Part shown: positions 1-64,000 of the stretch, in pieces | Layout of the letters: each line of letters begins with the position of its first letter | Position numbering within the stretch: position 1 is the stretch's first letter | Origin: Gemmatimonadales bacterium | GTDB lineage: Bacteria; Gemmatimonadota; Gemmatimonadetes; Gemmatimonadales; Gemmatimonadaceae | Assembly (NCBI GenBank): GCA_038319955.1 | Contig: JBBQDT010000004.1 | Coordinates: forward strand, 545 to 64,544 | Length of the DNA: 64,000 bases | Reading direction: 5' to 3' | Notes under the pieces: model-generated | The model's database searches: none | What the model saw: only the letters and a program-made list of their open reading frames with translations | What the model was told of the DNA's origin: nothing | Made by a program: the position numbers and the translations under genes

Positions 1-356
1 CGACCTATTCCGGCTGTCCGGCTATTGCGGTGATCGAGTCCGATATCGTGTCAGCGCTTCGTGAGGCAGGAATGCCGTCCGTGCGCGTTCAGACGACGTA
101 TGCACCGGCGTGGACGACCGACTGGATCGCGCCCGAGGCGCGGGCGAAGCTCAAGGCGTATGGGATCGCTCCGCCCGGTCCGTCGTCGGATGATGGTGGT
201 CTCGTCCAGCTCATGCGTGCGCGTGCCGCGGTGCAGTGTCCCTATTGCGACTCGTTCGACACGGAAGTGCGCAGCGAGTTTGGATCGACGGCATGCAAGT
301 CGGTCCAGTGGTGTCGACACTGCGGGCAACCCTTCGAGGGGTTCAAGGCGATCTAG
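1..356 (+). CDS. paaD: Phenylacetate-CoA oxygenase subunit PaaD (C-terminal part; 5' end outside window)
   Basis: The frame of ORF 30..356 stays open to the window edge. The translation (YAPAWTTDWI, YGIAPPG, CPYCDS, EFGSTACKS, CRHCGQPFEGFK) matches the conserved C-terminal half of PaaD (PaaJ in newer nomenclature). paaGHIJYZ lie downstream in the window. Confidence 0.8.
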   Translation, partial: TYSGCPAIAVIESDIVSALREAGMPSVRVQTTYAPAWTTDWIAPEARAKLKAYGIAPPGPSSDDGGLVQLMRARAAVQCPYCDSFDTEVRSEFGSTACKSVQWCRHCGQPFEGFKAI

Positions 357-420
357 CCTTTTGCTTCTGCCTGCACGATTTCGGTGACGCGTCGACGGCT
401 GGGTGGTGCCAGGTTGACGC

Positions 421-833
421 ATGCCACGCAAGGGGCCTGACAACGACGACCGAACCTCGCTCCTCGAGGGCGAGCTCACAGGCAGGATCATCGCGGCGTT
501 CTACGAAACGTACAATGTGCTTGGCCACGGATTCCTCGAGTCCGTGTACAAGAACGCGCTCACGATCGAGCTTCGGATGCGTGGCTGAACGTGCAGGTCG
601 AAGTGCCCGTTGAAGTGTTCTACAAGGAATTCAGGGTCGGCGTGTTTCGATTCGATCACCTCGTCGAAGGGCGCGTAGCAGTGGAGGTAAAAGCGTCTAC
701 AGTCCTCAGTCCCGCGGACAAAGCGCAGACGCTCAACTACCTGACGAGTACCGAGATCGATGTCGGCCTGCTGCTACACTATGGTCCGGAGCCGAAGGTG
801 TATCGCTACGTGTCGCCCAGGGTACGCGGGTAG
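421..833 (+). pseudogene. GxxExxY family protein (PD-(D/E)XK-like), interrupted by a 1-nt frameshift
   Basis: Frame 1 from ATG 421 reads MPRKGPDNDDRTSLLEGELTGRIIAAFYETYNVLGHGFLESVYKNALTIELRMRG and hits TGA at 586-588. The family continues in frame 3 (LNVQVEVPVEVFYKE...VEVKA...AQTLNYL...VGLLLHYG, ORF 591..833). The junction cgtggc|tgaac looks like loss of one C from ggc-ctg. Confidence 0.7.
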
Positions 834-1300
834 TTTCCGGGGCTCGAAAAGCGTGGCAGGATTGGAACGGGTTGTACAGAAACGGCAGGATGAAGGACTG
901 CCGATTCGTAAATGCGTTCTAGTGCTATTGCGTGATCCTGCTCTTTCCATTCAATCCGTTCACATCCTGCCTCGCTTTTGTGTTCTGGTGCCACAACTAC
1001 GACGTGCAGTTTCCGGGGCTCGAAAAGCGTGGCGGGATTGGAACGGAGTGTACGGAAACGGCAGGATGAAGGACTGCCGATTCGTAAATGCGTTCTAGCG
1101 CTGTTGCTTGATCCTGCTCTTCCCGTGCAATCCGTTCATGGCCTGCCTCGCTGTTGTGTTCTGGTGCCACAACTACGACGTGCAGTTTCCGGGGCTCGAA
1201 AAGCTTGGCAGGATTGGAACGGAGTGAACGGAAACGGCAGGATGAAGGACTGCCGATTCGTAAATGTGTACTAGAGTTGTGTTGGATCCTGCGCTTTCCG
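833..1300. repeat. 176-bp tandem repeat, about 2.7 copies (units start at 833, 1009 and 1185)
   Basis: GTTTCCGGGGCTCGAAAAGC recurs at 833, 1009 and 1185. Copies 1 and 2 differ at 14 of 176 positions with no indels (manual alignment). Copy 3 degenerates after about 100 nt. The period is not a multiple of 3, so the overlapping ORFs are read in different frames and the repeat is non-coding. Confidence 0.9.
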
Positions 1301-1330
1301 TTCGCGCGATGGACATCAGCGTGAAAAGCA

Positions 1331-2758
1331 TCAGACGATCCGTGTCTTCCAGTGGCCGCGCCGGAACAGCAGCGTGCTCACCACGGCGAGAAGCGAGAAG
1401 GCCAGCGTTGCGGAGAGAAACACTCCCTCTGGTCCGAACCCGAACACGTGGGACAGCAGCCACGCCAGCGGAATCTCGAACAGCCAGAAGACGACGAGGT
1501 TGATATATGTCGGCGTGCGTGTGTCACCGGCACCGTTGAACGACTGCGTGATCACCATTCCATAGGCGTAGAACAGGAAGCCACATGCCACCGTGCGCAG
1601 CGTGGCCGTGCCATAGTTCGCGACGCCGACGTCAGGGGTGAACATCGCGACGATCGGGCGTGCAAAGATGACGAACAATAGTCCCACGAGACCGAGGAAC
1701 ACCGCGCTGTACTTGCCCGCGGTCCACACGGCACTTTCTGCACGCTCCGGCTTCTTTGCCCCCAAGGCTTGCCCCACCATCGTCGCCGCTGCATTCGCGA
1801 GGCCGAACGATGGCAGCAGCGCGAAGATCACGATGCGCATGCCGATCGTGTAGCCGGCCAGTGCTTCGCTGCCGAAGCTGGCGAGGATGCGCACGAGCCC
1901 GATCCAGCTCGCCATGCCAATGAACACCTGGAAGGTCGCCGCCGACGAGAGGCTCACGACGCGTGCGATGAGCTTCGGATCGAGCGCAAAGTGCTCACGT
2001 CGAACGTGAATGCGTGAGCCACTCTGAAACAGCCGGCTGAGCGCGAACAGCACGCCCGTGCCGCGGCCGATCGTCGTGGCGATCGCCGCGCCGATGATGC
2101 CGAGCCTGGGGAACGGACCCCAGCCGAACACCAGCGCCGGCGCGAGCACGATGTTGATCGCATTCGCCAGCCAGAGCACGCGCATCGCGATTGCCGCGTC
2201 GCCGGCACTGCGGAAGACGGCATTGACGAGGTACAGCAGCACCACGCTCGCATTGCAGCCGAGCATGATGCGCGTGAACGCGGCGTTACGCAGTGCGCCC
2301 GGCGACGCACCCATCAGCGTGAGCAGCTGCGGCGCGAAGAACGACCCAATGGCACCGATGACGAGCGAGACACAAAGACCGAACAGCAGCACCTGCGCTG
2401 CGGTGTGTGCCGCGCCCTCGGCGTCCTTTTCCCCGATGCGTCGCGCGATCATGGCGCCCGCGCCGATGCTCAATCCCATCGAGAGCGCGTAGAGGATGGT
2501 CATGAACGACTCGGTCAACCCGACCGTCGCCACGGCATCGGCGCCGAGGTGGGCGACGACGAACACGTCGACGATGGCGAAGACGCTCTCCATCACCATC
2601 TCGAGCACCATCGGAACGGCGAGGATGAAGATCGCTCGGCCGATCGGTCCTTCGGTGAAATCGCGCCCGTGCGCGCCGGCGAGCGCCTCGCGAATCGCCG
2701 ACCAGACCGACGGCGTCGCGTCATTGGGTGGCGTCAGGGCTTCAACCTGGGTACTCAT
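1331..2758 (-). CDS. MATE family efflux transporter
   Basis: 475-aa ORF with about 12 predicted TM segments. The N-terminus (GPIGRAIFILAVPMVLEMVMESVFAIVDVFVVAHLG) is typical of the MATE/NorM/DinF family. GAGGAA Shine-Dalgarno sits 7 nt before the ATG. Confidence 0.9.
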   Translation of the reverse strand: MSTQVEALTPPNDATPSVWSAIREALAGAHGRDFTEGPIGRAIFILAVPMVLEMVMESVFAIVDVFVVAHLGADAVATVGLTESFMTILYALSMGLSIGAGAMIARRIGEKDAEGAAHTAAQVLLFGLCVSLVIGAIGSFFAPQLLTLMGASPGALRNAAFTRIMLGCNASVVLLYLVNAVFRSAGDAAIAMRVLWLANAINIVLAPALVFGWGPFPRLGIIGAAIATTIGRGTGVLFALSRLFQSGSRIHVRREHFALDPKLIARVVSLSSAATFQVFIGMASWIGLVRILASFGSEALAGYTIGMRIVIFALLPSFGLANAAATMVGQALGAKKPERAESAVWTAGKYSAVFLGLVGLLFVIFARPIVAMFTPDVGVANYGTATLRTVACGFLFYAYGMVITQSFNGAGDTRTPTYINLVVFWLFEIPLAWLLSHVFGFGPEGVFLSATLAFSLLAVVSTLLFRRGHWKTRIV

Positions 2759-2826
2759 ATCGATTCCTCATCTTGATGAGTGCGGTCGCCCGTCACACGA
2801 CGAAGCGAACAATGCCGGAACGAGAT

Positions 2827-2858
2827 CGCCCCGCCTGCGGGGCTGCGCAGGCGGGGCG
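2827..2858 (-). promoter_or_regulatory. 13-bp GC-rich stem-loop between the mini-ORF and the MATE gene
   Basis: CGCCCCGCCTGCG (2827-2839) and CGCAGGCGGGGCG (2846-2858) are perfect complements around a 6-nt loop. There is no clean U-tract on the minus strand (AUCUCGUUCC follows). Confidence 0.6.
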
Positions 2859-2894
2859 AGTGATGCACTCGTGAAACGATGGCGACGCTGGTCG

Positions 2895-3011
2895 CTACAT
2901 CGGTTCAATGCCTGCGCGGTCATACGTGTCACGCACGACGACGTCCGTCGCGGACGGACGCGGGTCCGTGCGATCGGCGGCGATGGTGGTGACAGGGTGG
3001 CGCAGGGTCAT
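2895..3011 (-). CDS. 38-codon mini-ORF upstream of MATE (MTLRHPVTTIAADRTDPRPSATDVVVRDTYDRAGIEPM)
   Basis: ATG at 3011-3009 is preceded by GGAG 7 nt upstream. Third-codon positions are GC-rich. Stop TAG at 2897-2895. It has its own promoter-like element upstream. It was missed by the ORF track because it is under 60 aa. Confidence 0.45.
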   Translation of the reverse strand: MTLRHPVTTIAADRTDPRPSATDVVVRDTYDRAGIEPM

Positions 3012-3047
3012 CGAGTTGCTCCGAAAAGGTGCGTGCTTCGTTTTCGC

Positions 3048-3076
3048 AGTCTAGAATCGTCGTGAACGTTCGTCAA
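3048..3076 (-). promoter_or_regulatory. Sigma-70-like promoter, TTGACG -17 nt- TAGACT (minus strand)
   Basis: Minus-strand TTGACG (3076-3071), a 17-nt spacer, then TAGACT (3053-3048). It lies about 35 nt upstream of the mini-ORF ATG. Confidence 0.45.
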
Positions 3077-3207
3077 GCCCGGGTCGGTGATCTGCTGGCG
3101 ACTGTGCGCTATTGCGAACATGGCAGCGTCATCGGTTGGGGCAAGCGACGAAGGGTGGATCCCTGCCCAAGACCGCGAGTGGAACACCCAGGCGGCTCGG
3201 GCTGACG

Positions 3208-3411
3208 ATGGCGCAGGAGGCATCGCTCGTCGCCTGCATGAAGGCACTCACCGATTCCTCACTCCTCACGGCGGCGAAGTTCTCCAATCCGTTCGGCGTC
3301 ACCAGTGTGGTCGCGCCTGTGATTCTGACGAATGTCTCGGTGACAATCCAGTACAATCACCAGTGCGCCATCCACGGCGCGGCGATGCAGGGATCGGTGA
3401 CCGTCCGCTGA
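3208..3411 (+). CDS. Hypothetical small protein (67 aa), weakly supported
   Basis: ATG 3208 to TGA 3411 shows about 80 percent GC at third positions. The signal stops near the stop codon. There is no clear SD and no recognisable family. The antisense ORF 3129..3356 shares the same third positions, so the coding strand is ambiguous. Confidence 0.3.
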   Translation: MAQEASLVACMKALTDSSLLTAAKFSNPFGVTSVVAPVILTNVSVTIQYNHQCAIHGAAMQGSVTVR

Positions 3412-3496
3412 GGATCGCGATGGCGTCCTTGGCATCGCGGTGCTCGGCTCCGCGTTCTGACCTTCGACTGGTTGTGCGATCGCTCCGGTCGCCCCT

Positions 3497-3841
3497 ATGT
3501 TCGCCGTCATGGCGCTGCTCTTTTCCTACGGTACGCTGCGGCAAGAGAGCGTACAGCTCTCGATGTTCGGGCGACGGTTTGCGGGGTCGAGTGACGAGTT
3601 GGTTGGCTTCGAGCAATCCACTGTGGCCATCGCCGATCCGGAGGTCAGGGCGAGGCTCGGCACCACGCACCACCAGAACGTCGTGCGAGGTGATGCACGG
3701 GCGGCCGGAACGGTCTACGAGATCGCCGATGAGGAGTTGGCGATACTCGATGCGTATGAGCTGGTCTTCGGGTATTCACGCATGCTGGCGAGGCTCGCGT
3801 CGGGCCGTGACGCGTGGGTGTACGTTCATGCCAGCCTGTAG
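3497..3841 (+). CDS. Gamma-glutamylcyclotransferase-like (AIG2/GGACT family) protein
   Basis: The N-terminal LLFSYGTL motif and the overall ~110-aa size are typical of GGCT-like proteins. The start may be ATG 3509 rather than 3497. Confidence 0.75.
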   Translation: MFAVMALLFSYGTLRQESVQLSMFGRRFAGSSDELVGFEQSTVAIADPEVRARLGTTHHQNVVRGDARAAGTVYEIADEELAILDAYELVFGYSRMLARLASGRDAWVYVHASL

Positions 3842-3935
3842 CATCGCGGAAACACGCAAAGCACCGAGTCGGAGAACGCGAACGACGTTGAAGGTGACTC
3901 GCCGAGCGGGCCACATCGTCCTCCTGAGCGCGCAC

Positions 3936-4862
3936 ATGCCAATCATTCGATCGATTCTCAGCCTCGCACTGATTCCCTCCCTGGTCTTCGCACAGCCGAC
4001 GAGGACGCGGGTGGTCATGCTCGGAACCGGGACGCCGATTCCCGACCCCGATCGCGCAGGGTCCGGCGTCGCGATCGTCGTCGATTCGGTCGCCTATCTC
4101 TTCGACGCCGGCGCGGGAGTCGTCCGTCGCGCGGCAGCAGCGGGCCGCAACGGCATCACGGCGTTCGCGCCTCGCAACGCCACCCCGCAGTCACAGTTCT
4201 CGCCGCGCTTCGATCGCGTCTTCCTCACCCACCTGCACTCCGACCACACACTCGGCCTCGCGGACGTGATCTTCACGCCGTGGATCCAGGGCCGGCGACT
4301 GCCGCTCGACGTCTATGGTCCAGTGGGGACGAGCCGTCTCGTCAACGGCATCCTCGACGGGAACACCGAAGACATCGATGAGCGTCGCGCGGCGCCCGGC
4401 GGTCCGTCGCCGACCGGCTGGCAGGTCGTCGTGCACGATGTCGCCGAGGGCGCCGTGTTCCACGACGAACGGATCACCGTTACCGCTTTCGCCGTTTCGC
4501 ATGCTGGATGGACACACGCCTTCGGCTATCGCATCCAGACGCCGGACCGCCTGATCGTCATCAGCGGCGACACGCGCGCGAATCCCGGCATCGCGACGCA
4601 GTGCAGTGGATGCGACGTGCTCATACACGAGGTCTACTCGGATGCGGGATTCACGAACCTCCCCGCCGAGCGACAAGCGTATCACGCACACGCGCACACG
4701 TCGGCGACGCAGTTGGGCGACATCGCCACCCGCGCGATGCCGAAGCTGTTGATCCTCTATCACCAGCTGTTCTTTGGCTCGTCCGACGACACGCTGCTCG
4801 CCGAAGTACGCTCGCGCTTCAGTGGTCGAGTGGCGTCCGCCAAGGATCTCGACGTGTACTGA
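3936..4862 (+). CDS. Secreted MBL-fold metallo-hydrolase
   Basis: The internal ATG 3936 of the long ORF 3087..4862 gives a signal peptide (MPIIRSILSLALIPSLVFAQ) followed by VVMLGTGTP and the HLHSDH (HxHxDH) motif. The upstream 280 codons of the ORF look like junk. Confidence 0.85.
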   Translation: MPIIRSILSLALIPSLVFAQPTRTRVVMLGTGTPIPDPDRAGSGVAIVVDSVAYLFDAGAGVVRRAAAAGRNGITAFAPRNATPQSQFSPRFDRVFLTHLHSDHTLGLADVIFTPWIQGRRLPLDVYGPVGTSRLVNGILDGNTEDIDERRAAPGGPSPTGWQVVVHDVAEGAVFHDERITVTAFAVSHAGWTHAFGYRIQTPDRLIVISGDTRANPGIATQCSGCDVLIHEVYSDAGFTNLPAERQAYHAHAHTSATQLGDIATRAMPKLLILYHQLFFGSSDDTLLAEVRSRFSGRVASAKDLDVY

Positions 4863-4866
4863 AGAA

Positions 4867-4918
4867 CAGTCCCTCGCCGCGCTCGGGACGACAGCATCAG
4901 CGCGCTTGTCGTCCCGGA
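4867..4918. repeat. REP-like element, one reverse copy plus one partial forward copy forming a hairpin
   Basis: CAGTCCCTCGCCGCGCTCGGGACGACA (4867-4893) is the reverse complement of the TGTCGTCCCGAGCGC.GCGAGGGAC element seen at 13731, 20902 and 34352. TTGTCGTCCCGGA (4906-4918) pairs with CGGGACGACA. It lies between convergent stop codons (4862 and 4920). Confidence 0.7.
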
Positions 4919-4919
4919 G

Positions 4920-7058
4920 TCAGGTGTCGAGCAACACCTGGATCCGACCCGCGATACGATCCGCATCCGGCAGCACGGCGTCGAGCAGCACGGGATGGTA
5001 CGGCATCGGCACGTCCTCCACCGTGAGCCGCTCGACCGGCGCGTCGAGGAACCAGAACGCCTCGCGTGCCAGTACGGCCGCGATCTCCGCACCGAAGCCC
5101 GCGGTCTGCGTATCCTCGTGCACGATCAGGCATCGTCCCGTCCGCATCACCGACTCGAGCACCGCATCGTGATCCCACGGTGCGATCGTCCGCAGGTCGA
5201 GGAGGTCCACGTCGCTTGCGAAGCGATCGGCGGCATCGACGCAGCGATGCACCATCGCACCCCACGTCACCACGGTGACACCGTCGCCCTCGCGCAGCCG
5301 GTTCGCGCGCCCGAACGGCAGCACGTAGGCGTCGCCGGGATACCGCGCACTGCCGTCGCTGGTCATCAGCAACGAGCGATGCTCGAAGAAGATGGTCGGG
5401 TTTGCGCTCCGCATCGCCGCACGCAGGAGCCCGACCGCGTCGGCCGCGTTCGATGGCATCGCCACCTGCCAGCCGAGTGCGTGCGCCCACGTCACTTCGC
5501 CCGAGATTGAATGCCACGGGTCGCCGACGTCCTTGCCGAAGCCGCCCGGCATGCGCACGACGATCGGCGCCGCGAACTGGTTGGCCGTGCGCCACCGCAT
5601 CGTCCCGGTGTTATTCAACTGCTCATGCGCGGGGTCCGCGTACTTCCTGAACTGGATCTCGGCGACGGGGACGAGTCCGTTGAGCGCCATGCCGACGGCC
5701 CGCCCGATGATCCCTTCCTCCGAGAGGCTCGTGTCGAACACGCGGTCCGCGCCGAACTTCTTCTGGAGACCCTCGGTGACGAGGTGCACGCCGCCCTTGC
5801 GGCCGACGTCCTCGCCGAACACCACCAGCTTCGGATTCGCCTTGAGCTCGGAGGCGAGCGTGCGTCGCACCGCCTCCGCGAGACGCATCACCTCGCCGTC
5901 GCTCGCCAGCTCGTCGGAACCACCCAGTGCAGCGCGCTCGTCCGCCGACAGCCCGCCGAACGTCGGTGCATCGCCCTCCCGCAACTCCTCGGCATACACG
6001 AACCGCTTGACATTCGCGGCATCGGGCACCGGACGAGCACGCGCCACCGTGACACCGGCGTCGACATCGCGCGCGACCTCCGCCTCGAGGCTCGCCCACT
6101 CGCCCTCGCTCATGAAGGCCGGCACGAGATGCGCGCGCAACTTCGGCAGCGGGTCGCGGCCGGTGTCCGCCGCGATGTCGGCGTCCGTCCGGTAGCCCTT
6201 CTGGTTGTCCGGGCCCGAATGGCTGCTGAGGCGCGGAACCGTCAGGTGAATCAGTGCAGCGCCCCCACCACCGCGCACATGATCGACGCACTCGGCGATC
6301 AGTGCGGCCGACTGCGCGGGATCGCATCCGTCGCCGTCGCGGATGAACAGGTTGGCGAACGACGCAAGGTTGGTCGCGATGTTGCCGCCCGGCGTCTGCA
6401 TCTCGCCCTTCACCGAGATGCCGAGTCCGTTGTCTTCGATGTAGAAGAGCATGGGCAACTTCAGTGTCGTCGCCATGGTGAGCGCGGACCAGAAGCCGTT
6501 CGTGGCGACGCTGGCCTCCCCGCCGAGGGCCACCGCGATTGCGCCGTCCCACTCCTTCTCGTCGAGTGTACTCTGACGATATGTCACGGCTTGCGCCCAC
6601 CCGGCGGTCGGGGTGTACTGCGACCCGACGTCCCCGGACATGGGGAGCACCGTCGCGCCGGCCCACCCTGGCATGTTGCACACGACACCGATGTCCCGCC
6701 CGTCGCTGAAGCCACCTGCACGCCCAAGGGGACTTCCGAGCGCGTCCTCGATGGAGAGGCCAAGCGACAGCAGCAGCGGACGCGAGCGATAATACGCCCC
6801 GACGCCGTCGTGCACATGGTCGATCATCGAACCAAGGATCGCCTGAGCGACATCGTGTCCGCGTGCCGAGAACTGGTAGAGCACGAGATGCTCGCGCGGC
6901 ACAGTGGTGCGATTGCGATTCGTCGTCTCCTCCAGGTCGTCCAGCGCACGCGAGACCAGCACGTGATACGCGATGCGCCGCCAGTCGAAACGAGCGTCCA
7001 CGGATGAGGCGGCGGCCTGCGGACGTTTCTTGGTCGGTGTGGAATCGGTGCGCGGCAT
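4920..7058 (-). CDS. 2-oxoacid dehydrogenase E1 component, fused alpha/beta subunits (TPP-dependent)
   Basis: Starting at MPRTDSTPTKK (ATG 7058-7056), the 712-aa product has an E1-alpha-like TPP-binding half and an E1-beta-like half (LVVFGEDVGRKGGV, FDTSLSEEGIIG, VAEIQF). The rest of the 1032-aa ORF is antisense to paaG. Confidence 0.85.
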   Translation of the reverse strand: MPRTDSTPTKKRPQAAASSVDARFDWRRIAYHVLVSRALDDLEETTNRNRTTVPREHLVLYQFSARGHDVAQAILGSMIDHVHDGVGAYYRSRPLLLSLGLSIEDALGSPLGRAGGFSDGRDIGVVCNMPGWAGATVLPMSGDVGSQYTPTAGWAQAVTYRQSTLDEKEWDGAIAVALGGEASVATNGFWSALTMATTLKLPMLFYIEDNGLGISVKGEMQTPGGNIATNLASFANLFIRDGDGCDPAQSAALIAECVDHVRGGGGAALIHLTVPRLSSHSGPDNQKGYRTDADIAADTGRDPLPKLRAHLVPAFMSEGEWASLEAEVARDVDAGVTVARARPVPDAANVKRFVYAEELREGDAPTFGGLSADERAALGGSDELASDGEVMRLAEAVRRTLASELKANPKLVVFGEDVGRKGGVHLVTEGLQKKFGADRVFDTSLSEEGIIGRAVGMALNGLVPVAEIQFRKYADPAHEQLNNTGTMRWRTANQFAAPIVVRMPGGFGKDVGDPWHSISGEVTWAHALGWQVAMPSNAADAVGLLRAAMRSANPTIFFEHRSLLMTSDGSARYPGDAYVLPFGRANRLREGDGVTVVTWGAMVHRCVDAADRFASDVDLLDLRTIAPWDHDAVLESVMRTGRCLIVHEDTQTAGFGAEIAAVLAREAFWFLDAPVERLTVEDVPMPYHPVLLDAVLPDADRIAGRIQVLLDT

Positions 7059-7094
7059 CGCGGTAAATGTGGCGTGGGGACACGATGAACGGGA

Positions 7095-7126
7095 GGTCGG
7101 TATATTGAAGCCACGTTCTACCGACC
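7095..7126. promoter_or_regulatory. Candidate operator: 8-bp perfect inverted repeat GGTCGGTA-N16-TACCGACC overlapping a TATATT -10-like hexamer
   Basis: Located in the 84-bp divergent region between the E1 gene and paaG. TATATT at 7101-7106 lies about 37 nt before the paaG ATG. Confidence 0.4.
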
Positions 7127-7142
7127 AACCAGAACCCACCCG

Positions 7143-7934
7143 ATGGACTCCGATCTCGTAGTGGCCGAGGTGAGCGACGGCGTGATGACCATCACGCTCA
7201 ACCGGCCGGACGTACTGAACAGCTTCAACGGCCCGATGGCCGACGCACTGCTCGACGCGCTGCGCCACGCGGCTGACAATGACGCCGTGCGCGCAGTGTT
7301 GCTTACGGGCGCCGGCCGCGCCTTCTGTGCGGGGCAGGATCTCGCGGCGGTGCTCCCGGTCGAAGGAAAGCCGATGCCCGACCTCGGCGACGTCGTGCGG
7401 CGACAGTACAATCCGATCATTCGCGCGATTCGCCTGCTGGAGAAGCCGATCGTCTGTGCCGTGAACGGCGTGGCGGCCGGTGCCGGCGCCAACATCGCCT
7501 TCGCCTGCGACATCACGGTCGCCGCCGAGGAAGCCACGTTCATCCAGTCCTTTGCGAAGATCGGCCTCATTCCTGACAGCGGGGGGACGTTCATCCTCCC
7601 GCGCCTCATCGGCATGCAGCGCGCGGCCGCACTCACGATGCTCGGGGAGAAGCTCGACGCCGCGCGGGCCCGGGAGTGGGGGCTGATCCACGACGTCGTA
7701 CCGGCGCTCGCGCTGCTGCAGGTGAGCCGTGATCTGGCCAAGCGGCTCGCCGCCATGCCCACGCGCGGGCTCGGTCTCACCAAGCGCGCCTTCAATGCCG
7801 GTTTCTCCAACGACCTCGAGTCGCATCTCGCGCTGGAGGAAGAACTCCAGCGCGAAGCCGGCGAAACGGAGGACTACGCCGAGGGTGTCCGCGCCTTCAT
7901 GGAAAAGCGAAAGCCAGCCTTCAAGGGTCGCTGA
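7143..7934 (+). CDS. paaG: Crotonase-family 1,2-epoxyphenylacetyl-CoA isomerase (PaaG-like)
   Basis: VMTITLNRPDVLNSF, LLTGAGRAFCAGQDL and VCAVNGVAAGAGA align closely with my recollection of E. coli PaaG. It sits directly upstream of paaH. Confidence 0.8.
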   Translation: MDSDLVVAEVSDGVMTITLNRPDVLNSFNGPMADALLDALRHAADNDAVRAVLLTGAGRAFCAGQDLAAVLPVEGKPMPDLGDVVRRQYNPIIRAIRLLEKPIVCAVNGVAAGAGANIAFACDITVAAEEATFIQSFAKIGLIPDSGGTFILPRLIGMQRAAALTMLGEKLDAARAREWGLIHDVVPALALLQVSRDLAKRLAAMPTRGLGLTKRAFNAGFSNDLESHLALEEELQREAGETEDYAEGVRAFMEKRKPAFKGR

Positions 7935-9116
7935 ATGATGGACACGACGATCGTCGGCGTGGTGGGTGCGGGTGCGATGGGCAGCGGCATCGCCCAGGTC
8001 GCGGCGACCGCGGGACATCCCGTCGTCCTCGGCGACGCGAATCCCGCTGCAGTGGGGAAGGCGTTGGCCGGCATCGCAAAGTCCCTGGCGCGCGAGGTGG
8101 AGAAGGGACGGCTCGATCAGAGCGCGGCGGACGCAGTGCGAGGTCGCATTCGCGATGCGGGCGATCTCTCGCTCAGCTTCGATGCCTACGCCGATTGCGG
8201 GCTCGTCATCGAGGCGGTGCTCGAGGATCTGGCGGTGAAGCGCACGTTGTTCGCAAGCCTGGAGACGGTCGTCGGCGACGACTGCGTGCTGGCGACGAAC
8301 ACGTCATCGCTCTCCGTTGCCGCCATCGGTGGCGGTTGCCGGAATGCGGGACGCGTCGTGGGCATCCACTTCTTCAATCCCGCGCCGGTGATGCCGCTCG
8401 TCGAGATCGTCCCGGCCATCACGACCTCGCCATCCGTGCTCGCGTCGTCGAAGGCGCTCGTCGACCGGTGGAAGAAGACCACCGTCATCGCCACCGACAC
8501 ACCCGGCTTCATCGTGAACCGGATCGCGCGGCCGTTCTACAGCGAGAGCCTGCGCCAGCTGGAAGAGCACGTGGCCGACGCTGCCACGATCGACTGGGCG
8601 ATGCGCGAGCTCGCCGGCTTTCGCATGGGACCATTCGAGCTGATGGACTTCATCGGCAACGACGTCAACTATGCGGTCACGGTCAGTGTGTTCGAGGCCT
8701 TCTACCAGGATTCCCGCTACCGCCCCGCGCTGACGCAGCGACGGCTGGTGGAGGCAGGCCTCCTCGGTCGCAAGAGCGGTCGTGGCTACTATGACTACCG
8801 CGACGGCGCCGCGAAGCCAGAGCCGACGCGCGACACGACGCTCGGTCAGGCCATCGTCGATCGCACGATGGCCATGCTCGTGAACTCGGCGGTCGATGCG
8901 GTGCACATGCGCATCGCGTCGCCGGTGGACATCGAGACGTCCATGACGAAGGGCGTCAACTATCCGAAGGGCCTGCTCGCGTGGGGCGACGAGATCGGGC
9001 CGGCGGAGATTCTCCAGCGGCTCGATCTGCTCCGCGCCGAATCGGGCGAGGAGCGCTATCGAGCCAGTCCCCTCCTGCGCCAGCGTGTGCGCGACGGACG
9101 CTCGCTGCTCACATGA
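7935..9116 (+). CDS. paaH: 3-hydroxyadipyl-CoA dehydrogenase (3-hydroxyacyl-CoA dehydrogenase family)
   Basis: Rossmann motif VVGAGAMGSGIA, FFNPAPVMPLVEI, and context between paaG and paaI. The start abuts the paaG stop. Confidence 0.85.
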   Translation: MMDTTIVGVVGAGAMGSGIAQVAATAGHPVVLGDANPAAVGKALAGIAKSLAREVEKGRLDQSAADAVRGRIRDAGDLSLSFDAYADCGLVIEAVLEDLAVKRTLFASLETVVGDDCVLATNTSSLSVAAIGGGCRNAGRVVGIHFFNPAPVMPLVEIVPAITTSPSVLASSKALVDRWKKTTVIATDTPGFIVNRIARPFYSESLRQLEEHVADAATIDWAMRELAGFRMGPFELMDFIGNDVNYAVTVSVFEAFYQDSRYRPALTQRRLVEAGLLGRKSGRGYYDYRDGAAKPEPTRDTTLGQAIVDRTMAMLVNSAVDAVHMRIASPVDIETSMTKGVNYPKGLLAWGDEIGPAEILQRLDLLRAESGEERYRASPLLRQRVRDGRSLLT

Positions 9117-9541
9117 CGGACGTCGCCGCGCAGGTCGTCGCCGGCATGCTCGCGCGTGACGAGTTCAGTCGTTGGCTCGGCATCGAGCTCGTCGAGCTCG
9201 CCGATGGTCGATGCGTGCTCCGGATGCGCGTTCGCGGGGACATGGTGAATGGCTTCGGTGTAGCACATGGTGGCATCGCGTTCTCGCTTGCCGACAGCGC
9301 GATGGCATTCGCCTGCAACGACGGTGCGAACGTCACCGTTGCCGTGGACAATGCGATCTCCTATCCGGCGGCGATCCGCGTGGACGATGAGCTCGTCGCG
9401 ACGGCGGAGCGGCAGAGCGGCTCGCGGAAACTGGCTTATTACAGCGTGACCGTCCGTCGGCGGGACGACGAGATCGTCGCACTCTTTCGCGGCACGGTGT
9501 ACCGGACCGCGCAACAGCACCCAACAGAGCAGACATCATGA
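9113..9541 (+). CDS. paaI: Hydroxyphenylacetyl-CoA thioesterase, hotdog fold (PaaI)
   Basis: ATG 9113 overlaps the paaH stop (ATGA). MTDVAAQ...NGFGVAHGGIAFSLADSA is typical of PaaI. The longer ORF 8981.. overlaps paaH. Confidence 0.8.
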   Translation: MTDVAAQVVAGMLARDEFSRWLGIELVELADGRCVLRMRVRGDMVNGFGVAHGGIAFSLADSAMAFACNDGANVTVAVDNAISYPAAIRVDDELVATAERQSGSRKLAYYSVTVRRRDDEIVALFRGTVYRTAQQHPTEQTS

Positions 9542-10749
9542 CTGAGGCATACATCGTCGATGGCGTTCGCACGGCCATCGGCAACATTGGTGGCCAGTTG
9601 AGCGAGATGCGCGCGGACGACATGGCGGCGCACGTCATCGCGCGGCTGGTCGCCCGCAACCCCTCGCTCGATCCGTCGCGTATCACCGACGTCATCCTTG
9701 GCTGCGCCAACCAGGCCGGCGAGGACAATCGAGACGTCGCCCGTATGGCGGGGTTGCTCGCTGGATTGCCCGTGAGCGTTCCGGGTGAGACGGTGAACCG
9801 CCTGTGCGCATCCGGCATGAGCGCCGTCGTCCACGCATCCCGCGCCATCAAGCTTGGCGAGGGCGACTACTTTGTCGCGGGCGGTGTGGAGAACATGACG
9901 CGCGCGCCGTACGTCATGAGCAAGTCGAGCAAGCCGTACGGGCGCGACATCGAGCTGTTCGACACGAGCCTCGGCTGGCGCTTCGTGAACCCGAAGATGC
10001 GCGAAACGTACGGCACGGACTCGATGGGACAGACCGCGGAGAATGTGGCCGAGAGGTACGGCATCGGTCGTGAGGATCAGGACGTGTTCGCGCTGCGGTC
10101 GCAGCAGAAGGCCGCGGCGGCGCGGGCGGCGGGGCGATTCGCACTGGAGATCGAGCCCATCGACATCGCGCAGAGGAAGGGCCCAGCCAAAGTGGTTGAG
10201 GTAGATGAATTCATTCGCCCCGATACCACCATCGAGATCCTCACGAAGCTCAGGCCCGCCTTCCGCACAGACGGGAAGGGATCCGTCACGGCGGGCAACT
10301 CGTCGGGGCTGAACGACGGCGCCGCGGCGCTGCTCATCGCATCGGAGAAAGGCGTGGCCCAGTTGGGCGGTCAGGCGATGGCGCGCATCGTGTCGTCGGC
10401 GGTGGCCGGCGTGGAGCCTCGCCTCATGGGCATGGGCCCGATTCCGGCAACGCGGCGCGCGCTCGAGATGGCGGGCATCTCGCTCGACGACATTGACGTG
10501 ATCGAGCTCAACGAAGCGTTCGCCGCGCAATCGCTCGGCGTGCTCCGCGAGCTTGGCATTGCCGATGACGACCCACGCGTCAACCCCAACGGTGGCGCGA
10601 TCGCGATCGGGCATCCGCTCGGCATGAGTGGAGCGCGGCTGCTCCTCACGGCAGCGCACGAGTTGCGACGCACGGACAAGCGGTACGCGCTGGCGACGAT
10701 GTGCATCGGCGTCGGACAGGGCATGGCCACGGTGATCGAGCGTGTCTAA
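9538..10749 (+). CDS. paaJ: 3-oxoadipyl-CoA / 3-oxo-5,6-dehydrosuberyl-CoA thiolase
   Basis: Thiolase signatures VNRLCASGM, NGGAIAIGHPLGMSGARL and CIGVGQG. A 4-nt overlap with paaI. Confidence 0.85.
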   Translation: MTEAYIVDGVRTAIGNIGGQLSEMRADDMAAHVIARLVARNPSLDPSRITDVILGCANQAGEDNRDVARMAGLLAGLPVSVPGETVNRLCASGMSAVVHASRAIKLGEGDYFVAGGVENMTRAPYVMSKSSKPYGRDIELFDTSLGWRFVNPKMRETYGTDSMGQTAENVAERYGIGREDQDVFALRSQQKAAAARAAGRFALEIEPIDIAQRKGPAKVVEVDEFIRPDTTIEILTKLRPAFRTDGKGSVTAGNSSGLNDGAAALLIASEKGVAQLGGQAMARIVSSAVAGVEPRLMGMGPIPATRRALEMAGISLDDIDVIELNEAFAAQSLGVLRELGIADDDPRVNPNGGAIAIGHPLGMSGARLLLTAAHELRRTDKRYALATMCIGVGQGMATVIERV

Positions 10750-10755
10750 TTCCTG

Positions 10756-11355
10756 ATGCCAAGCATCTTTGAATTCGACGGATTCATTCCGGTGGTCCAC
10801 GACAGTGCATTCGTGCATCCGAACGCGACCGTCACCGGCAACGTCATCATCGGGCGAGACGTGTATGTCGGTCCTGGCGCGGCCGTACGCGGCGATTGGG
10901 GTGGCGTCGTCATCGAGGACGGCTGCAACGTGCAGGAGAACTGCACCATCCACATGTTCCCGGGTGTCACTGTGGTGCTGGAGCGCGGCTCGCACATCGG
11001 ACACGGGGCGATCGTCCATGGGGCGCGCATCGGAGCGAATGCATTGATCGGGATGAACGCCGTCATCATGGACAACGCCAGCGTGGGAGCAGGATGCATC
11101 GTCGGGGCGCTCTGCTTCGTGCCGGCCCAGATGCAGATTCCGGAGCGAAAGGTGGTCGTCGGCAATCCGGCGAAGATCGTGAAGGATGTGAGTGACGAGA
11201 TGCTGGCGTGGAAGACGGAGGGCACGGCGCTGTATCAGGCGCTCCCCTCACGACTGCACGCGACATTGAGGGCTGTCGAGCCACTGCGCGACGTCCCCGC
11301 GGGACGCGATGCGCAGGTGATGTCCTACCAAACCTGGCGAGAGACACGATCGTGA
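10756..11355 (+). CDS. paaY: Hexapeptide-repeat (gamma-carbonic-anhydrase-like) protein PaaY
   Basis: Left-handed beta-helix repeats (VHPNATVTGNVIIGRDVYVGPGAAVRGD...) and its position between paaJ and paaZ. Confidence 0.8.
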   Translation: MPSIFEFDGFIPVVHDSAFVHPNATVTGNVIIGRDVYVGPGAAVRGDWGGVVIEDGCNVQENCTIHMFPGVTVVLERGSHIGHGAIVHGARIGANALIGMNAVIMDNASVGAGCIVGALCFVPAQMQIPERKVVVGNPAKIVKDVSDEMLAWKTEGTALYQALPSRLHATLRAVEPLRDVPAGRDAQVMSYQTWRETRS

Positions 11356-13520
11356 TGCGACTCAGGAACTACGCACTCGGCGAATGGATCGAGGGAACGG
11401 GCTCGGGCACGTCGCTGTACAATGCCGTCACGGGTACCGAGGTGGCCGTTGCCTCGAGTGACGGTCTCGATTTCAAGGCGATGTTGCACTACGGCCGCAC
11501 CGTGGGTGGACCGACGCTCCGCGCGATGACCTTTCATCAGCGCGCGAGAGTCCTCAAGGCGCTCGCCCAGTACCTCACGGTGAGGAAGGAAGAGGCGTAC
11601 GTGGTGTCCGCATGGACCGGCGCGACCCGCGGCGACTCGTGGATCGACATCGACGGCGGCATCGGAACGCTGTTCGCCTACGCGAGTCGTGGGCGACGTG
11701 AGTTTCCCGACGAGACGTATTACGTGGATGGCGGCCCCGAAGCGCTGAGCAAGGGTGGCACCTTCATCGGACGACACATCTGCGTCCCGATGGAAGGCGT
11801 CGCCGTGCAGATCAACGCATTCAACTTCCCCGTGTGGGGGATGCTGGAGAAGTTCGCGACGTCGTTTCTCGCCGGCGTGCCGAGCATCGTGAAGCCGGCC
11901 ACCGTGACCAGCTTTCTCACGGAGTTCGTGGCGCAGATGATGGTCGACTCCGGGCTGCTTCCTGCGGGGACGTTCCAGCTGATCTGCGGCAGCGCGGGCG
12001 ACCTCCTCGATCATCTCGACTGCCAGGATTCCGTGGCGTTCACCGGTTCCGCGTCGACGGGGTTGATGCTGAAGGGTGGGAGGGCGGTGATGGAGAACAG
12101 CGTCCGCTTCAACCAGGAGGCGGACTCGCTCAACTACTCGATGCTCGGCCCCGACGCCGTGCCGGGCAGCGACGAGTTCGACCTGTTCGTGAAGGAGGTC
12201 GCGCGTGAGATGACGGTGAAGGCGGGCCAGAAGTGCACGGCGATCCGCCGGACGTTCGTGCACGAGAGCATGGTGGAGGATGTCACGGCCGCGCTCAGGA
12301 AGCGACTGGCTGGCGTCAAGGTTGGCGATCCGTCGATCGACGCTGTGCGCATGGGGCCACTCGCGGGGAAGGGACAGGTCCGCGAGGTGGAGAAGAGTGT
12401 CGAGAGGCTTCGCGCCGGGACGGAGCTGGTGTTCGGCGGGCCCGGCACGCTCGACGTCATCGGCGCCGATGCGGAGAAGGGCGCGTTCTATCCGACGATG
12501 CTGCTCTACAACGGCCAGCCGTTCACGAGCACGCAGGCGCACGACGTCGAGGCGTTCGGGCCGGTGAACACCATCATGCCGTATGGCTCGGTGGACGAAG
12601 CCATCGAGCTCGCGAAGCTGGGGAAGGGAAGTCTTGTCGGCTCACTGTTCACGGCGAAGGACGACATCGCGCGGAAGGTCGCGCTGGGGACGGCCGCGTA
12701 TCATGGCCGCCTGATGCTCGTGAACCGTCATAGCGCGAAGGAGTCGACCGGCCACGGCTCACCGATGCCGCACCTGGTGCACGGCGGGCCCGGACGCGCC
12801 GGCGGTGGCGAGGAGATGGGCGGCGTGCGCGGCGTGCTGCATTACATGCAGCGCACGGCGCTCCAGGGCTCACCGCAGACGCTGGCGGCGGTGACCCGCG
12901 AGTGGAGCAAGGGCGCCAGCGAGCTGCGCGATCGCATTCATCCCTTTCGCAAGTATTTCGAGGAACTCGTGATCGGCGAGACGCACATCACCCATCGCCG
13001 CACGGTGACCGAGAGCGACGTCGTGAACTTCGCCGGCATTTCGGGAGACTTCTTCTACGCGCACATGGACGACATCGCCGCGCGCGAATCGCTGTTCGAG
13101 AAGCGCGTGGCCCACGGCTACTTCGTGCTGTCGGCGGCGGCGGGATTGTTCGTCGACCCCGCACCCGGTCCGGTGCTGGCGAACTACGGCCTCGAGGGGC
13201 TGCGATTCGTGAAGCCTGTCTACATCGGCGACACGATCCAGGCGCGCCTGACGTGCAAGCAGCGGACGATGAAGGAGGATCGCGAAGGACAGATTCCGCA
13301 GGGGGTGGTGCACTGGGACGTCGAGGTGACGAACCAGGATGATGAGCCGGTGGCGGTCTACACGATTCTCACACTGGTGAAGCGGTTGTCGGCGGTCGGT
13401 GCCGAAGCATCGGCACTCCAGGTTGAGTCGGCGATGAAGTCAGAGGCGCCCGATGCGGTGCGTGCGCCGGAAGTGATGGAGAAGACACAGCCGGGCGATG
13501 CGCCTGCGCGTGTTTCATGA
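11355..13520 (+). CDS. paaZ: Bifunctional oxepin-CoA hydrolase / aldehyde dehydrogenase PaaZ (ALDH + MaoC domains)
   Basis: ATG 11355 overlaps the paaY stop (GTGATG). The N-terminus [14 protein letters not shown] plus an ALDH body, then a C-terminal MaoC hot-dog ([22 protein letters not shown]). The upstream part of ORF 11208.. overlaps paaY. Confidence 0.85.
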
Positions 13521-13537
13521 CTGCTGACATCAGCCCC

Positions 13538-13566
13538 TTGACGAGCGATCCCCATCAACCCAGAAT
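13538..13566 (+). promoter_or_regulatory. Sigma-70-like promoter, TTGACG -17 nt- CAGAAT
   Basis: TTGACG 13538-13543 and CAGAAT 13561-13566. The predicted start site is about 7 nt downstream and coincides with the A of ATG 13573. Confidence 0.4.
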
Positions 13567-13572
13567 GCGTCC

Positions 13573-13647
13573 ATGACTTCCCGCGCCTACCGCTATTACA
13601 GCTATCCGACCCTCACGGGCCGGCGGCGGGAGCGTAGGCGCGGGTAA
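13573..13647 (+). CDS. Candidate leader peptide MTSRAYRYYSYPTLTGRRRERRRG (4 Tyr in 6 codons)
   Basis: ATG 13573, TAA 13645-13647. Tyr codons at 13588, 13594, 13597 and 13603, two of them the rare TAT. It is embedded in alternative hairpins ahead of the terminator at 13679-13708 and 140 nt upstream of phhA. Confidence 0.45.
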   Translation: MTSRAYRYYSYPTLTGRRRERRRG

Positions 13648-13678
13648 CTCCGCAGTCACCACCTCTCGATCGTCCCGC

Positions 13679-13708
13679 GGCCCGTGTGAATCTCACACGG
13701 GCCTTTTT
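13679..13708 (+). terminator. Rho-independent terminator
   Basis: GGCCCGTGTGA / TCACACGGGCC is a perfect 11-bp stem with a 3-nt loop, followed by TTTTT. Confidence 0.8.
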
Positions 13709-13761
13709 GTCGTCCCGAGCAGCCCTCATCTGTCGTCCCGAGCGCAGCGAGGGACCTGCTC
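13708..13761 (+). repeat. REP-like element, partial copy plus full copy in direct orientation
   Basis: TTGTCGTCCCGAGCAG (13708-13723) and TGTCGTCCCGAGCGCAGCGAGGGACCTGCTC (13731-13761). The same element occurs at 4867, 20902 and 34352. Confidence 0.7.
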
Positions 13762-13786
13762 GCCGTCCACCCCCAGGAGATGCCCG

Positions 13787-14545
13787 ATGCAAGACTCCCT
13801 CTGTGCGCACCTGCATACGCCCGCCCCCGCGACCTTCATCACGCAGGACTGGTCCGCCTACACCGACGAGAATCACCTCGCGTGGTCGATGCTTTACGAT
13901 CGCCGCATGGACACGCTGCGCGACACCGGCAGTTCCGTCTTCCTCGAAGGCGCTGCGACCATCGGCATCACGCGCGACACCGTGCCCGATCTCAGCGAGG
14001 TGAATGCACGCCTCGCCGACCGCACCGGATGGGCCGCCGTGCCCGTGTCGGGCTTCCTGCCCGCGAAGGAGTTCTTCGGATGCCTCGCCCAACGGCGCTT
14101 TCCCACCACGGTGTCCGTGCGCCCCATGGCGCAGCTCGACTATCTCCCGGAGCCGGACATCTTTCACGACGTCTTCGGCCACGTGCCGCTGCATGCGCAT
14201 CCGGTGTTCGCGGACTTCCTCCAGCGGTTCGGCCAGGCGGCAACGCGCGCGGTCACCGAGGAGCAGGTCGAGGCGATGGCGCGCCTGTTCTGGTTTACCG
14301 TGGAATTCGGGCTCGTGCACGAGAGCGGCCGCGTGAAGGTCTATGGCTCCGGCCTCATCTCATCCCATGGCGACGCAGCCAATGCGCTCGGCGACACCTG
14401 CGATCGACGGCCGTTCTCACTCGATGCCGTGCTGGCGCAGCCCTTCGAGATCGATCGGCTCCAGGATGTTCTCTTCGTCGTGGACGACTACCGGCAGCTG
14501 TTCGAAGCGGTAGAAGAAGCAGGCTCCCGCATGCGGCTGGGCTGA
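13787..14545 (+). CDS. phhA: Phenylalanine 4-hydroxylase (pterin-dependent aromatic amino acid hydroxylase)
   Basis: The 252-aa size and PDIFHDVFGHVPL iron-ligand motif match bacterial PhhA. GGAG lies 7 nt before the ATG. Confidence 0.9.
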   Translation: MQDSLCAHLHTPAPATFITQDWSAYTDENHLAWSMLYDRRMDTLRDTGSSVFLEGAATIGITRDTVPDLSEVNARLADRTGWAAVPVSGFLPAKEFFGCLAQRRFPTTVSVRPMAQLDYLPEPDIFHDVFGHVPLHAHPVFADFLQRFGQAATRAVTEEQVEAMARLFWFTVEFGLVHESGRVKVYGSGLISSHGDAANALGDTCDRRPFSLDAVLAQPFEIDRLQDVLFVVDDYRQLFEAVEEAGSRMRLG

Positions 14546-14629
14546 AAAGCGCGGGCGACGGGAACACTTCGGCCGCTGGGGGGACTACCATTTCTCACCA
14601 TACTTCTCACGTCACCAACTGGAGGCTCT

Positions 14630-15235
14630 GTGCTGTCTCGCCTGTTCGCTGCCGCCCTGCTCGTACCGACGCTCGCTGCCCCCATCGCGACCCGCCCCGC
14701 CCCGAAAGCGGCCGCCGTCTGGAACATCGACAAGGGCCATTCCAGCGTGAACTTCCAGATCCGCCATTTCGTGAGCAAGGTTCGCGGTTCGTTTGCCGAC
14801 TTCAAGGGCACCATCACCGCGGATCCCGACTCCTGGGAGCATGCACAGATCGACGTCGTGATCAACACGCCGAGCATCACGACCAGTAATGAGCGCCGCG
14901 ACGCGGACCTCCGGTCGCCAAATTTCTTCAGCGTCGATACGTTCCCGACGATCACCTTCAAGAGCACCAGGATCGAACGCAAGGGCGACGACGCGAAGAT
15001 CTACGGCACCCTCACGATGCGCGGCATCTCGAAAGACGTCGTGCTCACCGGCACCTTCAACGGCATCCAGAAGTCCTCGCAGGGCGGCGATCGCGTCGGC
15101 TTCGATGCGTCGACGACGATCAATCGTCTCGACTATGGCGTGAAGTGGAACCGCGCCGCGGAAGGCGGCGGCGTCATGCTCGGTGATGACGTGAAGATCG
15201 AGATCAACGTCGAAGCCGTCCGCGCCAAGAGCTGA
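14630..15235 (+). CDS. YceI family periplasmic protein
   Basis: Signal peptide, then WNIDKGHSSVNFQIRHFVSKVRGSF and TMRGISKDV, typical of YceI. GTG start with GGAGG upstream. Confidence 0.9.
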   Translation: MLSRLFAAALLVPTLAAPIATRPAPKAAAVWNIDKGHSSVNFQIRHFVSKVRGSFADFKGTITADPDSWEHAQIDVVINTPSITTSNERRDADLRSPNFFSVDTFPTITFKSTRIERKGDDAKIYGTLTMRGISKDVVLTGTFNGIQKSSQGGDRVGFDASTTINRLDYGVKWNRAAEGGGVMLGDDVKIEINVEAVRAKS

Positions 15236-15257
15236 CCACCTCCCACGACCATAGCCA

Positions 15258-16622
15258 ATGTCGCCACCGAAGCCCCTTCGCGTCCTGTTGCTGGCCATCG
15301 CCGTAGCGGCCTGCGGAGGGGATGCAGCCCCAGGCGGCACGGCAGCCATTCCCTCGGTGCCCCAGCCGGTCACGGGCGCCGCGAGCTTCGCGCAGATCCA
15401 GAGCACGATTCTCACGCCGAGCTGCGCAACGTCCGGCTGTCATGTCGGAAGCGCGCCGCAGGCGAATCTCTCGCTGGCCGCCGACGTCGCCTACGCGAAC
15501 CTGGTCGGTGTGCTGCCCACCAATCCCAACGCGCGTGACGACGGCCTGCGCCGCATCGTTCCCGGCAAGCCGGATTCGAGCCTGCTGTACCACAAGCTGG
15601 TCTTTCCGCCCGGGCATCACGCGCACGACTACGGCAACCCGATGCCCACCGGAACGGCGGGCCTGAGCATCGGGCAGCTGGAGTTCGTGCGGCAATGGAT
15701 CGCCGCCGGCGCGCCGAAGGATGGCGTCGTCGCCGATGCCACCTTGCTCGCGAACCGTTCGGCACAGGTGACGCAGCCGTTCGCGCCGCTCGCCGCGCCG
15801 GCCGCTGGCGCCGGTTTCCAGCTCAAGGTGGACCAGTTTCCTGTGGCGGCCAACTTCGAGCGCGAGCTGTTCAACTATCGGAAGGTCGGGAACACGTCGG
15901 ACGTCTTCGTCACGCGCATCGAGACATCGATGCGGCCGTTCAGCCACCATTTCGTCTTTTACACGTTCGCCGGCAACATCCCGCCAGCGTTGGTGCCGGC
16001 GCCCGATGTCGTCCGCGACATCCGGAAGGCCGACAATTCGATGGACTTCGCCAACATGCTGGTGATGGGCTACCACGTGTTCCTTGGCGGATCGATGCAG
16101 GCGCAAAGCAACTATGTCTTTCCAGCGGGAACGGCCCTCCGGCTGCCGGCCAACGCAGCCATCGACCTGAACGTGCACTACGCCAACCACACCAGTACCC
16201 CGGTGCAGGGCGAGGCATACGTCAATTTCTACACGGTGCCGAAGTCGGAGGTCGCCCATCCGCTGTCGACGCTCAACCTCCAGAACACGGGAATGATCCT
16301 TCCGCCCGGGCAGGTCACGACGTCGAGCAAGGACTTCCTCTTCAACGCGCCGACCACGATCACGGGTCTCACGTCGCACATGCATGCGCGTGGCACAAAG
16401 TTCCAGATTCGCATCGTGGGCGGCCCTCGCGACGGTGAACTCGTGTACGAGAACACCGATTGGGAGCATCCCCAGATCGTGACCTACGCGCAGCCGATCG
16501 TGCTGCAATCGGGGCAGGGCCTTCGCTCCGTGGTGACGTGGAACAACACGACATCGCGAACGCTGTACTTCGGCCTCACCTCTGATGACGAGATGGACAT
16601 CATCTTCGGCTACTACTACTAG
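15258..16622 (+). CDS. Lipoprotein: N-terminal cytochrome-c-like (PSCyt1-like, CX4CH) domain fused to a PHM/DBH-like copper monooxygenase-type domain
   Basis: Lipobox LAIAVAAC. ILTPSCATSGCH...IVPGKPDSSLLYHKL...MPTGTAGLSIGQLEFVRQWIAAGAP resembles the planctomycete cytochrome C domain. The C-terminal part carries SHHF, GYHV, TSHMHARG and DDEMD, spaced like the His3 and His2Met copper sites of peptidylglycine monooxygenase. The CDS itself is secure; the functional call is tentative. Confidence 0.65.
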   Translation: MSPPKPLRVLLLAIAVAACGGDAAPGGTAAIPSVPQPVTGAASFAQIQSTILTPSCATSGCHVGSAPQANLSLAADVAYANLVGVLPTNPNARDDGLRRIVPGKPDSSLLYHKLVFPPGHHAHDYGNPMPTGTAGLSIGQLEFVRQWIAAGAPKDGVVADATLLANRSAQVTQPFAPLAAPAAGAGFQLKVDQFPVAANFERELFNYRKVGNTSDVFVTRIETSMRPFSHHFVFYTFAGNIPPALVPAPDVVRDIRKADNSMDFANMLVMGYHVFLGGSMQAQSNYVFPAGTALRLPANAAIDLNVHYANHTSTPVQGEAYVNFYTVPKSEVAHPLSTLNLQNTGMILPPGQVTTSSKDFLFNAPTTITGLTSHMHARGTKFQIRIVGGPRDGELVYENTDWEHPQIVTYAQPIVLQSGQGLRSVVTWNNTTSRTLYFGLTSDDEMDIIFGYYY

Positions 16623-16862
16623 CCGATGAGCGCCGCACAGCGCTGAACCCAGACTGCACAGCGCACACGGATCGACACGGAGCCAGCGGATTTCGCTGAG
16701 AAAACAGAACAGAAAAACTGCGCGAATGTGATTCCGAGCGCTGGTCTGTCGTCTCCGCGCCAATCGCGGTGAGACAATCCGCGCGAATCCGCGTGAGCTC
16801 TGGCGGTTGCAGTTGCACCCAATGTGCGCCGCATTCACGGCGTGCGCGCGCGATGCCGACCC

Positions 16863-17597
16863 CTATTTCCGCCGCGTCCAGAACAGGATCGCGCCGCACG
16901 GGTTCGTGCGGTCCGTGTACTGCGGCGGCACGCCGGCCATCGAGGTGTAGACCTCCATGGCGCCGATGTCGCCCACGGAGATGAGCTCGTCCACCTCGGC
17001 GTCCGCCGCGCGCATGCCATCGAGAAACAGGTTCGGACGACAGCCGCGCAAGCGCACGAGCATGCCGATGCGGCCCGAGCGAATGAGCGTCACACCGGGC
17101 ATGCCGCGGAGGATCTCACTCGGCAGCGACACCCACCTGTCGTCGATCTCTGCGCGGTTGATGAAGCGGCCGAACACGTTCGTTCGGCGCCGCGTCCAGA
17201 ACTCGCGCGGCGCAATGGAGTCGCCGAGCGACTCTTCGCGTATCTCGATGGCGGCGAGTTCCGCACTCGCGACGTACAGCACGAGCCGAAGCGAATCCGC
17301 ACCACCGTCTCCCACTTTCACGGTGCCGTCGAACGGATGGTAGCCGAGGCGCCGCACGAGCAGCTGCGCGACGCCCGATGGAACGCCCACAATCGTGAAG
17401 TGGCCCGCGGCGTCGGTCCTGAGGTCGCGCGTTGCACTGCCCGCCGGCGTCAGGCGAAGTTCGGCGAACGCCACGGGCACGCCGATGGAGTCCGAGACGA
17501 ATCCGGACAGGCGATGCAGCGCTGCCGACTGCGCCGCAACAGAGGGCGCGAACACGACGGAGCCGAGAAAGAGCCACTGAGCCGCGAGACGTCGCAT
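16863..17597 (-). CDS. Stand-alone CarboxypepD_reg-like + TonB-dependent-receptor Plug-like protein (no beta-barrel)
   Basis: Signal peptide, then SGFVSDSIGVPVAFAELRL...TDAAGHFTIVGVPSG (carboxypeptidase regulatory-like fold), then LRGMPGVTLIR...LFLDGMR...IGAMEVY (plug-like). The ORF stops after 244 aa, and no barrel-coding DNA follows. Confidence 0.65.
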   Translation of the reverse strand: MRRLAAQWLFLGSVVFAPSVAAQSAALHRLSGFVSDSIGVPVAFAELRLTPAGSATRDLRTDAAGHFTIVGVPSGVAQLLVRRLGYHPFDGTVKVGDGGADSLRLVLYVASAELAAIEIREESLGDSIAPREFWTRRRTNVFGRFINRAEIDDRWVSLPSEILRGMPGVTLIRSGRIGMLVRLRGCRPNLFLDGMRAADAEVDELISVGDIGAMEVYTSMAGVPPQYTDRTNPCGAILFWTRRK

Positions 17598-17635
17598 GAG
17601 GAAAAGCTAGGGCGCACTGCCGACAATCGCGAATG

Positions 17636-19546
17636 CTACCGGTAGCCGGCCGCCTGCATTTCGAACAGCTCCGCGTAAAGCCCATGCGTCGCGACGAGCG
17701 ACGCGTGCGTGCCTTCCTCGATCACCTTGCCATCACCGAGGACGATGATGCGATCCGCCATGCGCACCGTGGAGAAGCGGTGCGAGATGACCACCGCCAT
17801 TCGTCCCGCCATCAGCTGGTTGAACCGGACGAACACCTCGTACTCGGCACGCGCGTCGAGTGCGGCCGTGGGTTCGTCCAGGATGAGGAGCTGTGCCGAG
17901 CGCATGTAGGCGCGTGCAAGGGCGATCTTCTGCCATTCGCCACCGGAGAGATCGACGCCGTCATCGAAGCGCCGACCGAGCATCTGGCGATAGCCGTCGG
18001 CAAAGCGGGGCAGGAGGCTCGACGCCAGCGAGCTATCCGCTGCGGCGACGAGCGCGCCCGGTGGCGCGTCGGCGTCGGCAGGCTTGGCGTCCCGTACTTG
18101 GGCGAGGTAGCTGGTCACACCTTCAATCTCGCCGACGCCGATGTTCTCGTCGAAGCGCATGTCGTAGCGCACGAAGTCCTGGAAGATCACGCCGATGGCT
18201 TCGCGTAGCGATGCGAGTTCGTACTCACGGAGGTCCACACCGTCCAGTCTGATGGAGCCCTCCGATGGATCGTAGAGACGCGCGAGCAGCTTGGTGATCG
18301 TCGTCTTTCCGGCGCCGTTCTCGCCGACGAGCGCAATGCGTTCACCAGGCACGATGCTCAGGTTGACGTGCCGAATCGCCCATCGTTCACTGCCCGGATA
18401 CTGGAACCCGACATCCTCGAACACGAAGCCGGTGCGAATGGGAGTCGGCACCCGTGCGGCGCCGGGCTTCGATGCGATGGACGGCTTCATCTCGAAGAAC
18501 ACGAACAGGTCGCGCAGGTACAGGCTCTGCTCGTAGATGTCGCTCGCCGAGAGCAGGAGTCGCTGGATGAGGTCGCGGCTGCGGCTGAACGCGCCGGCGA
18601 GAAAGGTCAGCGTGCCGAGACTGATTGCGCCGACCACCGCGCGCAGGAGGATGGTGACATAGGCGCCGTAGTAGCCGAAGGTGCCCACGAGGGAGAGCAG
18701 TGCACTGACGACGCCCTTCCGGATGCTGAGGCTCTTGTTTTCCTCGTAGTAGCGCGCGGCGAGCGCGGCGTAGCGGTCGCTGAGCCAGCCGGCCAGCCCG
18801 AACATCTGGACTTCCTTCGCGGTCTTGTCGCTCGCGCCCACGAAGCGCAGGTAGTCGAGCTCCCGCCGCTCGGGCGTCCGTCGAAAGAGCAGCGAGTAGC
18901 TGAGCGCCGCGAAGTGCGTCTCGCCGAGGAAGCTCGGAAGGATTGCGATGGTGAGGAGAAGCAGGAGCCACGGGTTGTGCACGATGAGCGCGGCGGCGAG
19001 CGTGGCGAGCGTGAGGGCATCCTGCGCCATCGCCAGAAGCATGGCGATGAGCCCGATGCGTGCCGTGGTCTGCCGCCGAGCGCGCTCGAGATGATCGTAG
19101 AACTCGGGATCCTCGAACTGCGCGAGGTCGAGCGTGGCGGCGTGGCGCATGAGACGCACGCTGATGTGATTCGAGAACAGGTCACCGAGAAGCGATTCGA
19201 CGAGCGCGGACGCGCGGGCGAGAAATTCGCCGGCGATCACGACCACGAGCTCGAGCGCGACCACGCGCCAGAGTGGAGTGAGGTCCCCGCCCGGCGTTTG
19301 GGAGAGATGGACGACCTGGTCGATGATCAGCTTTGCGACCCACAGCGCGACGACCGGCACGAAGGCACGGAAGAGGCGAAGGACGATCATCGCCAGGGTG
19401 TAACCGCGATGCGTCTGCCAGACGAGACGGACGAGGGCAGGGAGATAGCGGAGCGCGGCGAGACGCTCACGCCAGCCCTTGGGCCGCTCGTCGTCGGGGA
19501 GTGGGGCTGCACCGGGACCGCCGTGCAGGCGAATGGGAACGCTCAT
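17636..19546 (-). CDS. ABC exporter, fused permease + ATPase (MsbA/multidrug type)
   Basis: Six N-terminal TM segments, Walker A GENGAGKTT, signature LSGGEWQ, Walker B LLILDEPT. Confidence 0.9.
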   Translation of the reverse strand: MSVPIRLHGGPGAAPLPDDERPKGWRERLAALRYLPALVRLVWQTHRGYTLAMIVLRLFRAFVPVVALWVAKLIIDQVVHLSQTPGGDLTPLWRVVALELVVVIAGEFLARASALVESLLGDLFSNHISVRLMRHAATLDLAQFEDPEFYDHLERARRQTTARIGLIAMLLAMAQDALTLATLAAALIVHNPWLLLLLTIAILPSFLGETHFAALSYSLLFRRTPERRELDYLRFVGASDKTAKEVQMFGLAGWLSDRYAALAARYYEENKSLSIRKGVVSALLSLVGTFGYYGAYVTILLRAVVGAISLGTLTFLAGAFSRSRDLIQRLLLSASDIYEQSLYLRDLFVFFEMKPSIASKPGAARVPTPIRTGFVFEDVGFQYPGSERWAIRHVNLSIVPGERIALVGENGAGKTTITKLLARLYDPSEGSIRLDGVDLREYELASLREAIGVIFQDFVRYDMRFDENIGVGEIEGVTSYLAQVRDAKPADADAPPGALVAAADSSLASSLLPRFADGYRQMLGRRFDDGVDLSGGEWQKIALARAYMRSAQLLILDEPTAALDARAEYEVFVRFNQLMAGRMAVVISHRFSTVRMADRIIVLGDGKVIEEGTHASLVATHGLYAELFEMQAAGYR

Positions 19547-19599
19547 GTCACAAGGTAATTCGCGTTGCCTGCACTCGGTTCACGGCCGATCTTTGCCGG

Positions 19600-20934
19600 A
19601 TGAAGCTCACCCGCTCCGTCACGACGCTCTCGCTCGTCTTCATTCTCTACTTCTGCACGTCGGGCGGCGCGTTCACCACGGAGACGCTCGTCCAATCGGT
19701 GGGCCCGGGCTTCGCGCTGCTCGTCCTCGTGCTCGTTCCCATCGTCTACTCGTTGCCCGAAGTGCTCATTGTCGGGGAGCTGGCGAGCATGCTGCCCCTG
19801 GAGGGCGGCTACTATCGCTGGGTGCAGCGGGCGTTCGGGCCATTCTGGGCGTTCCAGAATGGATGGCTCACGTGGATGTATTCGCTGGTGGACATGGCCA
19901 TCTACCCGAAGCTGTTCGTCACGTACCTCGCGTACTTCCTGCCCGGTTTGTCACCGAGCGTCGTGTGGGTCGTTGGTCTGTTCGTCATCTGGGTGCCCAC
20001 AGTGCTCAACCTGATGGGTGCGCAGCGCGTCGGGCGGAGCTCGGTGATCGCGGGGACGTTCATCGTCGGCGGGTTCGTTGCGCTGTCAGTCGTCGCGGTC
20101 ATGCACGCCACGCACGTACCATGGCATCCATTCGCTGCGCCCGGTCGGTCCGGTGCGAGCGGACTCGCCGTGGGGTTATCCATCGCCCTCTGGAATTACA
20201 TCGGGTGGGATAACGCATCGACGGTGCAAGGCGAGGTCAAGGATGCCACGCGCGCGTATCCGCGTGCGCTCGCGTTCGCGCTGCCGCTGGTGGCGGCGGG
20301 CTACCTCGTGCCGTTGCTGGCCACGCTCGCCGCCACCGATTGGACGACGTGGACCGAAGGTAGCTGGCCACAGATCGCGCTGGCCGCGGGTGGCTCGGCC
20401 GGTCCGGTGCTCGCCGCGTGGATGGCGTTGGCGGGCATGGTGAGCGCGCTGGCGCTGTTCAACGCGCTGCTGCTGTCGTATTCGCGCATTCCCTTCGTGA
20501 TGGCGGAAGACGGCTTGCTGCCAGCGGCGTTGGGCCGCACGGACGCGCGAGGCACGCCGCGCAACGCGGTGCTCGTTTCGGCGCTCTGCTACTCCGTGTT
20601 CATGCTGCTGCCGTTCGGCGGGCTCGTCGTCGCCGACGTGCTCCTGTATTCGCTGGCGCTCATGCTGGAGTTCGCGTCACTGCTGCAGCTCCGTCGGCGC
20701 GAGCCGACGCTGCGCGGGGCATTTCGCATTCCCGTCGGCACGGCCGGCGTGGCGGTGCTCGCCGCGCTTCCGCTCGGCGTGTTGTTTCTCGTCGTGGGAT
20801 TGAGCTTTGCGGACGGCGAGTACGGGCTGCCGGCCGTGGGAGGTGCCGCCGTGGCGATCGCGCTGGGACCTGTCGTCTATGCGCTGGCTCGCGCACGAAA
20901 AGCAGGTCCCTCACTGCGTTCGGGACGACTATAG
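19600..20934 (+). CDS. APC superfamily amino acid / polyamine permease
   Basis: Internal ATG 19600 (MKLTRSVTTLSLVFILYFCTSGGAF) begins a ~12-TM protein. The upstream part of ORF 19333.. overlaps the divergent ABC gene. The last ~11 codons are encoded by a REP-like element. Confidence 0.8.
   Translation: MKLTRSVTTLSLVFILYFCTSGGAFTTETLVQSVGPGFALLVLVLVPIVYSLPEVLIVGELASMLPLEGGYYRWVQRAFGPFWAFQNGWLTWMYSLVDMAIYPKLFVTYLAYFLPGLSPSVVWVVGLFVIWVPTVLNLMGAQRVGRSSVIAGTFIVGGFVALSVVAVMHATHVPWHPFAAPGRSGASGLAVGLSIALWNYIGWDNASTVQGEVKDATRAYPRALAFALPLVAAGYLVPLLATLAATDWTTWTEGSWPQIALAAGGSAGPVLAAWMALAGMVSALALFNALLLSYSRIPFVMAEDGLLPAALGRTDARGTPRNAVLVSALCYSVFMLLPFGGLVVADVLLYSLALMLEFASLLQLRRREPTLRGAFRIPVGTAGVAVLAALPLGVLFLVVGLSFADGEYGLPAVGGAAVAIALGPVVYALARARKAGPSLRSGRL
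20902..20929 (-). repeat. REP-like element (reverse orientation)
   Basis: GCAGGTCCCTCACTGCGTTCGGGACGAC is the reverse complement of GTCGTCCCGAACGCAGTGAGGGACCTGC. It spans the overlapping 3' ends of two convergent genes. Confidence 0.7.
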
Positions 20935-22218
20935 TTTCGGCACCACGCCACCCTTCATGACGAAGGTCACGTCCCGCACCGCGTGAATGTCGCGCGACGG
21001 ATCGCCGCGGACCGCCACGAGATCCGCGAGTAGCCCTGGCTTCACCGTGCCGAACTGTTGCTCCATGTGCAGCAACCTCGCATTGGTGCTCGTTGCCGCC
21101 CGCAGTACGGCCAGGGGCGACACGCCGTAGTCCACCAACAGCTCGAGCTCGCGGCCCTCTTCGCCATGCGTGAACACGCCGACGTCACTCCCGCTGCAGA
21201 GCGTCACGCCGGCGTCGAGCGCCGCCCTGACGCTCGCCTTCTTCTCCACGACGCGCTCAGGATCGGGATCGCCCTTCTTGTAGCCGCGATACCGGAGGAG
21301 TGCGTCGCCGGCGGCGACCGTAGGACACAGGGCGACGTTGTGCTCCTTCATCAGGCGAAACACTTCCGGCGTCCCCGAGTCGCCATGCTCGATGGTCTCG
21401 ACACCGGCCAGCGTCGCACGACGCATCCCTTCCGCCGTCGACGCATGTGCGACCACCGCGCGGCCTGACGTCTTCGCGATCTCGACGATCTGCTTCAGTT
21501 CATCGAGCGTGAAGGTGGGGCGCGCCTCGCCATTGGGGCCCCATCGATAGTCGGCGTAGACCTTGATCCAGTCGGCGCCGCGACCGATCTGGTCGCGAAC
21601 CACGCGGGCGAGATTCGACCCATCGGCCTCCTCGGCGCCCTGCGGCACGTCCATATCCGGTGTGAAGCCGCGCGGCCCGTAGCTGCCCGTGGCCACGATG
21701 GCGCGCGTCACCACGAACATGCGCGGTCCGGGAATGATGCCCTGCGCAATCGCCTTCTTCAGGCCGACGTCCGCGTACCCCGCGCCTTCGGTGCCGAGGT
21801 CGCGCACCGTGGTGAAACCGTTGCGGAGCGTCTCGCGCGCGTGGTTGGTCGCGCGCGCCACGCGAAGGGCAAGCGACTCGTGGAGCACCTGGTCGTCCCA
21901 ACTCGTCTCGTTGTACGGATGCAGTAGCAGGTGCGAGTGCATCTCGATGAGGCCGGGCATCAGCGTGCTGCCCGCGAGGTCGACGCGGCGCGCACTGGCT
22001 GGTGCGGCGATCGAGCTGGTGGGGCCTGCGGCCGCGATGCGTTCACCGCGGACGAGAACGCTCCAGCCGTCGTGCATCTCCATGCCATCGAATACGCGCG
22101 ACGGCGTGATGAGGGTGGACGACGTGTCCGGCGTGCGAGCGGCGGGCGTCTGTGCGGCAAGCGGAAAAGCGCTCGCGGCCACGACGGCCAGTGCGAAGCG
22201 AACTGGGTAGGGTTGCAT
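20929..22218 (-). CDS. Secreted amidohydrolase family protein (metal-dependent, TIM barrel)
   Basis: Start at MQPYPVRFALAVVAASAFPLAAQ (ATG 22218-22216). PGLIEMHSHLL and VVAHAST motifs are typical of the Amidohydro_1 family. Confidence 0.85.
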   Translation of the reverse strand: MQPYPVRFALAVVAASAFPLAAQTPAARTPDTSSTLITPSRVFDGMEMHDGWSVLVRGERIAAAGPTSSIAAPASARRVDLAGSTLMPGLIEMHSHLLLHPYNETSWDDQVLHESLALRVARATNHARETLRNGFTTVRDLGTEGAGYADVGLKKAIAQGIIPGPRMFVVTRAIVATGSYGPRGFTPDMDVPQGAEEADGSNLARVVRDQIGRGADWIKVYADYRWGPNGEARPTFTLDELKQIVEIAKTSGRAVVAHASTAEGMRRATLAGVETIEHGDSGTPEVFRLMKEHNVALCPTVAAGDALLRYRGYKKGDPDPERVVEKKASVRAALDAGVTLCSGSDVGVFTHGEEGRELELLVDYGVSPLAVLRAATSTNARLLHMEQQFGTVKPGLLADLVAVRGDPSRDIHAVRDVTFVMKGGVVPKL

Positions 22219-22364
22219 GCGCAGAAGATACGACCCCGAAGGCACGCACGGTATTGCGTCGCTGTTCGCGAAGTCCGACCTTCGATCCGGAAACAGGGGC
22301 GTTCGTTCTCTCGTACGTACGCCGTGACGATGCGTGACCACCCCAAGGAGGAGGAACCGACCGG

Positions 22365-23177
22365 ATGCGCCGCACTTCTGACGAAATCGACTACGAACTC
22401 ATTGGCGACGACCTGCAGGCCGTGATCGTGACCCTCGACCCGGGGGAAACGGTGATCGCGGAGGCAGGCGCGATGATGTTCATGGAAGACGGCATCGAGA
22501 TGAATACGACCCTCGATCCGAACAAGCAGGGCGGCGGCGTGATGGGGAAGCTGTTCGCCGGTGCGCGGCGCGTGCTGTCGGGCGACACGTTCTTCATCAC
22601 CACGTTCCTGAACACCGGGCGGCTGCGTCGCCAAGTGGCGTTCTCGTCGCCCTTTCCGGGCAAGATCAAGCCGGTGGACCTGATGGAGTGGGGCGGGACG
22701 ATCATCGCGCAGAAGGACTCCTTTCTCTGCGCACCCAAGGGCACGAACGTCGACATCGCGTTCACGAAGCGCATCGGCGCGGGCTTCTTCGGCGGCGAGG
22801 GCTTCATCCTCCAGCGTATTTCGGGCGATGGCGTGGCCGTGCTGCACGCCTCGGGCGCACTATGGGAGAAGCGGCTCGAGGACGGGGAGTCCCTGCGTGT
22901 GGACACCGGCTGCATCGTGGCGATGGAGCAACAGGTGCAGTACGACATCCAGATGGTGCCGGGGATCAAGACGGCACTGTTCGGCGGCGAAGGGTTGTTC
23001 TTCGCGACGCTGACGGGTCCAGGAAAGATCATGCTGCAGACGATGCCATTCTCGCGGCTGGCCGATCGCATCATCGCCGCGTCACCGCGCGCAGGTGGTC
23101 GCCATCAGCAGGAAGGATCCGTATTGGGTGGCATTGGCGGCGCGGTCATGGGGGGGCTGCTCGGCGGACGGGATTGA
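22365..23177 (+). CDS. TIGR00266 / AIM24 (DUF124) family protein
   Basis: DDLQAVIVTLDPGETVIAEAGAMMFM, FGGEGFILQRISGDG and GKIMLQTMPFSRLA are characteristic of the family. GGAGGAGG SD upstream. Confidence 0.85.
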   Translation: MRRTSDEIDYELIGDDLQAVIVTLDPGETVIAEAGAMMFMEDGIEMNTTLDPNKQGGGVMGKLFAGARRVLSGDTFFITTFLNTGRLRRQVAFSSPFPGKIKPVDLMEWGGTIIAQKDSFLCAPKGTNVDIAFTKRIGAGFFGGEGFILQRISGDGVAVLHASGALWEKRLEDGESLRVDTGCIVAMEQQVQYDIQMVPGIKTALFGGEGLFFATLTGPGKIMLQTMPFSRLADRIIAASPRAGGRHQQEGSVLGGIGGAVMGGLLGGRD

Positions 23178-23220
23178 AAAGACGGGATGACGGGATGACG
23201 GGAAGACGGGAAGACGGCAT
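23167..23220 (+). repeat. Tandem 8-mer array GACGGGA(T/A), 5 contiguous copies plus 1 upstream; G3-N5-G3-N5-G3-N5-G3 motif
   Basis: Units at 23181, 23189, 23197, 23205 and 23213, plus 23167 inside the end of the TIGR00266 gene. GGG tracts at 23184, 23192, 23200 and 23208. Confidence 0.85.
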
Positions 23221-23238
23221 TCCTGTAGATTCTCTCCC

Positions 23239-24261
23239 GTGACTGCCATAACGACACAGGGTCTTCGGAAGGTGTATGCGCTCGCCGCGCCAAAGAAGCG
23301 CGGCGGGCCACCCTCGTTTGGGCCGCCGGGTGCAGGTGGGCCGCCTCCCGTCGCGCGGAATGGCGCACGTGAGCTCGTGGCGCTCGAGGGTCTCGACCTC
23401 CAGGTGGGAGCCGGAGAGTTCTTCGGACTGCTCGGACCGAATGGCGCTGGCAAGACGACCACCATCGGCATCCTCACCACGCGCGTACTCGCGAGCGCCG
23501 GCAGCGCGAGTGTTGCGGGTGCGGACGTCATCAACGATCCGGTCGGCGTGCGACTGCGCATCGGTGTGGTGCCCCAGCGCGCCAATCCCGATCGCGGACT
23601 CAACGTGATCGAGAATCTCGTCTTCCACTCCGCGTACTTCGGCCTCGCGCGCACGGAGGCCACACGTCGGGCCGAGGCCCTGCTCGAACAGTTCGCGATG
23701 CAGGACAAGACGCACGAGAAGGTCGACGCGCTCTCCGGCGGCCAGCAGCAGCGGCTCATGATCGCGCGTGCGCTGATTCACGAGCCGGACGTCATTTTCC
23801 TCGACGAGCCCACCGTGGGACTCGATCCGCAGGCGCGCCTCGCACTCTGGGAGGTCCTGCGCGGCCTGCACCGCCAGGGCCGCACGATCGTGATGACCAC
23901 CCACTACATGGAAGAGGCCGAGCAGCTCTGCGATCGCCTCGCGATCATCGATCGTGGGAAGTTGCTCGCACTCGACACCACTGCGGCGCTCAAGGCCAAG
24001 GCGCCCGGCGGTACGCTCATCGAGCTCGATCTCGACGGCCCAGCCGACGCGGCTGCGGTTCGTGCACGCGCGATCCAGAACGTCAGCAAGGCCGACGCCG
24101 TGGGCAATGCGCTCCGCGTGCACAGCGCCGTCGGTGGTCGTATCATCTCCTCGGTCATCGAAGCCACCGAAGGCGCCGGACGTCACGTGCGGAACATCAC
24201 GCTCAAGGAGCCCAGTCTGGAAACGCTCTTCATCGAGCTCACCGGGAGGAAGCTCGATTGA
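23239..24261 (+). CDS. ABC transporter ATP-binding protein (ABC-2/DrrA type)
   Basis: Walker A GPNGAGKTT, signature LSGGQQQRL, Walker B VIFLDEPT. GTG start. A Gly/Pro-rich ~25-aa insertion lies before the Walker A region. Confidence 0.9.
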   Translation: MTAITTQGLRKVYALAAPKKRGGPPSFGPPGAGGPPPVARNGARELVALEGLDLQVGAGEFFGLLGPNGAGKTTTIGILTTRVLASAGSASVAGADVINDPVGVRLRIGVVPQRANPDRGLNVIENLVFHSAYFGLARTEATRRAEALLEQFAMQDKTHEKVDALSGGQQQRLMIARALIHEPDVIFLDEPTVGLDPQARLALWEVLRGLHRQGRTIVMTTHYMEEAEQLCDRLAIIDRGKLLALDTTAALKAKAPGGTLIELDLDGPADAAAVRARAIQNVSKADAVGNALRVHSAVGGRIISSVIEATEGAGRHVRNITLKEPSLETLFIELTGRKLD

Positions 24262-25064
24262 CTGCCGCCGTCCGACCCATGCCGCCTGCCGTGCGCGCAT
24301 CGACCGTCTTTCTCGCGCTGCTCCATCGTGATGTTCGCGTGGCGAGCAAGGAACTGCCGTACTTCCTGCTGCGCACGATCATGCAGCCGGTACTCTTCCT
24401 CATCGTGTTCGGCTTCCTGTTGCCGAAGATGGGTTTCGTCCGCGGCGGCTACCAGACGGCGCTGCTCCCTGGCATCCTCGCGGTGAGCCTGGCGCTGTCG
24501 GCGATTCAGTCCGTCGCGCTGCCGATGGTGCAGGACTTTGGGTGGACAAAGGAAATCGAGGATCGGTTGCTGGCACCGGTGTCGACGCGTGTCGTCGCGG
24601 CGGAGAAGATCGTCGCTGGCGTCCTGCAGGGCATCATCTCGGCACTCGTGGTACTGCCCATCGCCCGACTCGTCATGGGACCCATCGTGGGCCTGACCTT
24701 CGCGCACTTCGGTGACGTCCTCGTCATCACCATTCTCGGCGCGGCGGCGTTCTCGTCGCTCGGCATGTGGCTCGGCACGGCGATCGCACCGCAGCAGATC
24801 GGCCTGATGTTCAGCGCGATCATCGCGCCGATGATGTTCTTCGGCTGCGCGTACTATCCATGGCGCGGGCTCGATGCCGTGCCGGTGATGAAGGCTCTCG
24901 TGCTCATCAATCCGCTCACCTACGTCGCCGAGGGAATGCGGGGCGCGTTGACCCCCGAGATCCCGCACATGCCACTGTTGGTGGCGATGGGCGCGCTGCT
25001 CATCATCTCCATGCTCTTCTGGGTCATGGGCTACCGCAGCTTTCGCAAGCGGGCAATCGGATGA
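24258..25064 (+). CDS. ABC-2 type transporter permease
   Basis: A six-TM protein overlapping the ATPase stop by 4 nt. TTG start preceded by GGGAGGA. Confidence 0.85.
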
Positions 25065-25663
25065 GCGACCTCGCATCCCTGTCGGAGCCCTTCGCCCGCT
25101 TCGACGCGCTGCTCCAGGAGGCCAGGGCGGTCGGTGCCGACCGACTGCCGGAGCCGACGGCGTTCGCTTTGGGCACGGTAAGCGAGACGGGGCAGCCCGC
25201 GGTGCGCATCCTGTTGCTCAAGGGCGTCGACGATCGCGGCTTCGTGTTCTACACCAACTACGAGAGTCGCAAGGGACGCGAACTGCTCGCGCATCCGCAG
25301 GCCGCGATGTGCTTTCACTGGCAGCCGCTCGAGCGGCAGGTGCGCGTCGAGGGCGTGACGACGCGCGTGAGTACCGACGAGGCCGACGACTACTTCGCGA
25401 GCCGCGCGCGGGGTAGCCAGGTCGGTGCGTGGGCGTCGCGACAGAGCCAGCCCATCGAGCATGCGGGAGATCTCGAGGCGCGTGTGCGCGAGGTCGAGGC
25501 GCGGTTCGCTGACAGGCCGGTCACGCGTCCACCGCGCTGGTCGGGGTTCAGGCTGGTGCCGCATCGGATCGAGTTCTGGCACGGCATGCCGAGTCGGCTG
25601 CACGAGCGGAACGTCTACACGCGTGAGGGTGACGGATGGCGGACGGAGATCCTCTACCCGTAG
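25061..25663 (+). CDS. pdxH: Pyridoxamine 5'-phosphate oxidase
   Basis: ATG 25061 overlaps the permease stop (ATGA). [28 protein letters not shown] and IEFWHG...RLHER match PdxH. Confidence 0.9.
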
Positions 25664-25715
25664 GCGCCTGCGTTCGCCGGCACGGCACGTGACACACCCC
25701 GTTATCTTTCGCGCC

Positions 25716-27671
25716 ATGGCGACTCAGAGCATGGAAAGCACTTCCGCCGTTCCGGCGGATCCCTGGAGCATCGAGAAGGCACGCGCCCTTTACAACATCG
25801 AGGGTTGGGGTGCGGGCTTCTTCGACATCGACGAGCGTGGACACGTCGTCGTCCGCCCCGACAAGGAGCATCCCGAGCGGCAGCTCAGCCTCCACGATCT
25901 CGCCAACGACCTCGAGGAGCAGGGCGTTGCCCTGCCCGTCCTGCTGCGCTTCTCCGATATCCTGCGCTCACGCATCGAAGCGCTGAGCGAGCGGTTCGCG
26001 AACGCGATCCGCGAGTACGAGTACACTGGCGGGTATACCACCGTGTACCCGATCAAGGTGAACCAGCAGCGCCACGTGGTCGAGGAGATCGTCCAGTTCG
26101 GCGCAAAGCATGGCGTCGGCCTCGAGTGCGGGTCCAAGCCGGAACTGCAGGCCGTCCTCGGCCTGTCGGAGAGCACGGAACACCTCATCGTCTGCAACGG
26201 CTACAAGGACGACGAGTTCATGCGCCTCGCCCTCATGGGGCAGAAGCTCGGTCATCAGGTCTTCATCGTCATCGAGCAGCTGAGCGAGATCGATGTTCTG
26301 TTGGCTGCGGCGGAGGAACTGGGCGTGACGCCCACAGCCGGCATCCGGATCAAGCTCGCGAGCACAGGCTACGGCCGCTGGAAGGAAAGCGGTGGCGAGA
26401 AGTCGAAGTTCGGGCTCAACGCAGCGCAGCTGATGGAGGCGGTCGATCGCCTCAAGGCGGCCGGCCGACTCGACATCGTCAAGCTGATCCACTTCCACCT
26501 CGGCTCGCAGATCACCGACATCCGGTACATCAAGTCGGGGCTCCAGGAGGTCGCGCGCTTCTACGCCGAGCTCCGCGCACTGGGCGTCGACATCACCCAC
26601 GTGGACGTGGGCGGTGGCCTCGGCGTGGACTACGACGGCACGAACTCCACCTCGGACGCGAGTGTCAACTACTCGCTCCAGGAGTATGCGAACGATGTCA
26701 TTTATACCATCGCCGAATCGTGCCGCGAGCTCGACCTGCCGATGCCGCACATCATCAGCGAGTCGGGACGCGCGCTCACGGCGCATCATGCGCTGCTGCT
26801 GCTCAAGGTGATCGACGTCGAGTCGGTCGCGCAGGTCACTATGCCGAAGCTGTCCGACGATGATCACGCCGTCCTGCACGAGATGGCCGAGGACCATGCG
26901 GCCCTGAGCAAGCCGAAGGTGGCGCGACGAAAGGTAAAGGAGGTGTTCCACGACGTCACCTTCGACAAGGAGCGCGCGCAGCAGTTCTTCGCCAGCGGCG
27001 TCCTCTCCCTTCGCGAGCGCGCCATGGCCGAGCAGATGTATCACGCCACGGTGAACCTGATCGCGAAGATCGTCGTGCAGGATCGCGACCAGTATCAGGA
27101 TATCATTGCCGATCTCGATGCCGTGCTGGTGGATCGCTACTTCTGCAATTTCTCGCTCTTCCAGTCGCTGCCGGACAGCTGGGCGATCGACCAGCTCTTC
27201 CCGATCATGCCGATTCACCGGCTCGCCGAGGAACCGACGCGTCGTGGCACGCTCCAGGACATCACGTGCGACTCCGACGGCAAGATCGATCGCTTCGTCG
27301 GTGAGAAGGGGGGCAACCCGTCACTCGAGCTGCACGAGTGGCGCGACGGCGATCCCTACATGCTCGGCATCTTCCTCACCGGCGCCTATCAGGAGATCCT
27401 CGGCGACCTCCACAACCTGTTCGGTGACACGAACGCGGCGCATATCCGCCTGGCGAACGGCGGGTACGAGATCACGGATCTCGTACATGGCGATACGGTG
27501 ACGGAGGTGCTGAACTACGTGCAGTTCCGTGCCTCGGACCTGCTCCAGACCTTCCGCCGCAAGGTGACCCAGGTGAAGCACCTGAGCCGGACGGATGCGA
27601 ACGCCTTCATCGCGGACTACGTGGCGGGATTGGAGGGGTACACGTACCTCGAGGGCGAAGCGGCGCAGTGA
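25716..27671 (+). CDS. speA: Biosynthetic arginine decarboxylase
   Basis: From ATG 25716: WSIEKARALYNIEGWGAGFF, TVYPIKVNQ (PLP lysine context) and a 651-aa length match SpeA. The upstream part of ORF 25425.. overlaps pdxH. Confidence 0.9.
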   Translation: MATQSMESTSAVPADPWSIEKARALYNIEGWGAGFFDIDERGHVVVRPDKEHPERQLSLHDLANDLEEQGVALPVLLRFSDILRSRIEALSERFANAIREYEYTGGYTTVYPIKVNQQRHVVEEIVQFGAKHGVGLECGSKPELQAVLGLSESTEHLIVCNGYKDDEFMRLALMGQKLGHQVFIVIEQLSEIDVLLAAAEELGVTPTAGIRIKLASTGYGRWKESGGEKSKFGLNAAQLMEAVDRLKAAGRLDIVKLIHFHLGSQITDIRYIKSGLQEVARFYAELRALGVDITHVDVGGGLGVDYDGTNSTSDASVNYSLQEYANDVIYTIAESCRELDLPMPHIISESGRALTAHHALLLLKVIDVESVAQVTMPKLSDDDHAVLHEMAEDHAALSKPKVARRKVKEVFHDVTFDKERAQQFFASGVLSLRERAMAEQMYHATVNLIAKIVVQDRDQYQDIIADLDAVLVDRYFCNFSLFQSLPDSWAIDQLFPIMPIHRLAEEPTRRGTLQDITCDSDGKIDRFVGEKGGNPSLELHEWRDGDPYMLGIFLTGAYQEILGDLHNLFGDTNAAHIRLANGGYEITDLVHGDTVTEVLNYVQFRASDLLQTFRRKVTQVKHLSRTDANAFIADYVAGLEGYTYLEGEAAQ

Positions 27672-27672
27672 G

Positions 27673-28221
27673 CTAGGGCGCGCCGGTCGCAGGTGGAGCG
27701 ATGTTCTCGATGCTCACATCCTTCGCGTGCAAGGTCCCGCCTCCGCTCAGTATCAGGCCGTAGATGATCCTGGTGGCCGACGTCGGCACGTCGAGCGTCG
27801 TGACCTGCTCACTCCACGCCGTGGTGCCGCTGAGCATGCGAGACATGTTGTTCTCGAGTTTCAGTGAACCGCTCGCGCCGTCGATGCGCAGCCACGTGGC
27901 GCCTCCCACGTTCGCCGAATCAGTGCGAATGAGCGCGCGCAAGCGTACGCGCCGGCCGCGGTAAGGTTCTGCATTCACGATCGCCGCGGTGGCACCGAAC
28001 TGGTTCGGCCCTTCGATTACATTGGCCAATCGCGTCAGCGAAAGGGAATGTCCTCCATCACTGATGCCGACGATGGCGTATAACGGCTCTGCCATTCCTG
28101 TGAGTTCCCAATCCACCGACTGCGATGTGTCGACTTGGGCGAGAAGAACAGGGGCCGCCGTCAAGACACCGAAAAGGAAAGCGATCGGGGAGGCGAAGCG
28201 AACATGCGCGGAGCGATTCAT
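27673..28221 (-). CDS. Hypothetical secreted protein
   Basis: 182-aa ORF with a signal peptide (FLFGVLTAAPVLLAQ) and GC3-rich codons. No recognisable family. Its stop codon is 1 nt from the speA stop. Confidence 0.6.
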   Translation of the reverse strand: MNRSAHVRFASPIAFLFGVLTAAPVLLAQVDTSQSVDWELTGMAEPLYAIVGISDGGHSLSLTRLANVIEGPNQFGATAAIVNAEPYRGRRVRLRALIRTDSANVGGATWLRIDGASGSLKLENNMSRMLSGTTAWSEQVTTLDVPTSATRIIYGLILSGGGTLHAKDVSIENIAPPATGAP

Positions 28222-28337
28222 CGAGTCCCGCCAGGATGATGGTGCGCCAGTATCGCCGGACTCCGTCAGCGACGCAAGAAAAATGTTGACAGAAGCAAGT
28301 GACGGGCGCGGTAAGAGGTAAGCGGCTGGAGGAAAAT

Positions 28338-28372
28338 GAGAGGCGCCCGGGACTCAGTCCGGGGCGCCTCTC
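28338..28372 (-). terminator. Rho-independent terminator of the sod gene (centre of a longer imperfect palindrome)
   Basis: A 15-bp stem with one mismatch, GAGAGGCGCCCGGGAC/GTCCGGGGCGCCTCTC, followed on the minus strand by ATTTTCC. Confidence 0.75.
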
Positions 28373-28423
28373 TTCCACCTTACCGCTCACCCATTACCGC
28401 TCACTCCTTAGCCTAACCCCGTC

Positions 28424-29023
28424 TTACAGTCTCTTCGCCACCGCATCCCAGTTCACCACGTTCCACCAGGCCTTCAGATAATCCGGCCGGCGATTCTGGT
28501 ACGTGAGGTAGTACGCGTGCTCCCACACGTCGTTGCCGAGGATGGGTGCAGGCTTGCCGTCCATGATCGGGTTGTCCTGGTTGGGCGTGCTCGAGATGGA
28601 GAGCTTTCCGCCATCGTTATTGAGCCATACCCAGCCCGAGCCGAAGCGGCCCGCGCCGGCAGCCTGGAACTGCTCCTTGAACTTCTCGAAGTCGCCGAAG
28701 GCGCTGTTGATCGCATCGGCGAGCTTGCCGGTGGGTGCGCCGCCCGCGTTCGGACCCATCGTCTGCCAGAATTGCGAGTGATTGAAGTGTCCGCCGCCAT
28801 TGTTGCGCACCGCGGTGCGAATCGCTTCTGGCACGCTGTTCAGGTCCTTCAGCAATTCGGCGACTGGCTTGTCGGCGAGCTCTGGTGCCTTTTCGAGTGC
28901 AGCGTTCAGATTGGTGACGTAAGCGTTGTGATGCTTCCCGTGATGGATCTCCATCGTCTTGGCATCGATGTGCGGCTCGAGCGCGTCGAAGGAGTAGGGA
29001 AGGGCCGGAAGCGTGTGCGCCAT
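28424..29023 (-). CDS. Fe/Mn superoxide dismutase
   Basis: [22 protein letters not shown] and DVWEHAYYL are signatures of the Fe/Mn SOD family. I cannot assign the metal specificity by eye. Confidence 0.95.
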
Positions 29024-29060
29024 TGAGGTCTCCAGGTTGATTCCGATGTGCGATGTGCTG

Positions 29061-29696
29061 CTAAGCCGCCGATGCGCGCGAGCGTTCCCGCTGCCACGAG
29101 ATGAGGCCGGGCAGCAGCGACAGGAAGATCACGACGAGGATGACCTTGGTGATGTGGTTCTCGATACCGGGAATGAAGCGGCCCAGAAAGAACCCGATGA
29201 ACAGCATCGACCAGATCCAGAGTACTGCTCCCAGCACGTTGTAGGCCGTGTAGCCGCGCAGCGGCATCTTCCCAAGGCCGGCCACCACCGGCACGAACGT
29301 GCGGACGATGGGCATGAAACGCGCAATGACCAGAGCCTTCCCGCCGTGCTTGAGGAAAAATTCGTGTGCGCGGAGCAGGTGTTTCTTCTTGAACAGCAAC
29401 GAATCATCTCGCTTGAACAACATCGGACCACTGTACCAGCCAATCGCATATCCGACCGTATTGCCGACAATGGCGGCCACGGTCAGCAGGAGGCCGAGCA
29501 GCCAGACGTTGAGGCCGAACTGCGGCTGTGACGACAGCAGGCCCGCCGTCACGAGCAGAGAGTCGCCTGGCAGGAAGAAGCCGACGAGCAGCCCCGTCTC
29601 CGCAAAGATGATCGCGGTGAGGCCCACATATCCGCCAAGACGCACGAGCTGTTGTACGTCCGTGAGCTGATGAAAGAGATCGAGAAGCGATTGCAT
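29061..29696 (-). CDS. DedA family (VTT domain) membrane protein
   Basis: [27 protein letters not shown] and [11 protein letters not shown] motifs. The start is taken at ATG 29696; a GTG at 29744 is an alternative. Confidence 0.8.
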
Positions 29697-29876
29697 GAGG
29701 GTCGGCGGGAGTTGGACGTCGTGAGCGACGGAAGTTCGGCACACACCCGGGCAGGGTCAACGGGGGTGCGCACCGAGCCGCTACCGACGAGCGATCACGC
29801 TCTTGCGATTCCCGCGCCCGTCGCGAGTCGCTGGCACCGCGCTGGAGTGACGCCGCGTACCGAGCGCATCGTGTCG

Positions 29877-30917
29877 ATGGCGGGAAATCTCCTCGTCATC
29901 CTTCTCGCCGTCGGGTGGACGTGGACGATCGTGGACGAACGAGCACATCCCCGTACCGACACTCCGTCCGCCACGGCTCAGATCGCCGCTGCGCTGACCT
30001 CGACCAGTGCGCCTAGCGTCGCATATCTCACCGACGCCTCGCTCAATGCCCTCACAGGCGGGCTGCGCGGCACGAGCGGCAAGCTGCGCGCACAGCTCCA
30101 GACCGCCGGATCGCCGATCGTCGCAGATTCCGCTCTCCCGGGAACAGCGCTCACCGTGCCCCAAGCGGAAACGAGTGGCTCCACGGTCGCACCCAAGGCC
30201 GGCGTGTGGAAACTCGCCGTCGCCGTCGGCAAGGCGATCAAGCCGATCTCCGACTTCAGCCTCATCAGTCTCCGTCCGCGCAGCGACAAGCAGAACGGCA
30301 AGGTGGGACTCTACTTTCTCGGCAATTGGCCCGGTGAGACAGGCCCGGTGCGCGCGCCGGCGAAGGCGCCCGCCGCGCGCTACCAGCCGCCCAGTGGCTT
30401 CATCGAGGTCACGCAGCAGAATGCGGATACGAGGCTGTCGGAGCATTTCACCCTGCGCGACTTTCTCACCCACGACCAGCCCAGCGTGTGGCCCAAGTAT
30501 CTCGTGATCGAGATGCGGAATGTGGACAAGCTGGAGCTGGTGCTCAGCGATCTCGCGTCGCGTGGCGTGGACGTCAGCGGCGTGCACGTCATGAGCGGCT
30601 TCCGGTCGCCGCAATACAACAAGGGCGGTGGGAATACGGGTGGTCGAGCCGGGCTGAGCCGTCACATGTACGGCGATGCCGCCGACATCTTCATCGACAG
30701 CGATCACAACGGTGTCATGGACGACCTGGATCACGACGGCCGTATTACCATCGGGGATGCCCGCGTGATCCTGCAGGCGCTGGACAGGGTGGAAGCCGCA
30801 CATCCCGAACTCGTCGGGGGTGGAGGCGTCTATCCGGCTGAGGCTGGGCACGGACCTTTCATACATATCGACTCACGGGGCTATCGAGCCCGGTGGATCG
30901 GATCCGGAGGAGGATAA
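29877..30917 (+). CDS. Peptidase M15A-like (DUF882/YcbK-type) cell-wall peptidase with an N-terminal membrane anchor
   Basis: From ATG 29877 (MAGNLLVILLAVGW): SGFRSPQYN, SRHMYGDAADIF, and a final HIDSR. An Asp-rich insertion DSDHNGVMDDLDHDGRITIGD lies between the metal-ligand motifs. Confidence 0.7.
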   Translation: MAGNLLVILLAVGWTWTIVDERAHPRTDTPSATAQIAAALTSTSAPSVAYLTDASLNALTGGLRGTSGKLRAQLQTAGSPIVADSALPGTALTVPQAETSGSTVAPKAGVWKLAVAVGKAIKPISDFSLISLRPRSDKQNGKVGLYFLGNWPGETGPVRAPAKAPAARYQPPSGFIEVTQQNADTRLSEHFTLRDFLTHDQPSVWPKYLVIEMRNVDKLELVLSDLASRGVDVSGVHVMSGFRSPQYNKGGGNTGGRAGLSRHMYGDAADIFIDSDHNGVMDDLDHDGRITIGDARVILQALDRVEAAHPELVGGGGVYPAEAGHGPFIHIDSRGYRARWIGSGGG

Positions 30918-31385
30918 ATGAGCGAACATCGGCGAACACAGGACGCGGCAGGCGAAGCACCGGCCTTGGGTCCCATCGAGCGGCTGGGGCAGGTACTCAA
31001 GTCGGAGGATGGTGTCGTCGAGATACCCGGTATCCGGCAGAGCGATCTCGAACCCTACGTCGGGCTCAGGTACCTCTCCAAGCTGTTCAAGTTGATGGGA
31101 GTGATCCTCGGATTGCTCCTCATCGCGGAAATCGTGACTGGAGTGATGGCGCAGGGTGGCGCGGCCGTGCCCACGCTGCTTGGTGAGGCCAGTCGGCTCA
31201 TCGTTTTGGCAGGGTTGCTCTGGGGCGTCGGCGACCTTGCCATCCTGCTCATCGACGTCGGGCACGACGTGCGTGCCGCGCGCATCCTGCTCGCGCGGCA
31301 GTCGCGCGCGCTGCACGGCCCGTCCGTGGAAACAGAAATTCCCGGAGCACCTCGCGAGTACGTAAATCGGGCACCTCGGCTCTAG
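30918..31385 (+). CDS. Hypothetical two-TM membrane protein
   Basis: The ATG immediately follows the M15 stop and is preceded by GGAGGAGGA. There are two hydrophobic segments and no recognisable family. Confidence 0.6.
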   Translation: MSEHRRTQDAAGEAPALGPIERLGQVLKSEDGVVEIPGIRQSDLEPYVGLRYLSKLFKLMGVILGLLLIAEIVTGVMAQGGAAVPTLLGEASRLIVLAGLLWGVGDLAILLIDVGHDVRAARILLARQSRALHGPSVETEIPGAPREYVNRAPRL

Positions 31386-31463
31386 CGGCGTCGTCTGGGT
31401 ACGATCGTTGCTTTGAGGCGGACCGAACGCGAAGCACACACTCTCAATCGAGGACTTCTTCCA

Positions 31464-31613
31464 ATGCTCTTCACCATCGCGATTGTCCTCCTCGTCCTGT
31501 GGGCACTCGGCTTCTTCGTCGTACACGTCGGCGGTGGGCTGATTCACGCCCTGCTGGTCATCGCGCTGATCGTCATCGTGTACCGCCTGCTCACGGGCCA
31601 GAAGGTCGCGTAG
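31464..31613 (+). CDS. lmo0937 family small membrane protein (49 aa)
   Basis: MLFTIAIVLLVLWALGFF...GGLIHALLVIALIVIVYRLL matches the lmo0937/DUF5670 pattern. GAGGA lies 10 nt upstream of ATG 31464. Confidence 0.7.
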   Translation: MLFTIAIVLLVLWALGFFVVHVGGGLIHALLVIALIVIVYRLLTGQKVA

Positions 31614-31641
31614 CACGATCGGATTGGCCGTCGAACGCTGA

Positions 31642-31674
31642 AGACGTCGTGCCCACCCGGGCACGACGTCTTTC
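31642..31674 (+). terminator. Rho-independent terminator
   Basis: A 13-bp perfect stem AGACGTCGTGCCC/GGGCACGACGTCT with a 4-nt loop, followed by TTC. Confidence 0.7.
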
Positions 31675-31734
31675 GCGTCTCGCGACGACGTGCCGCCTCT
31701 CGAATGCGCCGCGCCCGCGTGTAGCTTCTCCCGC

Positions 31735-34344
31735 ATGTCCCCCCTCCGCGATCTCTACATCGTCTCTCACACGCATTGGGATCGCGAGTGGTATCGCACG
31801 GAGGCGCAATTCCGTCAGCGGCTCGTTCGCCTGGTCGACGACCTGCTCGACGATCCGCCGGAAGTCGGTGAGAGCTTCCTGCTCGACGGGCAGGCCATCC
31901 TCGTGGAGGACTATCTCGCCGTCCGCCCCGAGCGTGCTGCGGAGCTTTCAACGCTGCTTCGCGATGGCCGGCTCGAAGTAGGTCCGTGGTACGTACTCGC
32001 CGACAACCTGATCCCAAGCGGCGAAGCACTCGTTCGAAATCTCCTGCTCGGTCGAGCGACCGTTCGACGTCTTCGCGGCGAGCCGCCGCCAGTGCTCTAC
32101 TGTCCGGACTCGTTCGGCCATCCTGCCATCCTTCCCGATCTCGCTGCCGGCTTCGGGCTGGACGTCGTCATTCTATGGCGAGGCCTCGGGGGCGCGCGCT
32201 CACCGTCAGGTGACGCCGTGCGCTGGCGCGGGCGCACGGGCGAGCGCGTGCTCGTCCACCATCTGCCGCCAGATGGTTACGAGTTCGGCAGCGCGCTGCC
32301 GCCGACTCGAGAGGGCGCCGTGGACCGCTGGCAGCGGATCGTCGACGTGCTCGCTCCTCGGGCAGTCACCGGAATGGCACTCCTTTTCAACGGCGCGGAT
32401 CATCACGCTCGGCAGCGCCATCGCGCGGACGCCATTAGCGCATTTGCCTCCGCGGCCGAGCCAGTGCGCGTGCACGCGAGCTCGTTGCGCGGTGGTATGG
32501 CCGCCCTTGTCCTAAGCGCGCATACGGCGCCGCTGCCAGAGCTCACCGGCGAGCTGCGCGATTCCTACGGCTACACCTGGGCGCTGCAGGGAACACTCGG
32601 TACACGCGCCGGACAGAAGCGGCGGAATGCCATCGCTGAGCGCGCACTGGTTCGCGACGTGGAACCCTGGATCGTCCTCGCCAGCGGTGCAGCGTCCGGC
32701 GCGACTCGAGCGCTCGTCGCGCACGGATGGCGCACACTCCTCCAGGCGCATCCGCACGATACCCTCTGCGGCACGTCGATCGACGAAGTGGCTCACGCGT
32801 TCGACACGCGGCTCGCCTCAGTCGAAGAGCAATCGCTCGGCCTGCAGACGGACGCCCTGTACGCACTCGTGTCGCACGATGTGGAGGACGCGCGCACGAG
32901 GGGTTCCGATTGGAGGCCCGCGGTGGTGCTGCGCAATCCGGTCGCACGCGCACGCGGTGGCATCGTCGAGCTCACGTTGCGCGCGACGCTCGCCGACATC
33001 GCCGTCGGTCCGGGGTCCGCGACACGACAGGGCAAGAGACAGAGCGCGCCGAAGTGGCGGGTCCAGGGAATGCCGCTACAGATCCTCGCGCGCCGTGAGC
33101 GGGTGACGCTCACGGAATCGCCGCGGGCGTATCCCGATGCCGATCTGGTGCTCGAGGCGCGCGCCGTGGGCTGGATGGATGCCATTGGCGGGTACGTCGT
33201 TGAGACTCGGCCGCAGCGCGGTCGTTCCAGTACGGTGCCCCCCCATCCCGTCGTCGCGCACGGCACGTCGCTCGACAACGGGCGAGTGCGGATCGAGGTC
33301 GCCGCCGACGGTTGCGTCACTCTCGAGGATCACGAGCGCGGAACGCGGATCGCCGGCTTGTTCACGTTGGAGCGGGCGCGTGACGTGGGCGATCTCTACA
33401 CGCCGTCGATTCGCGACGCGCTGCCGCTACCAGAGGTGCGTCGTGTGACGCTGATGCACCGCGGTCCGCTGCGTGGCGAGATCGCCATCGACTACCGCAC
33501 ACAGAAGCGGTCGGGCAGTTCGTGCCGCGCGACCATTCAACTCGACGCGAATGCACGCGCGGTGCGCATCATCATCACGGGGGAGAATCACGATCGCGAT
33601 CAACGCCTGCGACTGCGGATCTCTACCGGACTCGCGTCGGCAACCACCGTTGCCGACGCAGCGTTCTTTCCCATTGCGCGCTCTCGCCTGCAGATCAGTG
33701 ACGCCGATGCGGCCATGGAAAGCGTCGTTCCAACCGCGCCACTGCATCGATGGGTGGCCCGATTCGCATCCAATGGCGGCGCGGTGCTCGTCTCCGACGG
33801 CTTGGCGGAGTACGAGAGCGGAGAGGACGGCAGTATTGCCGTGACGCTCGTGCGCGGAGTGGGTGCGCTTTCGCGCGCCGACCTGCCAGAGCGTCCGGGC
33901 CACGCGGGATGGCCCGCGACCACCCCTGACGCCCAATGCATCGGTGCGTACGAGGCGCGTTTTGCCCTGCAGTGCTTTCCTCCCGACTCACCCGCAGTGC
34001 GCGACGACATCGAGCGATTTGCCGAGGACGAGCTGTTGCCCATCATCGGCGAATCGCTGCGCTCGAACATCCTGACGCCGAGAAGTGGCGGTGGCCTCGA
34101 GCTCCGCGGCGATGGTCTCACCTTCAGCGCGGCACTCCCGGCGCAGGCCGACGGCTGGAGCGTTTTGCGCTGCGTGAATCAGCGCGATGAATCCGTTCCG
34201 GGCGTGTGGCGGCTCGGCGTTGTGATAGGCGAGGCGAAGCGTGCGCGCCTCGATGAGACGCCACTCGAGTCGTTGCCGGTGGAAGACGGCATGATACGGT
34301 TCACCGCCGCACCGAACGAGATCGTCACGATACTCGTGCGGTGA
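31735..34344 (+). CDS. Glycoside hydrolase family 38 (alpha-mannosidase-like)
   Basis: From ATG 31735: LYIVSHTHWDREWY, VGPWYVLADNLIPSGEAL and DSFGHP are typical of the GH38 N-terminal domain. Confidence 0.85.
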   Translation: MSPLRDLYIVSHTHWDREWYRTEAQFRQRLVRLVDDLLDDPPEVGESFLLDGQAILVEDYLAVRPERAAELSTLLRDGRLEVGPWYVLADNLIPSGEALVRNLLLGRATVRRLRGEPPPVLYCPDSFGHPAILPDLAAGFGLDVVILWRGLGGARSPSGDAVRWRGRTGERVLVHHLPPDGYEFGSALPPTREGAVDRWQRIVDVLAPRAVTGMALLFNGADHHARQRHRADAISAFASAAEPVRVHASSLRGGMAALVLSAHTAPLPELTGELRDSYGYTWALQGTLGTRAGQKRRNAIAERALVRDVEPWIVLASGAASGATRALVAHGWRTLLQAHPHDTLCGTSIDEVAHAFDTRLASVEEQSLGLQTDALYALVSHDVEDARTRGSDWRPAVVLRNPVARARGGIVELTLRATLADIAVGPGSATRQGKRQSAPKWRVQGMPLQILARRERVTLTESPRAYPDADLVLEARAVGWMDAIGGYVVETRPQRGRSSTVPPHPVVAHGTSLDNGRVRIEVAADGCVTLEDHERGTRIAGLFTLERARDVGDLYTPSIRDALPLPEVRRVTLMHRGPLRGEIAIDYRTQKRSGSSCRATIQLDANARAVRIIITGENHDRDQRLRLRISTGLASATTVADAAFFPIARSRLQISDADAAMESVVPTAPLHRWVARFASNGGAVLVSDGLAEYESGEDGSIAVTLVRGVGALSRADLPERPGHAGWPATTPDAQCIGAYEARFALQCFPPDSPAVRDDIERFAEDELLPIIGESLRSNILTPRSGGGLELRGDGLTFSAALPAQADGWSVLRCVNQRDESVPGVWRLGVVIGEAKRARLDETPLESLPVEDGMIRFTAAPNEIVTILVR

Positions 34345-34351
34345 TTCGTCC

Positions 34352-34382
34352 TGTCGTCCCGAGCATCGCGAGGGACCTGCTC
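34352..34382 (+). repeat. REP-like element
   Basis: TGTCGTCCCGAGCATCGCGAGGGACCTGCTC, between the convergent stops of the GH38 gene and the dppC-like gene. Confidence 0.7.
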
Positions 34383-34391
34383 CTGCCCGAT

Positions 34392-35219
34392 CTACCTGCT
34401 TCGCTCGCCGGCCAGGCGATCGCGCCACGCGTCACCGAGGATGGTCGTCGCCAGCACGGTGAGTACCAGTGCGAAACCCGGCGCGAGGGCCACCCAGGGC
34501 GCCACGACGAGAAGATCGCGCCCCCCGGCAATCATGTTGCCCCAACTCGGCGCCGGGGGCTGAATGCCAAGTCCCAGAAACGACAATCCGCTTTCCAGCA
34601 GGATCGCATTGCCCACGCCGAGCGTCGTCGCCACGAGCGCTGGTCCGATCGCGTTCGGCAGCACGTGACGGAGCAGCACGCGCGACGACCGCGCACCAAG
34701 TGCCGTGGCTGCCGGCACGAAGGGCCGATGCCGCACCGCGAGCACCTCGCCGCGTATCAGCCGCGCAATGCCCATCCACCCGGTGAGCACGAGCACTGCG
34801 AGGATCGTCACCAGCCCCGGTTGCCACAGCGCCACGCCCACCAGCAACAGGACGAGCCGCGGCAGGGCCAACAGGAGGTCCGCCGCCGACGTGATGACGC
34901 GGTCGATCACGCCTCCGCGCCAACCGGCAACTGCGCCAAGCAGTGTCCCCACTAGTCCCGCCACCAGCGAGCCCACCACGCCGACCAGCAGCGAGAGCCG
35001 GCCGGCGAGCATCATGCGCACGAACAGGTCGCGTCCGAATCGATCCGTGCCGAAGAGGTGCCACACTCCGTGCGCATCCCGTCCGAACGGCGCCACCAGT
35101 CGGCGCGCCAGCACGTCGTCGATGCGGAGTGGGTCGCGCGACGCCAGCGCGGGCACGAGCACCACCGCGACCGTGAGCGCAATCAGCACCCCCACCGCGA
35201 ACCGCTCCGCGCGACTCAC
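34392..35219 (-). CDS. ABC permease, DppC/OppC-like (PepT family)
   Basis: GTG 35219 overlaps the stop of the upstream permease (GTGA). GTDRFGRDLF and the EAA-like region ATALGARSSRVLLRHVLPN fit DppC-type permeases. Confidence 0.85.
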   Translation of the reverse strand: MSRAERFAVGVLIALTVAVVLVPALASRDPLRIDDVLARRLVAPFGRDAHGVWHLFGTDRFGRDLFVRMMLAGRLSLLVGVVGSLVAGLVGTLLGAVAGWRGGVIDRVITSAADLLLALPRLVLLLVGVALWQPGLVTILAVLVLTGWMGIARLIRGEVLAVRHRPFVPAATALGARSSRVLLRHVLPNAIGPALVATTLGVGNAILLESGLSFLGLGIQPPAPSWGNMIAGGRDLLVVAPWVALAPGFALVLTVLATTILGDAWRDRLAGERSR

Positions 35220-36217
35220 TCGCGCACCCGCGGATCGGCCCACGGCAACAGCGACTCCGCGAGCAGGTTCGCGGCAATGACGAGCGCGGCGAACGTCGCT
35301 GCACAGCCCATCACCACTGGATAGTCGCGCGCCACGATCGATGTCACCATCAAGCGGCCCATGCCCGGCCACGCGAAGATCGTCTCGACGAACACCGATC
35401 CCGCCACCGTGCCTGGCAGGGCGAGCGCGAACAGCGTGAGCAGTGGTGCGCGCAGGTTGGCGAGCAGATGACGTCCGTACACGCGCTGCTCGTTCGCTCC
35501 CTTCGCGCGCGCCGTGCGCATCCAGTCGGCACCCATCGCGTCGAGCGCACCCGTGCGCACGTATCGCGCGACGCCGCCCGCACCGATGGCCGCCAGCAGC
35601 GTGACGGGAAGGATGGAATGTCGCAGCAGGTCGGCGATGTGCGCGAGCCCGGTCAGCTCCGCGCCGGGTGTCGTCATGCCGATGGCCGGTAGCCGCATGA
35701 ACAGCGGAAGGCTCCACGATGACGCGAGGTACGTGAAGCACGCGATGGCACCGAGACCGAGCCAGTACGCCGGCGACGCGACGAGCAGGACGCTCGCGGC
35801 AGTCACCGCGAAGTCGAGCCGCGTCCCGCGCCTCGCGGCCTGGATGAGACCGAGCACCGTGCCGATCGCGAACGAGAGCAGCAGGGACGCGCCGCCCAGG
35901 CCGAGCGAGACCGGCAGCGCGTCGGCGATGACGTTGCGCACCGGCCGCCGATCGACGAAGCTCTCGCCGAGGTGGCCGCCGAGCGACTCGCGGAGCCATC
36001 GTGCATATTGCACCGTCATCGACTGGTCGAGGCCGAGCGCACTGCGCATCCGCGCAGCGTCGTCGGCGCTCGCCCCTGGCGGCAGCAGGAAAGTGGCGGG
36101 ATCGCCCGGCGCGAGCCGGAGGAGCGCGAAGGTGAGCGAGAGGACGCACCAGAACAGGACGACGGCGCGGACGAGCGCACGCAAAAGGGCGGGGGATCGC
36201 ACGCGGTGATATCGCAT
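35216..36217 (-). CDS. ABC permease, DppB/OppB-like (PepT family)
   Basis: 333 aa. LLRLAPGDP and TARAKGANEQRVYGRHLLANL fit DppB-type permeases. Confidence 0.85.
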   Translation of the reverse strand: MRYHRVRSPALLRALVRAVVLFWCVLSLTFALLRLAPGDPATFLLPPGASADDAARMRSALGLDQSMTVQYARWLRESLGGHLGESFVDRRPVRNVIADALPVSLGLGGASLLLSFAIGTVLGLIQAARRGTRLDFAVTAASVLLVASPAYWLGLGAIACFTYLASSWSLPLFMRLPAIGMTTPGAELTGLAHIADLLRHSILPVTLLAAIGAGGVARYVRTGALDAMGADWMRTARAKGANEQRVYGRHLLANLRAPLLTLFALALPGTVAGSVFVETIFAWPGMGRLMVTSIVARDYPVVMGCAATFAALVIAANLLAESLLPWADPRVRE

Positions 36218-36226
36218 GGTGCACGA

Positions 36227-37816
36227 GTGCCGTCAACGCTCTCGTGCCGGACCATCCTGGTGGCGCTCGTCGTCATCCTCTCTTTCGCGTGCATTGCGCC
36301 GCAGCGCAGCCCGGGGGTGCTCGTCATGGCCTCCGGCGCGGACCTCGAGTCGGCGAACCCGCTCGTCACCGTGCATCCGCTCTCGCGACAGGTGCAGCGC
36401 TATGCCCTGTTTGTCACGCTCGTCCGCTACGATGCATCGCTCGCCGCGCAGCCGTACTTCGCGCGGCGCTGGGCGTGGAGCAGTGACGCGCGGACGCTCA
36501 CATTGTGGCTCGTCCCCGACCTCCTCTGGCACGATGGCATCGCCACCACCGCGACGGACGCCGCCTTCACCCTGCTGGCGGCGAAGGATCCCGCCACCGG
36601 ATTCGCACGGAGCGCGGAACTCGCCGCGCTCGACACCGCCGTCGCGCGCGACGACACCACGCTCGTGCTGCACTACTCCGTTCCGCAGACACGACTCCCC
36701 TCACTCCTCGCCGAGCTTCCGCTCGTGCCGGCGCATCGCTTGTCGTACGTTGCGCGTAGTACGATGCGCACGGCAGCGTTCAATGACTCGCCAGTCGGCA
36801 ATGGACCCTTTCGCTTCGTCAGCCGGAAGCGGGGAGCACGCTGGACCTTTGCGCGGAACGAGCACTTCCCGCCATCCCTTGGCGGACCTCCCGCACTCGC
36901 GGGCTTCGTGGTCGCCGTCGTCGACGAGGCGACCACCAAGTTCGCCGGCCTCGCCAGTGGTGAGCTCGACGTCGCCGGCATCTCGCCGACCATGGCGTCG
37001 CTCGCGGAGCGCGATGCCACGCTCCAATTGCTCACCTATCCCGTCCTCATCGGCACGGCACTGTGCTTCAACACCACGCGGCCCCCTTTCGACGACGCAC
37101 GCGTTCGTCGTGCCGTGGCGCGCTCCATCGAACGTCCACGGATCGTCGACATCGCGCTGGCCGGCTACGGCCGTGCCGCGTCATCGGCAATTTCGCCGGA
37201 CAATCCTCTCGCGTGGGAGCCCGCCGCGCAGCGTGACACGATGGACGCGGACTCGCTCCTCGATGCCGCTGGCTGGCGGCGTGGTACCGACGGGATACGG
37301 ACACGCGATGGGCGTCCGTTCACGGTGGAGCTCCTGACGGTGGGCAGTGGGGACAACGTCGCCGAGCAACTCGTCCAGAGCGATCTCGCTGCGCGCGGTA
37401 TTAGACTGACGGTTCGGCAGACCGAGATGGGCGCGTTCCTCACTGCCGCACGCGCCGTCCCCAAGACGTTCGATCTGCTGATGACCGGCATTCCCGGTGA
37501 CCTCTCGTTTTCGTACGTGAGCGCTCTCTTCAACAGCGCACAGCGCGGTGGAACACTGGACTACACGGGCTTCCATGATGTCGCGCTCGATCGCCTGCTC
37601 GACGGTGCCACGCGTGCACCTGACGGCCAGTCGCGCATGGCCGCCTGGCGCGACGTGCAGGTCGCGCTCGATTCACTCGCACCGGCCACGTGGCTGTATC
37701 ATTCCCGCGGCGTACAGGGACTCTCGCGACGCGTCGAGCACGTGCGCATGGACCTGCGCGGCGAGTTGGTCACACTGCACGACTGGCGTCTCGCGCCACC
37801 GGGACGGCGCTCGTGA
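36227..37816 (+). CDS. ABC substrate-binding lipoprotein, family 5 (peptide/oligosaccharide type)
   Basis: GTG 36227 gives the lipoprotein signal TILVALVVILSFAC. The body resembles SBP_bac_5 (ANPLVT..., WHDG...T, FNDSPVGNGPF). It lies only 9 nt from the divergent permease start, so the start is uncertain. Confidence 0.75.
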   Translation: MPSTLSCRTILVALVVILSFACIAPQRSPGVLVMASGADLESANPLVTVHPLSRQVQRYALFVTLVRYDASLAAQPYFARRWAWSSDARTLTLWLVPDLLWHDGIATTATDAAFTLLAAKDPATGFARSAELAALDTAVARDDTTLVLHYSVPQTRLPSLLAELPLVPAHRLSYVARSTMRTAAFNDSPVGNGPFRFVSRKRGARWTFARNEHFPPSLGGPPALAGFVVAVVDEATTKFAGLASGELDVAGISPTMASLAERDATLQLLTYPVLIGTALCFNTTRPPFDDARVRRAVARSIERPRIVDIALAGYGRAASSAISPDNPLAWEPAAQRDTMDADSLLDAAGWRRGTDGIRTRDGRPFTVELLTVGSGDNVAEQLVQSDLAARGIRLTVRQTEMGAFLTAARAVPKTFDLLMTGIPGDLSFSYVSALFNSAQRGGTLDYTGFHDVALDRLLDGATRAPDGQSRMAAWRDVQVALDSLAPATWLYHSRGVQGLSRRVEHVRMDLRGELVTLHDWRLAPPGRRS

Positions 37817-40518
37817 GCCTCCTCGTCACCGCCACGGAGCTCGAGGCGCGAAAGAGTGTCGCGCGCGGCGCACTCGAGCCGCTCGCCACCGGACTGCGCG
37901 CCGAGCTTGAGCCACTCATCGCGCAACCGCCCGAGCCACCGCGCGAGAAGGCACTGCTCAGCCGTTCCGGCGGTCGCTGCACGATCGACGGCTCGCTCCT
38001 CACGTTCGATCCGTACGACAAGCGACATCGCTGTCCGCGGTGTGGACGTGAATACGCCGGCGGCTTGTACGATCGCTTTCGCCTCTACTGGTACCAGCTC
38101 TGGCTCGCCGAACGCGTGCTGCATGCCGCGGTGCTCGGCGTCCTGCTCGCCGACGCCGAATGCATCAGGCTCGCCACGACCCTCCTCGATCGATTCGCCG
38201 AGCAGTACCTGCGATATCCGAACGCCGACAACGTCCTTGGACCGTCCCGGCCATTCTTCAGCACCTACCTCGAGTCCATCTGGCTCCTCCAGCTCACGTC
38301 GGCGCTCGACGTCCTGGAGTCCTGCATCGCGTTGCCGGAGCTCGCGTCGCTCGGCTCGCGCGTGCGCGACCGTCTCATCCGGCCGAGCGCGACGCTGATC
38401 GCATCGTACGATGAAGGCATGTCCAACCGGCAGGTGTGGAACAACGCGGCGCTCATGGCGGCGGCCCGCATGCTCGACGACCGCGTGATGTTCGATCGAG
38501 CGCTCCGCGGGCGCAGCGGATTGCACTCGCACCTCGTGAGCGCACTGCTTTCTGACGGAAGCTGGTACGAGGGCGAGAACTACCACTTCTTCGCGCATCG
38601 TGGCCTGTGGTATGGTGCGCGCATCGCGGCCACCGCCGGGCAGCCGTTGCCGGCGAATCTCGCCGCCCGCTTTCATGAAGGCTTCGCGGCGCCATTTCGC
38701 TCCGTGCTCCCCGACTTGACCTTCCCCTCGCGACGTGATTCGCAGTACGCGGTGAGTGTGCGACAACCACGTTTCGCCGAATCGTGCGAGCTTGGGCTAG
38801 CGGCGCACGACGATCTGCGGCTCACCGGAATGCTCGCGCAGCTCTACGACGAGTCCATTCCGCGCGGCAACACCGGACGAGTCGCCTCCTCCGCGGACGT
38901 CGAGCGAAATCTTCCCGGCACCGGGCTGCGACGCACCGATCTTTCCTGGCGCACGCTGCTCTTTGCTCGACCGTCGCTACCGGCACTCGTGGCGCAGCCG
39001 TTGCGCTCGGACCTGCTTCCCGCGCAGGGACTCGGCATTCTGCGACGCAACGAGGGGTCGCTCTATGTCTCGCTCGACTACGGGCATTCCGGCGGGGGGC
39101 ACGGACATCCCGACCGTTTGAACTTCACGCTGATGAATGGCGAGCGTCGGTGGTTCGACGACCCGGGCACCGGATCGTACGTCGATCCCTCGCTGCACTG
39201 GTATAGAAGCACGCTCGCGCACAACGCCCCCCTCGTCGATGGTCGCTCACAGCCACGTGTGCATGGGGATCTCCTCGCCTACGAGGACGACGATCGCAAG
39301 GGCTGGGTGAGTGCGCAGGCCGAGCTGGCCCCCGGTCTCGTCGTGCATCGCACAATTGTCTCGCTACAGGATTATGTCGTCGACGAGTTGCAGTGGGAGG
39401 GCGTGGGAATCCACGAGGTCGCGCTGCCGATCCATGGAGTCGCCGCGACGGCGGATTTCGCGAGAACGCCCGCGCCGATCGCCGGAGGAAGCGGCGAGGA
39501 GGACGGGTTCGCCTTTCTCACCGATACGGCGAGCATCACGCTGCGTGATGGCCCTGCGTTCGAATTGGTCGCGACGAGCGGCGACCTGCGTGGCTGGGTC
39601 TTCGCGGAGAAGGGCGTTACCCTCTGGAGTGCGTCCGCCCCCTGCGCACCAGGCACCGACGGAACGCTGCCGATGGTCCTGCTCCGCCAATCCGCGGCAA
39701 ACGGATCGTATCTCTCCGTGTGGAGTTGGAGCAGGGCCATTCGATCCGTCGAGCGCGATGGCGACGTCCTCACCGTGTTGTTTGCCGACGGCACCCGCCA
39801 GCGCCACCGGAGGGCGGCAGAGGGTTGGCTGATCGAGACCGCCGGTGACGACACGCGCCTCGTGGAGCTACGGGGCCGCGTCTCCCGCCTCGGCGACATC
39901 TCCCAGAGCGACTTCCAGACCACGCCCACACGCCCGTCGGCGCCACCAGCGACCATCGCGCTGCCCGCCAGCTTCGAGCTGGGCGAGTCGCACTATCGCC
40001 GCTCGGAATTCACCTGGCAGGGCGCTGGCGCGCCGCGCGCCGTCGTGACCGTCACACGCCCCACTCCCGGCACCGTACAGGTGGACGTCGAGGTGCCGTC
40101 GTCGCAGCGGCTGTTCGTGCCCCTCGTCACGGAGAATCAGCTCGACAACGAGCCGGCGTCCATCAACGGCGACAGCGTGCAGCTCTATGTGCTGGCGGGC
40201 GAGCGGATGGCGGGATTGCTGCTCGTCCCCGAGGTGGCATCGGTTGGTCAACGCAAGGTCGACGGCTGGACCAATGACCTCACCGTCGACGCGAAGTGGC
40301 GGCCTACCTCCTCTGGCTATCGCCTCGAGGCCACCATCCACATCGACGGCCGCACGCCGGAGTTCTCGCTCGACGTGCTCGTCAATGAAGTCGTGCCCGG
40401 CCGGGCACGGCGGCGGGGACAGCTCGTATTGTCAGGCGCCGACGGAGAATTCGTCTATCTTCGGGGAGATCGTCACGACCCGTCACGGTTGCTCCGCTTC
40501 TCGCTCGCGAATGCCTGA
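37813..40518 (+). CDS. Heparinase II/III-like (polysaccharide lyase-like) protein
   Basis: GTG 37813 overlaps the SBP stop (GTGA). There is an N-terminal Cys4 ribbon (CTIDG...CPRCG), and the HGHPDRLNF and LAHNAPLVDG motifs of the heparinase II/III C-terminal domain. Confidence 0.7.
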   Translation: MSLLVTATELEARKSVARGALEPLATGLRAELEPLIAQPPEPPREKALLSRSGGRCTIDGSLLTFDPYDKRHRCPRCGREYAGGLYDRFRLYWYQLWLAERVLHAAVLGVLLADAECIRLATTLLDRFAEQYLRYPNADNVLGPSRPFFSTYLESIWLLQLTSALDVLESCIALPELASLGSRVRDRLIRPSATLIASYDEGMSNRQVWNNAALMAAARMLDDRVMFDRALRGRSGLHSHLVSALLSDGSWYEGENYHFFAHRGLWYGARIAATAGQPLPANLAARFHEGFAAPFRSVLPDLTFPSRRDSQYAVSVRQPRFAESCELGLAAHDDLRLTGMLAQLYDESIPRGNTGRVASSADVERNLPGTGLRRTDLSWRTLLFARPSLPALVAQPLRSDLLPAQGLGILRRNEGSLYVSLDYGHSGGGHGHPDRLNFTLMNGERRWFDDPGTGSYVDPSLHWYRSTLAHNAPLVDGRSQPRVHGDLLAYEDDDRKGWVSAQAELAPGLVVHRTIVSLQDYVVDELQWEGVGIHEVALPIHGVAATADFARTPAPIAGGSGEEDGFAFLTDTASITLRDGPAFELVATSGDLRGWVFAEKGVTLWSASAPCAPGTDGTLPMVLLRQSAANGSYLSVWSWSRAIRSVERDGDVLTVLFADGTRQRHRRAAEGWLIETAGDDTRLVELRGRVSRLGDISQSDFQTTPTRPSAPPATIALPASFELGESHYRRSEFTWQGAGAPRAVVTVTRPTPGTVQVDVEVPSSQRLFVPLVTENQLDNEPASINGDSVQLYVLAGERMAGLLLVPEVASVGQRKVDGWTNDLTVDAKWRPTSSGYRLEATIHIDGRTPEFSLDVLVNEVVPGRARRRGQLVLSGADGEFVYLRGDRHDPSRLLRFSLANA

Positions 40519-41335
40519 GTCGAAACTCTCCAATATTTCCGTCGTTCTCTTCGAGGCACAGGATCCCGTGAACATCGGCGCTACCGTGCGCGCGATGAAG
40601 AACATGGGGTTCGCTTCGTTGCGGCTCGTGAACCCGTGCAAGTACGACCCCGTGCGCCTTGAAGGCATCGCGCACGACACGTGGGACATCATCCACGCCA
40701 TCGAGCACTTCGACACCTTCGACGCGGCGGTGGCGGACTGCGTGCGTCTCGTCGGATTCACCGCGCGGCGGCGCGCGGCGAAATGGCAACTGCTCAATCC
40801 GAAGGAGGCGGCCGAAGATGCGCTCGGCTACGCGGACGCTGGGCGCGTCGGCATCGTGTTCGGCCGCGAGGATCGCGGACTGCCGAACGAGATCCTCGAT
40901 CGAATTCACGCGGCCGTCACCATACCCACCACCGATCACGCGTCGCTCAACCTCGCGCAGGCCGTGCTCATCGCGCTGTACGAATTGCACCTCGCCTCTG
41001 GCGACGCCACGCGCGTGCTGCGTGGCCCGCGCAAGGAAGCGCCGCCGCCCACCGCCGACCTCTTCGAGCGCTACTTCACCGAGTTGCATCAGGCGCTCGA
41101 TGCCGTGCAGTTCTTCAAGACGCGCTATCCCGAGCACATCATGCGCTCGATCCGCGCACTGACGTTCCGCTCGACCCCCGACGACCGGGAGCTCTCGCTC
41201 CTGCGTGCCATGGCACTCGAGATCGTCCGCTTCCTCGAGCGCACGGGCCGCGTCGAGCGCTCTCTCCCGGAAGACGTCTCGCCGCGTCCGCCCCGTCACA
41301 TCACCGGGCGCGACACGAGCAGCAACGAGCATTGA
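40511..41335 (+). CDS. SpoU-family RNA 2'-O-methyltransferase (TrmJ-like)
   Basis: From ATG 40511, overlapping the previous gene by 8 nt: VVLFEAQDPVNIGATVRAMKNMG, IVFGREDRGLPNE and SLNLAQAV. Confidence 0.8.
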   Translation: MPESKLSNISVVLFEAQDPVNIGATVRAMKNMGFASLRLVNPCKYDPVRLEGIAHDTWDIIHAIEHFDTFDAAVADCVRLVGFTARRRAAKWQLLNPKEAAEDALGYADAGRVGIVFGREDRGLPNEILDRIHAAVTIPTTDHASLNLAQAVLIALYELHLASGDATRVLRGPRKEAPPPTADLFERYFTELHQALDAVQFFKTRYPEHIMRSIRALTFRSTPDDRELSLLRAMALEIVRFLERTGRVERSLPEDVSPRPPRHITGRDTSSNEH

Positions 41336-41366
41336 CGCGTCGCCCCGCCCACGCCCTCTTTCCGAC

Positions 41367-42689
41367 ATGGCTCTCTCACGATTCTTTGGCCGCGGCCGCG
41401 ATACGCCGCCCCCCCCTCCCGAGGACGACCTTCCCGAGGCCGAACCCGAGGAGGAGCCCACACCCGGTGATGACGCGAATCCCGAGCATGCGCCCGAGCG
41501 CAGTTGGCTCGCGCGCGCGGAGGACGTGTTGCCCACCGGCGCGTCGACGGGAAGCAAGCGCGCCGCCGCACTCTACGGCGGCGCCGTGGACGACCTGCCC
41601 ACGCATTTCTCCGCGGCGCGGGGCGCGATCGTCACCGACGTCAGCGGGATGCAATACCTCGACTGCACCATGGCGCTGGGCGCCGTCGCGCTTGGTTACG
41701 CGGAGCCGCGCGTCACCCAGGCAGTCGTCGACGCGGCCATGCAGGGCAATGTCAGCGGGCTCTCGAGCTGGCGCGAAGTGGAGCTCGCGGAGCGCCTCTG
41801 CTCGTTGATCCCCTTCGCGGAGCAGGTGCAGCTACTCAAGACCGGCGCCGAGGCGACGTCTGCGGCCATCAGGCTGGCGCGCGCGTACACCGCGCGCGAA
41901 CACGTCGTCGCGTGCGGCTACTTCGGCTGGCATGACTGGTCGTCCGACTCGCCGGGCGTGCCGGCCAGCGTTCGCAAGACGGTGTCGTGGGTGCCGTTCG
42001 ATGAAGTCGGCGCGCTGGATCTCGCGGTTGCTGCCGCAGGGACGTCGCTCGCCGCCATCGTGCTGGAGCCGGTCGTCGATCAGGCGCCATCCATCGAGTG
42101 GCTCACGCGAGCACGCGAGTTGTGCGATGCCGCCGGAGCCGTGTTGATTTTTGACGAGATCAAGACGGGATTCCGCGTCGCACCGGGCGGCTATTCGGAG
42201 GTCTGCGGCGTGCAGCCGGATCTCGCGTCGTATGGCAAGGCACTGGCGAATGGCTATCCGCTTGCCGCGGTCGTCGGGCGCAAGCCGATCATGGAGTGCG
42301 CACGCGAGTCCTGGATCTCGTCCACACTCGCGAGTGAAGCCACCGCAATTGCCGCGGCACTCGCCGTCCTCGACTGGCACGAAGAGGCCGACATCTGCGC
42401 GACGCTCGCCGAGACCGGCAGGGAGATGCGCGCAGCGGTGGATCGGGCGATCGTCGCCAGCGGCATCGATGGCGTCACTACCCTGGGCATCGACCAGATG
42501 TGGCTCACGAAGTGGCAGGATCCCGAGCGTGAGAATCGTTTCGTGGCGCATGCGATGCGCCAGGGCGTGCTCTTCAAGCGGGGTGCGTATAACTTCGCTG
42601 CCATTGCGCACGACGACGCCGCGCTGCGCGACATCGAGAGTGCGGCGAGCGCGGCGCTCGTCGCCCTCCTCGACGACGAACGCGCGTGA
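41367..42689 (+). CDS. Class-III aminotransferase (glutamate-1-semialdehyde aminomutase-like)
   Basis: From ATG 41367. LIFDEIKTGFR (PLP lysine context) and KALANGYPL. There is an unusual ~45-aa Pro/Glu/Asp-rich N-terminal extension. Confidence 0.8.
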   Translation: MALSRFFGRGRDTPPPPPEDDLPEAEPEEEPTPGDDANPEHAPERSWLARAEDVLPTGASTGSKRAAALYGGAVDDLPTHFSAARGAIVTDVSGMQYLDCTMALGAVALGYAEPRVTQAVVDAAMQGNVSGLSSWREVELAERLCSLIPFAEQVQLLKTGAEATSAAIRLARAYTAREHVVACGYFGWHDWSSDSPGVPASVRKTVSWVPFDEVGALDLAVAAAGTSLAAIVLEPVVDQAPSIEWLTRARELCDAAGAVLIFDEIKTGFRVAPGGYSEVCGVQPDLASYGKALANGYPLAAVVGRKPIMECARESWISSTLASEATAIAAALAVLDWHEEADICATLAETGREMRAAVDRAIVASGIDGVTTLGIDQMWLTKWQDPERENRFVAHAMRQGVLFKRGAYNFAAIAHDDAALRDIESAASAALVALLDDERA

Positions 42690-43528
42690 CCACCGTCGCG
42701 CCGCTCGGCGGCAGTACGCCGCTCGTCGACGCGCATGCCCACTTCTACCACGAGCACGCCGGCCGTTCCGACTGGGCTCGAGTGAATGCCGCGCGCCTGC
42801 GAGCCGGCGACGCCATCGGCGTTACGTATCACGTCGCCAGTGTGCTCGGTTCGTACGGCTTCACGTCGCCGACGTATTTCCCGTCACCCGACGACGTAGC
42901 GCGCGGCAACGACGCGATGGCCGCCATCGCCGCTTCCCAATTCGCGCGGGTGCGCTGGTACGTCACCGTCAATCCCAATCACACGGCTCACGCCCTGGCC
43001 GAGATCGAGCGAGGCGTCGCGCGTGGCGCCATCGGCGTCAAGCTGCTCGCGAGCCGTCGTGCCGACGATCCGCTCCTCGATCCGATCTGCACTGCGGCGG
43101 CCGCCAGGCGGCTCCCGGTGCTGCATCACATCTGGCAGCATCGGACGCGCGAGTGGCCGAACCAGGAGCTCTCCGACGGGCGCGATCTCGTCCGGCTTGC
43201 CGAGCGTCATCCTCAGGTGTCCTTCGTGCTCGCGCACCTCGGCGGCGGAGGCGACTGGGCACACACGCTGCCGGCGGTACGCGACACGCCGAACGTGTTT
43301 CCCGACCTGTCTGGCAGCGGCGTGGACCGCGGTATGCTCGACGCCGCGCTCGATGCCCTCGGCGCACAGCGGTTGCTCTGGGCCTGTGATCTCACCATGG
43401 AGACGGGCCTCGCCAAGCTGCGCGCCCTCGAGGTGATCGGACTGTCTGTTGATGACCTGGCCGACATTCGCTGGCGCAACGCGGCGCGTCTGTTTCCGGA
43501 TGACGCGTTTCCTCGGTGCGCGAGTTGA
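42686..43528 (+). CDS. Amidohydrolase 2 family (TIM-barrel metal-dependent hydrolase)
   Basis: A 4-nt overlap with the aminotransferase. N-terminal VDAHAHF (HxH) motif, then later VLAHLGGG and CD. Confidence 0.75.
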   Translation: MTTVAPLGGSTPLVDAHAHFYHEHAGRSDWARVNAARLRAGDAIGVTYHVASVLGSYGFTSPTYFPSPDDVARGNDAMAAIAASQFARVRWYVTVNPNHTAHALAEIERGVARGAIGVKLLASRRADDPLLDPICTAAAARRLPVLHHIWQHRTREWPNQELSDGRDLVRLAERHPQVSFVLAHLGGGGDWAHTLPAVRDTPNVFPDLSGSGVDRGMLDAALDALGAQRLLWACDLTMETGLAKLRALEVIGLSVDDLADIRWRNAARLFPDDAFPRCAS

Positions 43529-43550
43529 CATGAGCGGTTTGAGTCGAGAC

Positions 43551-43652
43551 GCGCGAACTTCGCGCGCTACGTTGCGTCGTTGTGCGTTGCGTCGTTGGGC
43601 TTTTCGTGGTTTCGCTTTTCGTGGTTTCGCTTTTCGTGGTTTGGCTTTTCGG
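43551..43652. repeat. Composite short-repeat spacer: palindrome GCGCGAAcTTCGCGC, 2x GTTGCGTCGTT, about 3.6x 15-mer GCTTTTCGTGGTTTC
   Basis: 15-mer units start at 43599, 43614, 43629 and 43644 (the last is partial). The 11-mer occurs at 43571 and 43586. The palindrome lies at 43551-43565. Confidence 0.85.
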
Positions 43653-43710
43653 AGTTCCGCAGTTTCGAACATCGACCCTTGTGACTCGTGATTCCTGAAA
43701 CGATCGGCGA

Positions 43711-44493
43711 ATGATCGACGTCGCCACCTACATCGGCCCGTACCCTTTCCGGCATCTGCCCCACCCCGATCCCGAGGTCCTCGTCCGCGTGCTCGAGCGC
43801 GAGGGGCTCAGCGGGGCATGGGTTGGTTATCTGCCATCGGTCTGGGAGCGCGATCCCGCGCCAGGCAACGTCGCCCTCTTCGCCGCCCTTGCCCCATACC
43901 CCACGCTGCGGCCAACACCCGTGGTGCGTCCCGACTGGCCACGGTGGGAGTGGACGCTGGATCACGCGATCGCCAACGGCGCCGCCGCGGTCCGTGCCTA
44001 TCCGATGCATTGGGGCATGGGCCCGCACGATCCATCGATGCGTGCCTTGGCGCTGGCATGCGGCGAACGCGCCATTCCGCTCCTCCTCACCGTTCGCTTC
44101 GAGGATCTTCGCCAGCGCTCCGGTCTCGACGTCGCCGGGGACCTCACCGCGGCGCACATCCGCTCGCTCGCCCGCGCGCACGTCTCCGTCCGCATTGTCG
44201 TCGTCGGCGCCGGCCGCGACCTGCTCGAGGAGACACACTGGAGCCTCACGCCCGACGAGCAGCGGCGCGTGCATTGGGACTTTGCGTGGATCTGGGGCCC
44301 GCCCGAGGATCACTTCGCGCACCTGCTGCGGACCGTGGGCGCGGAGCGTTTCGTCTATGGAACGCATTGGCCTCTTCGGCTGACGCAGAACTCGCGCGCC
44401 AATCTCGACCTGCTGCCCGACGATCTCCGCGGCGTGGGCATCGTGGATGCATCGTCGCTCGCCCCTGGCGCGGTAGGGGTATCTCCGACTTGA
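43711..44493 (+). CDS. Amidohydrolase-2-like protein, divergent (no N-terminal HxH)
   Basis: The 260-aa ORF has TIM-barrel-like periodicity and a C-terminal FVYGTHWP resembling Amidohydro_2. The N-terminus reads IDVATYIG where HxH would be expected. Confidence 0.6.
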   Translation: MIDVATYIGPYPFRHLPHPDPEVLVRVLEREGLSGAWVGYLPSVWERDPAPGNVALFAALAPYPTLRPTPVVRPDWPRWEWTLDHAIANGAAAVRAYPMHWGMGPHDPSMRALALACGERAIPLLLTVRFEDLRQRSGLDVAGDLTAAHIRSLARAHVSVRIVVVGAGRDLLEETHWSLTPDEQRRVHWDFAWIWGPPEDHFAHLLRTVGAERFVYGTHWPLRLTQNSRANLDLLPDDLRGVGIVDASSLAPGAVGVSPT

Positions 44494-44682
44494 TCTTTGT
44501 GGCGAGCTCGGGGAATTTCCCCTTCGTTCGCGCATTGGGTGCCGAAATTCACCGTGTATTCGCAACACCGCAGGCGCGACACACCGATTACAATGATTTG
44601 TTCCTATATGAGCGCGAAGTGCGTTGCGGTCGCCTTGCGGCTACAACATCGCGCGTTCAAATTGCTGGCCGGTAAGGGACCT

Positions 44683-44727
44683 TGTGAATTCGTTCACAAG
44701 CAACCCGCATCCCGACTTTCCTAGACC
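44683..44727 (+). promoter_or_regulatory. CRP/FNR-superfamily box TGTGA-N6-TCACA plus TAGACC -10-like hexamer upstream of actA
   Basis: cTTGTGAattcgtTCACAAg at 44682-44699. TAGACC at 44722-44727 lies 8 nt before the actA ATG (44736). The box centre is about 44 nt upstream of the implied start site (class-II-like geometry). Confidence 0.55.
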
Positions 44728-44735
44728 CCATCGCG

Positions 44736-45488
44736 ATGACGCAGCGAAGGAAGTGGACAGCGATCCCAGGACTCCTGTTTCTGGCGATCGGAGCAATCGT
44801 GTTGTCCGCCTACAGTGGCGCCTCCTCCTCACAAGGCAATGCCCCTGACCAACCGATCGCCTTCCCGCACCCGAAACATGCGGGGCCGGTGGCCAAGGGC
44901 GGTCTCGGCATGAACTGCCTCTACTGCCACAACACCGCCAACAAGTCCGCCGACGTCGGCATGCCCGCCGTTGCCACTTGCATGGGGTGTCACGCCGCCG
45001 TCCTGGGTTCGACGGACAAGGCCAAGGCCGAGATCAAGAAGATCCAGACCTACGCCGACTACCCGAGTGGTGCGAAGGCGAAGCCCATCCCCTGGGTGCG
45101 CATTCACAAGGTGCCTGAGTACGTCCACTTCCCGCACGTCCGACACGTCAACGCAGGCGTCACCTGCCAGACCTGTCATGGACAGGTGCAGGGAATGACC
45201 AAGGTCTATCAGGCTTCGTCGCTCAACATGGGATGGTGCATCAACTGCCACGTGAACGGCTACGATCCCAAGGAAGGTCAGAAGGCCGCCGGCTACGACA
45301 GCGTGCCTCCCGCCAATTATGCCGGCGGTGTTCCCTACGGCACACCCGGCTCCTTCGCCGGCATCATGACCACCGGTGTCACGCCGGCCACGTCCGCGAG
45401 CGGCTCGGCGTCTCGGACGCCGAATGCCTCGACGCCGTCTACCGAGCGCCGTCGCGCTCGATATGACTGCGCCTCCTGTCACTACTAG
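44736..45488 (+). CDS. actA: Alternative complex III subunit ActA (pentaheme cytochrome c)
   Basis: N-terminal TM anchor and five CXXCH motifs (CLYCH, CMGCH, CQTCH, CINCH, CASCH). First gene of the act operon. Confidence 0.85.
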   Translation: MTQRRKWTAIPGLLFLAIGAIVLSAYSGASSSQGNAPDQPIAFPHPKHAGPVAKGGLGMNCLYCHNTANKSADVGMPAVATCMGCHAAVLGSTDKAKAEIKKIQTYADYPSGAKAKPIPWVRIHKVPEYVHFPHVRHVNAGVTCQTCHGQVQGMTKVYQASSLNMGWCINCHVNGYDPKEGQKAAGYDSVPPANYAGGVPYGTPGSFAGIMTTGVTPATSASGSASRTPNASTPSTERRRARYDCASCHY

Positions 45489-45510
45489 ATCGACCGAGGA
45501 CGAGCCGCAC

Positions 45511-48636
<3,126 letters not shown>

Positions 48637-48648
48637 GGGGGCGCGACG

Positions 48649-50087
<1,439 letters not shown>

Positions 50088-50088
<1 letters not shown>

Positions 50089-50588
50089 TGCAGGGTGTCA
50101 TCGGCGCGTTCTCCGAGCTCGACTCGACCGTTCACGCGATCGAGGAGCTACGCAAGCAGAACTTCAACGACATCGCGGTCTTCAGCCCCACGCCGCGTCA
50201 CGAGCTTGACGACGCCCTGGCCAGCAAGTCCAGCGCGGTGCGCCGCTTTACGCTCGTGGGCGGCCTGTTGGGCGTAACGTTCGGTTACTGGATTCCCATC
50301 TGGATCTCCGACTACTGGCCCATCGTCGTGGGCGGGAAGCCCATCGCGAGCTGGGTTCCGTACACCATCATCGGCTTCGAGCTGATGGTGCTCATTGGCT
50401 CACTTTCCACGGTGTTCGGCATGTTCGCGCTCGCTCGCCTGCCGCGGCTGACGCTTACGGTCGGCTACGATCCACGGTTCAGCGGCGGGGACTTCGGCGT
50501 GTGGGTTGCGGCGGGCCCCGACCGTGCGCCACAGGCTTCCGACCTCCTGCGGAAGAATGGCGCAGTGGAGGTTCGCAATGAGCGCTGA
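50088..50588 (+). CDS. actD: Alternative complex III subunit ActD (DUF3341)
   Basis: ATGA overlap with actC. A soluble N-terminal domain plus two TM segments (FTLVGGLLGVTFGYW, IIGFELMVLIGSL). Confidence 0.85.
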
Positions 50589-51414
50589 TCGTCGTCCCAC
50601 GCGCCGCAACCGTCGACCCGAGCGCAGCGAGCGACCCGCTCTCATGGCTCGTGCGAGGAAATGTTCTTCCCTCGCGTTCCTCACTGCACTAGGGGCCTGC
50701 TCCTGGTTCACCGACTTCCGGGAGCAGCCCAAGCCCGATCCGTGGGAGTCGCCCAGCGATAGCATCGCGATGCGCGGCAACCCGCAGAACTCCGTGTCCG
50801 TCTACGGAACGCTCGCGCCGAGCTATGCCTATTCGCACACGGCATCGATCGCGACAGTGGATTCCATGGCGGGAATCCAGAATCCCGTCGCAGGCGACGC
50901 GCGCTCGCTGCACAACGGACGCATGTACTACCAGATCAACTGCGCGGTTTGCCACGGCGAGGCAGGCAAGGGGGACGGACCCATCCTCACCGCCAAGGCG
51001 ATCTACCCGCCGCCGCTCATCGGCGCGTCCGCGGAGGGCAGGTCCGACGGCTACATCTGGGGGATCATTCGCAACGGCCGCGGTGCGATGCCGTCCTACG
51101 ATCGCATCGAGGAAATGGATCGGTGGGACGTGGTGAACTATGTCCGCGGCCTGCAGGGCAAGTATCAGGTGGCAACGGGCGCTGTCGGCCTGCCTGGTGA
51201 GACAGGTGACAAGGTGCCCGGCTATTCGCAGATGGGGCCCACCCGTCCGTCGCCGTATTACAAGCACGCCGGCTCGCAAGCTGACTCGACGCGTGGCTAC
51301 GCATTTCCGCGTTCGCAGTCGGCGGCGCCGGCCAAGCCCGATTCCATGCCGGCGGCGAACCCTGCGTCCGCCGTGCCCACTCCCCCGACGCCGAAGACCG
51401 GAGGCGAGCGGTGA
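50578..51414 (+). CDS. actE: Alternative complex III subunit ActE (monoheme cytochrome c lipoprotein-like)
   Basis: A single CAVCH motif with downstream Met (RGAMPSY). Lipobox-like LTALGAC. The start, 50578 or 50644, is uncertain. There is a long low-complexity C-terminal tail. Confidence 0.8.
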   Translation: MSADRRPTRRNRRPERSERPALMARARKCSSLAFLTALGACSWFTDFREQPKPDPWESPSDSIAMRGNPQNSVSVYGTLAPSYAYSHTASIATVDSMAGIQNPVAGDARSLHNGRMYYQINCAVCHGEAGKGDGPILTAKAIYPPPLIGASAEGRSDGYIWGIIRNGRGAMPSYDRIEEMDRWDVVNYVRGLQGKYQVATGAVGLPGETGDKVPGYSQMGPTRPSPYYKHAGSQADSTRGYAFPRSQSAAPAKPDSMPAANPASAVPTPPTPKTGGER

Positions 51415-52739
51415 GTCTGCATCCTGTGCGCACCCCAACGCGCGATGAAGTCATCAGCGCATACGACACCAAGGCGACTCCCGCCTCGCTCAGCATGGCG
51501 ATGCTCGTGCTCGCCGCGATCGGGATCATCACCTTCATTGCAGGCCTCTTCCTGGATGCCGATCGTGCGTGGCGCGCCTATCACGTGAGCTGGCTGTACG
51601 TGACGTCGCTGTCGTCCGCGGGCGTGATGTTCGTCGCCGTGCAGCGGATCACCACCGCGCGGTGGTCTCGGCCGCTCATCCGGTTCCAGGAGGGCTTCGT
51701 TGCCTTCCTGCCCGTCGCGTTCGTGCTGTTGCTCTTGAGCGTCTTCCTCGGCAAGCACCACATCTTTCCCTGGACGCACGAGGCGCCGCCCGTTGCGGAA
51801 AAGGTCACGTATTACAACGGCACCTTCCTCACCGCGCGAGTGATCATCGCCTTCGGCGCAATCACGCTGCTGTCGCTCTGGTACATCTACACGTCCGTGC
51901 GGCTCGACGTCGGGCTCGTACCCGAGCGTGGAGCCAAGTGGGCGGCAGGTTTGCGGGCGCGAATGCGCAATGGCTTCCGCGACGAACGCCGTGAACTGCA
52001 CAGCACGCACTCGCTCCAGGGCAAGCTCGCCGTCGCCTTGGCGATGGTGTTCGGCTACGGCTGGTCGTTCCTCGCGTTCGACCTGTCCATGGGAATGAGC
52101 CTGCACTTCCAGAGCACCCTGTACGGCTGGTGGTTCTTCATGGGCGCGTGGCTCTGCTCCCTCACGCTGCTCTCGCTGCTGGTCATGTCGTGGCGCCGCT
52201 TCCTCGGCATCGAAGAGTTCGTGAAGGAGAACCACTTTCACGACCTCGGCAAGCTCTGCTTCGCCTTCACGGCGTTCTGGGGCTACCTCACCTTCAGCCA
52301 GTTCCTCGTGATCTGGTACGGCAACCTGGGTGAGGAGACACATTGGCCGCGCCTGCGTCTCATCGCCCCGTGGGTGCACTTTTCGGTGTCGGCCGTGATG
52401 CTCGTGTTCTTCGCGCCATTCTTCGGGTTGATCTCACGCGCTGCAAAGGTCTACCTGCCGACGTTCGCGCTCTTCGCGACGATCAGCCTCGTCGGCATGT
52501 ACCTCGTTCGGTATCTCGAGGTCTATCCGTCGCTGTACGGGGACGCGCCGGCGCTGCCGTTCGGCGTGTGGGAGGTCGGCATCCTGCTCGGCTTCATCGG
52601 CATGTGGGGATTTTGCTATCTGGCGTTCATGAACGCCTTCCCGCGCGCACGCGTCACGCTCATGACGTCTCCGTACCGTGACGAGGTGCAGATTCCGGTG
52701 GACGCGAAGACGATGGAGCCACTTCCCGCCCACGAATAG
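51411..52739 (+). CDS. actF: Alternative complex III subunit ActF (NrfD-like membrane subunit)
   Basis: GTG 51411 overlaps the actE stop. It is a 442-aa polytopic membrane protein and the last gene of the operon. Confidence 0.85.
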   Translation: MSLHPVRTPTRDEVISAYDTKATPASLSMAMLVLAAIGIITFIAGLFLDADRAWRAYHVSWLYVTSLSSAGVMFVAVQRITTARWSRPLIRFQEGFVAFLPVAFVLLLLSVFLGKHHIFPWTHEAPPVAEKVTYYNGTFLTARVIIAFGAITLLSLWYIYTSVRLDVGLVPERGAKWAAGLRARMRNGFRDERRELHSTHSLQGKLAVALAMVFGYGWSFLAFDLSMGMSLHFQSTLYGWWFFMGAWLCSLTLLSLLVMSWRRFLGIEEFVKENHFHDLGKLCFAFTAFWGYLTFSQFLVIWYGNLGEETHWPRLRLIAPWVHFSVSAVMLVFFAPFFGLISRAAKVYLPTFALFATISLVGMYLVRYLEVYPSLYGDAPALPFGVWEVGILLGFIGMWGFCYLAFMNAFPRARVTLMTSPYRDEVQIPVDAKTMEPLPAHE

Positions 52740-52775
52740 AGGGTCAGCGGGTCAGCGCGTCAGCGGTAAAGAGAC

Positions 52776-52808
52776 AGGGCACACCACGTAAAGTCGGTGT
52801 GCCCTTTC
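52776..52808. terminator. Bidirectional terminator hairpin between actF and the thioredoxin gene
   Basis: AGGGCACACC / GGTGTGCCCT is a 10-bp stem with a 10-nt loop. It is followed by TTTCTC on the plus strand and by TCTCTTTACC on the minus strand. Confidence 0.65.
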
Positions 52809-52841
52809 TCTCCCCTCTGTCCCTCTGCCCCCCTCTGCCCC

Positions 52842-53297
52842 TCAAGAAAGCATTGCTCTCAGCGTCGCCAGCGGTACCGCACCGGTCTGCCGCTTCACTT
52901 CTCGACCGTTCTTGAACAGGATGCTCGTCGGGATCCCGCGAATCTGGAAGCGCGACGCCGTCTGCTGGGCCACGTCCGTGTCCAGCTTCGCCACAAGCGC
53001 CCGCCCCACCGACTCCCTCGCCAGCGTGTCCACCGCTGGCGCCATCATTTTGCACGGCCCGCACCAATCGGCGTAGAAGTCCACCAATATCGGCACGTCC
53101 GTCTCCGCAATCACGCGGTCGAATGTCGTGTCGTCCAGCTTCACCGGATGGTCGATGGGCAGGGCGTTGCCGCACGCCCCGCACTTCGGCCCGTTCGACG
53201 CCATGTCCGCCCGGATTCGGTTCCACTTGCCGCAGCTCGGGCAGTGCAGGGTCAACCGCGGCGCGGTCGTCTCTTTTTCGTGGTGTGCCGTGCTCAT
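52842..53297 (-). CDS. trxC: Thioredoxin with N-terminal zinc-finger (TrxC/Trx2 type)
   Basis: From ATG 53297. Two CXXC pairs (CPSCG, CGACG) are followed by the thioredoxin fold with WCGPC. Confidence 0.9.
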   Translation of the reverse strand: MSTAHHEKETTAPRLTLHCPSCGKWNRIRADMASNGPKCGACGNALPIDHPVKLDDTTFDRVIAETDVPILVDFYADWCGPCKMMAPAVDTLARESVGRALVAKLDTDVAQQTASRFQIRGIPTSILFKNGREVKRQTGAVPLATLRAMLS

Positions 53298-53354
53298 GAT
53301 GCGCTTCTCGCTTGGGTCGTCGGTCGCTATCTTCCTTCCTTCCTGCAAGATTCG

Positions 53355-53427
53355 GGGGCGTTAGCTCAGCAGGGAGAGCGCTGCCTTTGCAAGGCAGAGG
53401 TCATCGGTTCGATCCCGATACGCTCCA
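53355..53427 (+). tRNA. tRNA-Ala (anticodon UGC)
   Basis: Manual cloverleaf: acceptor GGGGCGT/ACGCTCC with the G3:U70 Ala identity pair, D arm GCTC/GAGC, anticodon arm CTGCC-TTTGCAA-GGCAG, T arm ATCGG-TTCGATC-CCGAT, discriminator A. CCA is not encoded. Confidence 0.95.
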
Positions 53428-53482
53428 CTCGATTGAAAGATCCTCCGGACGCCGTGTGGGGCAGCTTCGTCCTGAGGCAAGC

Positions 53483-55915
53483 ATGGCTGGTTCGGGCACC
53501 GAGACCACGGAAAGTCAGAGCGGCGATGCACACGGTTTCAATGTGTGGATCGCCGTTGGGCTTTTCGTCGGATGGATCGTCCTCGGGAACATCGGGCCCA
53601 TGTTCGAGCTGGCACCGGGTATCCGTGCCTGGTATCCGCCGGCAGCGCTCCTCGCCGCTGCGGTGACCTGGTGGGGCGCCCGCGCCCTCTTCCCCATCAT
53701 TCTCGCCGCAAGCCTCTCCGCGATCCTTGCGCCGACGAGCACGGAGCCGCTCTGGCGCGTGCTCGCGGTGTCGGCCGTCTTGAAGGGCCTCTATTGGCTC
53801 GGCGCACATGTGCTCCATCGCGCCGGGTTCAACGCACGCTTTGCGCGTACGGCAGATGTGTCTCTCTTCACCAGCGTCTTCGCCGTCGCCGCCGCGGGCG
53901 CCGCTGTGGTTGCTGTCGTCAGCACGCGCCGCGACGTCGGACCCGCTGCGGACAATCTGCTCCTCGTGCGGTCCTTCTGGATCGGAGACGTCGTTGCCGT
54001 GCTTGCCCTTGCGCCGGCCATGCTCGTCGCCATCGAGTGGCTCACCTCCATGCGGGGCCGCGACGTGCACTTGCCGCCCGTTTCATGGAGCCGCCGCAAC
54101 ATCGCGCAAGCTGTCTCCATTCCTCTCGCGATCATCAGCGCCGCCGCACTCTCGCCGAGCCTCGGTTTCTTTTCCTATGCACTGTGCTTCCTGCCCCTTG
54201 GCTGGATTGCGCTGACGCATGGTCCGCGTGTCGCGGCCCTCGCCAACGTCCTCTTTGTTCTCGGCGCACTGTTCAGCGTGCGCGATCTCGGTGGCACCGC
54301 TCCAGGGAGTCTCGAGGCGCAATCCTTCACGGCCCTCCTGGTCGTGACAGGCCTTCTGATCGGGAGCGTCGCGGATGAACGCGAGCGCGCCTTTGCACTG
54401 CTCGGTGAGAGTGAGGAGCGCTACCGCAACCTCGTCGAGCTGCTTCCGGAGCCGATCGTCGTCCACGATCGCGGGCGCATTCTCTTCGCCAACGGCGCCA
54501 CCGCCGCGGTGCTTGGTGCCGCGTCGCCCGAAGCCCTCCACGGGATGAACCTCGCCGACCTCGCGCTGCCACAGGCGAGACCGCTCATCGAGGAACGCAT
54601 GGATCTGGTGCAAGCGGGGGCCGCGGTTCCTCTCATGCGGTACTCCATTCGCAAGCTCGACGACACGGGTACGCTCGAGATTGAATCGGTATCGATTCCA
54701 TTTGCGTTTCAGGGACGATCGACAGTGTTGACGGTCGCCCGGGACGTGACGACTCGTGTCCGCCTCGAGGCAGATTTGCGGCAGGCGCAGCGGATGGAGG
54801 CGGTGGGCCGCCTCGCCGGTGGCGTGGCGCACGATTTCAACAACCTCCTCACGGTCATCACGAGCTACAGCGAGCTCATTCTCGCCGGATTGCCCGACGA
54901 TGCAACGCTTGCGAAGGACGTCCGCGAAATCCACCACGCCGCCGATCGCGCCGCGGCGCTGACGCGGCAGCTTTTGTCATTCAGTCGCCGACAGGTGCTC
55001 CAGCCGCAGTCTGTGGACGTCAGCGAGGCGGTGCGCGACACCGAGGCGCTGCTGCGGCGACTGATCAGCTCCGAGATCAAGATCGTCTCGCGCCTGGATC
55101 CTGCGGCCGGCCGTATCCTTGCCGACCGCGGACAGATCGAGCAGGTCATCGTGAACCTCGCGGTCAACGCGCGCGATGCCATGCCTGAGGGCGGAACGCT
55201 CACCATCGAGACGCGCCGCATCGACGCGGTCGATGAACCGGCCACCGCGCGCTGTTCGAAGCAGACGGCCCACTACAGCAGCATCGTCTTCCGCGACACG
55301 GGGGTTGGCATCGACGCCGAGACGATGCGCCAGATCTTCGATCCATTCTTCACCACGAAGGCGGTGGGTCGAGGCACAGGCCTCGGACTCGCCACTGTGC
55401 ATGGCATCATCGAGCAGGCCGGCGGCACCATCGTGGTCGACAGCCATGTCGGCGCGGGCACGACCTTTCGCATTCTCCTGCCCTCGCTTCCCGAGGGCGC
55501 CCCGCACCCACCGCACACGAATGGCGTCCATCCTGTCGAAAGCGCCATCGGGCGTGGACGCGTGCTCCTCGTGGAGGACGAGGAGTCGGTCCGGACGATT
55601 CTTCGACGCACGCTCGTCGAGGCGGGCTACGACGTCCTCGACGCGGTCGACGGCCTGGACGCGCTCGCGATCCTCGAGACCAGCGGCGCGTCGGTGGACG
55701 TCGTGCTCTCCGACGTGGCCATGCCGCGGATGGATGGCCGACAGATGGCCGACCACATTCGCGTGCGCTGGCCGACGCTCCCTGTGGTGATGATGTCCGG
55801 CTTCGCCGATCCCGATCTCGAACGCGGCAATCCTGGCATCACGCTCCTCCTGCTCAAGCCATTCAGTAGCCAGACGCTCGTGGCCGCCATCCGCGATGCC
55901 ATGCCCATCCGCTGA
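53483..55915 (+). CDS. Hybrid sensor histidine kinase / response regulator (multi-TM MASE1-like sensor, PAS, HisKA, HATPase, REC)
   Basis: ATG 53483, downstream of the tRNA. H-box GGVAHDFNNLL, G-boxes DTGVGI and GTGLGLA, and a C-terminal receiver (VLLVEDE...VLSDVAMPRMDG...KPF). Confidence 0.85.
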   Translation: MAGSGTETTESQSGDAHGFNVWIAVGLFVGWIVLGNIGPMFELAPGIRAWYPPAALLAAAVTWWGARALFPIILAASLSAILAPTSTEPLWRVLAVSAVLKGLYWLGAHVLHRAGFNARFARTADVSLFTSVFAVAAAGAAVVAVVSTRRDVGPAADNLLLVRSFWIGDVVAVLALAPAMLVAIEWLTSMRGRDVHLPPVSWSRRNIAQAVSIPLAIISAAALSPSLGFFSYALCFLPLGWIALTHGPRVAALANVLFVLGALFSVRDLGGTAPGSLEAQSFTALLVVTGLLIGSVADERERAFALLGESEERYRNLVELLPEPIVVHDRGRILFANGATAAVLGAASPEALHGMNLADLALPQARPLIEERMDLVQAGAAVPLMRYSIRKLDDTGTLEIESVSIPFAFQGRSTVLTVARDVTTRVRLEADLRQAQRMEAVGRLAGGVAHDFNNLLTVITSYSELILAGLPDDATLAKDVREIHHAADRAAALTRQLLSFSRRQVLQPQSVDVSEAVRDTEALLRRLISSEIKIVSRLDPAAGRILADRGQIEQVIVNLAVNARDAMPEGGTLTIETRRIDAVDEPATARCSKQTAHYSSIVFRDTGVGIDAETMRQIFDPFFTTKAVGRGTGLGLATVHGIIEQAGGTIVVDSHVGAGTTFRILLPSLPEGAPHPPHTNGVHPVESAIGRGRVLLVEDEESVRTILRRTLVEAGYDVLDAVDGLDALAILETSGASVDVVLSDVAMPRMDGRQMADHIRVRWPTLPVVMMSGFADPDLERGNPGITLLLLKPFSSQTLVAAIRDAMPIR

Positions 55916-56097
55916 GGTAACGCTTGACGCACGAATAGAACTCGCCACCTTGGGCGCGACGACGTACCGACATCTACCACCCGCATGACGCGCAACCACC
56001 GCTCCACGCTTATGCAGCAGTCGAATCCGGCTCTCCCTCTGAGAGGCGGCGCGACGTCATCTGCGTAACCGCAGCGGACAACGAGATGAAACTCGAC

Positions 56098-56129
56098 GCG
56101 GCCCCTCTCCAGACGAGGGGCCGCTTTTT
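56098..56129 (+). terminator. Rho-independent terminator
   Basis: GCGGCCCCTC / GAGGGGCCGC is a perfect 10-bp stem with a 7-nt loop, followed by TTTTT. It lies 183 nt after the kinase stop. Confidence 0.8.
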
Positions 56130-56222
56130 GTTGGCGGTTGGAACGCTGCACCCCGCAATGGATAGACAAAACGGACGGCAACGGAACGACGGACCCCACA
56201 CTTCTCGACCGGGAGAGACGAC

Positions 56223-57461
56223 ATGCGGAAGATCAACACCCGAAACTTTCGATTGGCCACTCGCTCCACTCCGCGCGACGTGAATCGTCGGATCGTGCTC
56301 AATCTCATCCGGGAATATCAGCCGATCTCACGCGCCGAGCTCGCACGCCGCATGAGCGTGCGCCGCGGTACGCTCACCCCGCTCGTTCGGGAGCTCGTCG
56401 ACAGCGGCGTCGTCTTCGAGAAGGGCACCGCCGCCACGGCGCGCGGTCGGCGCCCGACCATGCTCTGTGTGCGCACGCGTGGCCGATTGGTCGTCGCTGT
56501 GGACGTTCGTTCTGGCCGTTCCTCGATTGCCCTCAGCGACGTCGGCGGCCGCATGCTCGCGCGCGAGACCTTCGACACGCCTGCATCGCCCGACCAGCTC
56601 GCCGAGCTGCTCGCCAACGAGGTGACGCGCCTGTTGCGGTTGCACGCGCCGAATGGCGCCGAAGGATGCCAGGGCATCGGTATCGTGCTCCCGGGCATGG
56701 TGGATCGAAAAACCGGAAAGCTCATCTACGCGCCGCGACTCGGATGGCGTGACGTCGACCTTCGTGCCGCCGTCACGGCACGGCTCGGCATGAAGGTCTA
56801 CGTCGAGAGCGCACCCATCGCGTGCGCCATGGCACGACTGTGGCTCGAACCGGAAGCGACAAGGTCGGTCAACAGCTTCGCGTATGTCAGCGTGTCGGAA
56901 GGCATCGGCGTCGGCCTCGTTGTCAATGGCGAGATGCTGCGCGGCGAGACGCACACGGCCGGCGAGTTCGGCCACGTCTCCCTCGATACCACAGGCCCGC
57001 TCTGCGTCTGCGGACGGCGTGGCTGCTGGGAAGCGCTCGCGTGCAATGCCGCCACGGTCGATCGATACGTCGACACCCTCACCGGAACGCGCACCAGGAC
57101 GGACGCCGCGAGCCGGGTCCGCAAGGCGACCTTTCCCGGCATCGAAGAGGTCGTGCGCCGCGCGCGCGGTGGCGAGGCCGCTGCCGTGCAAGCACTCGTG
57201 GAGACCGCCGCGCACATCGGTCGCGGGCTCGCGCTCATCGTGAGCGCGTTCAATCCCGGCCGCATCTACGTCGGCGGGGAAATCACGGAAGCGTGGGAGT
57301 TCCTCGAGGCACCGATTCGGGAGGCGCTCATCGCCGGCACGATTCCCGGCAGCGCGGGGAGGACCCTGGTCGTGCCCGACAGCAGCCTGGCGGAGTATCG
57401 CCTGCTTGGCGCGGTCGCGCTGGTGACCGCGCCGAGCTACGCCGCGCTGGCCGTGGGGTGA
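56223..57461 (+). CDS. ROK family transcriptional regulator (NagC/XylR-like)
   Basis: N-terminal wHTH (RRIVLNLIREYQPISRAELARRM), ROK sugar-kinase-like body and Zn motif GHVSLDTTGPLCVCGRRGCWE. GGGAGAGA SD. Confidence 0.85.
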   Translation: MRKINTRNFRLATRSTPRDVNRRIVLNLIREYQPISRAELARRMSVRRGTLTPLVRELVDSGVVFEKGTAATARGRRPTMLCVRTRGRLVVAVDVRSGRSSIALSDVGGRMLARETFDTPASPDQLAELLANEVTRLLRLHAPNGAEGCQGIGIVLPGMVDRKTGKLIYAPRLGWRDVDLRAAVTARLGMKVYVESAPIACAMARLWLEPEATRSVNSFAYVSVSEGIGVGLVVNGEMLRGETHTAGEFGHVSLDTTGPLCVCGRRGCWEALACNAATVDRYVDTLTGTRTRTDAASRVRKATFPGIEEVVRRARGGEAAAVQALVETAAHIGRGLALIVSAFNPGRIYVGGEITEAWEFLEAPIREALIAGTIPGSAGRTLVVPDSSLAEYRLLGAVALVTAPSYAALAVG

Positions 57462-57509
57462 CACGCGCGCGCTGCGGAGCAGCGCTCGCACTCCACGCTT
57501 ACAACCGTG

Positions 57510-58193
57510 CTAGCCTTGCTGCTCCCTGTAGTACAGCGCGAGCAGGAGCAGCAGTGCGCTATCGTACCGGGAGTCGCGGGGGACGTCGATCCGCGCATTC
57601 GGCAACACCGACGACGCACGGCGCAACACCAACACGAGGTCCTCCACGGACACATCGTTCGCGTGCGCCTCGGCGCACACGACGGCAAGCGCGTCGTCCA
57701 ACTGCTTCGTGTCCGCCGCGTCGTTCGCCAATGCGACGGTCAGCGCGTCGACCGCGCTGCGTGAAAACGTCGAAATCGGCGCGCTCCCCACGGCCTGGGC
57801 CGCCGAGCGGCGACGCGTGGGGCGACCCATCGAAACGCGCACGGATTGCAGCGCCCCGCTGTCGCGGCGGCGTTTCCGCTCGGCGATGATCCGCGCCTTG
57901 GACAGGCGCGCGTCGTAGCGGGTTCTTGCCTCCTCAGTTCGCTGGGATTCGCGATAGCGTTCGAGCAGGTACACCTCGTCGTCATAGCGGCACAACGTCC
58001 TGTAGAGCGCAGCGAGACGGCCGCAGAGCCAACCAGGGATCTCCAGCCGAAGCTCGAGGCTGGCCATCAGGGCGTCCTCGAGGAGTTGGACCGCCGCCTC
58101 TGCATCGCCACCACGCCGGCGTGTCTCGGCCTGGCGCACCTGGTCCGCCTCCGGGCCAGTGACAGATGATGGCAAGGGTTTGTATCCCGGCAT
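57510..58193 (-). CDS. Hypothetical protein
   Basis: 227-aa ORF with GC3-rich codons. Helical N-terminus, Arg-rich linker, no recognisable family. Confidence 0.5.
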   Translation of the reverse strand: MPGYKPLPSSVTGPEADQVRQAETRRRGGDAEAAVQLLEDALMASLELRLEIPGWLCGRLAALYRTLCRYDDEVYLLERYRESQRTEEARTRYDARLSKARIIAERKRRRDSGALQSVRVSMGRPTRRRSAAQAVGSAPISTFSRSAVDALTVALANDAADTKQLDDALAVVCAEAHANDVSVEDLVLVLRRASSVLPNARIDVPRDSRYDSALLLLLALYYREQQG

Positions 58194-58411
58194 CGAACTC
58201 TGCGTTATGAGGTTTCAACGCTCCAAACGTTCGGCGCACGCGCCGTCGTTCCACGCTCTTGCACACGTCACATAGCAAGTAGCGTACACAAGGGAACGCA
58301 ACCCATTTGAGGCCAGCGAGTTAGTCTAGAAACGTCTGTACGGAATCGTACGAATATTCGAATTGTTTCCCGTCGTAGTCCGGGCGCGGAGGATCCTGCG
58401 CGCTCATCGCT

Positions 58412-58782
58412 TTGGCGCGGCCGTGCGGTGAGCTCGTGCGCATTCGGGGCCTGCAGTTCGAGGTCATCGGTGTGCTGACTCCGAAGGGACAGGTATCAGG
58501 CTTTGGTGATCCAGACGACCAGGTGCTCATACCCTTCGAGACAGGTCGCTCGCGGGTGTTCGGCACGGATCGGCTCAACGACATCAACCTGCTCGCGATG
58601 CTGGTGTCCGTCGCGGAACGCACCCGTGAGATCGGCATCCGCAAGGCGCTCGGGCGCAACGCTCGATCTTCACCGCGTTTGCCTTCTTTGCCTTCTCCGT
58701 CGTCGTGGGCCTGGTGTTCGGCGTGTGGCCGGCGCGCCGCGCCGCGGGACTCGATCCGATCACTGCCCTGCGGTACGAATAG
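58412..58782 (+). pseudogene. Remnant of a MacB/FtsX-type ABC permease (internal deletions plus frame change)
   Basis: GELVRIRGLQFEVIGVL...DDQVLIPFETG (periplasmic domain end) runs directly into [23 protein letters not shown] (TM2 region). A different frame then gives [38 protein letters not shown] (TM4 and C-terminus, stop 58780-58782). Most of a normal ~400-aa permease is missing. Confidence 0.7.
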
Positions 58783-58877
58783 CCGGTTTCCGGGAACACG
58801 ACCACGCTGGCTGCGTTCATCGCGTGTCGACGGCGCGCTTGGCGCCGGTCGCTGATCGCCCAACCGCTCTGCACCGC

Positions 58878-59358
58878 ATGACGAATACCCTACCGGCCTT
58901 TGGAGAAGCTGCTCCGGACTTCTCGCTGTCGTCCACGTCCGGAAGCGAGATGTCGCTTTCGTCACTCAAGGGCAAGAACGTCCTTCTCGCCTTCTTCCCC
59001 CTCGCGTTCACCAGCCACCTGCACGACGGAGCTGTGCGACATGCGCGACGACTGGGATCAGTTCGCGACCGATGACCTCGTCGTCGTGCCCATCAGCGTT
59101 GACTCGACGCCGACACTGATGGAGTTCAAGTCGAAGTACGCCTTCCGGTCGGATTTCCTCTCCGACTTCAAGCGAGACGTGGCACGGCTCTACGGCGTAC
59201 TGATCGAAGACCGCTTCTATTCGAATCGTGCGTACTTCCTCATCGACAAGTCCGGCGTGTTGCGCTGGGTCCATGTCGAGGACAATCCGAGCCAGAAGCG
59301 CACGAACGCAGAGTTGCTCGAGCAGATCAACGCGCTTCGTTCTTCGCAAGCCGCGTAG
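58878..59358 (+). pseudogene. AhpE/Bcp-like peroxiredoxin with a +1 frameshift just before the peroxidatic Cys
   Basis: The frame from ATG 58878 gives MTNTLPAFGEAAPDFSLSS...KNVLLAFFPLAFTSH. The family continues one frame over as CTTELCDMRDDW...VVVPISVDS...YFLIDKSGVLRW to the stop at 59358. An extra C near 59019 (cac-c-tgc) separates them. Confidence 0.7.
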
Positions 59359-59587
59359 GAGCGAAGGGAGGTCGCTCGCTTAACTCGCCGTTGGAGCTAG
59401 AGAGGGTTCTCGGACAGGATGACTTGTGGGCGCGCTGACTTTCGTCAGTCATCTTGTCTATTCGGACATTTCGTCCTAAGTTTGGGAACCTTCTTCAACC
59501 GAGCTCCTTCTGGCACGCACCCCGACGCGCAGCGAAGCGATCCGAGCAGCTGATGCTGCGGCGGACGCGGCCGATGCCCAGCGAGAA

Positions 59588-61102
59588 ATGGATCGGCCGC
59601 TCCTCCATGCCATCGCGCAGATCGCCGCGGCGTTGGCGACCGGCGATGCACCTGGCGAGGTGCTGCCGGGCGTTCTGGAGCGCGTGGCGGACACGGTCGG
59701 CGCGTCCAACATCTCGCTCTGGCTGGGTGGCGAGGGCGAGCTGCGCTGTGAAGCGAGGATAGGGTCCTCGGCACCGACGGCTGCCCAGGTCCGCGCGCTG
59801 CTCACCAGCCGCACGTCCTCGGCATCCGGCCTGATCGTCGTCCGACTCGACGCCGCACACAATTCCCTCGGTGCCCTGGTGCTGACGCCGACGGTCGTGC
59901 TCGCGCCGGACCAGCGCAGCTTCCTGGCGACCGTCGCGGATATTCTGGCGCCCGTACTCCGGCAGGCCGCCTACGCGCAGCGGCTGGAGACGGAAGTCCT
60001 CGAGCGCACCAAGCAGATCGACCGGGAGCGGCGGGTCACGGAGCGGATCATCGATTCGCTTCCGGTGGGCCTGTACGTCATCGATCGTGACTATCGCATC
60101 TCCGTCTGGAATCGCAAGCGCGAGACGGGGATGCAGGGCGTGTCGCGCGAAGAGGCGATCGGCCGCACGATCTTCGAGATCCTGCACCGCCAGCCTGCCA
60201 CGGTGCTCCGTCGCGAGTTTGACGAGGTCTTCGCCACCGGCCGCCTCCAGATCTTCCAGATGGAGTCGATGGCCAGCGGCGACCTGCGCACGTATCGCAT
60301 CTCGAAGATTCCCATGCGTCTCGACGACGGTCCGGTGACGCACGTCATCACCGTGGGAGAAGACGTCACGGAATGGCGGTCGGCGAACGATCGGTTTGCG
60401 CAGGCGGAGAAGCTGGCCGCCATCGGGACGCTCGCCGCGGGCATCATGCATGAGATCAACAATCCGCTGGCCACCATTGCGGCGTGCTCCGAGAGCCTCG
60501 AGCTGTCGCACGAGGATGCACCACTCGACATCCTCGAAGGGCTGCGGCTCATCCAGAGCGAAGTGCAGCGTTGCAAGGGCATCACCGATTCGTTGCTCGA
60601 CTTCAGTCGGCCGAAGGCGGGCGCGAAGGCGCTCGTCAACGTGAACGATGCCATCGAACGCACTCTGTACGTGCTGAAGCATCACACGCGCTTCAAGAAG
60701 CTTGGTGTGCAGGTAGACCTGGACCGCACCATCGGCAACGTGGTGCGCGCCAACTCCGAGCAGCTCATGCAGGTCTTCATGTCGCTCCTGATCAATGCGA
60801 TGGACGCCATGCATGATCGCGGTACCGTGACGCTTCGCACGCGGTGGGGCGACAACGCGCGATCCGTGATCGCCGAGATCACCGATCAGGGCGACGGCAT
60901 CCGTCGGGCCGACCTGCCAAAGATCTTCGAGCCGTTCTTCACGACCAAGCCGCCAGGCCGCGGCACTGGACTCGGCCTCTCGATTTGCTACGCCATCGTC
61001 GCCGAGCACGATGGCCGCATCGAAGTCGACAGTGCTCCAGGTGAAGGCAGCGTGTTTCGCATCATCCTTCCGCGAGCGGACGAGACTGAGGAGCGACAGT
61101 GA
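59588..61102 (+). CDS. Sensor histidine kinase (GAF-like, PAS, HisKA, HATPase; NtrB/AtoS type)
   Basis: H-box [13 protein letters not shown]-box [10 protein letters not shown]-boxes DQGDGI and GTGLGLS. Confidence 0.85.
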
Positions 61103-62454
61103 GCGAGCAGAAGATCAAGGTGCTGGTGGCGGAGGACGAAGTGCACCTCGGACAGATCCTTTCGAATTTTCTCGGGGGGCGCGGCTATGCCGTGCACACC
61201 GTCACGGACGGTCGCGCGGCGCTCGAGGCGCTGCGCGCCGAGGCGTATGACGTGGCGCTGCTCGATATCGTGATGCCGGAGCTTGATGGCCTCGAGGTGC
61301 TCAAGCAGGTGCGCGCCGACGCCGATCCGCCGGAGGTCATCATCATCACCGGCAACGGCACCATAGAGACGGCCATCAGCGCGATGAAGCTCGGCGCCTA
61401 CGACTACATGGCGAAGCCGTATCGCATGGCGGAGATCGACGTCCTCGTGCGTCGGGCGTGGGAGAAGCGTCGCCTCGCGCGCGAGAACCAGCTGCTGCAA
61501 TCGCAGCTCGATCGCGCGGGCGGCGCCACGCAGATCGTGACGCAGTATGCTCCGCTGCAGGCGGTGCTCGAGGTGGTGGCGAAGGTGGCGCCGAGCGATA
61601 GCGCCGTCCTCATCGCGGGGGAGTCGGGCACGGGGAAGGAGCTCGTCGCGCACATGCTGCATCGCCTGAGCGAACGCGCCGGCCCGTTCGTGGACGTGAG
61701 CTGCGCATCGCTGAGCGAAGGCATGCTCGACAGCGAATTGTTCGGGCACGAGCGAGGCGCGTTCGCGGGTGCGGACGAACGCAAGCTCGGACTGATGGAA
61801 CTCGCGGCTGGCGGCACGCTGTTTCTCGACGAGATCAGCGAGCTCTCGCTCAAGCTGCAGAGCAAGCTGCTTCGCGCACTCGATCAGCGCAGCTTTTACC
61901 GCGTGGGTGGAACGCAGAAGGTGGAAGTGGACGTGCGCGTCCTCGCCGCCAGCAACCGCGACCTCACCGTCCGCGCCGGCGAGGGCCTCTTTCGCGACGA
62001 CCTGTTGTATCGCATCAACACGATCATGATCAAGTTGCCGCCGCTGCGCGAGCGAGCGGTGGACATTCCGCTCATCGCGCGGCAGTTCCTGCGGCAGTTC
62101 GGCAAGGCGAATCCCCCCACGCTCACGGTGGACGCGCTCGAGGTGCTGGGGCGGTATCCGTGGCCAGGCAACGTGCGAGAGCTGAAGAACGTGATCGAGC
62201 GGGCCGTGCTGCTGGCGCAGGGTCCGCAGATTCGCGCGAGCGACCTGCCGCTGCAGTTGCCGGGGCACGGGAACACGCCGGCGTCGTCGCCGGCAGTGTC
62301 GCTCGCGGAGCTCGAGCGCCGGCACATCGAGTCGGTGCTGCACAACACCAACTGGCATCAGGGCCGCGCCGCGTCCGCGCTCGGCATCAGCTCCAAGACG
62401 CTCTACCGAAAGATCCGCGAATACGGATTCCAACGGCCCGGCGGACTGGAGTAG
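61099..62454 (+). CDS. Sigma-54-dependent response regulator (NtrC/AtoC family)
   Basis: REC domain (VLVAEDE...[11 protein letters not shown]), AAA+ domain with GESGTGKE and GAFAGA (GAFTGA-like loop), and a C-terminal Fis-type HTH. A 4-nt overlap with the kinase. Confidence 0.9.
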
Positions 62455-62461
62455 GACAGCG

Positions 62462-63130
62462 ATGCGCATTCTCGTGATCGAGGACGACCCGACCGTCGGC
62501 CAGTATGTCAAGCGCGGGCTGGAGGAGCATCGCTGGGCGGTAGACCTCACTGCCGACGGCGAGGAGGGAGAACGCCGGGCGAGCTCGGAGGCGTACGATC
62601 TCATCGTGCTCGACATGCGCCTGCCCGGCAAGAGTGGCCTGGACGTGCTCCAGTCGCTGCGGGCGAAGGGCTTCGAGCGTCCGGTGCTGGTGCTCACGGC
62701 GCAGGATGCGGTCGATGCAAAGGTCTCGACGCTGCGAGCGGGTGCGGACGACTATGTCACCAAGCCGTTCGCGTTCGAGGAGCTGCTCGCGCGTGTCGAG
62801 GCGCTGGCGCGACGCCCGCGATCGCTCGCCTCGCAGACCATCACGGTGGGCGACTTCGTGATCGACCAGTCCACGCGCGAGGTGCGGCGCGCCGGGGAGC
62901 TGATCGAGCTGACGCCCAAGGAATACACGGTGCTCGAGTATCTTGCGCGCCACCAGGGCCGCGTGATGAGCCGCACGCTCATTACTGAATACGCATGGGG
63001 CTATCACTTCGATCCGGGCACCAATATCGTGGACGTCGTGATCAATCACCTGCGCAAGAAGATCGACGCGAAGCACGAGAGAAAGCTGATCACCACCGTG
63101 CGCGGCGTCGGTTACGTGCTGAAGGAGTAG
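62462..63130 (+). CDS. OmpR/PhoB family response regulator (CusR/CopR-like)
   Basis: MRILVIEDD...LIVLDMRLPGKSGLDV...ADDYVTKPF, plus a winged-helix C-terminus (LTPKEYTVLEYL...TVRGVGYVL). Confidence 0.9.
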   Translation: MRILVIEDDPTVGQYVKRGLEEHRWAVDLTADGEEGERRASSEAYDLIVLDMRLPGKSGLDVLQSLRAKGFERPVLVLTAQDAVDAKVSTLRAGADDYVTKPFAFEELLARVEALARRPRSLASQTITVGDFVIDQSTREVRRAGELIELTPKEYTVLEYLARHQGRVMSRTLITEYAWGYHFDPGTNIVDVVINHLRKKIDAKHERKLITTVRGVGYVLKE

Positions 63131-63139
63131 GGAGGGCTC

Positions 63140-64000
63140 ATGGCCACGCTGCGCGCGCGGCTCACGATCGCCTATGGCTTCGCGCTCGTCGGCAACGTGA
63201 TGCTCTTTGCCGGCGCGCTGTACTTTGCGCACAACGCGCGGGGCCTGCAGCTGCGCCAGCTGTCCCGCGTCGCCGTGAACCAGGGAGACCGTACGCTGTT
63301 CCTGATTCGCGCGGCAGCGCGCGAGGGGCGAACGCTGACCGAGCGGCGTCCCTGCGGGAACATCGGCGCCCTGCGGAGCGAGCCGTCCAAGAGTGACGTG
63401 GGTGGCCAGGCTGCGTCGGTGTCGTCGGCGGCGCGACGGCGCTGCGTCTTCGCCACGGCGGAGCTAGTGGACCTGCTCGACCGTGTGCCGGGCTACTACC
63501 TGGTGTACGACAAGGACGATCGGCAGATCTACAGCTCCGTGGGGATCCGGCAGCTGTCGGATGAGGATCGACTGGCGATCGACCGCGCCGCCGTGCACAC
63601 GGTGCCGGGCACGGAGGGCGCCGTGGTACCGGTGAGCGAGACGAATTTCGGGGGCGGCCTGCTGTTGGCGTCGCGACCCGATTCCGCGCTCAGGTTCATC
63701 ACGCGAGTGGTGGCGGGCGTTCCGACGACACTCGTCGAGCTCACACCGAGCGTGCTGATCGGCACCATGATCGTGGTGTTTCCCTTCCTCATCCTCGCGT
63801 CGATCGGAGTGTCGTACGCCATCGCGGGGCAGGCGCTCGAGCCGATCGAGCAGATCATCAACGAGGTGGAAGCGATCACCGACGGCCGATCGCTGCATCG
63901 GCGACTCCCGTCCGACCTCGGCAGCGAGGAGCTGTCGCGACTCGGCACCACGCTGAACGCGATGGTCGGGCGCCTGGAGACCTCATTCGGCGCGCTGCGC
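63140..64000 (+). CDS. Sensor histidine kinase, N-terminal part (two TM segments, periplasmic domain, HAMP); continues beyond the window
   Basis: ATG 63140 is preceded by GGAGGG. I translated the frame by hand and it stays open to position 64000. It ends in a HAMP-like ALEPIEQIINEVEAITDG...LSRLGTTLNAMVGRLE. It is not in the ORF track because there is no stop in the window. Confidence 0.8.
   Translation, partial: MATLRARLTIAYGFALVGNVMLFAGALYFAHNARGLQLRQLSRVAVNQGDRTLFLIRAAAREGRTLTERRPCGNIGALRSEPSKSDVGGQAASVSSAARRRCVFATAELVDLLDRVPGYYLVYDKDDRQIYSSVGIRQLSDEDRLAIDRAAVHTVPGTEGAVVPVSETNFGGGLLLASRPDSALRFITRVVAGVPTTLVELTPSVLIGTMIVVFPFLILASIGVSYAIAGQALEPIEQIINEVEAITDGRSLHRRLPSDLGSEELSRLGTTLNAMVGRLETSFGALR

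Follow-up and report, generated by a model that had tools for sequence, protein, structure and literature searches.

The stretch of DNA analysed here (the window, 64,000 nucleotides from a Gemmatimonadaceae bacterium) very probably carries, at positions 13538–13708, a ribosome-mediated leader-peptide transcription attenuator that would sense charged tRNA-Tyr and control phhA, the gene for phenylalanine 4-monooxygenase. We regard a classical ribosome-stalling attenuator as very probable because the same design recurs across the Gemmatimonadota. A Tyr-keyed attenuator had been proposed in the first-pass annotation of this DNA, and the comparison with other loci strongly supports that interpretation; its strongest support comes from versions with Thr, Phe and Phe+Tyr codons, which precede the matching genes.

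Promoter and leader reading frame upstream of phhA

The region lies between paaZ, of which the stop codon occupies 13518–13520 (PaaZ was identified by NCBIfam, 976 bits), and phhA, the proposed regulated gene, located at 13787–14545 on the plus strand (NCBIfam NF008877, 303.8 bits, cutoff 247). The sequence and the NCBIfam matches agree with the intergenic setting described in the first-pass annotation, from the paaZ stop at 13520 to the phhA ATG at 13787, and all of the elements listed there are present in the sequence, although two of the coordinates were off by one base. The PhhA protein of the window is 95% identical to a protein of a Gemmatimonadaceae MAG, and its gene is preceded by the Shine-Dalgarno sequence AGGAG at 13775–13779.

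A sigma-70-like promoter was recognized by sequence match at 13538–13566 on the plus strand. As claimed before, it is composed of TTGACG (13538–13543), a 17-nt spacer and CAGAAT (13561–13566), and ends 6 nt upstream of an ATG at 13573. No other promoter-like match was present in 12500–15500, where 0.3 were expected. The ATG opens an ORF of 24 codons plus TAA on the plus strand (13573–13647; MTSRAYRYYSYPTLTGRRRERRRG), with the same limits as in the earlier description, and the sequence contains no in-frame start farther upstream. It is a short ORF, predicted to be translatable, between the promoter and phhA. The proposed stall sites are in the stretch TAC CGC TAT TAC AGC TAT (13588–13605, plus strand), where codon reading gives Tyr at 13588 (TAC), 13594 (TAT), 13597 (TAC) and 13603 (TAT). 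The reported four Tyr in six codons were thus confirmed, and when all 442 small ATG ORFs on both strands of the window were inspected, the leader ORF was the one that contained at least four Tyr in six codons. TAT had been called rare; in the window it is less used than TAC without being very rare, as six genes with a GC3 of 0.84 have it at 14 of their 47 Tyr codons. Across the orthologous leaders, TAT is enriched relative to the phhA coding sequence, with a TAT:TAC ratio of 44:49 in the former versus 12:102 in the latter (p=3e-9).

The −10 hexamer stands only 6 nt before the ATG, and therefore a leaderless or nearly leaderless transcript is implied. The other loci are consistent with this idea from the first-pass annotation. 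Among 26 orthologous loci, about 20 combine TTGAC(A/G), a 17- or 18-nt spacer and an xAxxxT hexamer ending 6–10 nt before the ATG; none of the 26 has a Shine-Dalgarno sequence before the leader ATG. The leader ATG follows the end of a tRNA-Gly gene by 3–7 nt in three loci. Judging from the promoter spacing, the leader transcript is probably leaderless or nearly so.

RNA segments and terminator

The leader RNA can be divided into segments with alternative partners, all read on the plus strand. S1 (13580–13590), which overlaps the first Tyr codon, and S1' (13634–13644), located directly before the stop codon, are the 5' and 3' strands of the lower stem of a leader hairpin. They form the perfect 11-nt inverted repeat originally reported, and the stem appears in the minimum-free-energy fold. 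The hairpin at 13580–13644 folds at −38.2 kcal/mol, and in most orthologues the aromatic codons form a comparable stem with the 3' region. At its tip, the local arm CCGACCC (S1b, 13606–13612), which would act as segment 1 of the 1:2 pairing, forms a hairpin with S2 (CCG.CCC/GGG.CGG) in the minimum-free-energy fold. The same tip hairpin was recovered independently by RNAalifold.

S2 (13614–13631) consists of the CACGGGCC(G) box and the extension GCGGGA, and is assigned as the 5' strand of the antiterminator from its complementarity to S3 (TCCCGCGGCCCGTG, 13673–13686). By complementarity and folding, S3 is an alternative partner of S2 in the antiterminator or of S4 in the terminator. The first-pass annotation had the ends of both segments right, but started each of them one base early, at 13613 and 13672; the box itself is at 13614–13621. 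The S2:S3 pairing proposed there also exists, although not as 8+6 bp: the perfect stretch is 9 bp, between 13614–13622 and 13678–13686, and involves the terminator 5' arm. The S2 extension adds a 10-nt complement of 90% between 13622–13631 and 13673–13682. The intrinsic terminator at 13679–13708 (GGCCCGTGTGA, loop ATC, TCACACGGGCC and TTTTT) was confirmed as a perfect hairpin overlapping S3. Its 11-bp stem has the arms 13679–13689 and 13693–13703, followed by T5, and the fold has an energy of −20.8 kcal/mol. The S2 box is identical to part of the terminator 3' arm, as an exact 8-nt direct repeat of CACGGGCC at 13614–13621 and 13696–13703. The fold of the entire region 13567–13712 gave z=−3.75.

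Between the terminator and phhA lies a REP-like hairpin element (TGTCGTCCCGAGCGCAGCGAGGGACCTGCT, 13731–13760, plus strand), with a partial second copy at 13708–13720. Similar copies occur elsewhere in the window, near 34351 and 50610 on the plus strand and near 4898 and 20935 on the minus strand. In the closest relative (L001), the distance from the terminator tail to phhA is only 19 nt. The element is an insertion between the terminator and phhA, outside of the attenuator.

Conservation of the unit upstream of phhA

The first-pass annotation had staked its proposal on conservation in front of orthologous phhA genes. The comparison favoured it: Tyr-rich mini-ORF, S2 box and terminator alike are kept in 22 of the 28 Gemmatimonadota loci with upstream DNA, and in three Acidobacteriota loci (L031, L042 and L071). 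The conserved unit comprises a promoter 6–10 nt before an ATG lacking a Shine-Dalgarno sequence, a Tyr-rich ORF of 22–30 codons, the CACGGGCC box, and a terminator of GGCCCGTG/CACGGGCC followed by a T-run. All 25 orthologous units have an ATG-started ORF in this size range, and Tyr-rich counterparts of 22–30 codons precede PhhA in 25 other genome loci and 26 distinct metagenome loci. The element is absent from six Gemmatimonadota phhA loci, including one (L002) in which the paaZ–phhA synteny is preserved. Among 52 phhA loci of other lineages, no upstream window with an aromatic-rich ORF was found, with one marginal exception.

The geometry of the unit is also preserved. The distance from the last aromatic codon to the box is 14 nt (interquartile range 13–16), that from the box to the stop codon 22 nt (22–23), and that from the stop codon to S3 25 nt (23–27). 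The word shared by S2 and S4 has a median length of 8 nt in 23 loci, versus 4–5 nt in control DNA. Between operons, and between the two phyla, the CACGGGCC and GGCCCGTG boxes hardly vary. The leaders read the box in differing frames, as ...TGR... or ...SRA..., and the box is, as far as the compared sequences tell, conserved at the RNA level. The C-terminal tails of the leaders are conserved and Arg-rich (...TGRGRRRxR).

These data bear on the caveat of the first-pass annotation that the hairpin could be the plain terminator of paaZ. In its full form, this explanation takes the hairpin and T-run as the end of the paa operon, and the Tyr-rich ORF and the complementarities as products of chance in G+C-rich intergenic DNA. 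The terminator is 159 nt past the paaZ stop, a position in which it would end transcripts reading through from paaZ; moreover, G+C-rich sequence folds easily, and the folding z-scores of the individual leader ORFs are modest (mean −1.3). However, the gene upstream of the unit varies and may be paaZ, tRNA-Gly(CCC) or an unrelated gene, with the whole unit kept before phhA in each setting, and therefore the hairpin is not merely a paaZ terminator. The unit also has its own conserved promoter, its Tyr density is the one case among the 442 small window ORFs, and it occurs with matching codon runs before thrA, DAHP synthase and prephenate dehydratase, as described below. The caveat thus does not hold, and the comparative data largely refute the explanation as a whole, which we consider extremely improbable. 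The terminator may additionally stop read-through from paaZ, though not as its sole role.

Covariation and folding energetics of the helices

Helix conservation was evaluated with the orthologous leaders. For the terminator, 91% of the cells were paired among 25 species, 8 of the 13 pairs were compensated, and none of 500 shuffles reached the covariation score. The S1b:S2 tip hairpin was paired in 84.7% of the cells, versus 36–51% in slid registers, and again 0 of 500 shuffles reached its covariation score. The S2:S3 columns were paired in 87.4% of the cells, versus 27–44% in slid registers. Their covariation was not significant, as 67–154 of 500 shuffles reached the observed values, with nearly invariant columns; extension by the flanking pair 65–143 (CG in 9 loci, UA in 4 and mismatch in 10) did not make it significant. 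When the duplex energies of the leaders with their own terminators and with those of other loci were compared, the pairing was no better with their own (p=0.41), because the boxes are nearly invariant. For the same reason, the evidence for the S2:S3 helix is the conserved complementarity of its strands. S2, S3 and S4 were altered consistently together in only two loci, L024 and L020. The search for covarying stems suggested in the first-pass annotation was therefore successful for the terminator, but yielded conserved complementarity alone for the antiterminator. On the basis of this complementarity, the antiterminator is predicted to be mutually exclusive with the terminator.

Folding of the full-length RNA always yielded the terminator, even with the ribosome masked. 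As in classical attenuators, full-length folding cannot discriminate the states, and therefore partial transcripts were used. In the window transcript extending up to S3, the leader-hairpin conformer had −40.9 kcal/mol and the antiterminator conformer −42.8 to −44.3 kcal/mol. When a ribosome was placed on the Tyr codons of the window leader, the upstream pairing of S3 gained 10–13.5 kcal/mol. Among 26 loci, the gain from S3-upstream pairing was −9.0 kcal/mol in the stalled state versus −4.8 kcal/mol in the free state (Wilcoxon p=6e-5). In the thermodynamic fold, S3 of the window pairs upstream also in the free partial transcript, without a stalled ribosome, and therefore any discrimination would have to be kinetic. 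In silico, the 1:2 pairing would sequester S2 and would be disrupted by a ribosome stalled on the Tyr codons.

The same scaffold upstream of other amino-acid genes

A metagenome scan revealed the attenuator scaffold with other codon runs before other biosynthetic genes. The loci were picked by a pattern that fixed S2, S3 and S4, and the set is therefore uninformative on the variability of these segments; the downstream genes were assigned by tblastn against reference proteins. Thr runs (TTGTTTTTTT) precede thrA (aspartokinase-homoserine dehydrogenase), a Phe run (RFRFAFFF) precedes prephenate dehydratase, mixed Phe+Tyr leaders precede an operon of DAHP synthase and tyrA (prephenate dehydrogenase), and Tyr-only leaders precede PhhA. 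The Tyr:Phe ratio was 182:15 in the phhA leaders versus 127:66 in the DAHP synthase leaders (Fisher p=5e-11). In one shared scaffold, the codon run follows the end product of the downstream gene.

A covariance model (R1) was built from the phhA leaders alone. It matched the window once, at 13603–13714 (76 bits, E=5e-16), found L019 and L028, both of which were left out of the training, and scored the leaders before thrA, prephenate dehydratase and DAHP synthase at 45–97 bits. Two weak matches, at 56024–56133 of the window (E=0.08) and at 3622–3719 of L047 (E=0.013), are ordinary terminators without a codon run and were rejected. The covariance models of Rfam 15, including the Thr, Phe, Trp, His and Leu leaders and the T-box, gave no meaningful match in 13300–14000 at E≤10; over the whole window, tRNA alone was matched, and eight related loci, including the Thr, Phe and Phe+Tyr versions, were not matched. 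Neither permissive cut-offs nor the gathering thresholds thus pointed to a known family.

The codon runs help to judge two further explanations. In the first, the product of the mini-ORF is itself functional, as a small basic peptide rich in Tyr, or the region acts as a small RNA of its own, and the position before phhA is incidental or serves translational coupling only. The ORF length and the C-terminal motif are indeed conserved, and a short terminated transcript would be a discrete RNA. However, apart from the aromatic run and the residues encoded by the box, the peptide sequences vary freely, variants with a shifted frame retain the RNA boxes and lose the peptide, and the scaffold precedes matching biosynthetic genes when it carries a Thr or Phe run. 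Translational coupling is implausible because a terminator, 140 nt before the phhA Shine-Dalgarno sequence, separates the ORF from phhA. We consider this explanation very improbable.

In the second, the region is an attenuator that responds to another or an extra signal, such as a trans-acting RNA-binding protein or small ligand at CACGGGCC/GGCCCGTG, or a basic C-terminal peptide (...TGRGRRRxR) in the exit tunnel. Base pairing alone would permit drift of the boxes, which are almost invariant across operons and two phyla; the Arg-rich tails and the weak S2:S3 covariation point in the same direction. On the other side, nothing but the codon run differs systematically from one regulated gene to the next, and the codon run does so in the expected direction. 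A peptide requirement is unlikely, since the leaders pass through the box in two or three frames and encode different peptides there (for example, ...SRAAGAGVRA). The invariance is also explicable by a three-way constraint, in which S1b resembles S3, S2 resembles S4 and part of the sequence is also coding, and no riboswitch or protein-binding leader of Rfam was matched. An attenuator with such a signal is, in our judgement, improbable, and sensing of tRNA-Tyr charging by ribosome stalling is preferred.

More speculatively, and with a rather low probability, the Gemmatimonadota and some Acidobacteriota may possess one reprogrammable attenuator cassette that has been copied between operons, with an extra sequence-specific component behind the invariance of stems and tails. 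The parts of the cassette may be a leaderless ORF, stems of near-invariant CACGGGCC/GGCCCGTG and a fixed geometry; a swap of the codon run may reset its specificity, and it may serve the thrA, pheA-type, DAHP synthase-tyrA and phhA operons. A box-binding factor or a nascent-peptide effect could be the extra component beyond the three-way pairing constraint.

Proposed mechanism

We infer the start site, the translation of the leader, the stalling, the order of folding and the physiological output as follows. Transcription would start at the ATG at 13573 or a few bases off, and the 24-codon leader would be translated in a leaderless manner. When the RNA is free, or the ribosome has gone past, a long hairpin would form, in which S1 and S1b in the Tyr-codon region pair with S1' and the CACGGGCC box of S2. 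This hairpin would sequester S2 and leave S3 to S4; the terminator would then form and stop transcription at the T-run. When Tyr-tRNA is scarce, the ribosome would halt on the Tyr codons at 13588–13605, and its footprint would melt S1 and S1b and end just before S2. The freed S2 would capture the newly made S3, and with the terminator thus pre-empted, RNA polymerase would enter phhA. The first-pass annotation had the stalled ribosome masking S1; this part stands, but S1 is not masked alone, as CCGACCC (13606–13612), which pairs with S2, would be masked as well. It also had a ribosome at the stop codon covering S1' and the 3' part of S2, but a ribosome positioned there leaves the S2 core uncovered.

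PhhA would then make Tyr from Phe when needed, which would give the cell a second route in addition to the DAHP synthase-tyrA operon under attenuator control. We rejected the idea that TyrA is missing and PhhA is the sole Tyr route, at least for part of the phylum, since a gene for prephenate dehydrogenase is present in the DAHP synthase operons under attenuation.

Discussion

Leader-peptide attenuation is a textbook mechanism, and the classical enterobacterial attenuators trpL, pheL-pheA, thrL and hisL (the Yanofsky model) use a run of cognate codons and 1:2, 2:3 and 3:4 pairings. The phhA leader resembles them in its short ORF with a cognate codon run, the predicted, mutually exclusive pairings of its four segments and an intrinsic terminator 5' of the structural gene, and would likewise terminate by default if the leader is untranslated or fully translated. 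In contrast to the trpL type, it has no sequence or structure homology to these leaders and matches no Rfam family (E≤10), it would sense Tyr before a hydroxylase that interconverts two amino acids, it has no Shine-Dalgarno sequence and probably starts at the 5' end of the transcript, and its stop codon is about 22 nt after segment 2, not between segments 1 and 2. Furthermore, one scaffold with near-invariant stems serves Thr, Phe, Phe+Tyr and Tyr leaders.

In model organisms, Tyr genes are under the control of the TyrR or PhhR proteins, or of T-boxes. Tyr-specific T-box leaders, such as that of tyrS in Firmicutes, bind uncharged tRNA directly and do not need translation. Control of a terminator and antiterminator by tRNA-Tyr charging, as proposed for the phhA leader, is similar, but the leader has no T-box match in the Rfam scans. 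Phenylalanine hydroxylase is usually regarded as catabolic. We know of no example of a dedicated Tyr-sensing leader-peptide attenuator. In agreement with the first-pass annotation, the literature searched, which lacks most subscription journals, described no Tyr-codon attenuator for phhA, no leader peptide and no cis-regulatory RNA of the leader-peptide type in Gemmatimonadota.

In Pseudomonas, the sigma-54 activator PhhR induces phhABC for Phe and Tyr catabolism (PMC1173090). PhhR/TyrR-type control in Pseudomonas and other Proteobacteria concerns the same gene, phhA, and a response to aromatic amino acids, but the logic of the phhA leader is reversed, with proposed induction by Tyr shortage through a cis-acting RNA. 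The aroR leader upstream of aroF in Corynebacterium glutamicum (Neshat et al. 2014) contains Phe-Tyr-Phe codons, acts by ribosome stalling, and responds to Phe limitation, with no effect of Tyr availability, according to a review (PMC11802643). No other leader with Tyr codons is known to us. aroR resembles the Phe+Tyr leaders before DAHP synthase in its aromatic codons, its aromatic-pathway gene and stalling, and differs from the phhA leaders, which are Tyr-dominated (182:15), precede phhA, belong to another phylum and have unrelated sequences. The leaderless polycysteine short ORFs of mycobacteria are Cys-responsive attenuators, according to a preprint (bioRxiv 10.1101/834739). They share with the phhA leader a short ORF in first position, which in the phhA leader is probably leaderless judging by the promoter spacing, and a codon run for a single amino acid that tunes the operon, whereas the phhA leader uses Tyr, belongs to another phylum and has an obvious pair of intrinsic terminator and antiterminator. 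The phhA leader is probably a Tyr-specific, leaderless addition to the known class of leader-peptide attenuators.

The Tyr-specific attenuator is conserved across the Gemmatimonadota. The covariance model can be used to annotate such leaders in metagenomes, and a regulatory handle is gained for those few Gemmatimonadota that are in culture. How attenuator specificity would evolve by codon exchange can be seen from the related elements in front of thrA, prephenate dehydratase and DAHP synthase-tyrA, which have one scaffold in common. The attenuator would place phenylalanine hydroxylase under a starvation-type control, which implies a Tyr-supplying role of the enzyme in this phylum. A biosynthetic PAH route has been demonstrated by genetics in Dyella and proposed in Legionella (PMC7311316), and starvation-type control of phhA fits such a route. 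If the reading as one reprogrammable cassette were true, PhhA would be a Tyr-biosynthetic enzyme induced by Tyr starvation throughout the phylum.

A leader unit between paaZ and phhA

The phhA gene of the window (13787-14545; phenylalanine 4-monooxygenase, 303.8 bits against a curated cutoff of 247) has a Shine-Dalgarno sequence of its own (AGGAG, 13775-13779) and follows paaZ (PaaZ by NCBIfam, 976 bits; stop codon 13518-13520). Between them lies a sigma-70-like promoter (TTGACG 13538-13543, 17 nt, CAGAAT 13561-13566), which ends 6 bases before the ATG at 13573 and is the only such site in 12500-15500, with 0.3 expected. The leader ORF, from this ATG to TAA 13645-13647, encodes MTSRAYRYYSYPTLTGRRRERRRG, and it is the only one of the 442 small ATG ORFs of the window with at least four Tyr within six codons. 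A repeat finder confirmed the pairings: S1 with S1' (13580-13590 with 13634-13644; 11 nt, perfect), the lower stem of the leader hairpin; S2 with S3 (13614-13622 with 13678-13686; 9 nt, perfect), the antiterminator, and its extension (13622-13631 with 13673-13682; 10 nt, 90% complementary); and S3 with S4 (13679-13689 with 13693-13703; 11 nt, perfect, then T5), the terminator. S2 and S4 carry the same word, the direct repeat CACGGGCC (13614-13621 and 13696-13703). The promoter, ORF and four pairings described in the first-pass annotation matched the sequence, except that S2 and S3 each begin one base later than it had placed them. The RNA fold of 13567-13712 had a z-score of -3.75. The Rfam search gave no family match to the leader unit; a tRNA gene at 53355-53427 was the sole match at the gathering threshold in the 64 kb.

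A phenylacetate-catabolism cluster (7935-13520; paaH-like, 3-oxoadipyl-CoA thiolase, paaY, paaZ) lies directly upstream of the unit, an adjacency to phhA common to the window and loci L002 and L010, and not general. One full and one partial copy of a REP-like hairpin, TGTCGTCCCGAGCGCAGCGAGGGACCTGCT, are inserted between the terminator and phhA (13708-13762), and further copies occur in intergenic DNA at about 34351-34382 (+), 4868-4898 (-), 20905-20935 (-) and 50610-50640 (+). The closest relative, L001, does not have this insertion before phhA. On the same strand, 84 nt beyond phhA, starts a YceI-family gene (14630-15235) whose N-terminus resembles a signal peptide; because no obvious terminator lies between, it may share the attenuator control.

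Conservation of the unit upstream of phhA

The PhhA protein was used to search one genome per species, and the window PhhA was 95% identical to that of a Gemmatimonadaceae MAG. The leader unit was found in 22 of the 28 Gemmatimonadota phhA loci with upstream DNA, each with a Tyr-rich ATG ORF of 22-30 codons, an internal CACGGGCC-like box and a terminator of GGCCCGTG...CACGGGCC with a T-run, so that the Tyr mini-ORF is conserved before phhA orthologues. One Thermoanaerobaculia and two Terriglobales phhA loci also have the unit. The first-pass annotation had cautioned that the hairpin might simply be the paaZ terminator. However, the upstream gene differs by locus, being paaZ, tRNA-Gly(CCC) or unrelated genes, and the unit is kept with each of them; it therefore goes with phhA, not paaZ. 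Another 52 phhA loci (all Planctomycetota, most Acidobacteriota and six Gemmatimonadota) lack the unit, and apart from one marginal case, none of the frames in the 400 nt upstream of them contained an aromatic-rich ORF window. At the Gemmatimonadota locus L002 (about 3760-3990), the paaZ-phhA synteny is kept with 84% PhhA identity and without leader or terminator; the spacer has three direct repeats of TACGGAT, and this phhA may be regulated in a different mode.

Support for the alternative structures

The stems were evaluated in an alignment of 25 species, in whose selection they played no part. In the terminator, 91% of cells were paired and compensatory changes affected 8 of the 13 base pairs; its covariation score was reached by 0 of 500 shuffles. 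The tip hairpin between S2 and S1b (CCGACCC, 13606-13612), which RNAalifold predicted independently, was paired in 85% of cells, and no shuffle attained its covariation score. The antiterminator was paired in 87% of cells versus 27-44% in slid registers; its covariation was not significant because the columns are nearly invariant, and leader pairing with own versus other loci's S3 arms gave no locus-specific signal (p=0.41). At L024, a triple change was observed (S2 CCGCGGGTC, S3 GACCCGCGG, S4 CCGCGGGTC), and L020 has an added G in S2 and in S4 facing an inserted U in S3; in both, the changes are mutually consistent. The S2 box usually reads ...T-G-R..., but several leaders (L013, L089, L166, L176, L199) read it as ...S-R-A-A-G... 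with the nucleotides unchanged, which indicates that the conserved entity is the RNA and not the peptide.

Most leader ORFs, folded singly, formed one long hairpin with the aromatic-codon region as its 5' strand. The median distance was 14 nt (interquartile range 13-16) from the last aromatic codon to the box, 22 nt (22-23) from the box end to the stop codon, and 25 nt (23-27) from the stop codon to S3. With this tight spacing, a ribosome whose A site is occupied by a late Tyr codon would mask both S1 and S1b, its footprint stopping at the edge of S2. In the window, the computed energies were about -38.9 kcal/mol for the leader hairpin and -20.8 kcal/mol for the terminator. For RNA extending as far as S3, the conformers with S3 in the antiterminator (-42.8 to -44.3 kcal/mol) and with S3 free (-40.9 kcal/mol) were nearly isoenergetic. 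Masking a ribosome on the Tyr codons shifted the balance towards upstream pairing of S3 by 10-13.5 kcal/mol, and across 26 loci this pairing gained -9.0 kcal/mol in the stalled versus -4.8 kcal/mol in the free state (Wilcoxon p=6e-5). This evidence is limited in two ways: full-length folds gave the terminator every time, and upstream pairing of S3 is possible in the free partial transcript too. The choice between conformers would therefore have to be kinetic, as in classical attenuators.

The same scaffold with other codon runs

Metagenomes were scanned for ACGGGCC, GGCCCGTG and CACGGGCC in this order, spaced by 40-70 nt and 3-10 nt respectively, and about 85 matches with a T-rich tail were sorted by the first downstream gene. 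The 26 distinct leaders before PhhA had Tyr runs with almost no Phe, and the 32 before DAHP synthase followed by prephenate dehydrogenase (tyrA), many of them in L083-L199, had mixed Phe and Tyr codons, e.g., MASARFFAYDFFYYGFPSTGRGWRRTRD. The single locus with prephenate dehydratase (L130) had a pure Phe run, MPQRVSRFRFAFFFTSHETGRDWSRARD, and about three loci with aspartokinase-homoserine dehydrogenase I (L081, L120, L142 and L163 being named) had Thr runs, e.g., MTNAAIRTTGTTTTTTTRLTGRGRECLRR. The Tyr:Phe codon counts were 182:15 in the phhA leaders versus 127:66 in the DAHP synthase leaders (Fisher p=5e-11). A covariance model trained on phhA leaders alone had its only strong hit in the window at 13603-13714 (76 bits), recovered two loci left out of training, and gave 45-97 bits on the Thr, Phe and Phe+Tyr classes, none of which matches an Rfam family. 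Amino-acid-specific ribosome-mediated attenuation predicts just this combination of a constant scaffold and a codon run that shifts with the pathway, a pattern for which another explanation is hard to find.

The region 56024-56133 of the window, with the short ORF MQQSNPALPLRGGATSSA and then a strong terminator (GCGGCCCCTC...GAGGGGCCGC with a T-run), was a weak hit of the covariance model (18 bits, E=0.08) and has no codon run; it is probably an ordinary terminator.

Initiation and codon choice

About 20 of 26 loci have a promoter of the form TTGAC(A/G), 17/18-nt spacer, xAxxxT whose 3' end lies 6-10 nt upstream of the leader ATG, and no Shine-Dalgarno-like sequence precedes this ATG in any of the 26. 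The spacing and this absence support the earlier suggestion that the leader ORF is leaderless, as it probably is. In three genome loci (L004 3746-3818, L005 3709-3781, L016 1606-1678), a tRNA-Gly(CCC) gene occupies the promoter position, its 3' end 3-7 nt upstream of the leader ATG, as also in metagenome loci L168, L172 and L188. At these loci, tRNA and attenuator may share one transcript, and tRNA 3' processing would leave a near-leaderless leader mRNA. The minor Tyr codon TAT made up 47% of the Tyr codons in the leaders of L001-L071 versus 11% in the phhA coding sequences at the same loci (p=3e-9), an excess that may be due to slower decoding of this codon or to the A/U content that the stems require.

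Discussion

Conservation and the pathway-matched codon runs support the first-pass interpretation of a Tyr-codon leader attenuator for phhA, and we consider it very probable that the element is a ribosome-mediated leader-peptide attenuator. By default, in untranslated RNA and after fast translation, the leader hairpin would sequester S2, the terminator would form, and transcripts, including paaZ read-through, would end at 13708. Under Tyr-tRNA shortage, a ribosome would stall at 13588-13605 and melt S1 and S1b, the freed S2 would pair with S3, and RNA polymerase would proceed into phhA, whose product would convert Phe to Tyr.

This mode of working is that of trpL, pheL and thrL, with no detectable homology to any Rfam model. 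The nearest documented aromatic example is the aroR-aroF leader of C. glutamicum (Phe-Tyr-Phe), which is reported to respond to Phe and not Tyr (PMC11802643), and leaderless short-ORF attenuators are known for Cys in mycobacteria (10.1101/834739). Control of phhA is otherwise known to be by PhhR- or TyrR-type proteins (PMC1173090). According to a 2010 survey, Proteobacteria, Actinobacteria and one Firmicutes case (hisS) were the only known sources of leader peptides at the time, and Acidobacteria attenuators were unannotated (PMC2965389). A literature search that covered few subscription journals found no description of a phhA or Tyr attenuator, or of a Gemmatimonadota leader.

In these lineages tyrA lies within the Phe+Tyr-attenuated DAHP synthase operon, and PhhA would therefore be a second, demand-driven source of Tyr rather than the sole one. 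The putative phhA leader would be a new, Tyr-specific and probably leaderless attenuator within the known leader-peptide class, and part of a previously unannotated, phylum-wide family in which one scaffold would serve several amino acids.

What the first reader, a model, noticed from the sequence alone, without database searches (positions are those of the whole stretch)
44586..44736. Perfect CRP/FNR-type palindrome in class-II-like position upstream of a near-leaderless actA
cTTGTGAattcgtTCACAAg (44682-44699) contains the full TGTGA-N6-TCACA consensus of CRP-type sites. A TAGACC hexamer (44722-44727) resembles the TAGACT -10 found upstream of the MATE leader. It ends 8 nt before the actA ATG, so the transcript would have essentially no 5' UTR and no SD. 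The box centre lies about 44 nt upstream of that start, close to the -41.5 geometry of class II CRP/FNR promoters. An unusually AT-rich tract (44586-44612, GATTACAATGATTTGTTCCTATATGAG) lies further upstream. This predicts redox, oxygen or cNMP control of the alternative complex III operon by a CRP/FNR-family regulator.
Basis: partly seen in the sequence, partly recalled or inferred. Interest (0 to 1): 0.5.

Follow-up and report, generated by a model that had tools for sequence, protein, structure and literature searches.

The report
Rex redox operator before ACIII operon
The perfect palindrome in front of the alternative complex III genes of this uncultured Gemmatimonadaceae bacterium is real and conserved. 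It is the operator of the NADH-sensing repressor Rex, not a CRP/FNR activator site, so it is a new example of a well-known redox switch.

Summary
TTGTGAA-ttcg-TTCACAA lies at 44682-44699, 36 nt before the actA ATG. About 0.03 exact TGTGA-N6-TCACA matches are expected per window.

The box matches all 14 specified positions of the published Rex operator consensus TTGTGAANNNNTTCACAA.

- **Rex identity.** The genome's only other perfect copy lies 13 nt before its single rex gene. All 30 rex loci sampled across the order carry the box 0-39 nt upstream.
- **Regulon.** Near-perfect copies precede the atp operon, nuoA and a cupredoxin lipoprotein gene. They are conserved in 27/27, 21/21 and 19/19 genus relatives.
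- **actA.** The box is perfect in 16 of 24 genus genomes. It is also present in family relatives with only 44-60% ActA identity, where the spacer varies and the half-sites do not.
- **Geometry.** A TTGCGG-N17-CAAATT promoter upstream is conserved and puts the box at about +13 to +30, as at the clear nuoA promoter.

Most likely, Rex represses ACIII at low NADH/NAD+ and releases it when NADH rises.

A CRP-like protein exists in the genome, so cross-talk is not excluded.

This is a known mechanism with a target not found in the papers searched. This scan has noted Rex boxes at ACIII promoters in other genomes before.

The parts
44682..44699 (.). Rex operator (ROP), TTGTGAA-ttcg-TTCACAA. The palindrome extends to 44681-44700.
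   Evidence: Sequence read. It matches 14/14 specified positions of the consensus quoted in PMC5355995 and PMC5317091. It is perfect in 16/24 genus orthologues and has 1-3 mismatches in 5 more. It is present in family relatives with a varying spacer.
44635..44640 (+). Predicted -35 hexamer TTGCGG of the act promoter
   Evidence: Conserved block in the genus alignment. TTGCnn-N17/18-[CG]Ann[AT]T is found upstream of the box in 27/29 distinct box-bearing act promoters, against 0.5% of background 70-nt windows. The pattern was defined post hoc. The same TTGCGn -35 is seen at the cupredoxin and atp promoters.
44658..44663 (+). Predicted -10 hexamer CAAATT, 17 nt after the -35. The predicted transcription start is near 44670.
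   Evidence: The hexamer is conserved as CAAATT, CAGATT, CATTAT, CATTTT or GATTAT, while the spacer and the flanks vary. It ends 13-19 nt before the box. No transcript data are available.
44720..44735 (+). Conserved block CC.a.ACCCCATCGCG directly before the ATG. Its function is unknown and it is not a conserved -10.
   Evidence: Genus alignment.
44736..45488 (+). actA, the multihaem cytochrome c subunit and first gene of the controlled operon
   Evidence: ORF listed. Pfam cytochrome c7/c3 and NCBIfam QrcA-like hits.
45376..52739 (+). actB-actF. These are a molybdopterin/FeS subunit, an NrfD-like subunit, ActD, a monohaem cytochrome c, and a sixth ORF taken as actF that has no Pfam hit. All are on the same strand and tightly packed. 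The ActB start is the longest-ORF start and is uncertain.

Best explanation
The palindrome is an operator for Rex, the NADH/NAD+-sensing winged-helix repressor. Rex is encoded once in this genome, on contig C77.

When the NADH/NAD+ ratio is low, the Rex dimer binds the box and holds down transcription of actABCDEF. When NADH accumulates, through reductant excess or oxygen limitation, Rex leaves the DNA and the quinol-oxidising ACIII is made. The same switch controls complex I (nuo), ATP synthase (atp), a plastocyanin/azurin-family lipoprotein and rex itself.

The act promoter is most likely TTGCGG (44635-44640), 17 nt, CAAATT (44658-44663). Transcription would then start near 44670, the box would cover about +13 to +30, and the mRNA would have a leader of about 66 nt. 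Rex would block RNA polymerase binding or escape.

What is shown: the sequence match, the linkage to rex, the regulon content, and the conservation of box and promoter blocks.

What is inferred: actual binding, the NADH response, the sign of regulation, and the start site.

My sub-probabilities are about 0.9 that this is a Rex site, about 0.75 that Rex acts as a repressor of act, and about 0.65 for the geometry downstream of the start site.
For: 1. **Consensus.** The box equals TTGTGAANNNNTTCACAA, the Rex operator consensus stated in PMC5355995 and in PMC5317091 citing Ravcheev 2012.
2. **Cognate regulator.** L004:3169-3798 is Rex (NCBIfam NF003995, E=7e-75; Pfam Put_DNA-bind_N plus CoA_binding). 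It is the only such gene in the genome. It aligns along nearly its whole length with solved Rex structures 5zz5, 3ikt and 1xcb at E about 1e-48, with the QVRKDLS..FG..G.RG.GY segment and the GxGxxG motif kept.
3. **Autoregulation.** The only other perfect box in the genome lies 13 nt before the rex start. All 30 rex loci across the order have the box 0-39 nt upstream (28 perfect). The perfect box occurs in 138/151 genomes of the order, while the reversed control pattern occurs in none. Rex scores above the family cut-off in 144/151. Four of the 7 genomes without a Rex match above that cut-off have no perfect box, against 9 of the 144 with one.
4. **Regulon typical of Rex.**
   - The atp operon box is identical in 27/27 genus genomes and overlaps the -35 of TTGCGA-N17-TAGATT.
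   - The nuoA box is present in 21/21 genus genomes, about 15 nt after the -10 of a canonical TTGACA-N18-TAACTT promoter.
   - The cupredoxin box is present in 19/19 genus genomes, with the -10 (TAAATT or TAAAAT) inside the box.
   - An etfB site has 2 mismatches.
5. **actA box conserved.** It is conserved in the genus and the family. The spacer varies while the half-sites stay invariant, and no compensatory changes are seen.
6. **Conserved upstream promoter.** It is found in 27/29 box-bearing act promoters.
7. **Precedent.** The S. avermitilis cydA1 operator lies downstream of the start site, with a footprint from -3 to +25.
Against: - There is no binding, expression or start-site data.
- The proposed promoter matches only 6 of 12 consensus positions. 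The simple promoter scan did not call it.
- Genome-wide, TTGCG-type -35 hexamers show only a weak spacing peak, unlike TTGAC.
- The stretch just before the ATG is strongly conserved and unexplained. Leaderless genes are common here: 13 of 55 canonical promoters have that geometry. A second, leaderless promoter therefore cannot be excluded.
- The core TGTGA-N6-TCACA is shared with CRP sites, and the genome encodes a CRP-like protein with the helix SRETVSR.
- The box is not found upstream of actA in the Gemmatimonas-labelled and other more distant loci examined, or in another family of the order. The link to ACIII is therefore lineage-specific.
Confidence: 0.8

Rival explanations
1. This is a Rex operator, but the working promoter lies between the box and the ATG and produces a leaderless or near-leaderless actA mRNA. 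Rex would then repress from about -54 to -37 by covering the -35 or UP region.
For: - Leaderless geometry is common in this genome (13 of 55 canonical promoters).
- The atp promoter of the same regulon is near-leaderless, with TAGATT 9-11 nt before the ATG.
- In one family clade (L053, L055, L072) a good TTGATT-N16-AATAAT or GATAAT lies between box and ATG, ending 5-6 nt before the ATG.
- S. avermitilis Rex footprints at -50 to -22 on atpI.
Against: - In this genus TAGACC varies to TCGACC, CACACC, TACACC or AACACC, never ends in T, and has no -35 at 16-18 nt.
- The upstream TTGCGG-N17-CAAATT is conserved in 27/29 promoters.
- nuoA shows that a box downstream of the start is used in this organism.
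Confidence: 0.15
2. This is a CRP/FNR-family site in class-II position. A cNMP- or oxygen-sensing activator would bind TGTGA-N6-TCACA centred about 43 nt upstream of a leaderless start and recruit RNA polymerase.
For: - The core is a perfect TGTGA-N6-TCACA.
- The genome encodes about four proteins with cNMP-binding and HTH_Crp_2 domains.
- One of them, on contig C6, has the recognition helix SRETVSR, the RE..R pattern of E. coli CRP (the comparison with E. coli is from my own knowledge).
- No good -35 precedes TAGACC, as is typical of class-II promoters.
Against: - The full 18-bp form, with T1, A7, T12 and A18, is invariant in act orthologues and is the Rex form. E. coli-type CRP sites have T and A at positions 7 and 12 (from my own knowledge).
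- Degenerate congeners keep GTGAA-N4-TTCAC while losing the outer T of TGTGA.
- The same 18-mer is attached to rex in 30/30 loci.
- No FNR box (TTGAT-N4-ATCAA) exists in the genome.
- The distance from box to ATG varies by 8 nt among relatives, which does not fit strict -41.5 phasing.
- The proposed -10 is not conserved.
Confidence: 0.04
3. The palindrome acts at the RNA level as an 8-bp hairpin with a UUCG tetraloop in the act leader, affecting stability or translation.
For: If transcription starts near 44670, the box is transcribed and folds into this hairpin in the minimum-free-energy structure.
Against: - The leader does not fold better than shuffled sequences (z = -0.89).
- No Rfam family matches.
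- Across about 60 act and rex sites the stem never shows compensatory changes, while the loop varies freely and is usually not UUCG. That is the signature of a protein-binding DNA site.
- At other promoters the same motif lies upstream of the predicted start (atp).
Confidence: 0.01

Closest known systems
Rex operators (ROP) of Streptomyces coelicolor and S. avermitilis at nuoA-N, cydABCD, atpI and rex-hemACD
   Same: - The same 18-bp consensus, TTGTGAANNNNTTCACAA.
- The same kind of targets: complex I, ATP synthase, a respiratory quinol-oxidising complex, and rex itself.
- Operators that overlap the -35 or spacer, or lie just downstream of the start (cydA1, -3 to +25).
- Release by NADH.

Source: PMC5355995.
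   Different: - A different phylum (Gemmatimonadota), with no cultured member of this genus seen among the database records.
- The targets include alternative complex III and a cupredoxin instead of cytochrome bd.
- Nothing here is tested experimentally.
Comparative-genomics Rex regulons across phyla (Ravcheev et al. 2012, J Bacteriol 194:1145), as cited in PMC5317091
   Same: A generalised consensus conserved across phyla. The logic of assigning the motif by its linkage to rex and to NADH-reoxidising genes is also the same.
   Different: I could not read that paper. My searches found no paper linking Rex to alternative complex III or to Gemmatimonadota.
E. coli-type CRP sites at class-II promoters
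   Same: The core pentamers and spacing are identical: TGTGA-N6-TCACA.
   Different: - The positions flanking the pentamers are of the Rex type.
- The motif travels with rex, not with a crp gene.
- The proposed -10 and the -41.5 phasing are not conserved.
Earlier notes of this scan on other genomes (e1-704252, e1-5159476, e1-5296830)
   Same: They describe Rex-type boxes at or just after promoters of ACIII operons. In one, a follow-up agent also re-assigned a supposed CRP/FNR site to Rex.
   Different: They concern other DNA, and I did not check them. Here the regulon and the promoter geometry were reconstructed independently.

Membership tests
Rex operator / Rex regulon | An 18-bp palindrome matching TTGTGAA-N4-TTCACAA | tested here: met
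   14 of 14 specified positions match. The consensus is from PMC5355995 and PMC5317091.
Rex operator / Rex regulon | A cognate Rex protein (N-terminal winged helix plus Rossmann NAD(H) domain) encoded in the same genome | tested here: met
   L004:3169-3798: NF003995 at E=7e-75, PF06971 plus PF02629. It is a single copy. It aligns with PDB Rex structures at E about 1e-48.
Rex operator / Rex regulon | The same motif at the rex promoter (autoregulation), conserved across the lineage | tested here: met
   In this genome a perfect box lies 13 nt before rex. Across the order, 30/30 rex loci carry it.
Rex operator / Rex regulon | Other sites of the motif precede NADH- or respiration-linked genes | tested here: met
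   nuoA in 21/21, the atp operon in 27/27 and the cupredoxin in 19/19 genus genomes, plus etfB.
Rex operator / Rex regulon | The operator overlaps the promoter or the early transcribed region | tested here: inconclusive
   The predicted promoter TTGCGG-N17-CAAATT puts the box at about +13 to +30.
Rex operator / Rex regulon | Rex binds the site and is released by NADH | not testable with these tools
   This needs EMSA or footprinting with and without NADH and NAD+.
CRP/FNR-type site at a class-II promoter | A TGTGA-N6-TCACA (CRP) or TTGAT-N4-ATCAA (FNR) core | tested here: met
   The CRP core is perfect. The FNR core is absent here and has 0 copies in the genome.
CRP/FNR-type site at a class-II promoter | CRP-type bases next to the pentamers (TGTGAT...ATCACA) | tested here: not met
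   The site and all conserved orthologues have TGTGAA...TTCACA. The E. coli consensus is from my own knowledge.
CRP/FNR-type site at a class-II promoter | A CRP/FNR-family regulator able to read TGTGA encoded in the genome | tested here: met
   The protein on contig C6 has cNMP_binding and HTH_Crp_2 domains and the helix SRETVSR.
CRP/FNR-type site at a class-II promoter | Site centred at -41.5 from the start of a promoter with a functional -10 | tested here: inconclusive
   The proposed -10, TAGACC, is not conserved and lacks the final T. The distance from box to ATG varies from 49 to 57 nt among relatives. No start site has been mapped.
CRP/FNR-type site at a class-II promoter | The motif co-varies or co-localises with the crp/fnr gene across genomes | not tested
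   Only the linkage to rex was examined, and it was found in 30/30 loci.

The most novel reading that the evidence does not exclude
The box is read by two sensors. Rex and the genome's CRP-like protein (recognition helix SRETVSR) would compete for the same TGTGA-N6-TCACA core at actA. ACIII expression would then integrate NADH/NAD+ with a cyclic-nucleotide signal. The CRP-like protein would activate a leaderless promoter from about -43, and Rex would occlude it.
Probability: 0.05. Interest if true: 0.6.

Novelty: new member of a known kind. Interest (0 to 1): 0.3.

Why it matters
I found almost nothing published on how alternative complex III is regulated, and nothing on transcription control in Gemmatimonadota. 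This phylum is abundant in soil and mostly uncultured.

The result gives a concrete, testable wiring. One NADH/NAD+ sensor would co-ordinate complex I, ACIII, a membrane-anchored cupredoxin and ATP synthase.

The co-regulated cupredoxin also lies about 10 kb downstream of actA on the same contig in a sister family. That makes it a candidate electron acceptor of ACIII, comparable to auracyanin in Chloroflexus. This comparison is inference from my own knowledge.

The work also yields working promoter models for this lineage: TTGACA/TTGCGn -35 hexamers, TAnnnT -10 hexamers, and frequent leaderless mRNAs. The mechanism itself is textbook Rex, so a specialist would not be surprised.

Tried and rejected
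- **Known RNA families.** Rfam gave no match on 44300-44900 at E up to 1. The leader does not fold better than shuffled sequences.
- **Simple promoter and terminator scan.** It found nothing on 44300-44900.
- **AT-rich tract (44586-44612).** It is conserved only in the closest relative, so I dropped it as a functional element.
- **Alternative promoter using TTGCTG (44662-44667) as -35 with a -10 inside the box.** Rejected because the distance from that block to the box varies from 13 to 19 nt among relatives.
- **Sites with 3 mismatches genome-wide.** The intergenic ones did not fall before recognisable oxidase or denitrification genes, on a crude ORF-based look.
- **A separate CRP-type class (TGTGAT-N4-ATCACA).** It shows only weak enrichment, with 2 exact copies. 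I did not pursue it.
- **Presence/absence test of rex against perfect boxes.** It is suggestive only: 4 of 7 genomes without rex have no box, against 9 of 144 with rex. Nearly all genomes have both, and related genomes are not independent.
- **Ravcheev 2012.** The paper is not held.
- **One script timed out**. I replaced it with spacer controls and a zero-order expectation.

Full report
**1. Observation**

The window is part of contig C4 of a 4.76-Mb, 65.5% GC assembly in 334 contigs. Database titles of its closest relatives name Gemmatimonadaceae MAGs.

- The 18-mer TTGTGAATTCGTTCACAA is at 44682-44699. The flanking c and g extend the palindrome to 20 nt.
- TAGACC is at 44722-44727, 8 nt before the ATG at 44736.
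- The AT-rich tract is at 44586-44612.

The ORFs downstream are an alternative complex III operon. They encode a multihaem ActA, a molybdopterin/FeS ActB, an NrfD-like ActC, ActD, a monohaem cytochrome c, and a sixth ORF that has no Pfam hit and is taken as actF.

An exact TGTGA-N6-TCACA is expected 0.03 times in the window.

**2. The motif defines a small regulon**

Genome-wide there are 9 exact TGTGA-N6-TCACA sites, against 0-1 for the other spacings tested. Three of them share the longer form TTGTGA-N6-TCACAA.

I scanned with TTGTGAA-N4-TTCACAA and allowed mismatches.

| Mismatches | Sites found | Zero-order expectation |
|---|---|---|
| 0 | 2 | 0.0013 |
| 1 | 3 | 0.07 |
| 2 | 4 | 1.9 |

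Across twelve other spacer lengths there is only one site with one mismatch or fewer.

- **Perfect sites.** One precedes actA. The other lies on contig C77, 13 nt before a gene that is Rex. That gene hits NCBIfam NF003995 at E=7e-75 and Pfam Put_DNA-bind_N plus CoA_binding. It is the only such gene in the genome. It aligns along nearly its whole length with solved Rex structures, with the DNA-binding segment and the GxGxxG motif kept.
- **One-mismatch sites.**
  - One precedes a plastocyanin/azurin-family lipoprotein.
  - One precedes the ATP synthase operon, whose first genes match ATPase_gene1 and ATP-synt_A.
  - One lies between clpP and clpX.
- **Two-mismatch sites.** Two of them precede nuoA (15 nt before its ATG) and etfB.

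TTGTGAANNNNTTCACAA is the published Rex operator consensus. In Streptomyces avermitilis, Rex represses atpIBEFHAGDC, cydA1B1CD, nuoA1-N1 and rex-hemAC1DB through such sites and is released by NADH (PMC5355995). The generalised consensus is also quoted from Ravcheev 2012 in PMC5317091.

**3. Assigning the motif to Rex**

- Across 151 genomes of the order, 138 have at least one perfect box. The reversed control pattern occurs in none.
- Rex scores above the family cut-off in 144 of these genomes.
- In all 30 rex loci fetched (58-72% identity to this Rex), a box lies 0-39 nt upstream of rex. It is perfect in 28 and has one mismatch in 2.
- Four of the 7 genomes without a Rex match above that cut-off have no perfect box, against 9 of the 144 with one. 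This is weak evidence, because the genomes are related and some are incomplete.

The linkage to rex is the standard argument for naming the cognate factor, and here it is very strong.

**4. Conservation at the targets**

| Target | Conservation in genus genomes |
|---|---|
| actA | perfect in 16 of 24; 1-3 mismatches in 5; a 2-nt deletion in 1; no recognisable box in 2 |
| cupredoxin | 19 of 19 |
| nuoA | 21 of 21 |
| atp operon | 27 of 27, identical, although the first protein is only 41-81% identical |

- The actA box always lies 51-55 nt before the ATG within the genus.
- Family-level relatives with only 44-60% ActA identity also carry a perfect box 49-66 nt before actA. Their spacers differ (GTTA, ATTC, CAAT, ATAC, CGAT) while the half-sites are invariant.
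- The box is not found upstream of actA in the Gemmatimonas-labelled and other more distant loci examined, or in another family of the order.
- In a sister family the cupredoxin lies about 10 kb downstream of actA on the same contig. There it also has a perfect box upstream (coordinates).

The invariant stems, the free loop and the lack of compensatory changes argue for a protein-binding DNA site and against an RNA hairpin. In addition, the leader fold is not better than shuffles (z = -0.89), and Rfam gives no match.

**5. Promoter geometry**

- **The proposed -10.** TAGACC is not conserved. In congeners it reads TCGACC, TACACC, CACACC or AACACC. It never ends in T and has no -35 at 16-18 nt.
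- **The conserved upstream pair.**
  - TTGCGG (44635-44640), a 17-nt spacer of variable sequence, then CAAATT (44658-44663) is conserved in its place.
  - The pattern TTGCnn-N17/18-[CG]Ann[AT]T occurs upstream of the box in 27 of 29 distinct box-bearing act promoters, including distant ones with better -10 hexamers (CATTAT, GATTAT).
  - Its -10 ends 13-19 nt before the box.
  - The background rate is 0.5% of 70-nt windows. I defined the pattern from these same sequences, so that contrast is inflated.
- **Consequence.** The start would be near 44670 and the box at about +13 to +30.
- **In-genome precedent.** nuoA has an unambiguous TTGACA-N18-TAACTT promoter, with its box about 15 nt after the -10.
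- **Other regulon promoters.**
  - At the cupredoxin gene the -10 (TAAATT or TAAAAT) lies inside the box, after a TTGCGC -35.
  - At atp the left half-site is itself the -35 of TTGCGA-N17-TAGATT.
  - At rex a TAGTTT -10 overlaps the first two bases of the box.

All of these are repressor positions. S. avermitilis has both kinds: -50 to -22 at atpI and -3 to +25 at cydA1.

**6.

- Canonical promoters exist in this genome. TTGAC.-Ns-TA...T peaks at spacers of 16-18 nt.
- In 13 of 55 such promoters the start codon follows the -10 by 5-9 nt, so leaderless mRNAs are common.
- The 16 nt before the actA ATG are strongly conserved and unexplained.
- The genome encodes CRP/FNR-family proteins. One has the recognition helix SRETVSR, the RE..R pattern of E. 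coli CRP.

Against a CRP reading:
- Box positions 1, 7, 12 and 18, which distinguish Rex sites, are invariant in act orthologues.
- Degenerate congeners keep GTGAA-N4-TTCAC while losing the outer bases.
- No FNR-type box exists in the genome.
- The distance from box to ATG varies by 8 nt among relatives.

**7. Mechanism, novelty and limits**

The most likely mechanism is as follows. At low NADH/NAD+, Rex binds the box and blocks transcription of actABCDEF. When NADH rises, Rex is released, and ACIII is made together with complex I, ATP synthase and the cupredoxin.

- **Shown:** motif identity, linkage to rex, regulon content, and conservation.
- **Inferred:** binding, the NADH response, the sign of regulation, and the start site.
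- **Literature.** I found no paper linking Rex to alternative complex III or to Gemmatimonadota.
- **Earlier scan notes.** Earlier notes of this scan report Rex boxes at ACIII promoters in other genomes.
- **Verdict.** This is a new member of a known kind, of modest interest.

Noticed in passing
L002:3270-3465 (G000 contig C25, about 26770-26965): A histidine-operon attenuator. A TTGACC-N17-TAGGTT promoter is followed 7 nt later by a leaderless leader peptide, MITTRPHHHVHHHG... (ATG at L002:3316). A GC hairpin with a T-run follows, just before hisG and hisD.
   Followed up: partly
L002:3162-3179: A perfect 18-nt GC-rich palindrome, ACCGCGGGGCCCCGCGGT, lies between the Rex box and the Shine-Dalgarno sequence of the cupredoxin gene. 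Its ...cgcgggg part recurs in congeners. Its function is unknown.
   Followed up: no
window 44510-44522: The palindrome GGGGAAtTTCCCC lies just after the upstream gene. It is conserved in the genus with changes that look compensatory, for example CAGGGA..TCCCTG and CGGGA..TCCCG (by eye). It is probably that gene's terminator hairpin, which would leave actA with its own promoter.
   Followed up: partly
window 44720-44737: The block ACCCCATCGCG directly before the actA ATG is nearly invariant in the genus and includes the 8-nt palindrome ATCGCGAT (44730-44737). It contains no Shine-Dalgarno sequence. It is unexplained. It could be a translation-initiation signal or a second protein-binding site.
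   Followed up: partly
L010:277-294 (G000 contig C247): A one-mismatch Rex-type box, TAGTGAACGTTTTCACAA, lies in the clpP-clpX intergenic region about 105 nt upstream of clpX. An extra half-site, TTGTGAC, lies next to it.
   Followed up: no
Genomes G136 and G170 (same order, genus g60): These two genomes carry 27 and 28 perfect Rex-type boxes, against 0-5 in all the others. The palindrome may be carried on a repeated element there.
   Followed up: no
L144, L150, L153, L155, L156 (rex loci of a sister family): The rex promoter reads TTGCGT or TTGATT, then 17-18 nt, then AATAAT. The -10 is formed by the spacer of the Rex box, and the ATG follows the box by 0-1 nt. This is a leaderless, self-occluded rex gene.
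   Followed up: partly
G000 contig C6, about 25100-25945, minus strand (L124): A CRP-like regulator (cNMP_binding plus HTH_Crp_2) has the recognition helix SRETVSR. Two exact TGTGAT-N4-ATCACA sites exist in the genome, at C16:4968 and C157:4483.
   Followed up: partly
G000 genome-wide: About a quarter of canonical TTGACn-N16-18-TAnnnT promoters that are followed by a long ORF have the start codon 5-9 nt after the -10. Leaderless mRNAs therefore appear common in this Gemmatimonadaceae genome.
   Followed up: partly
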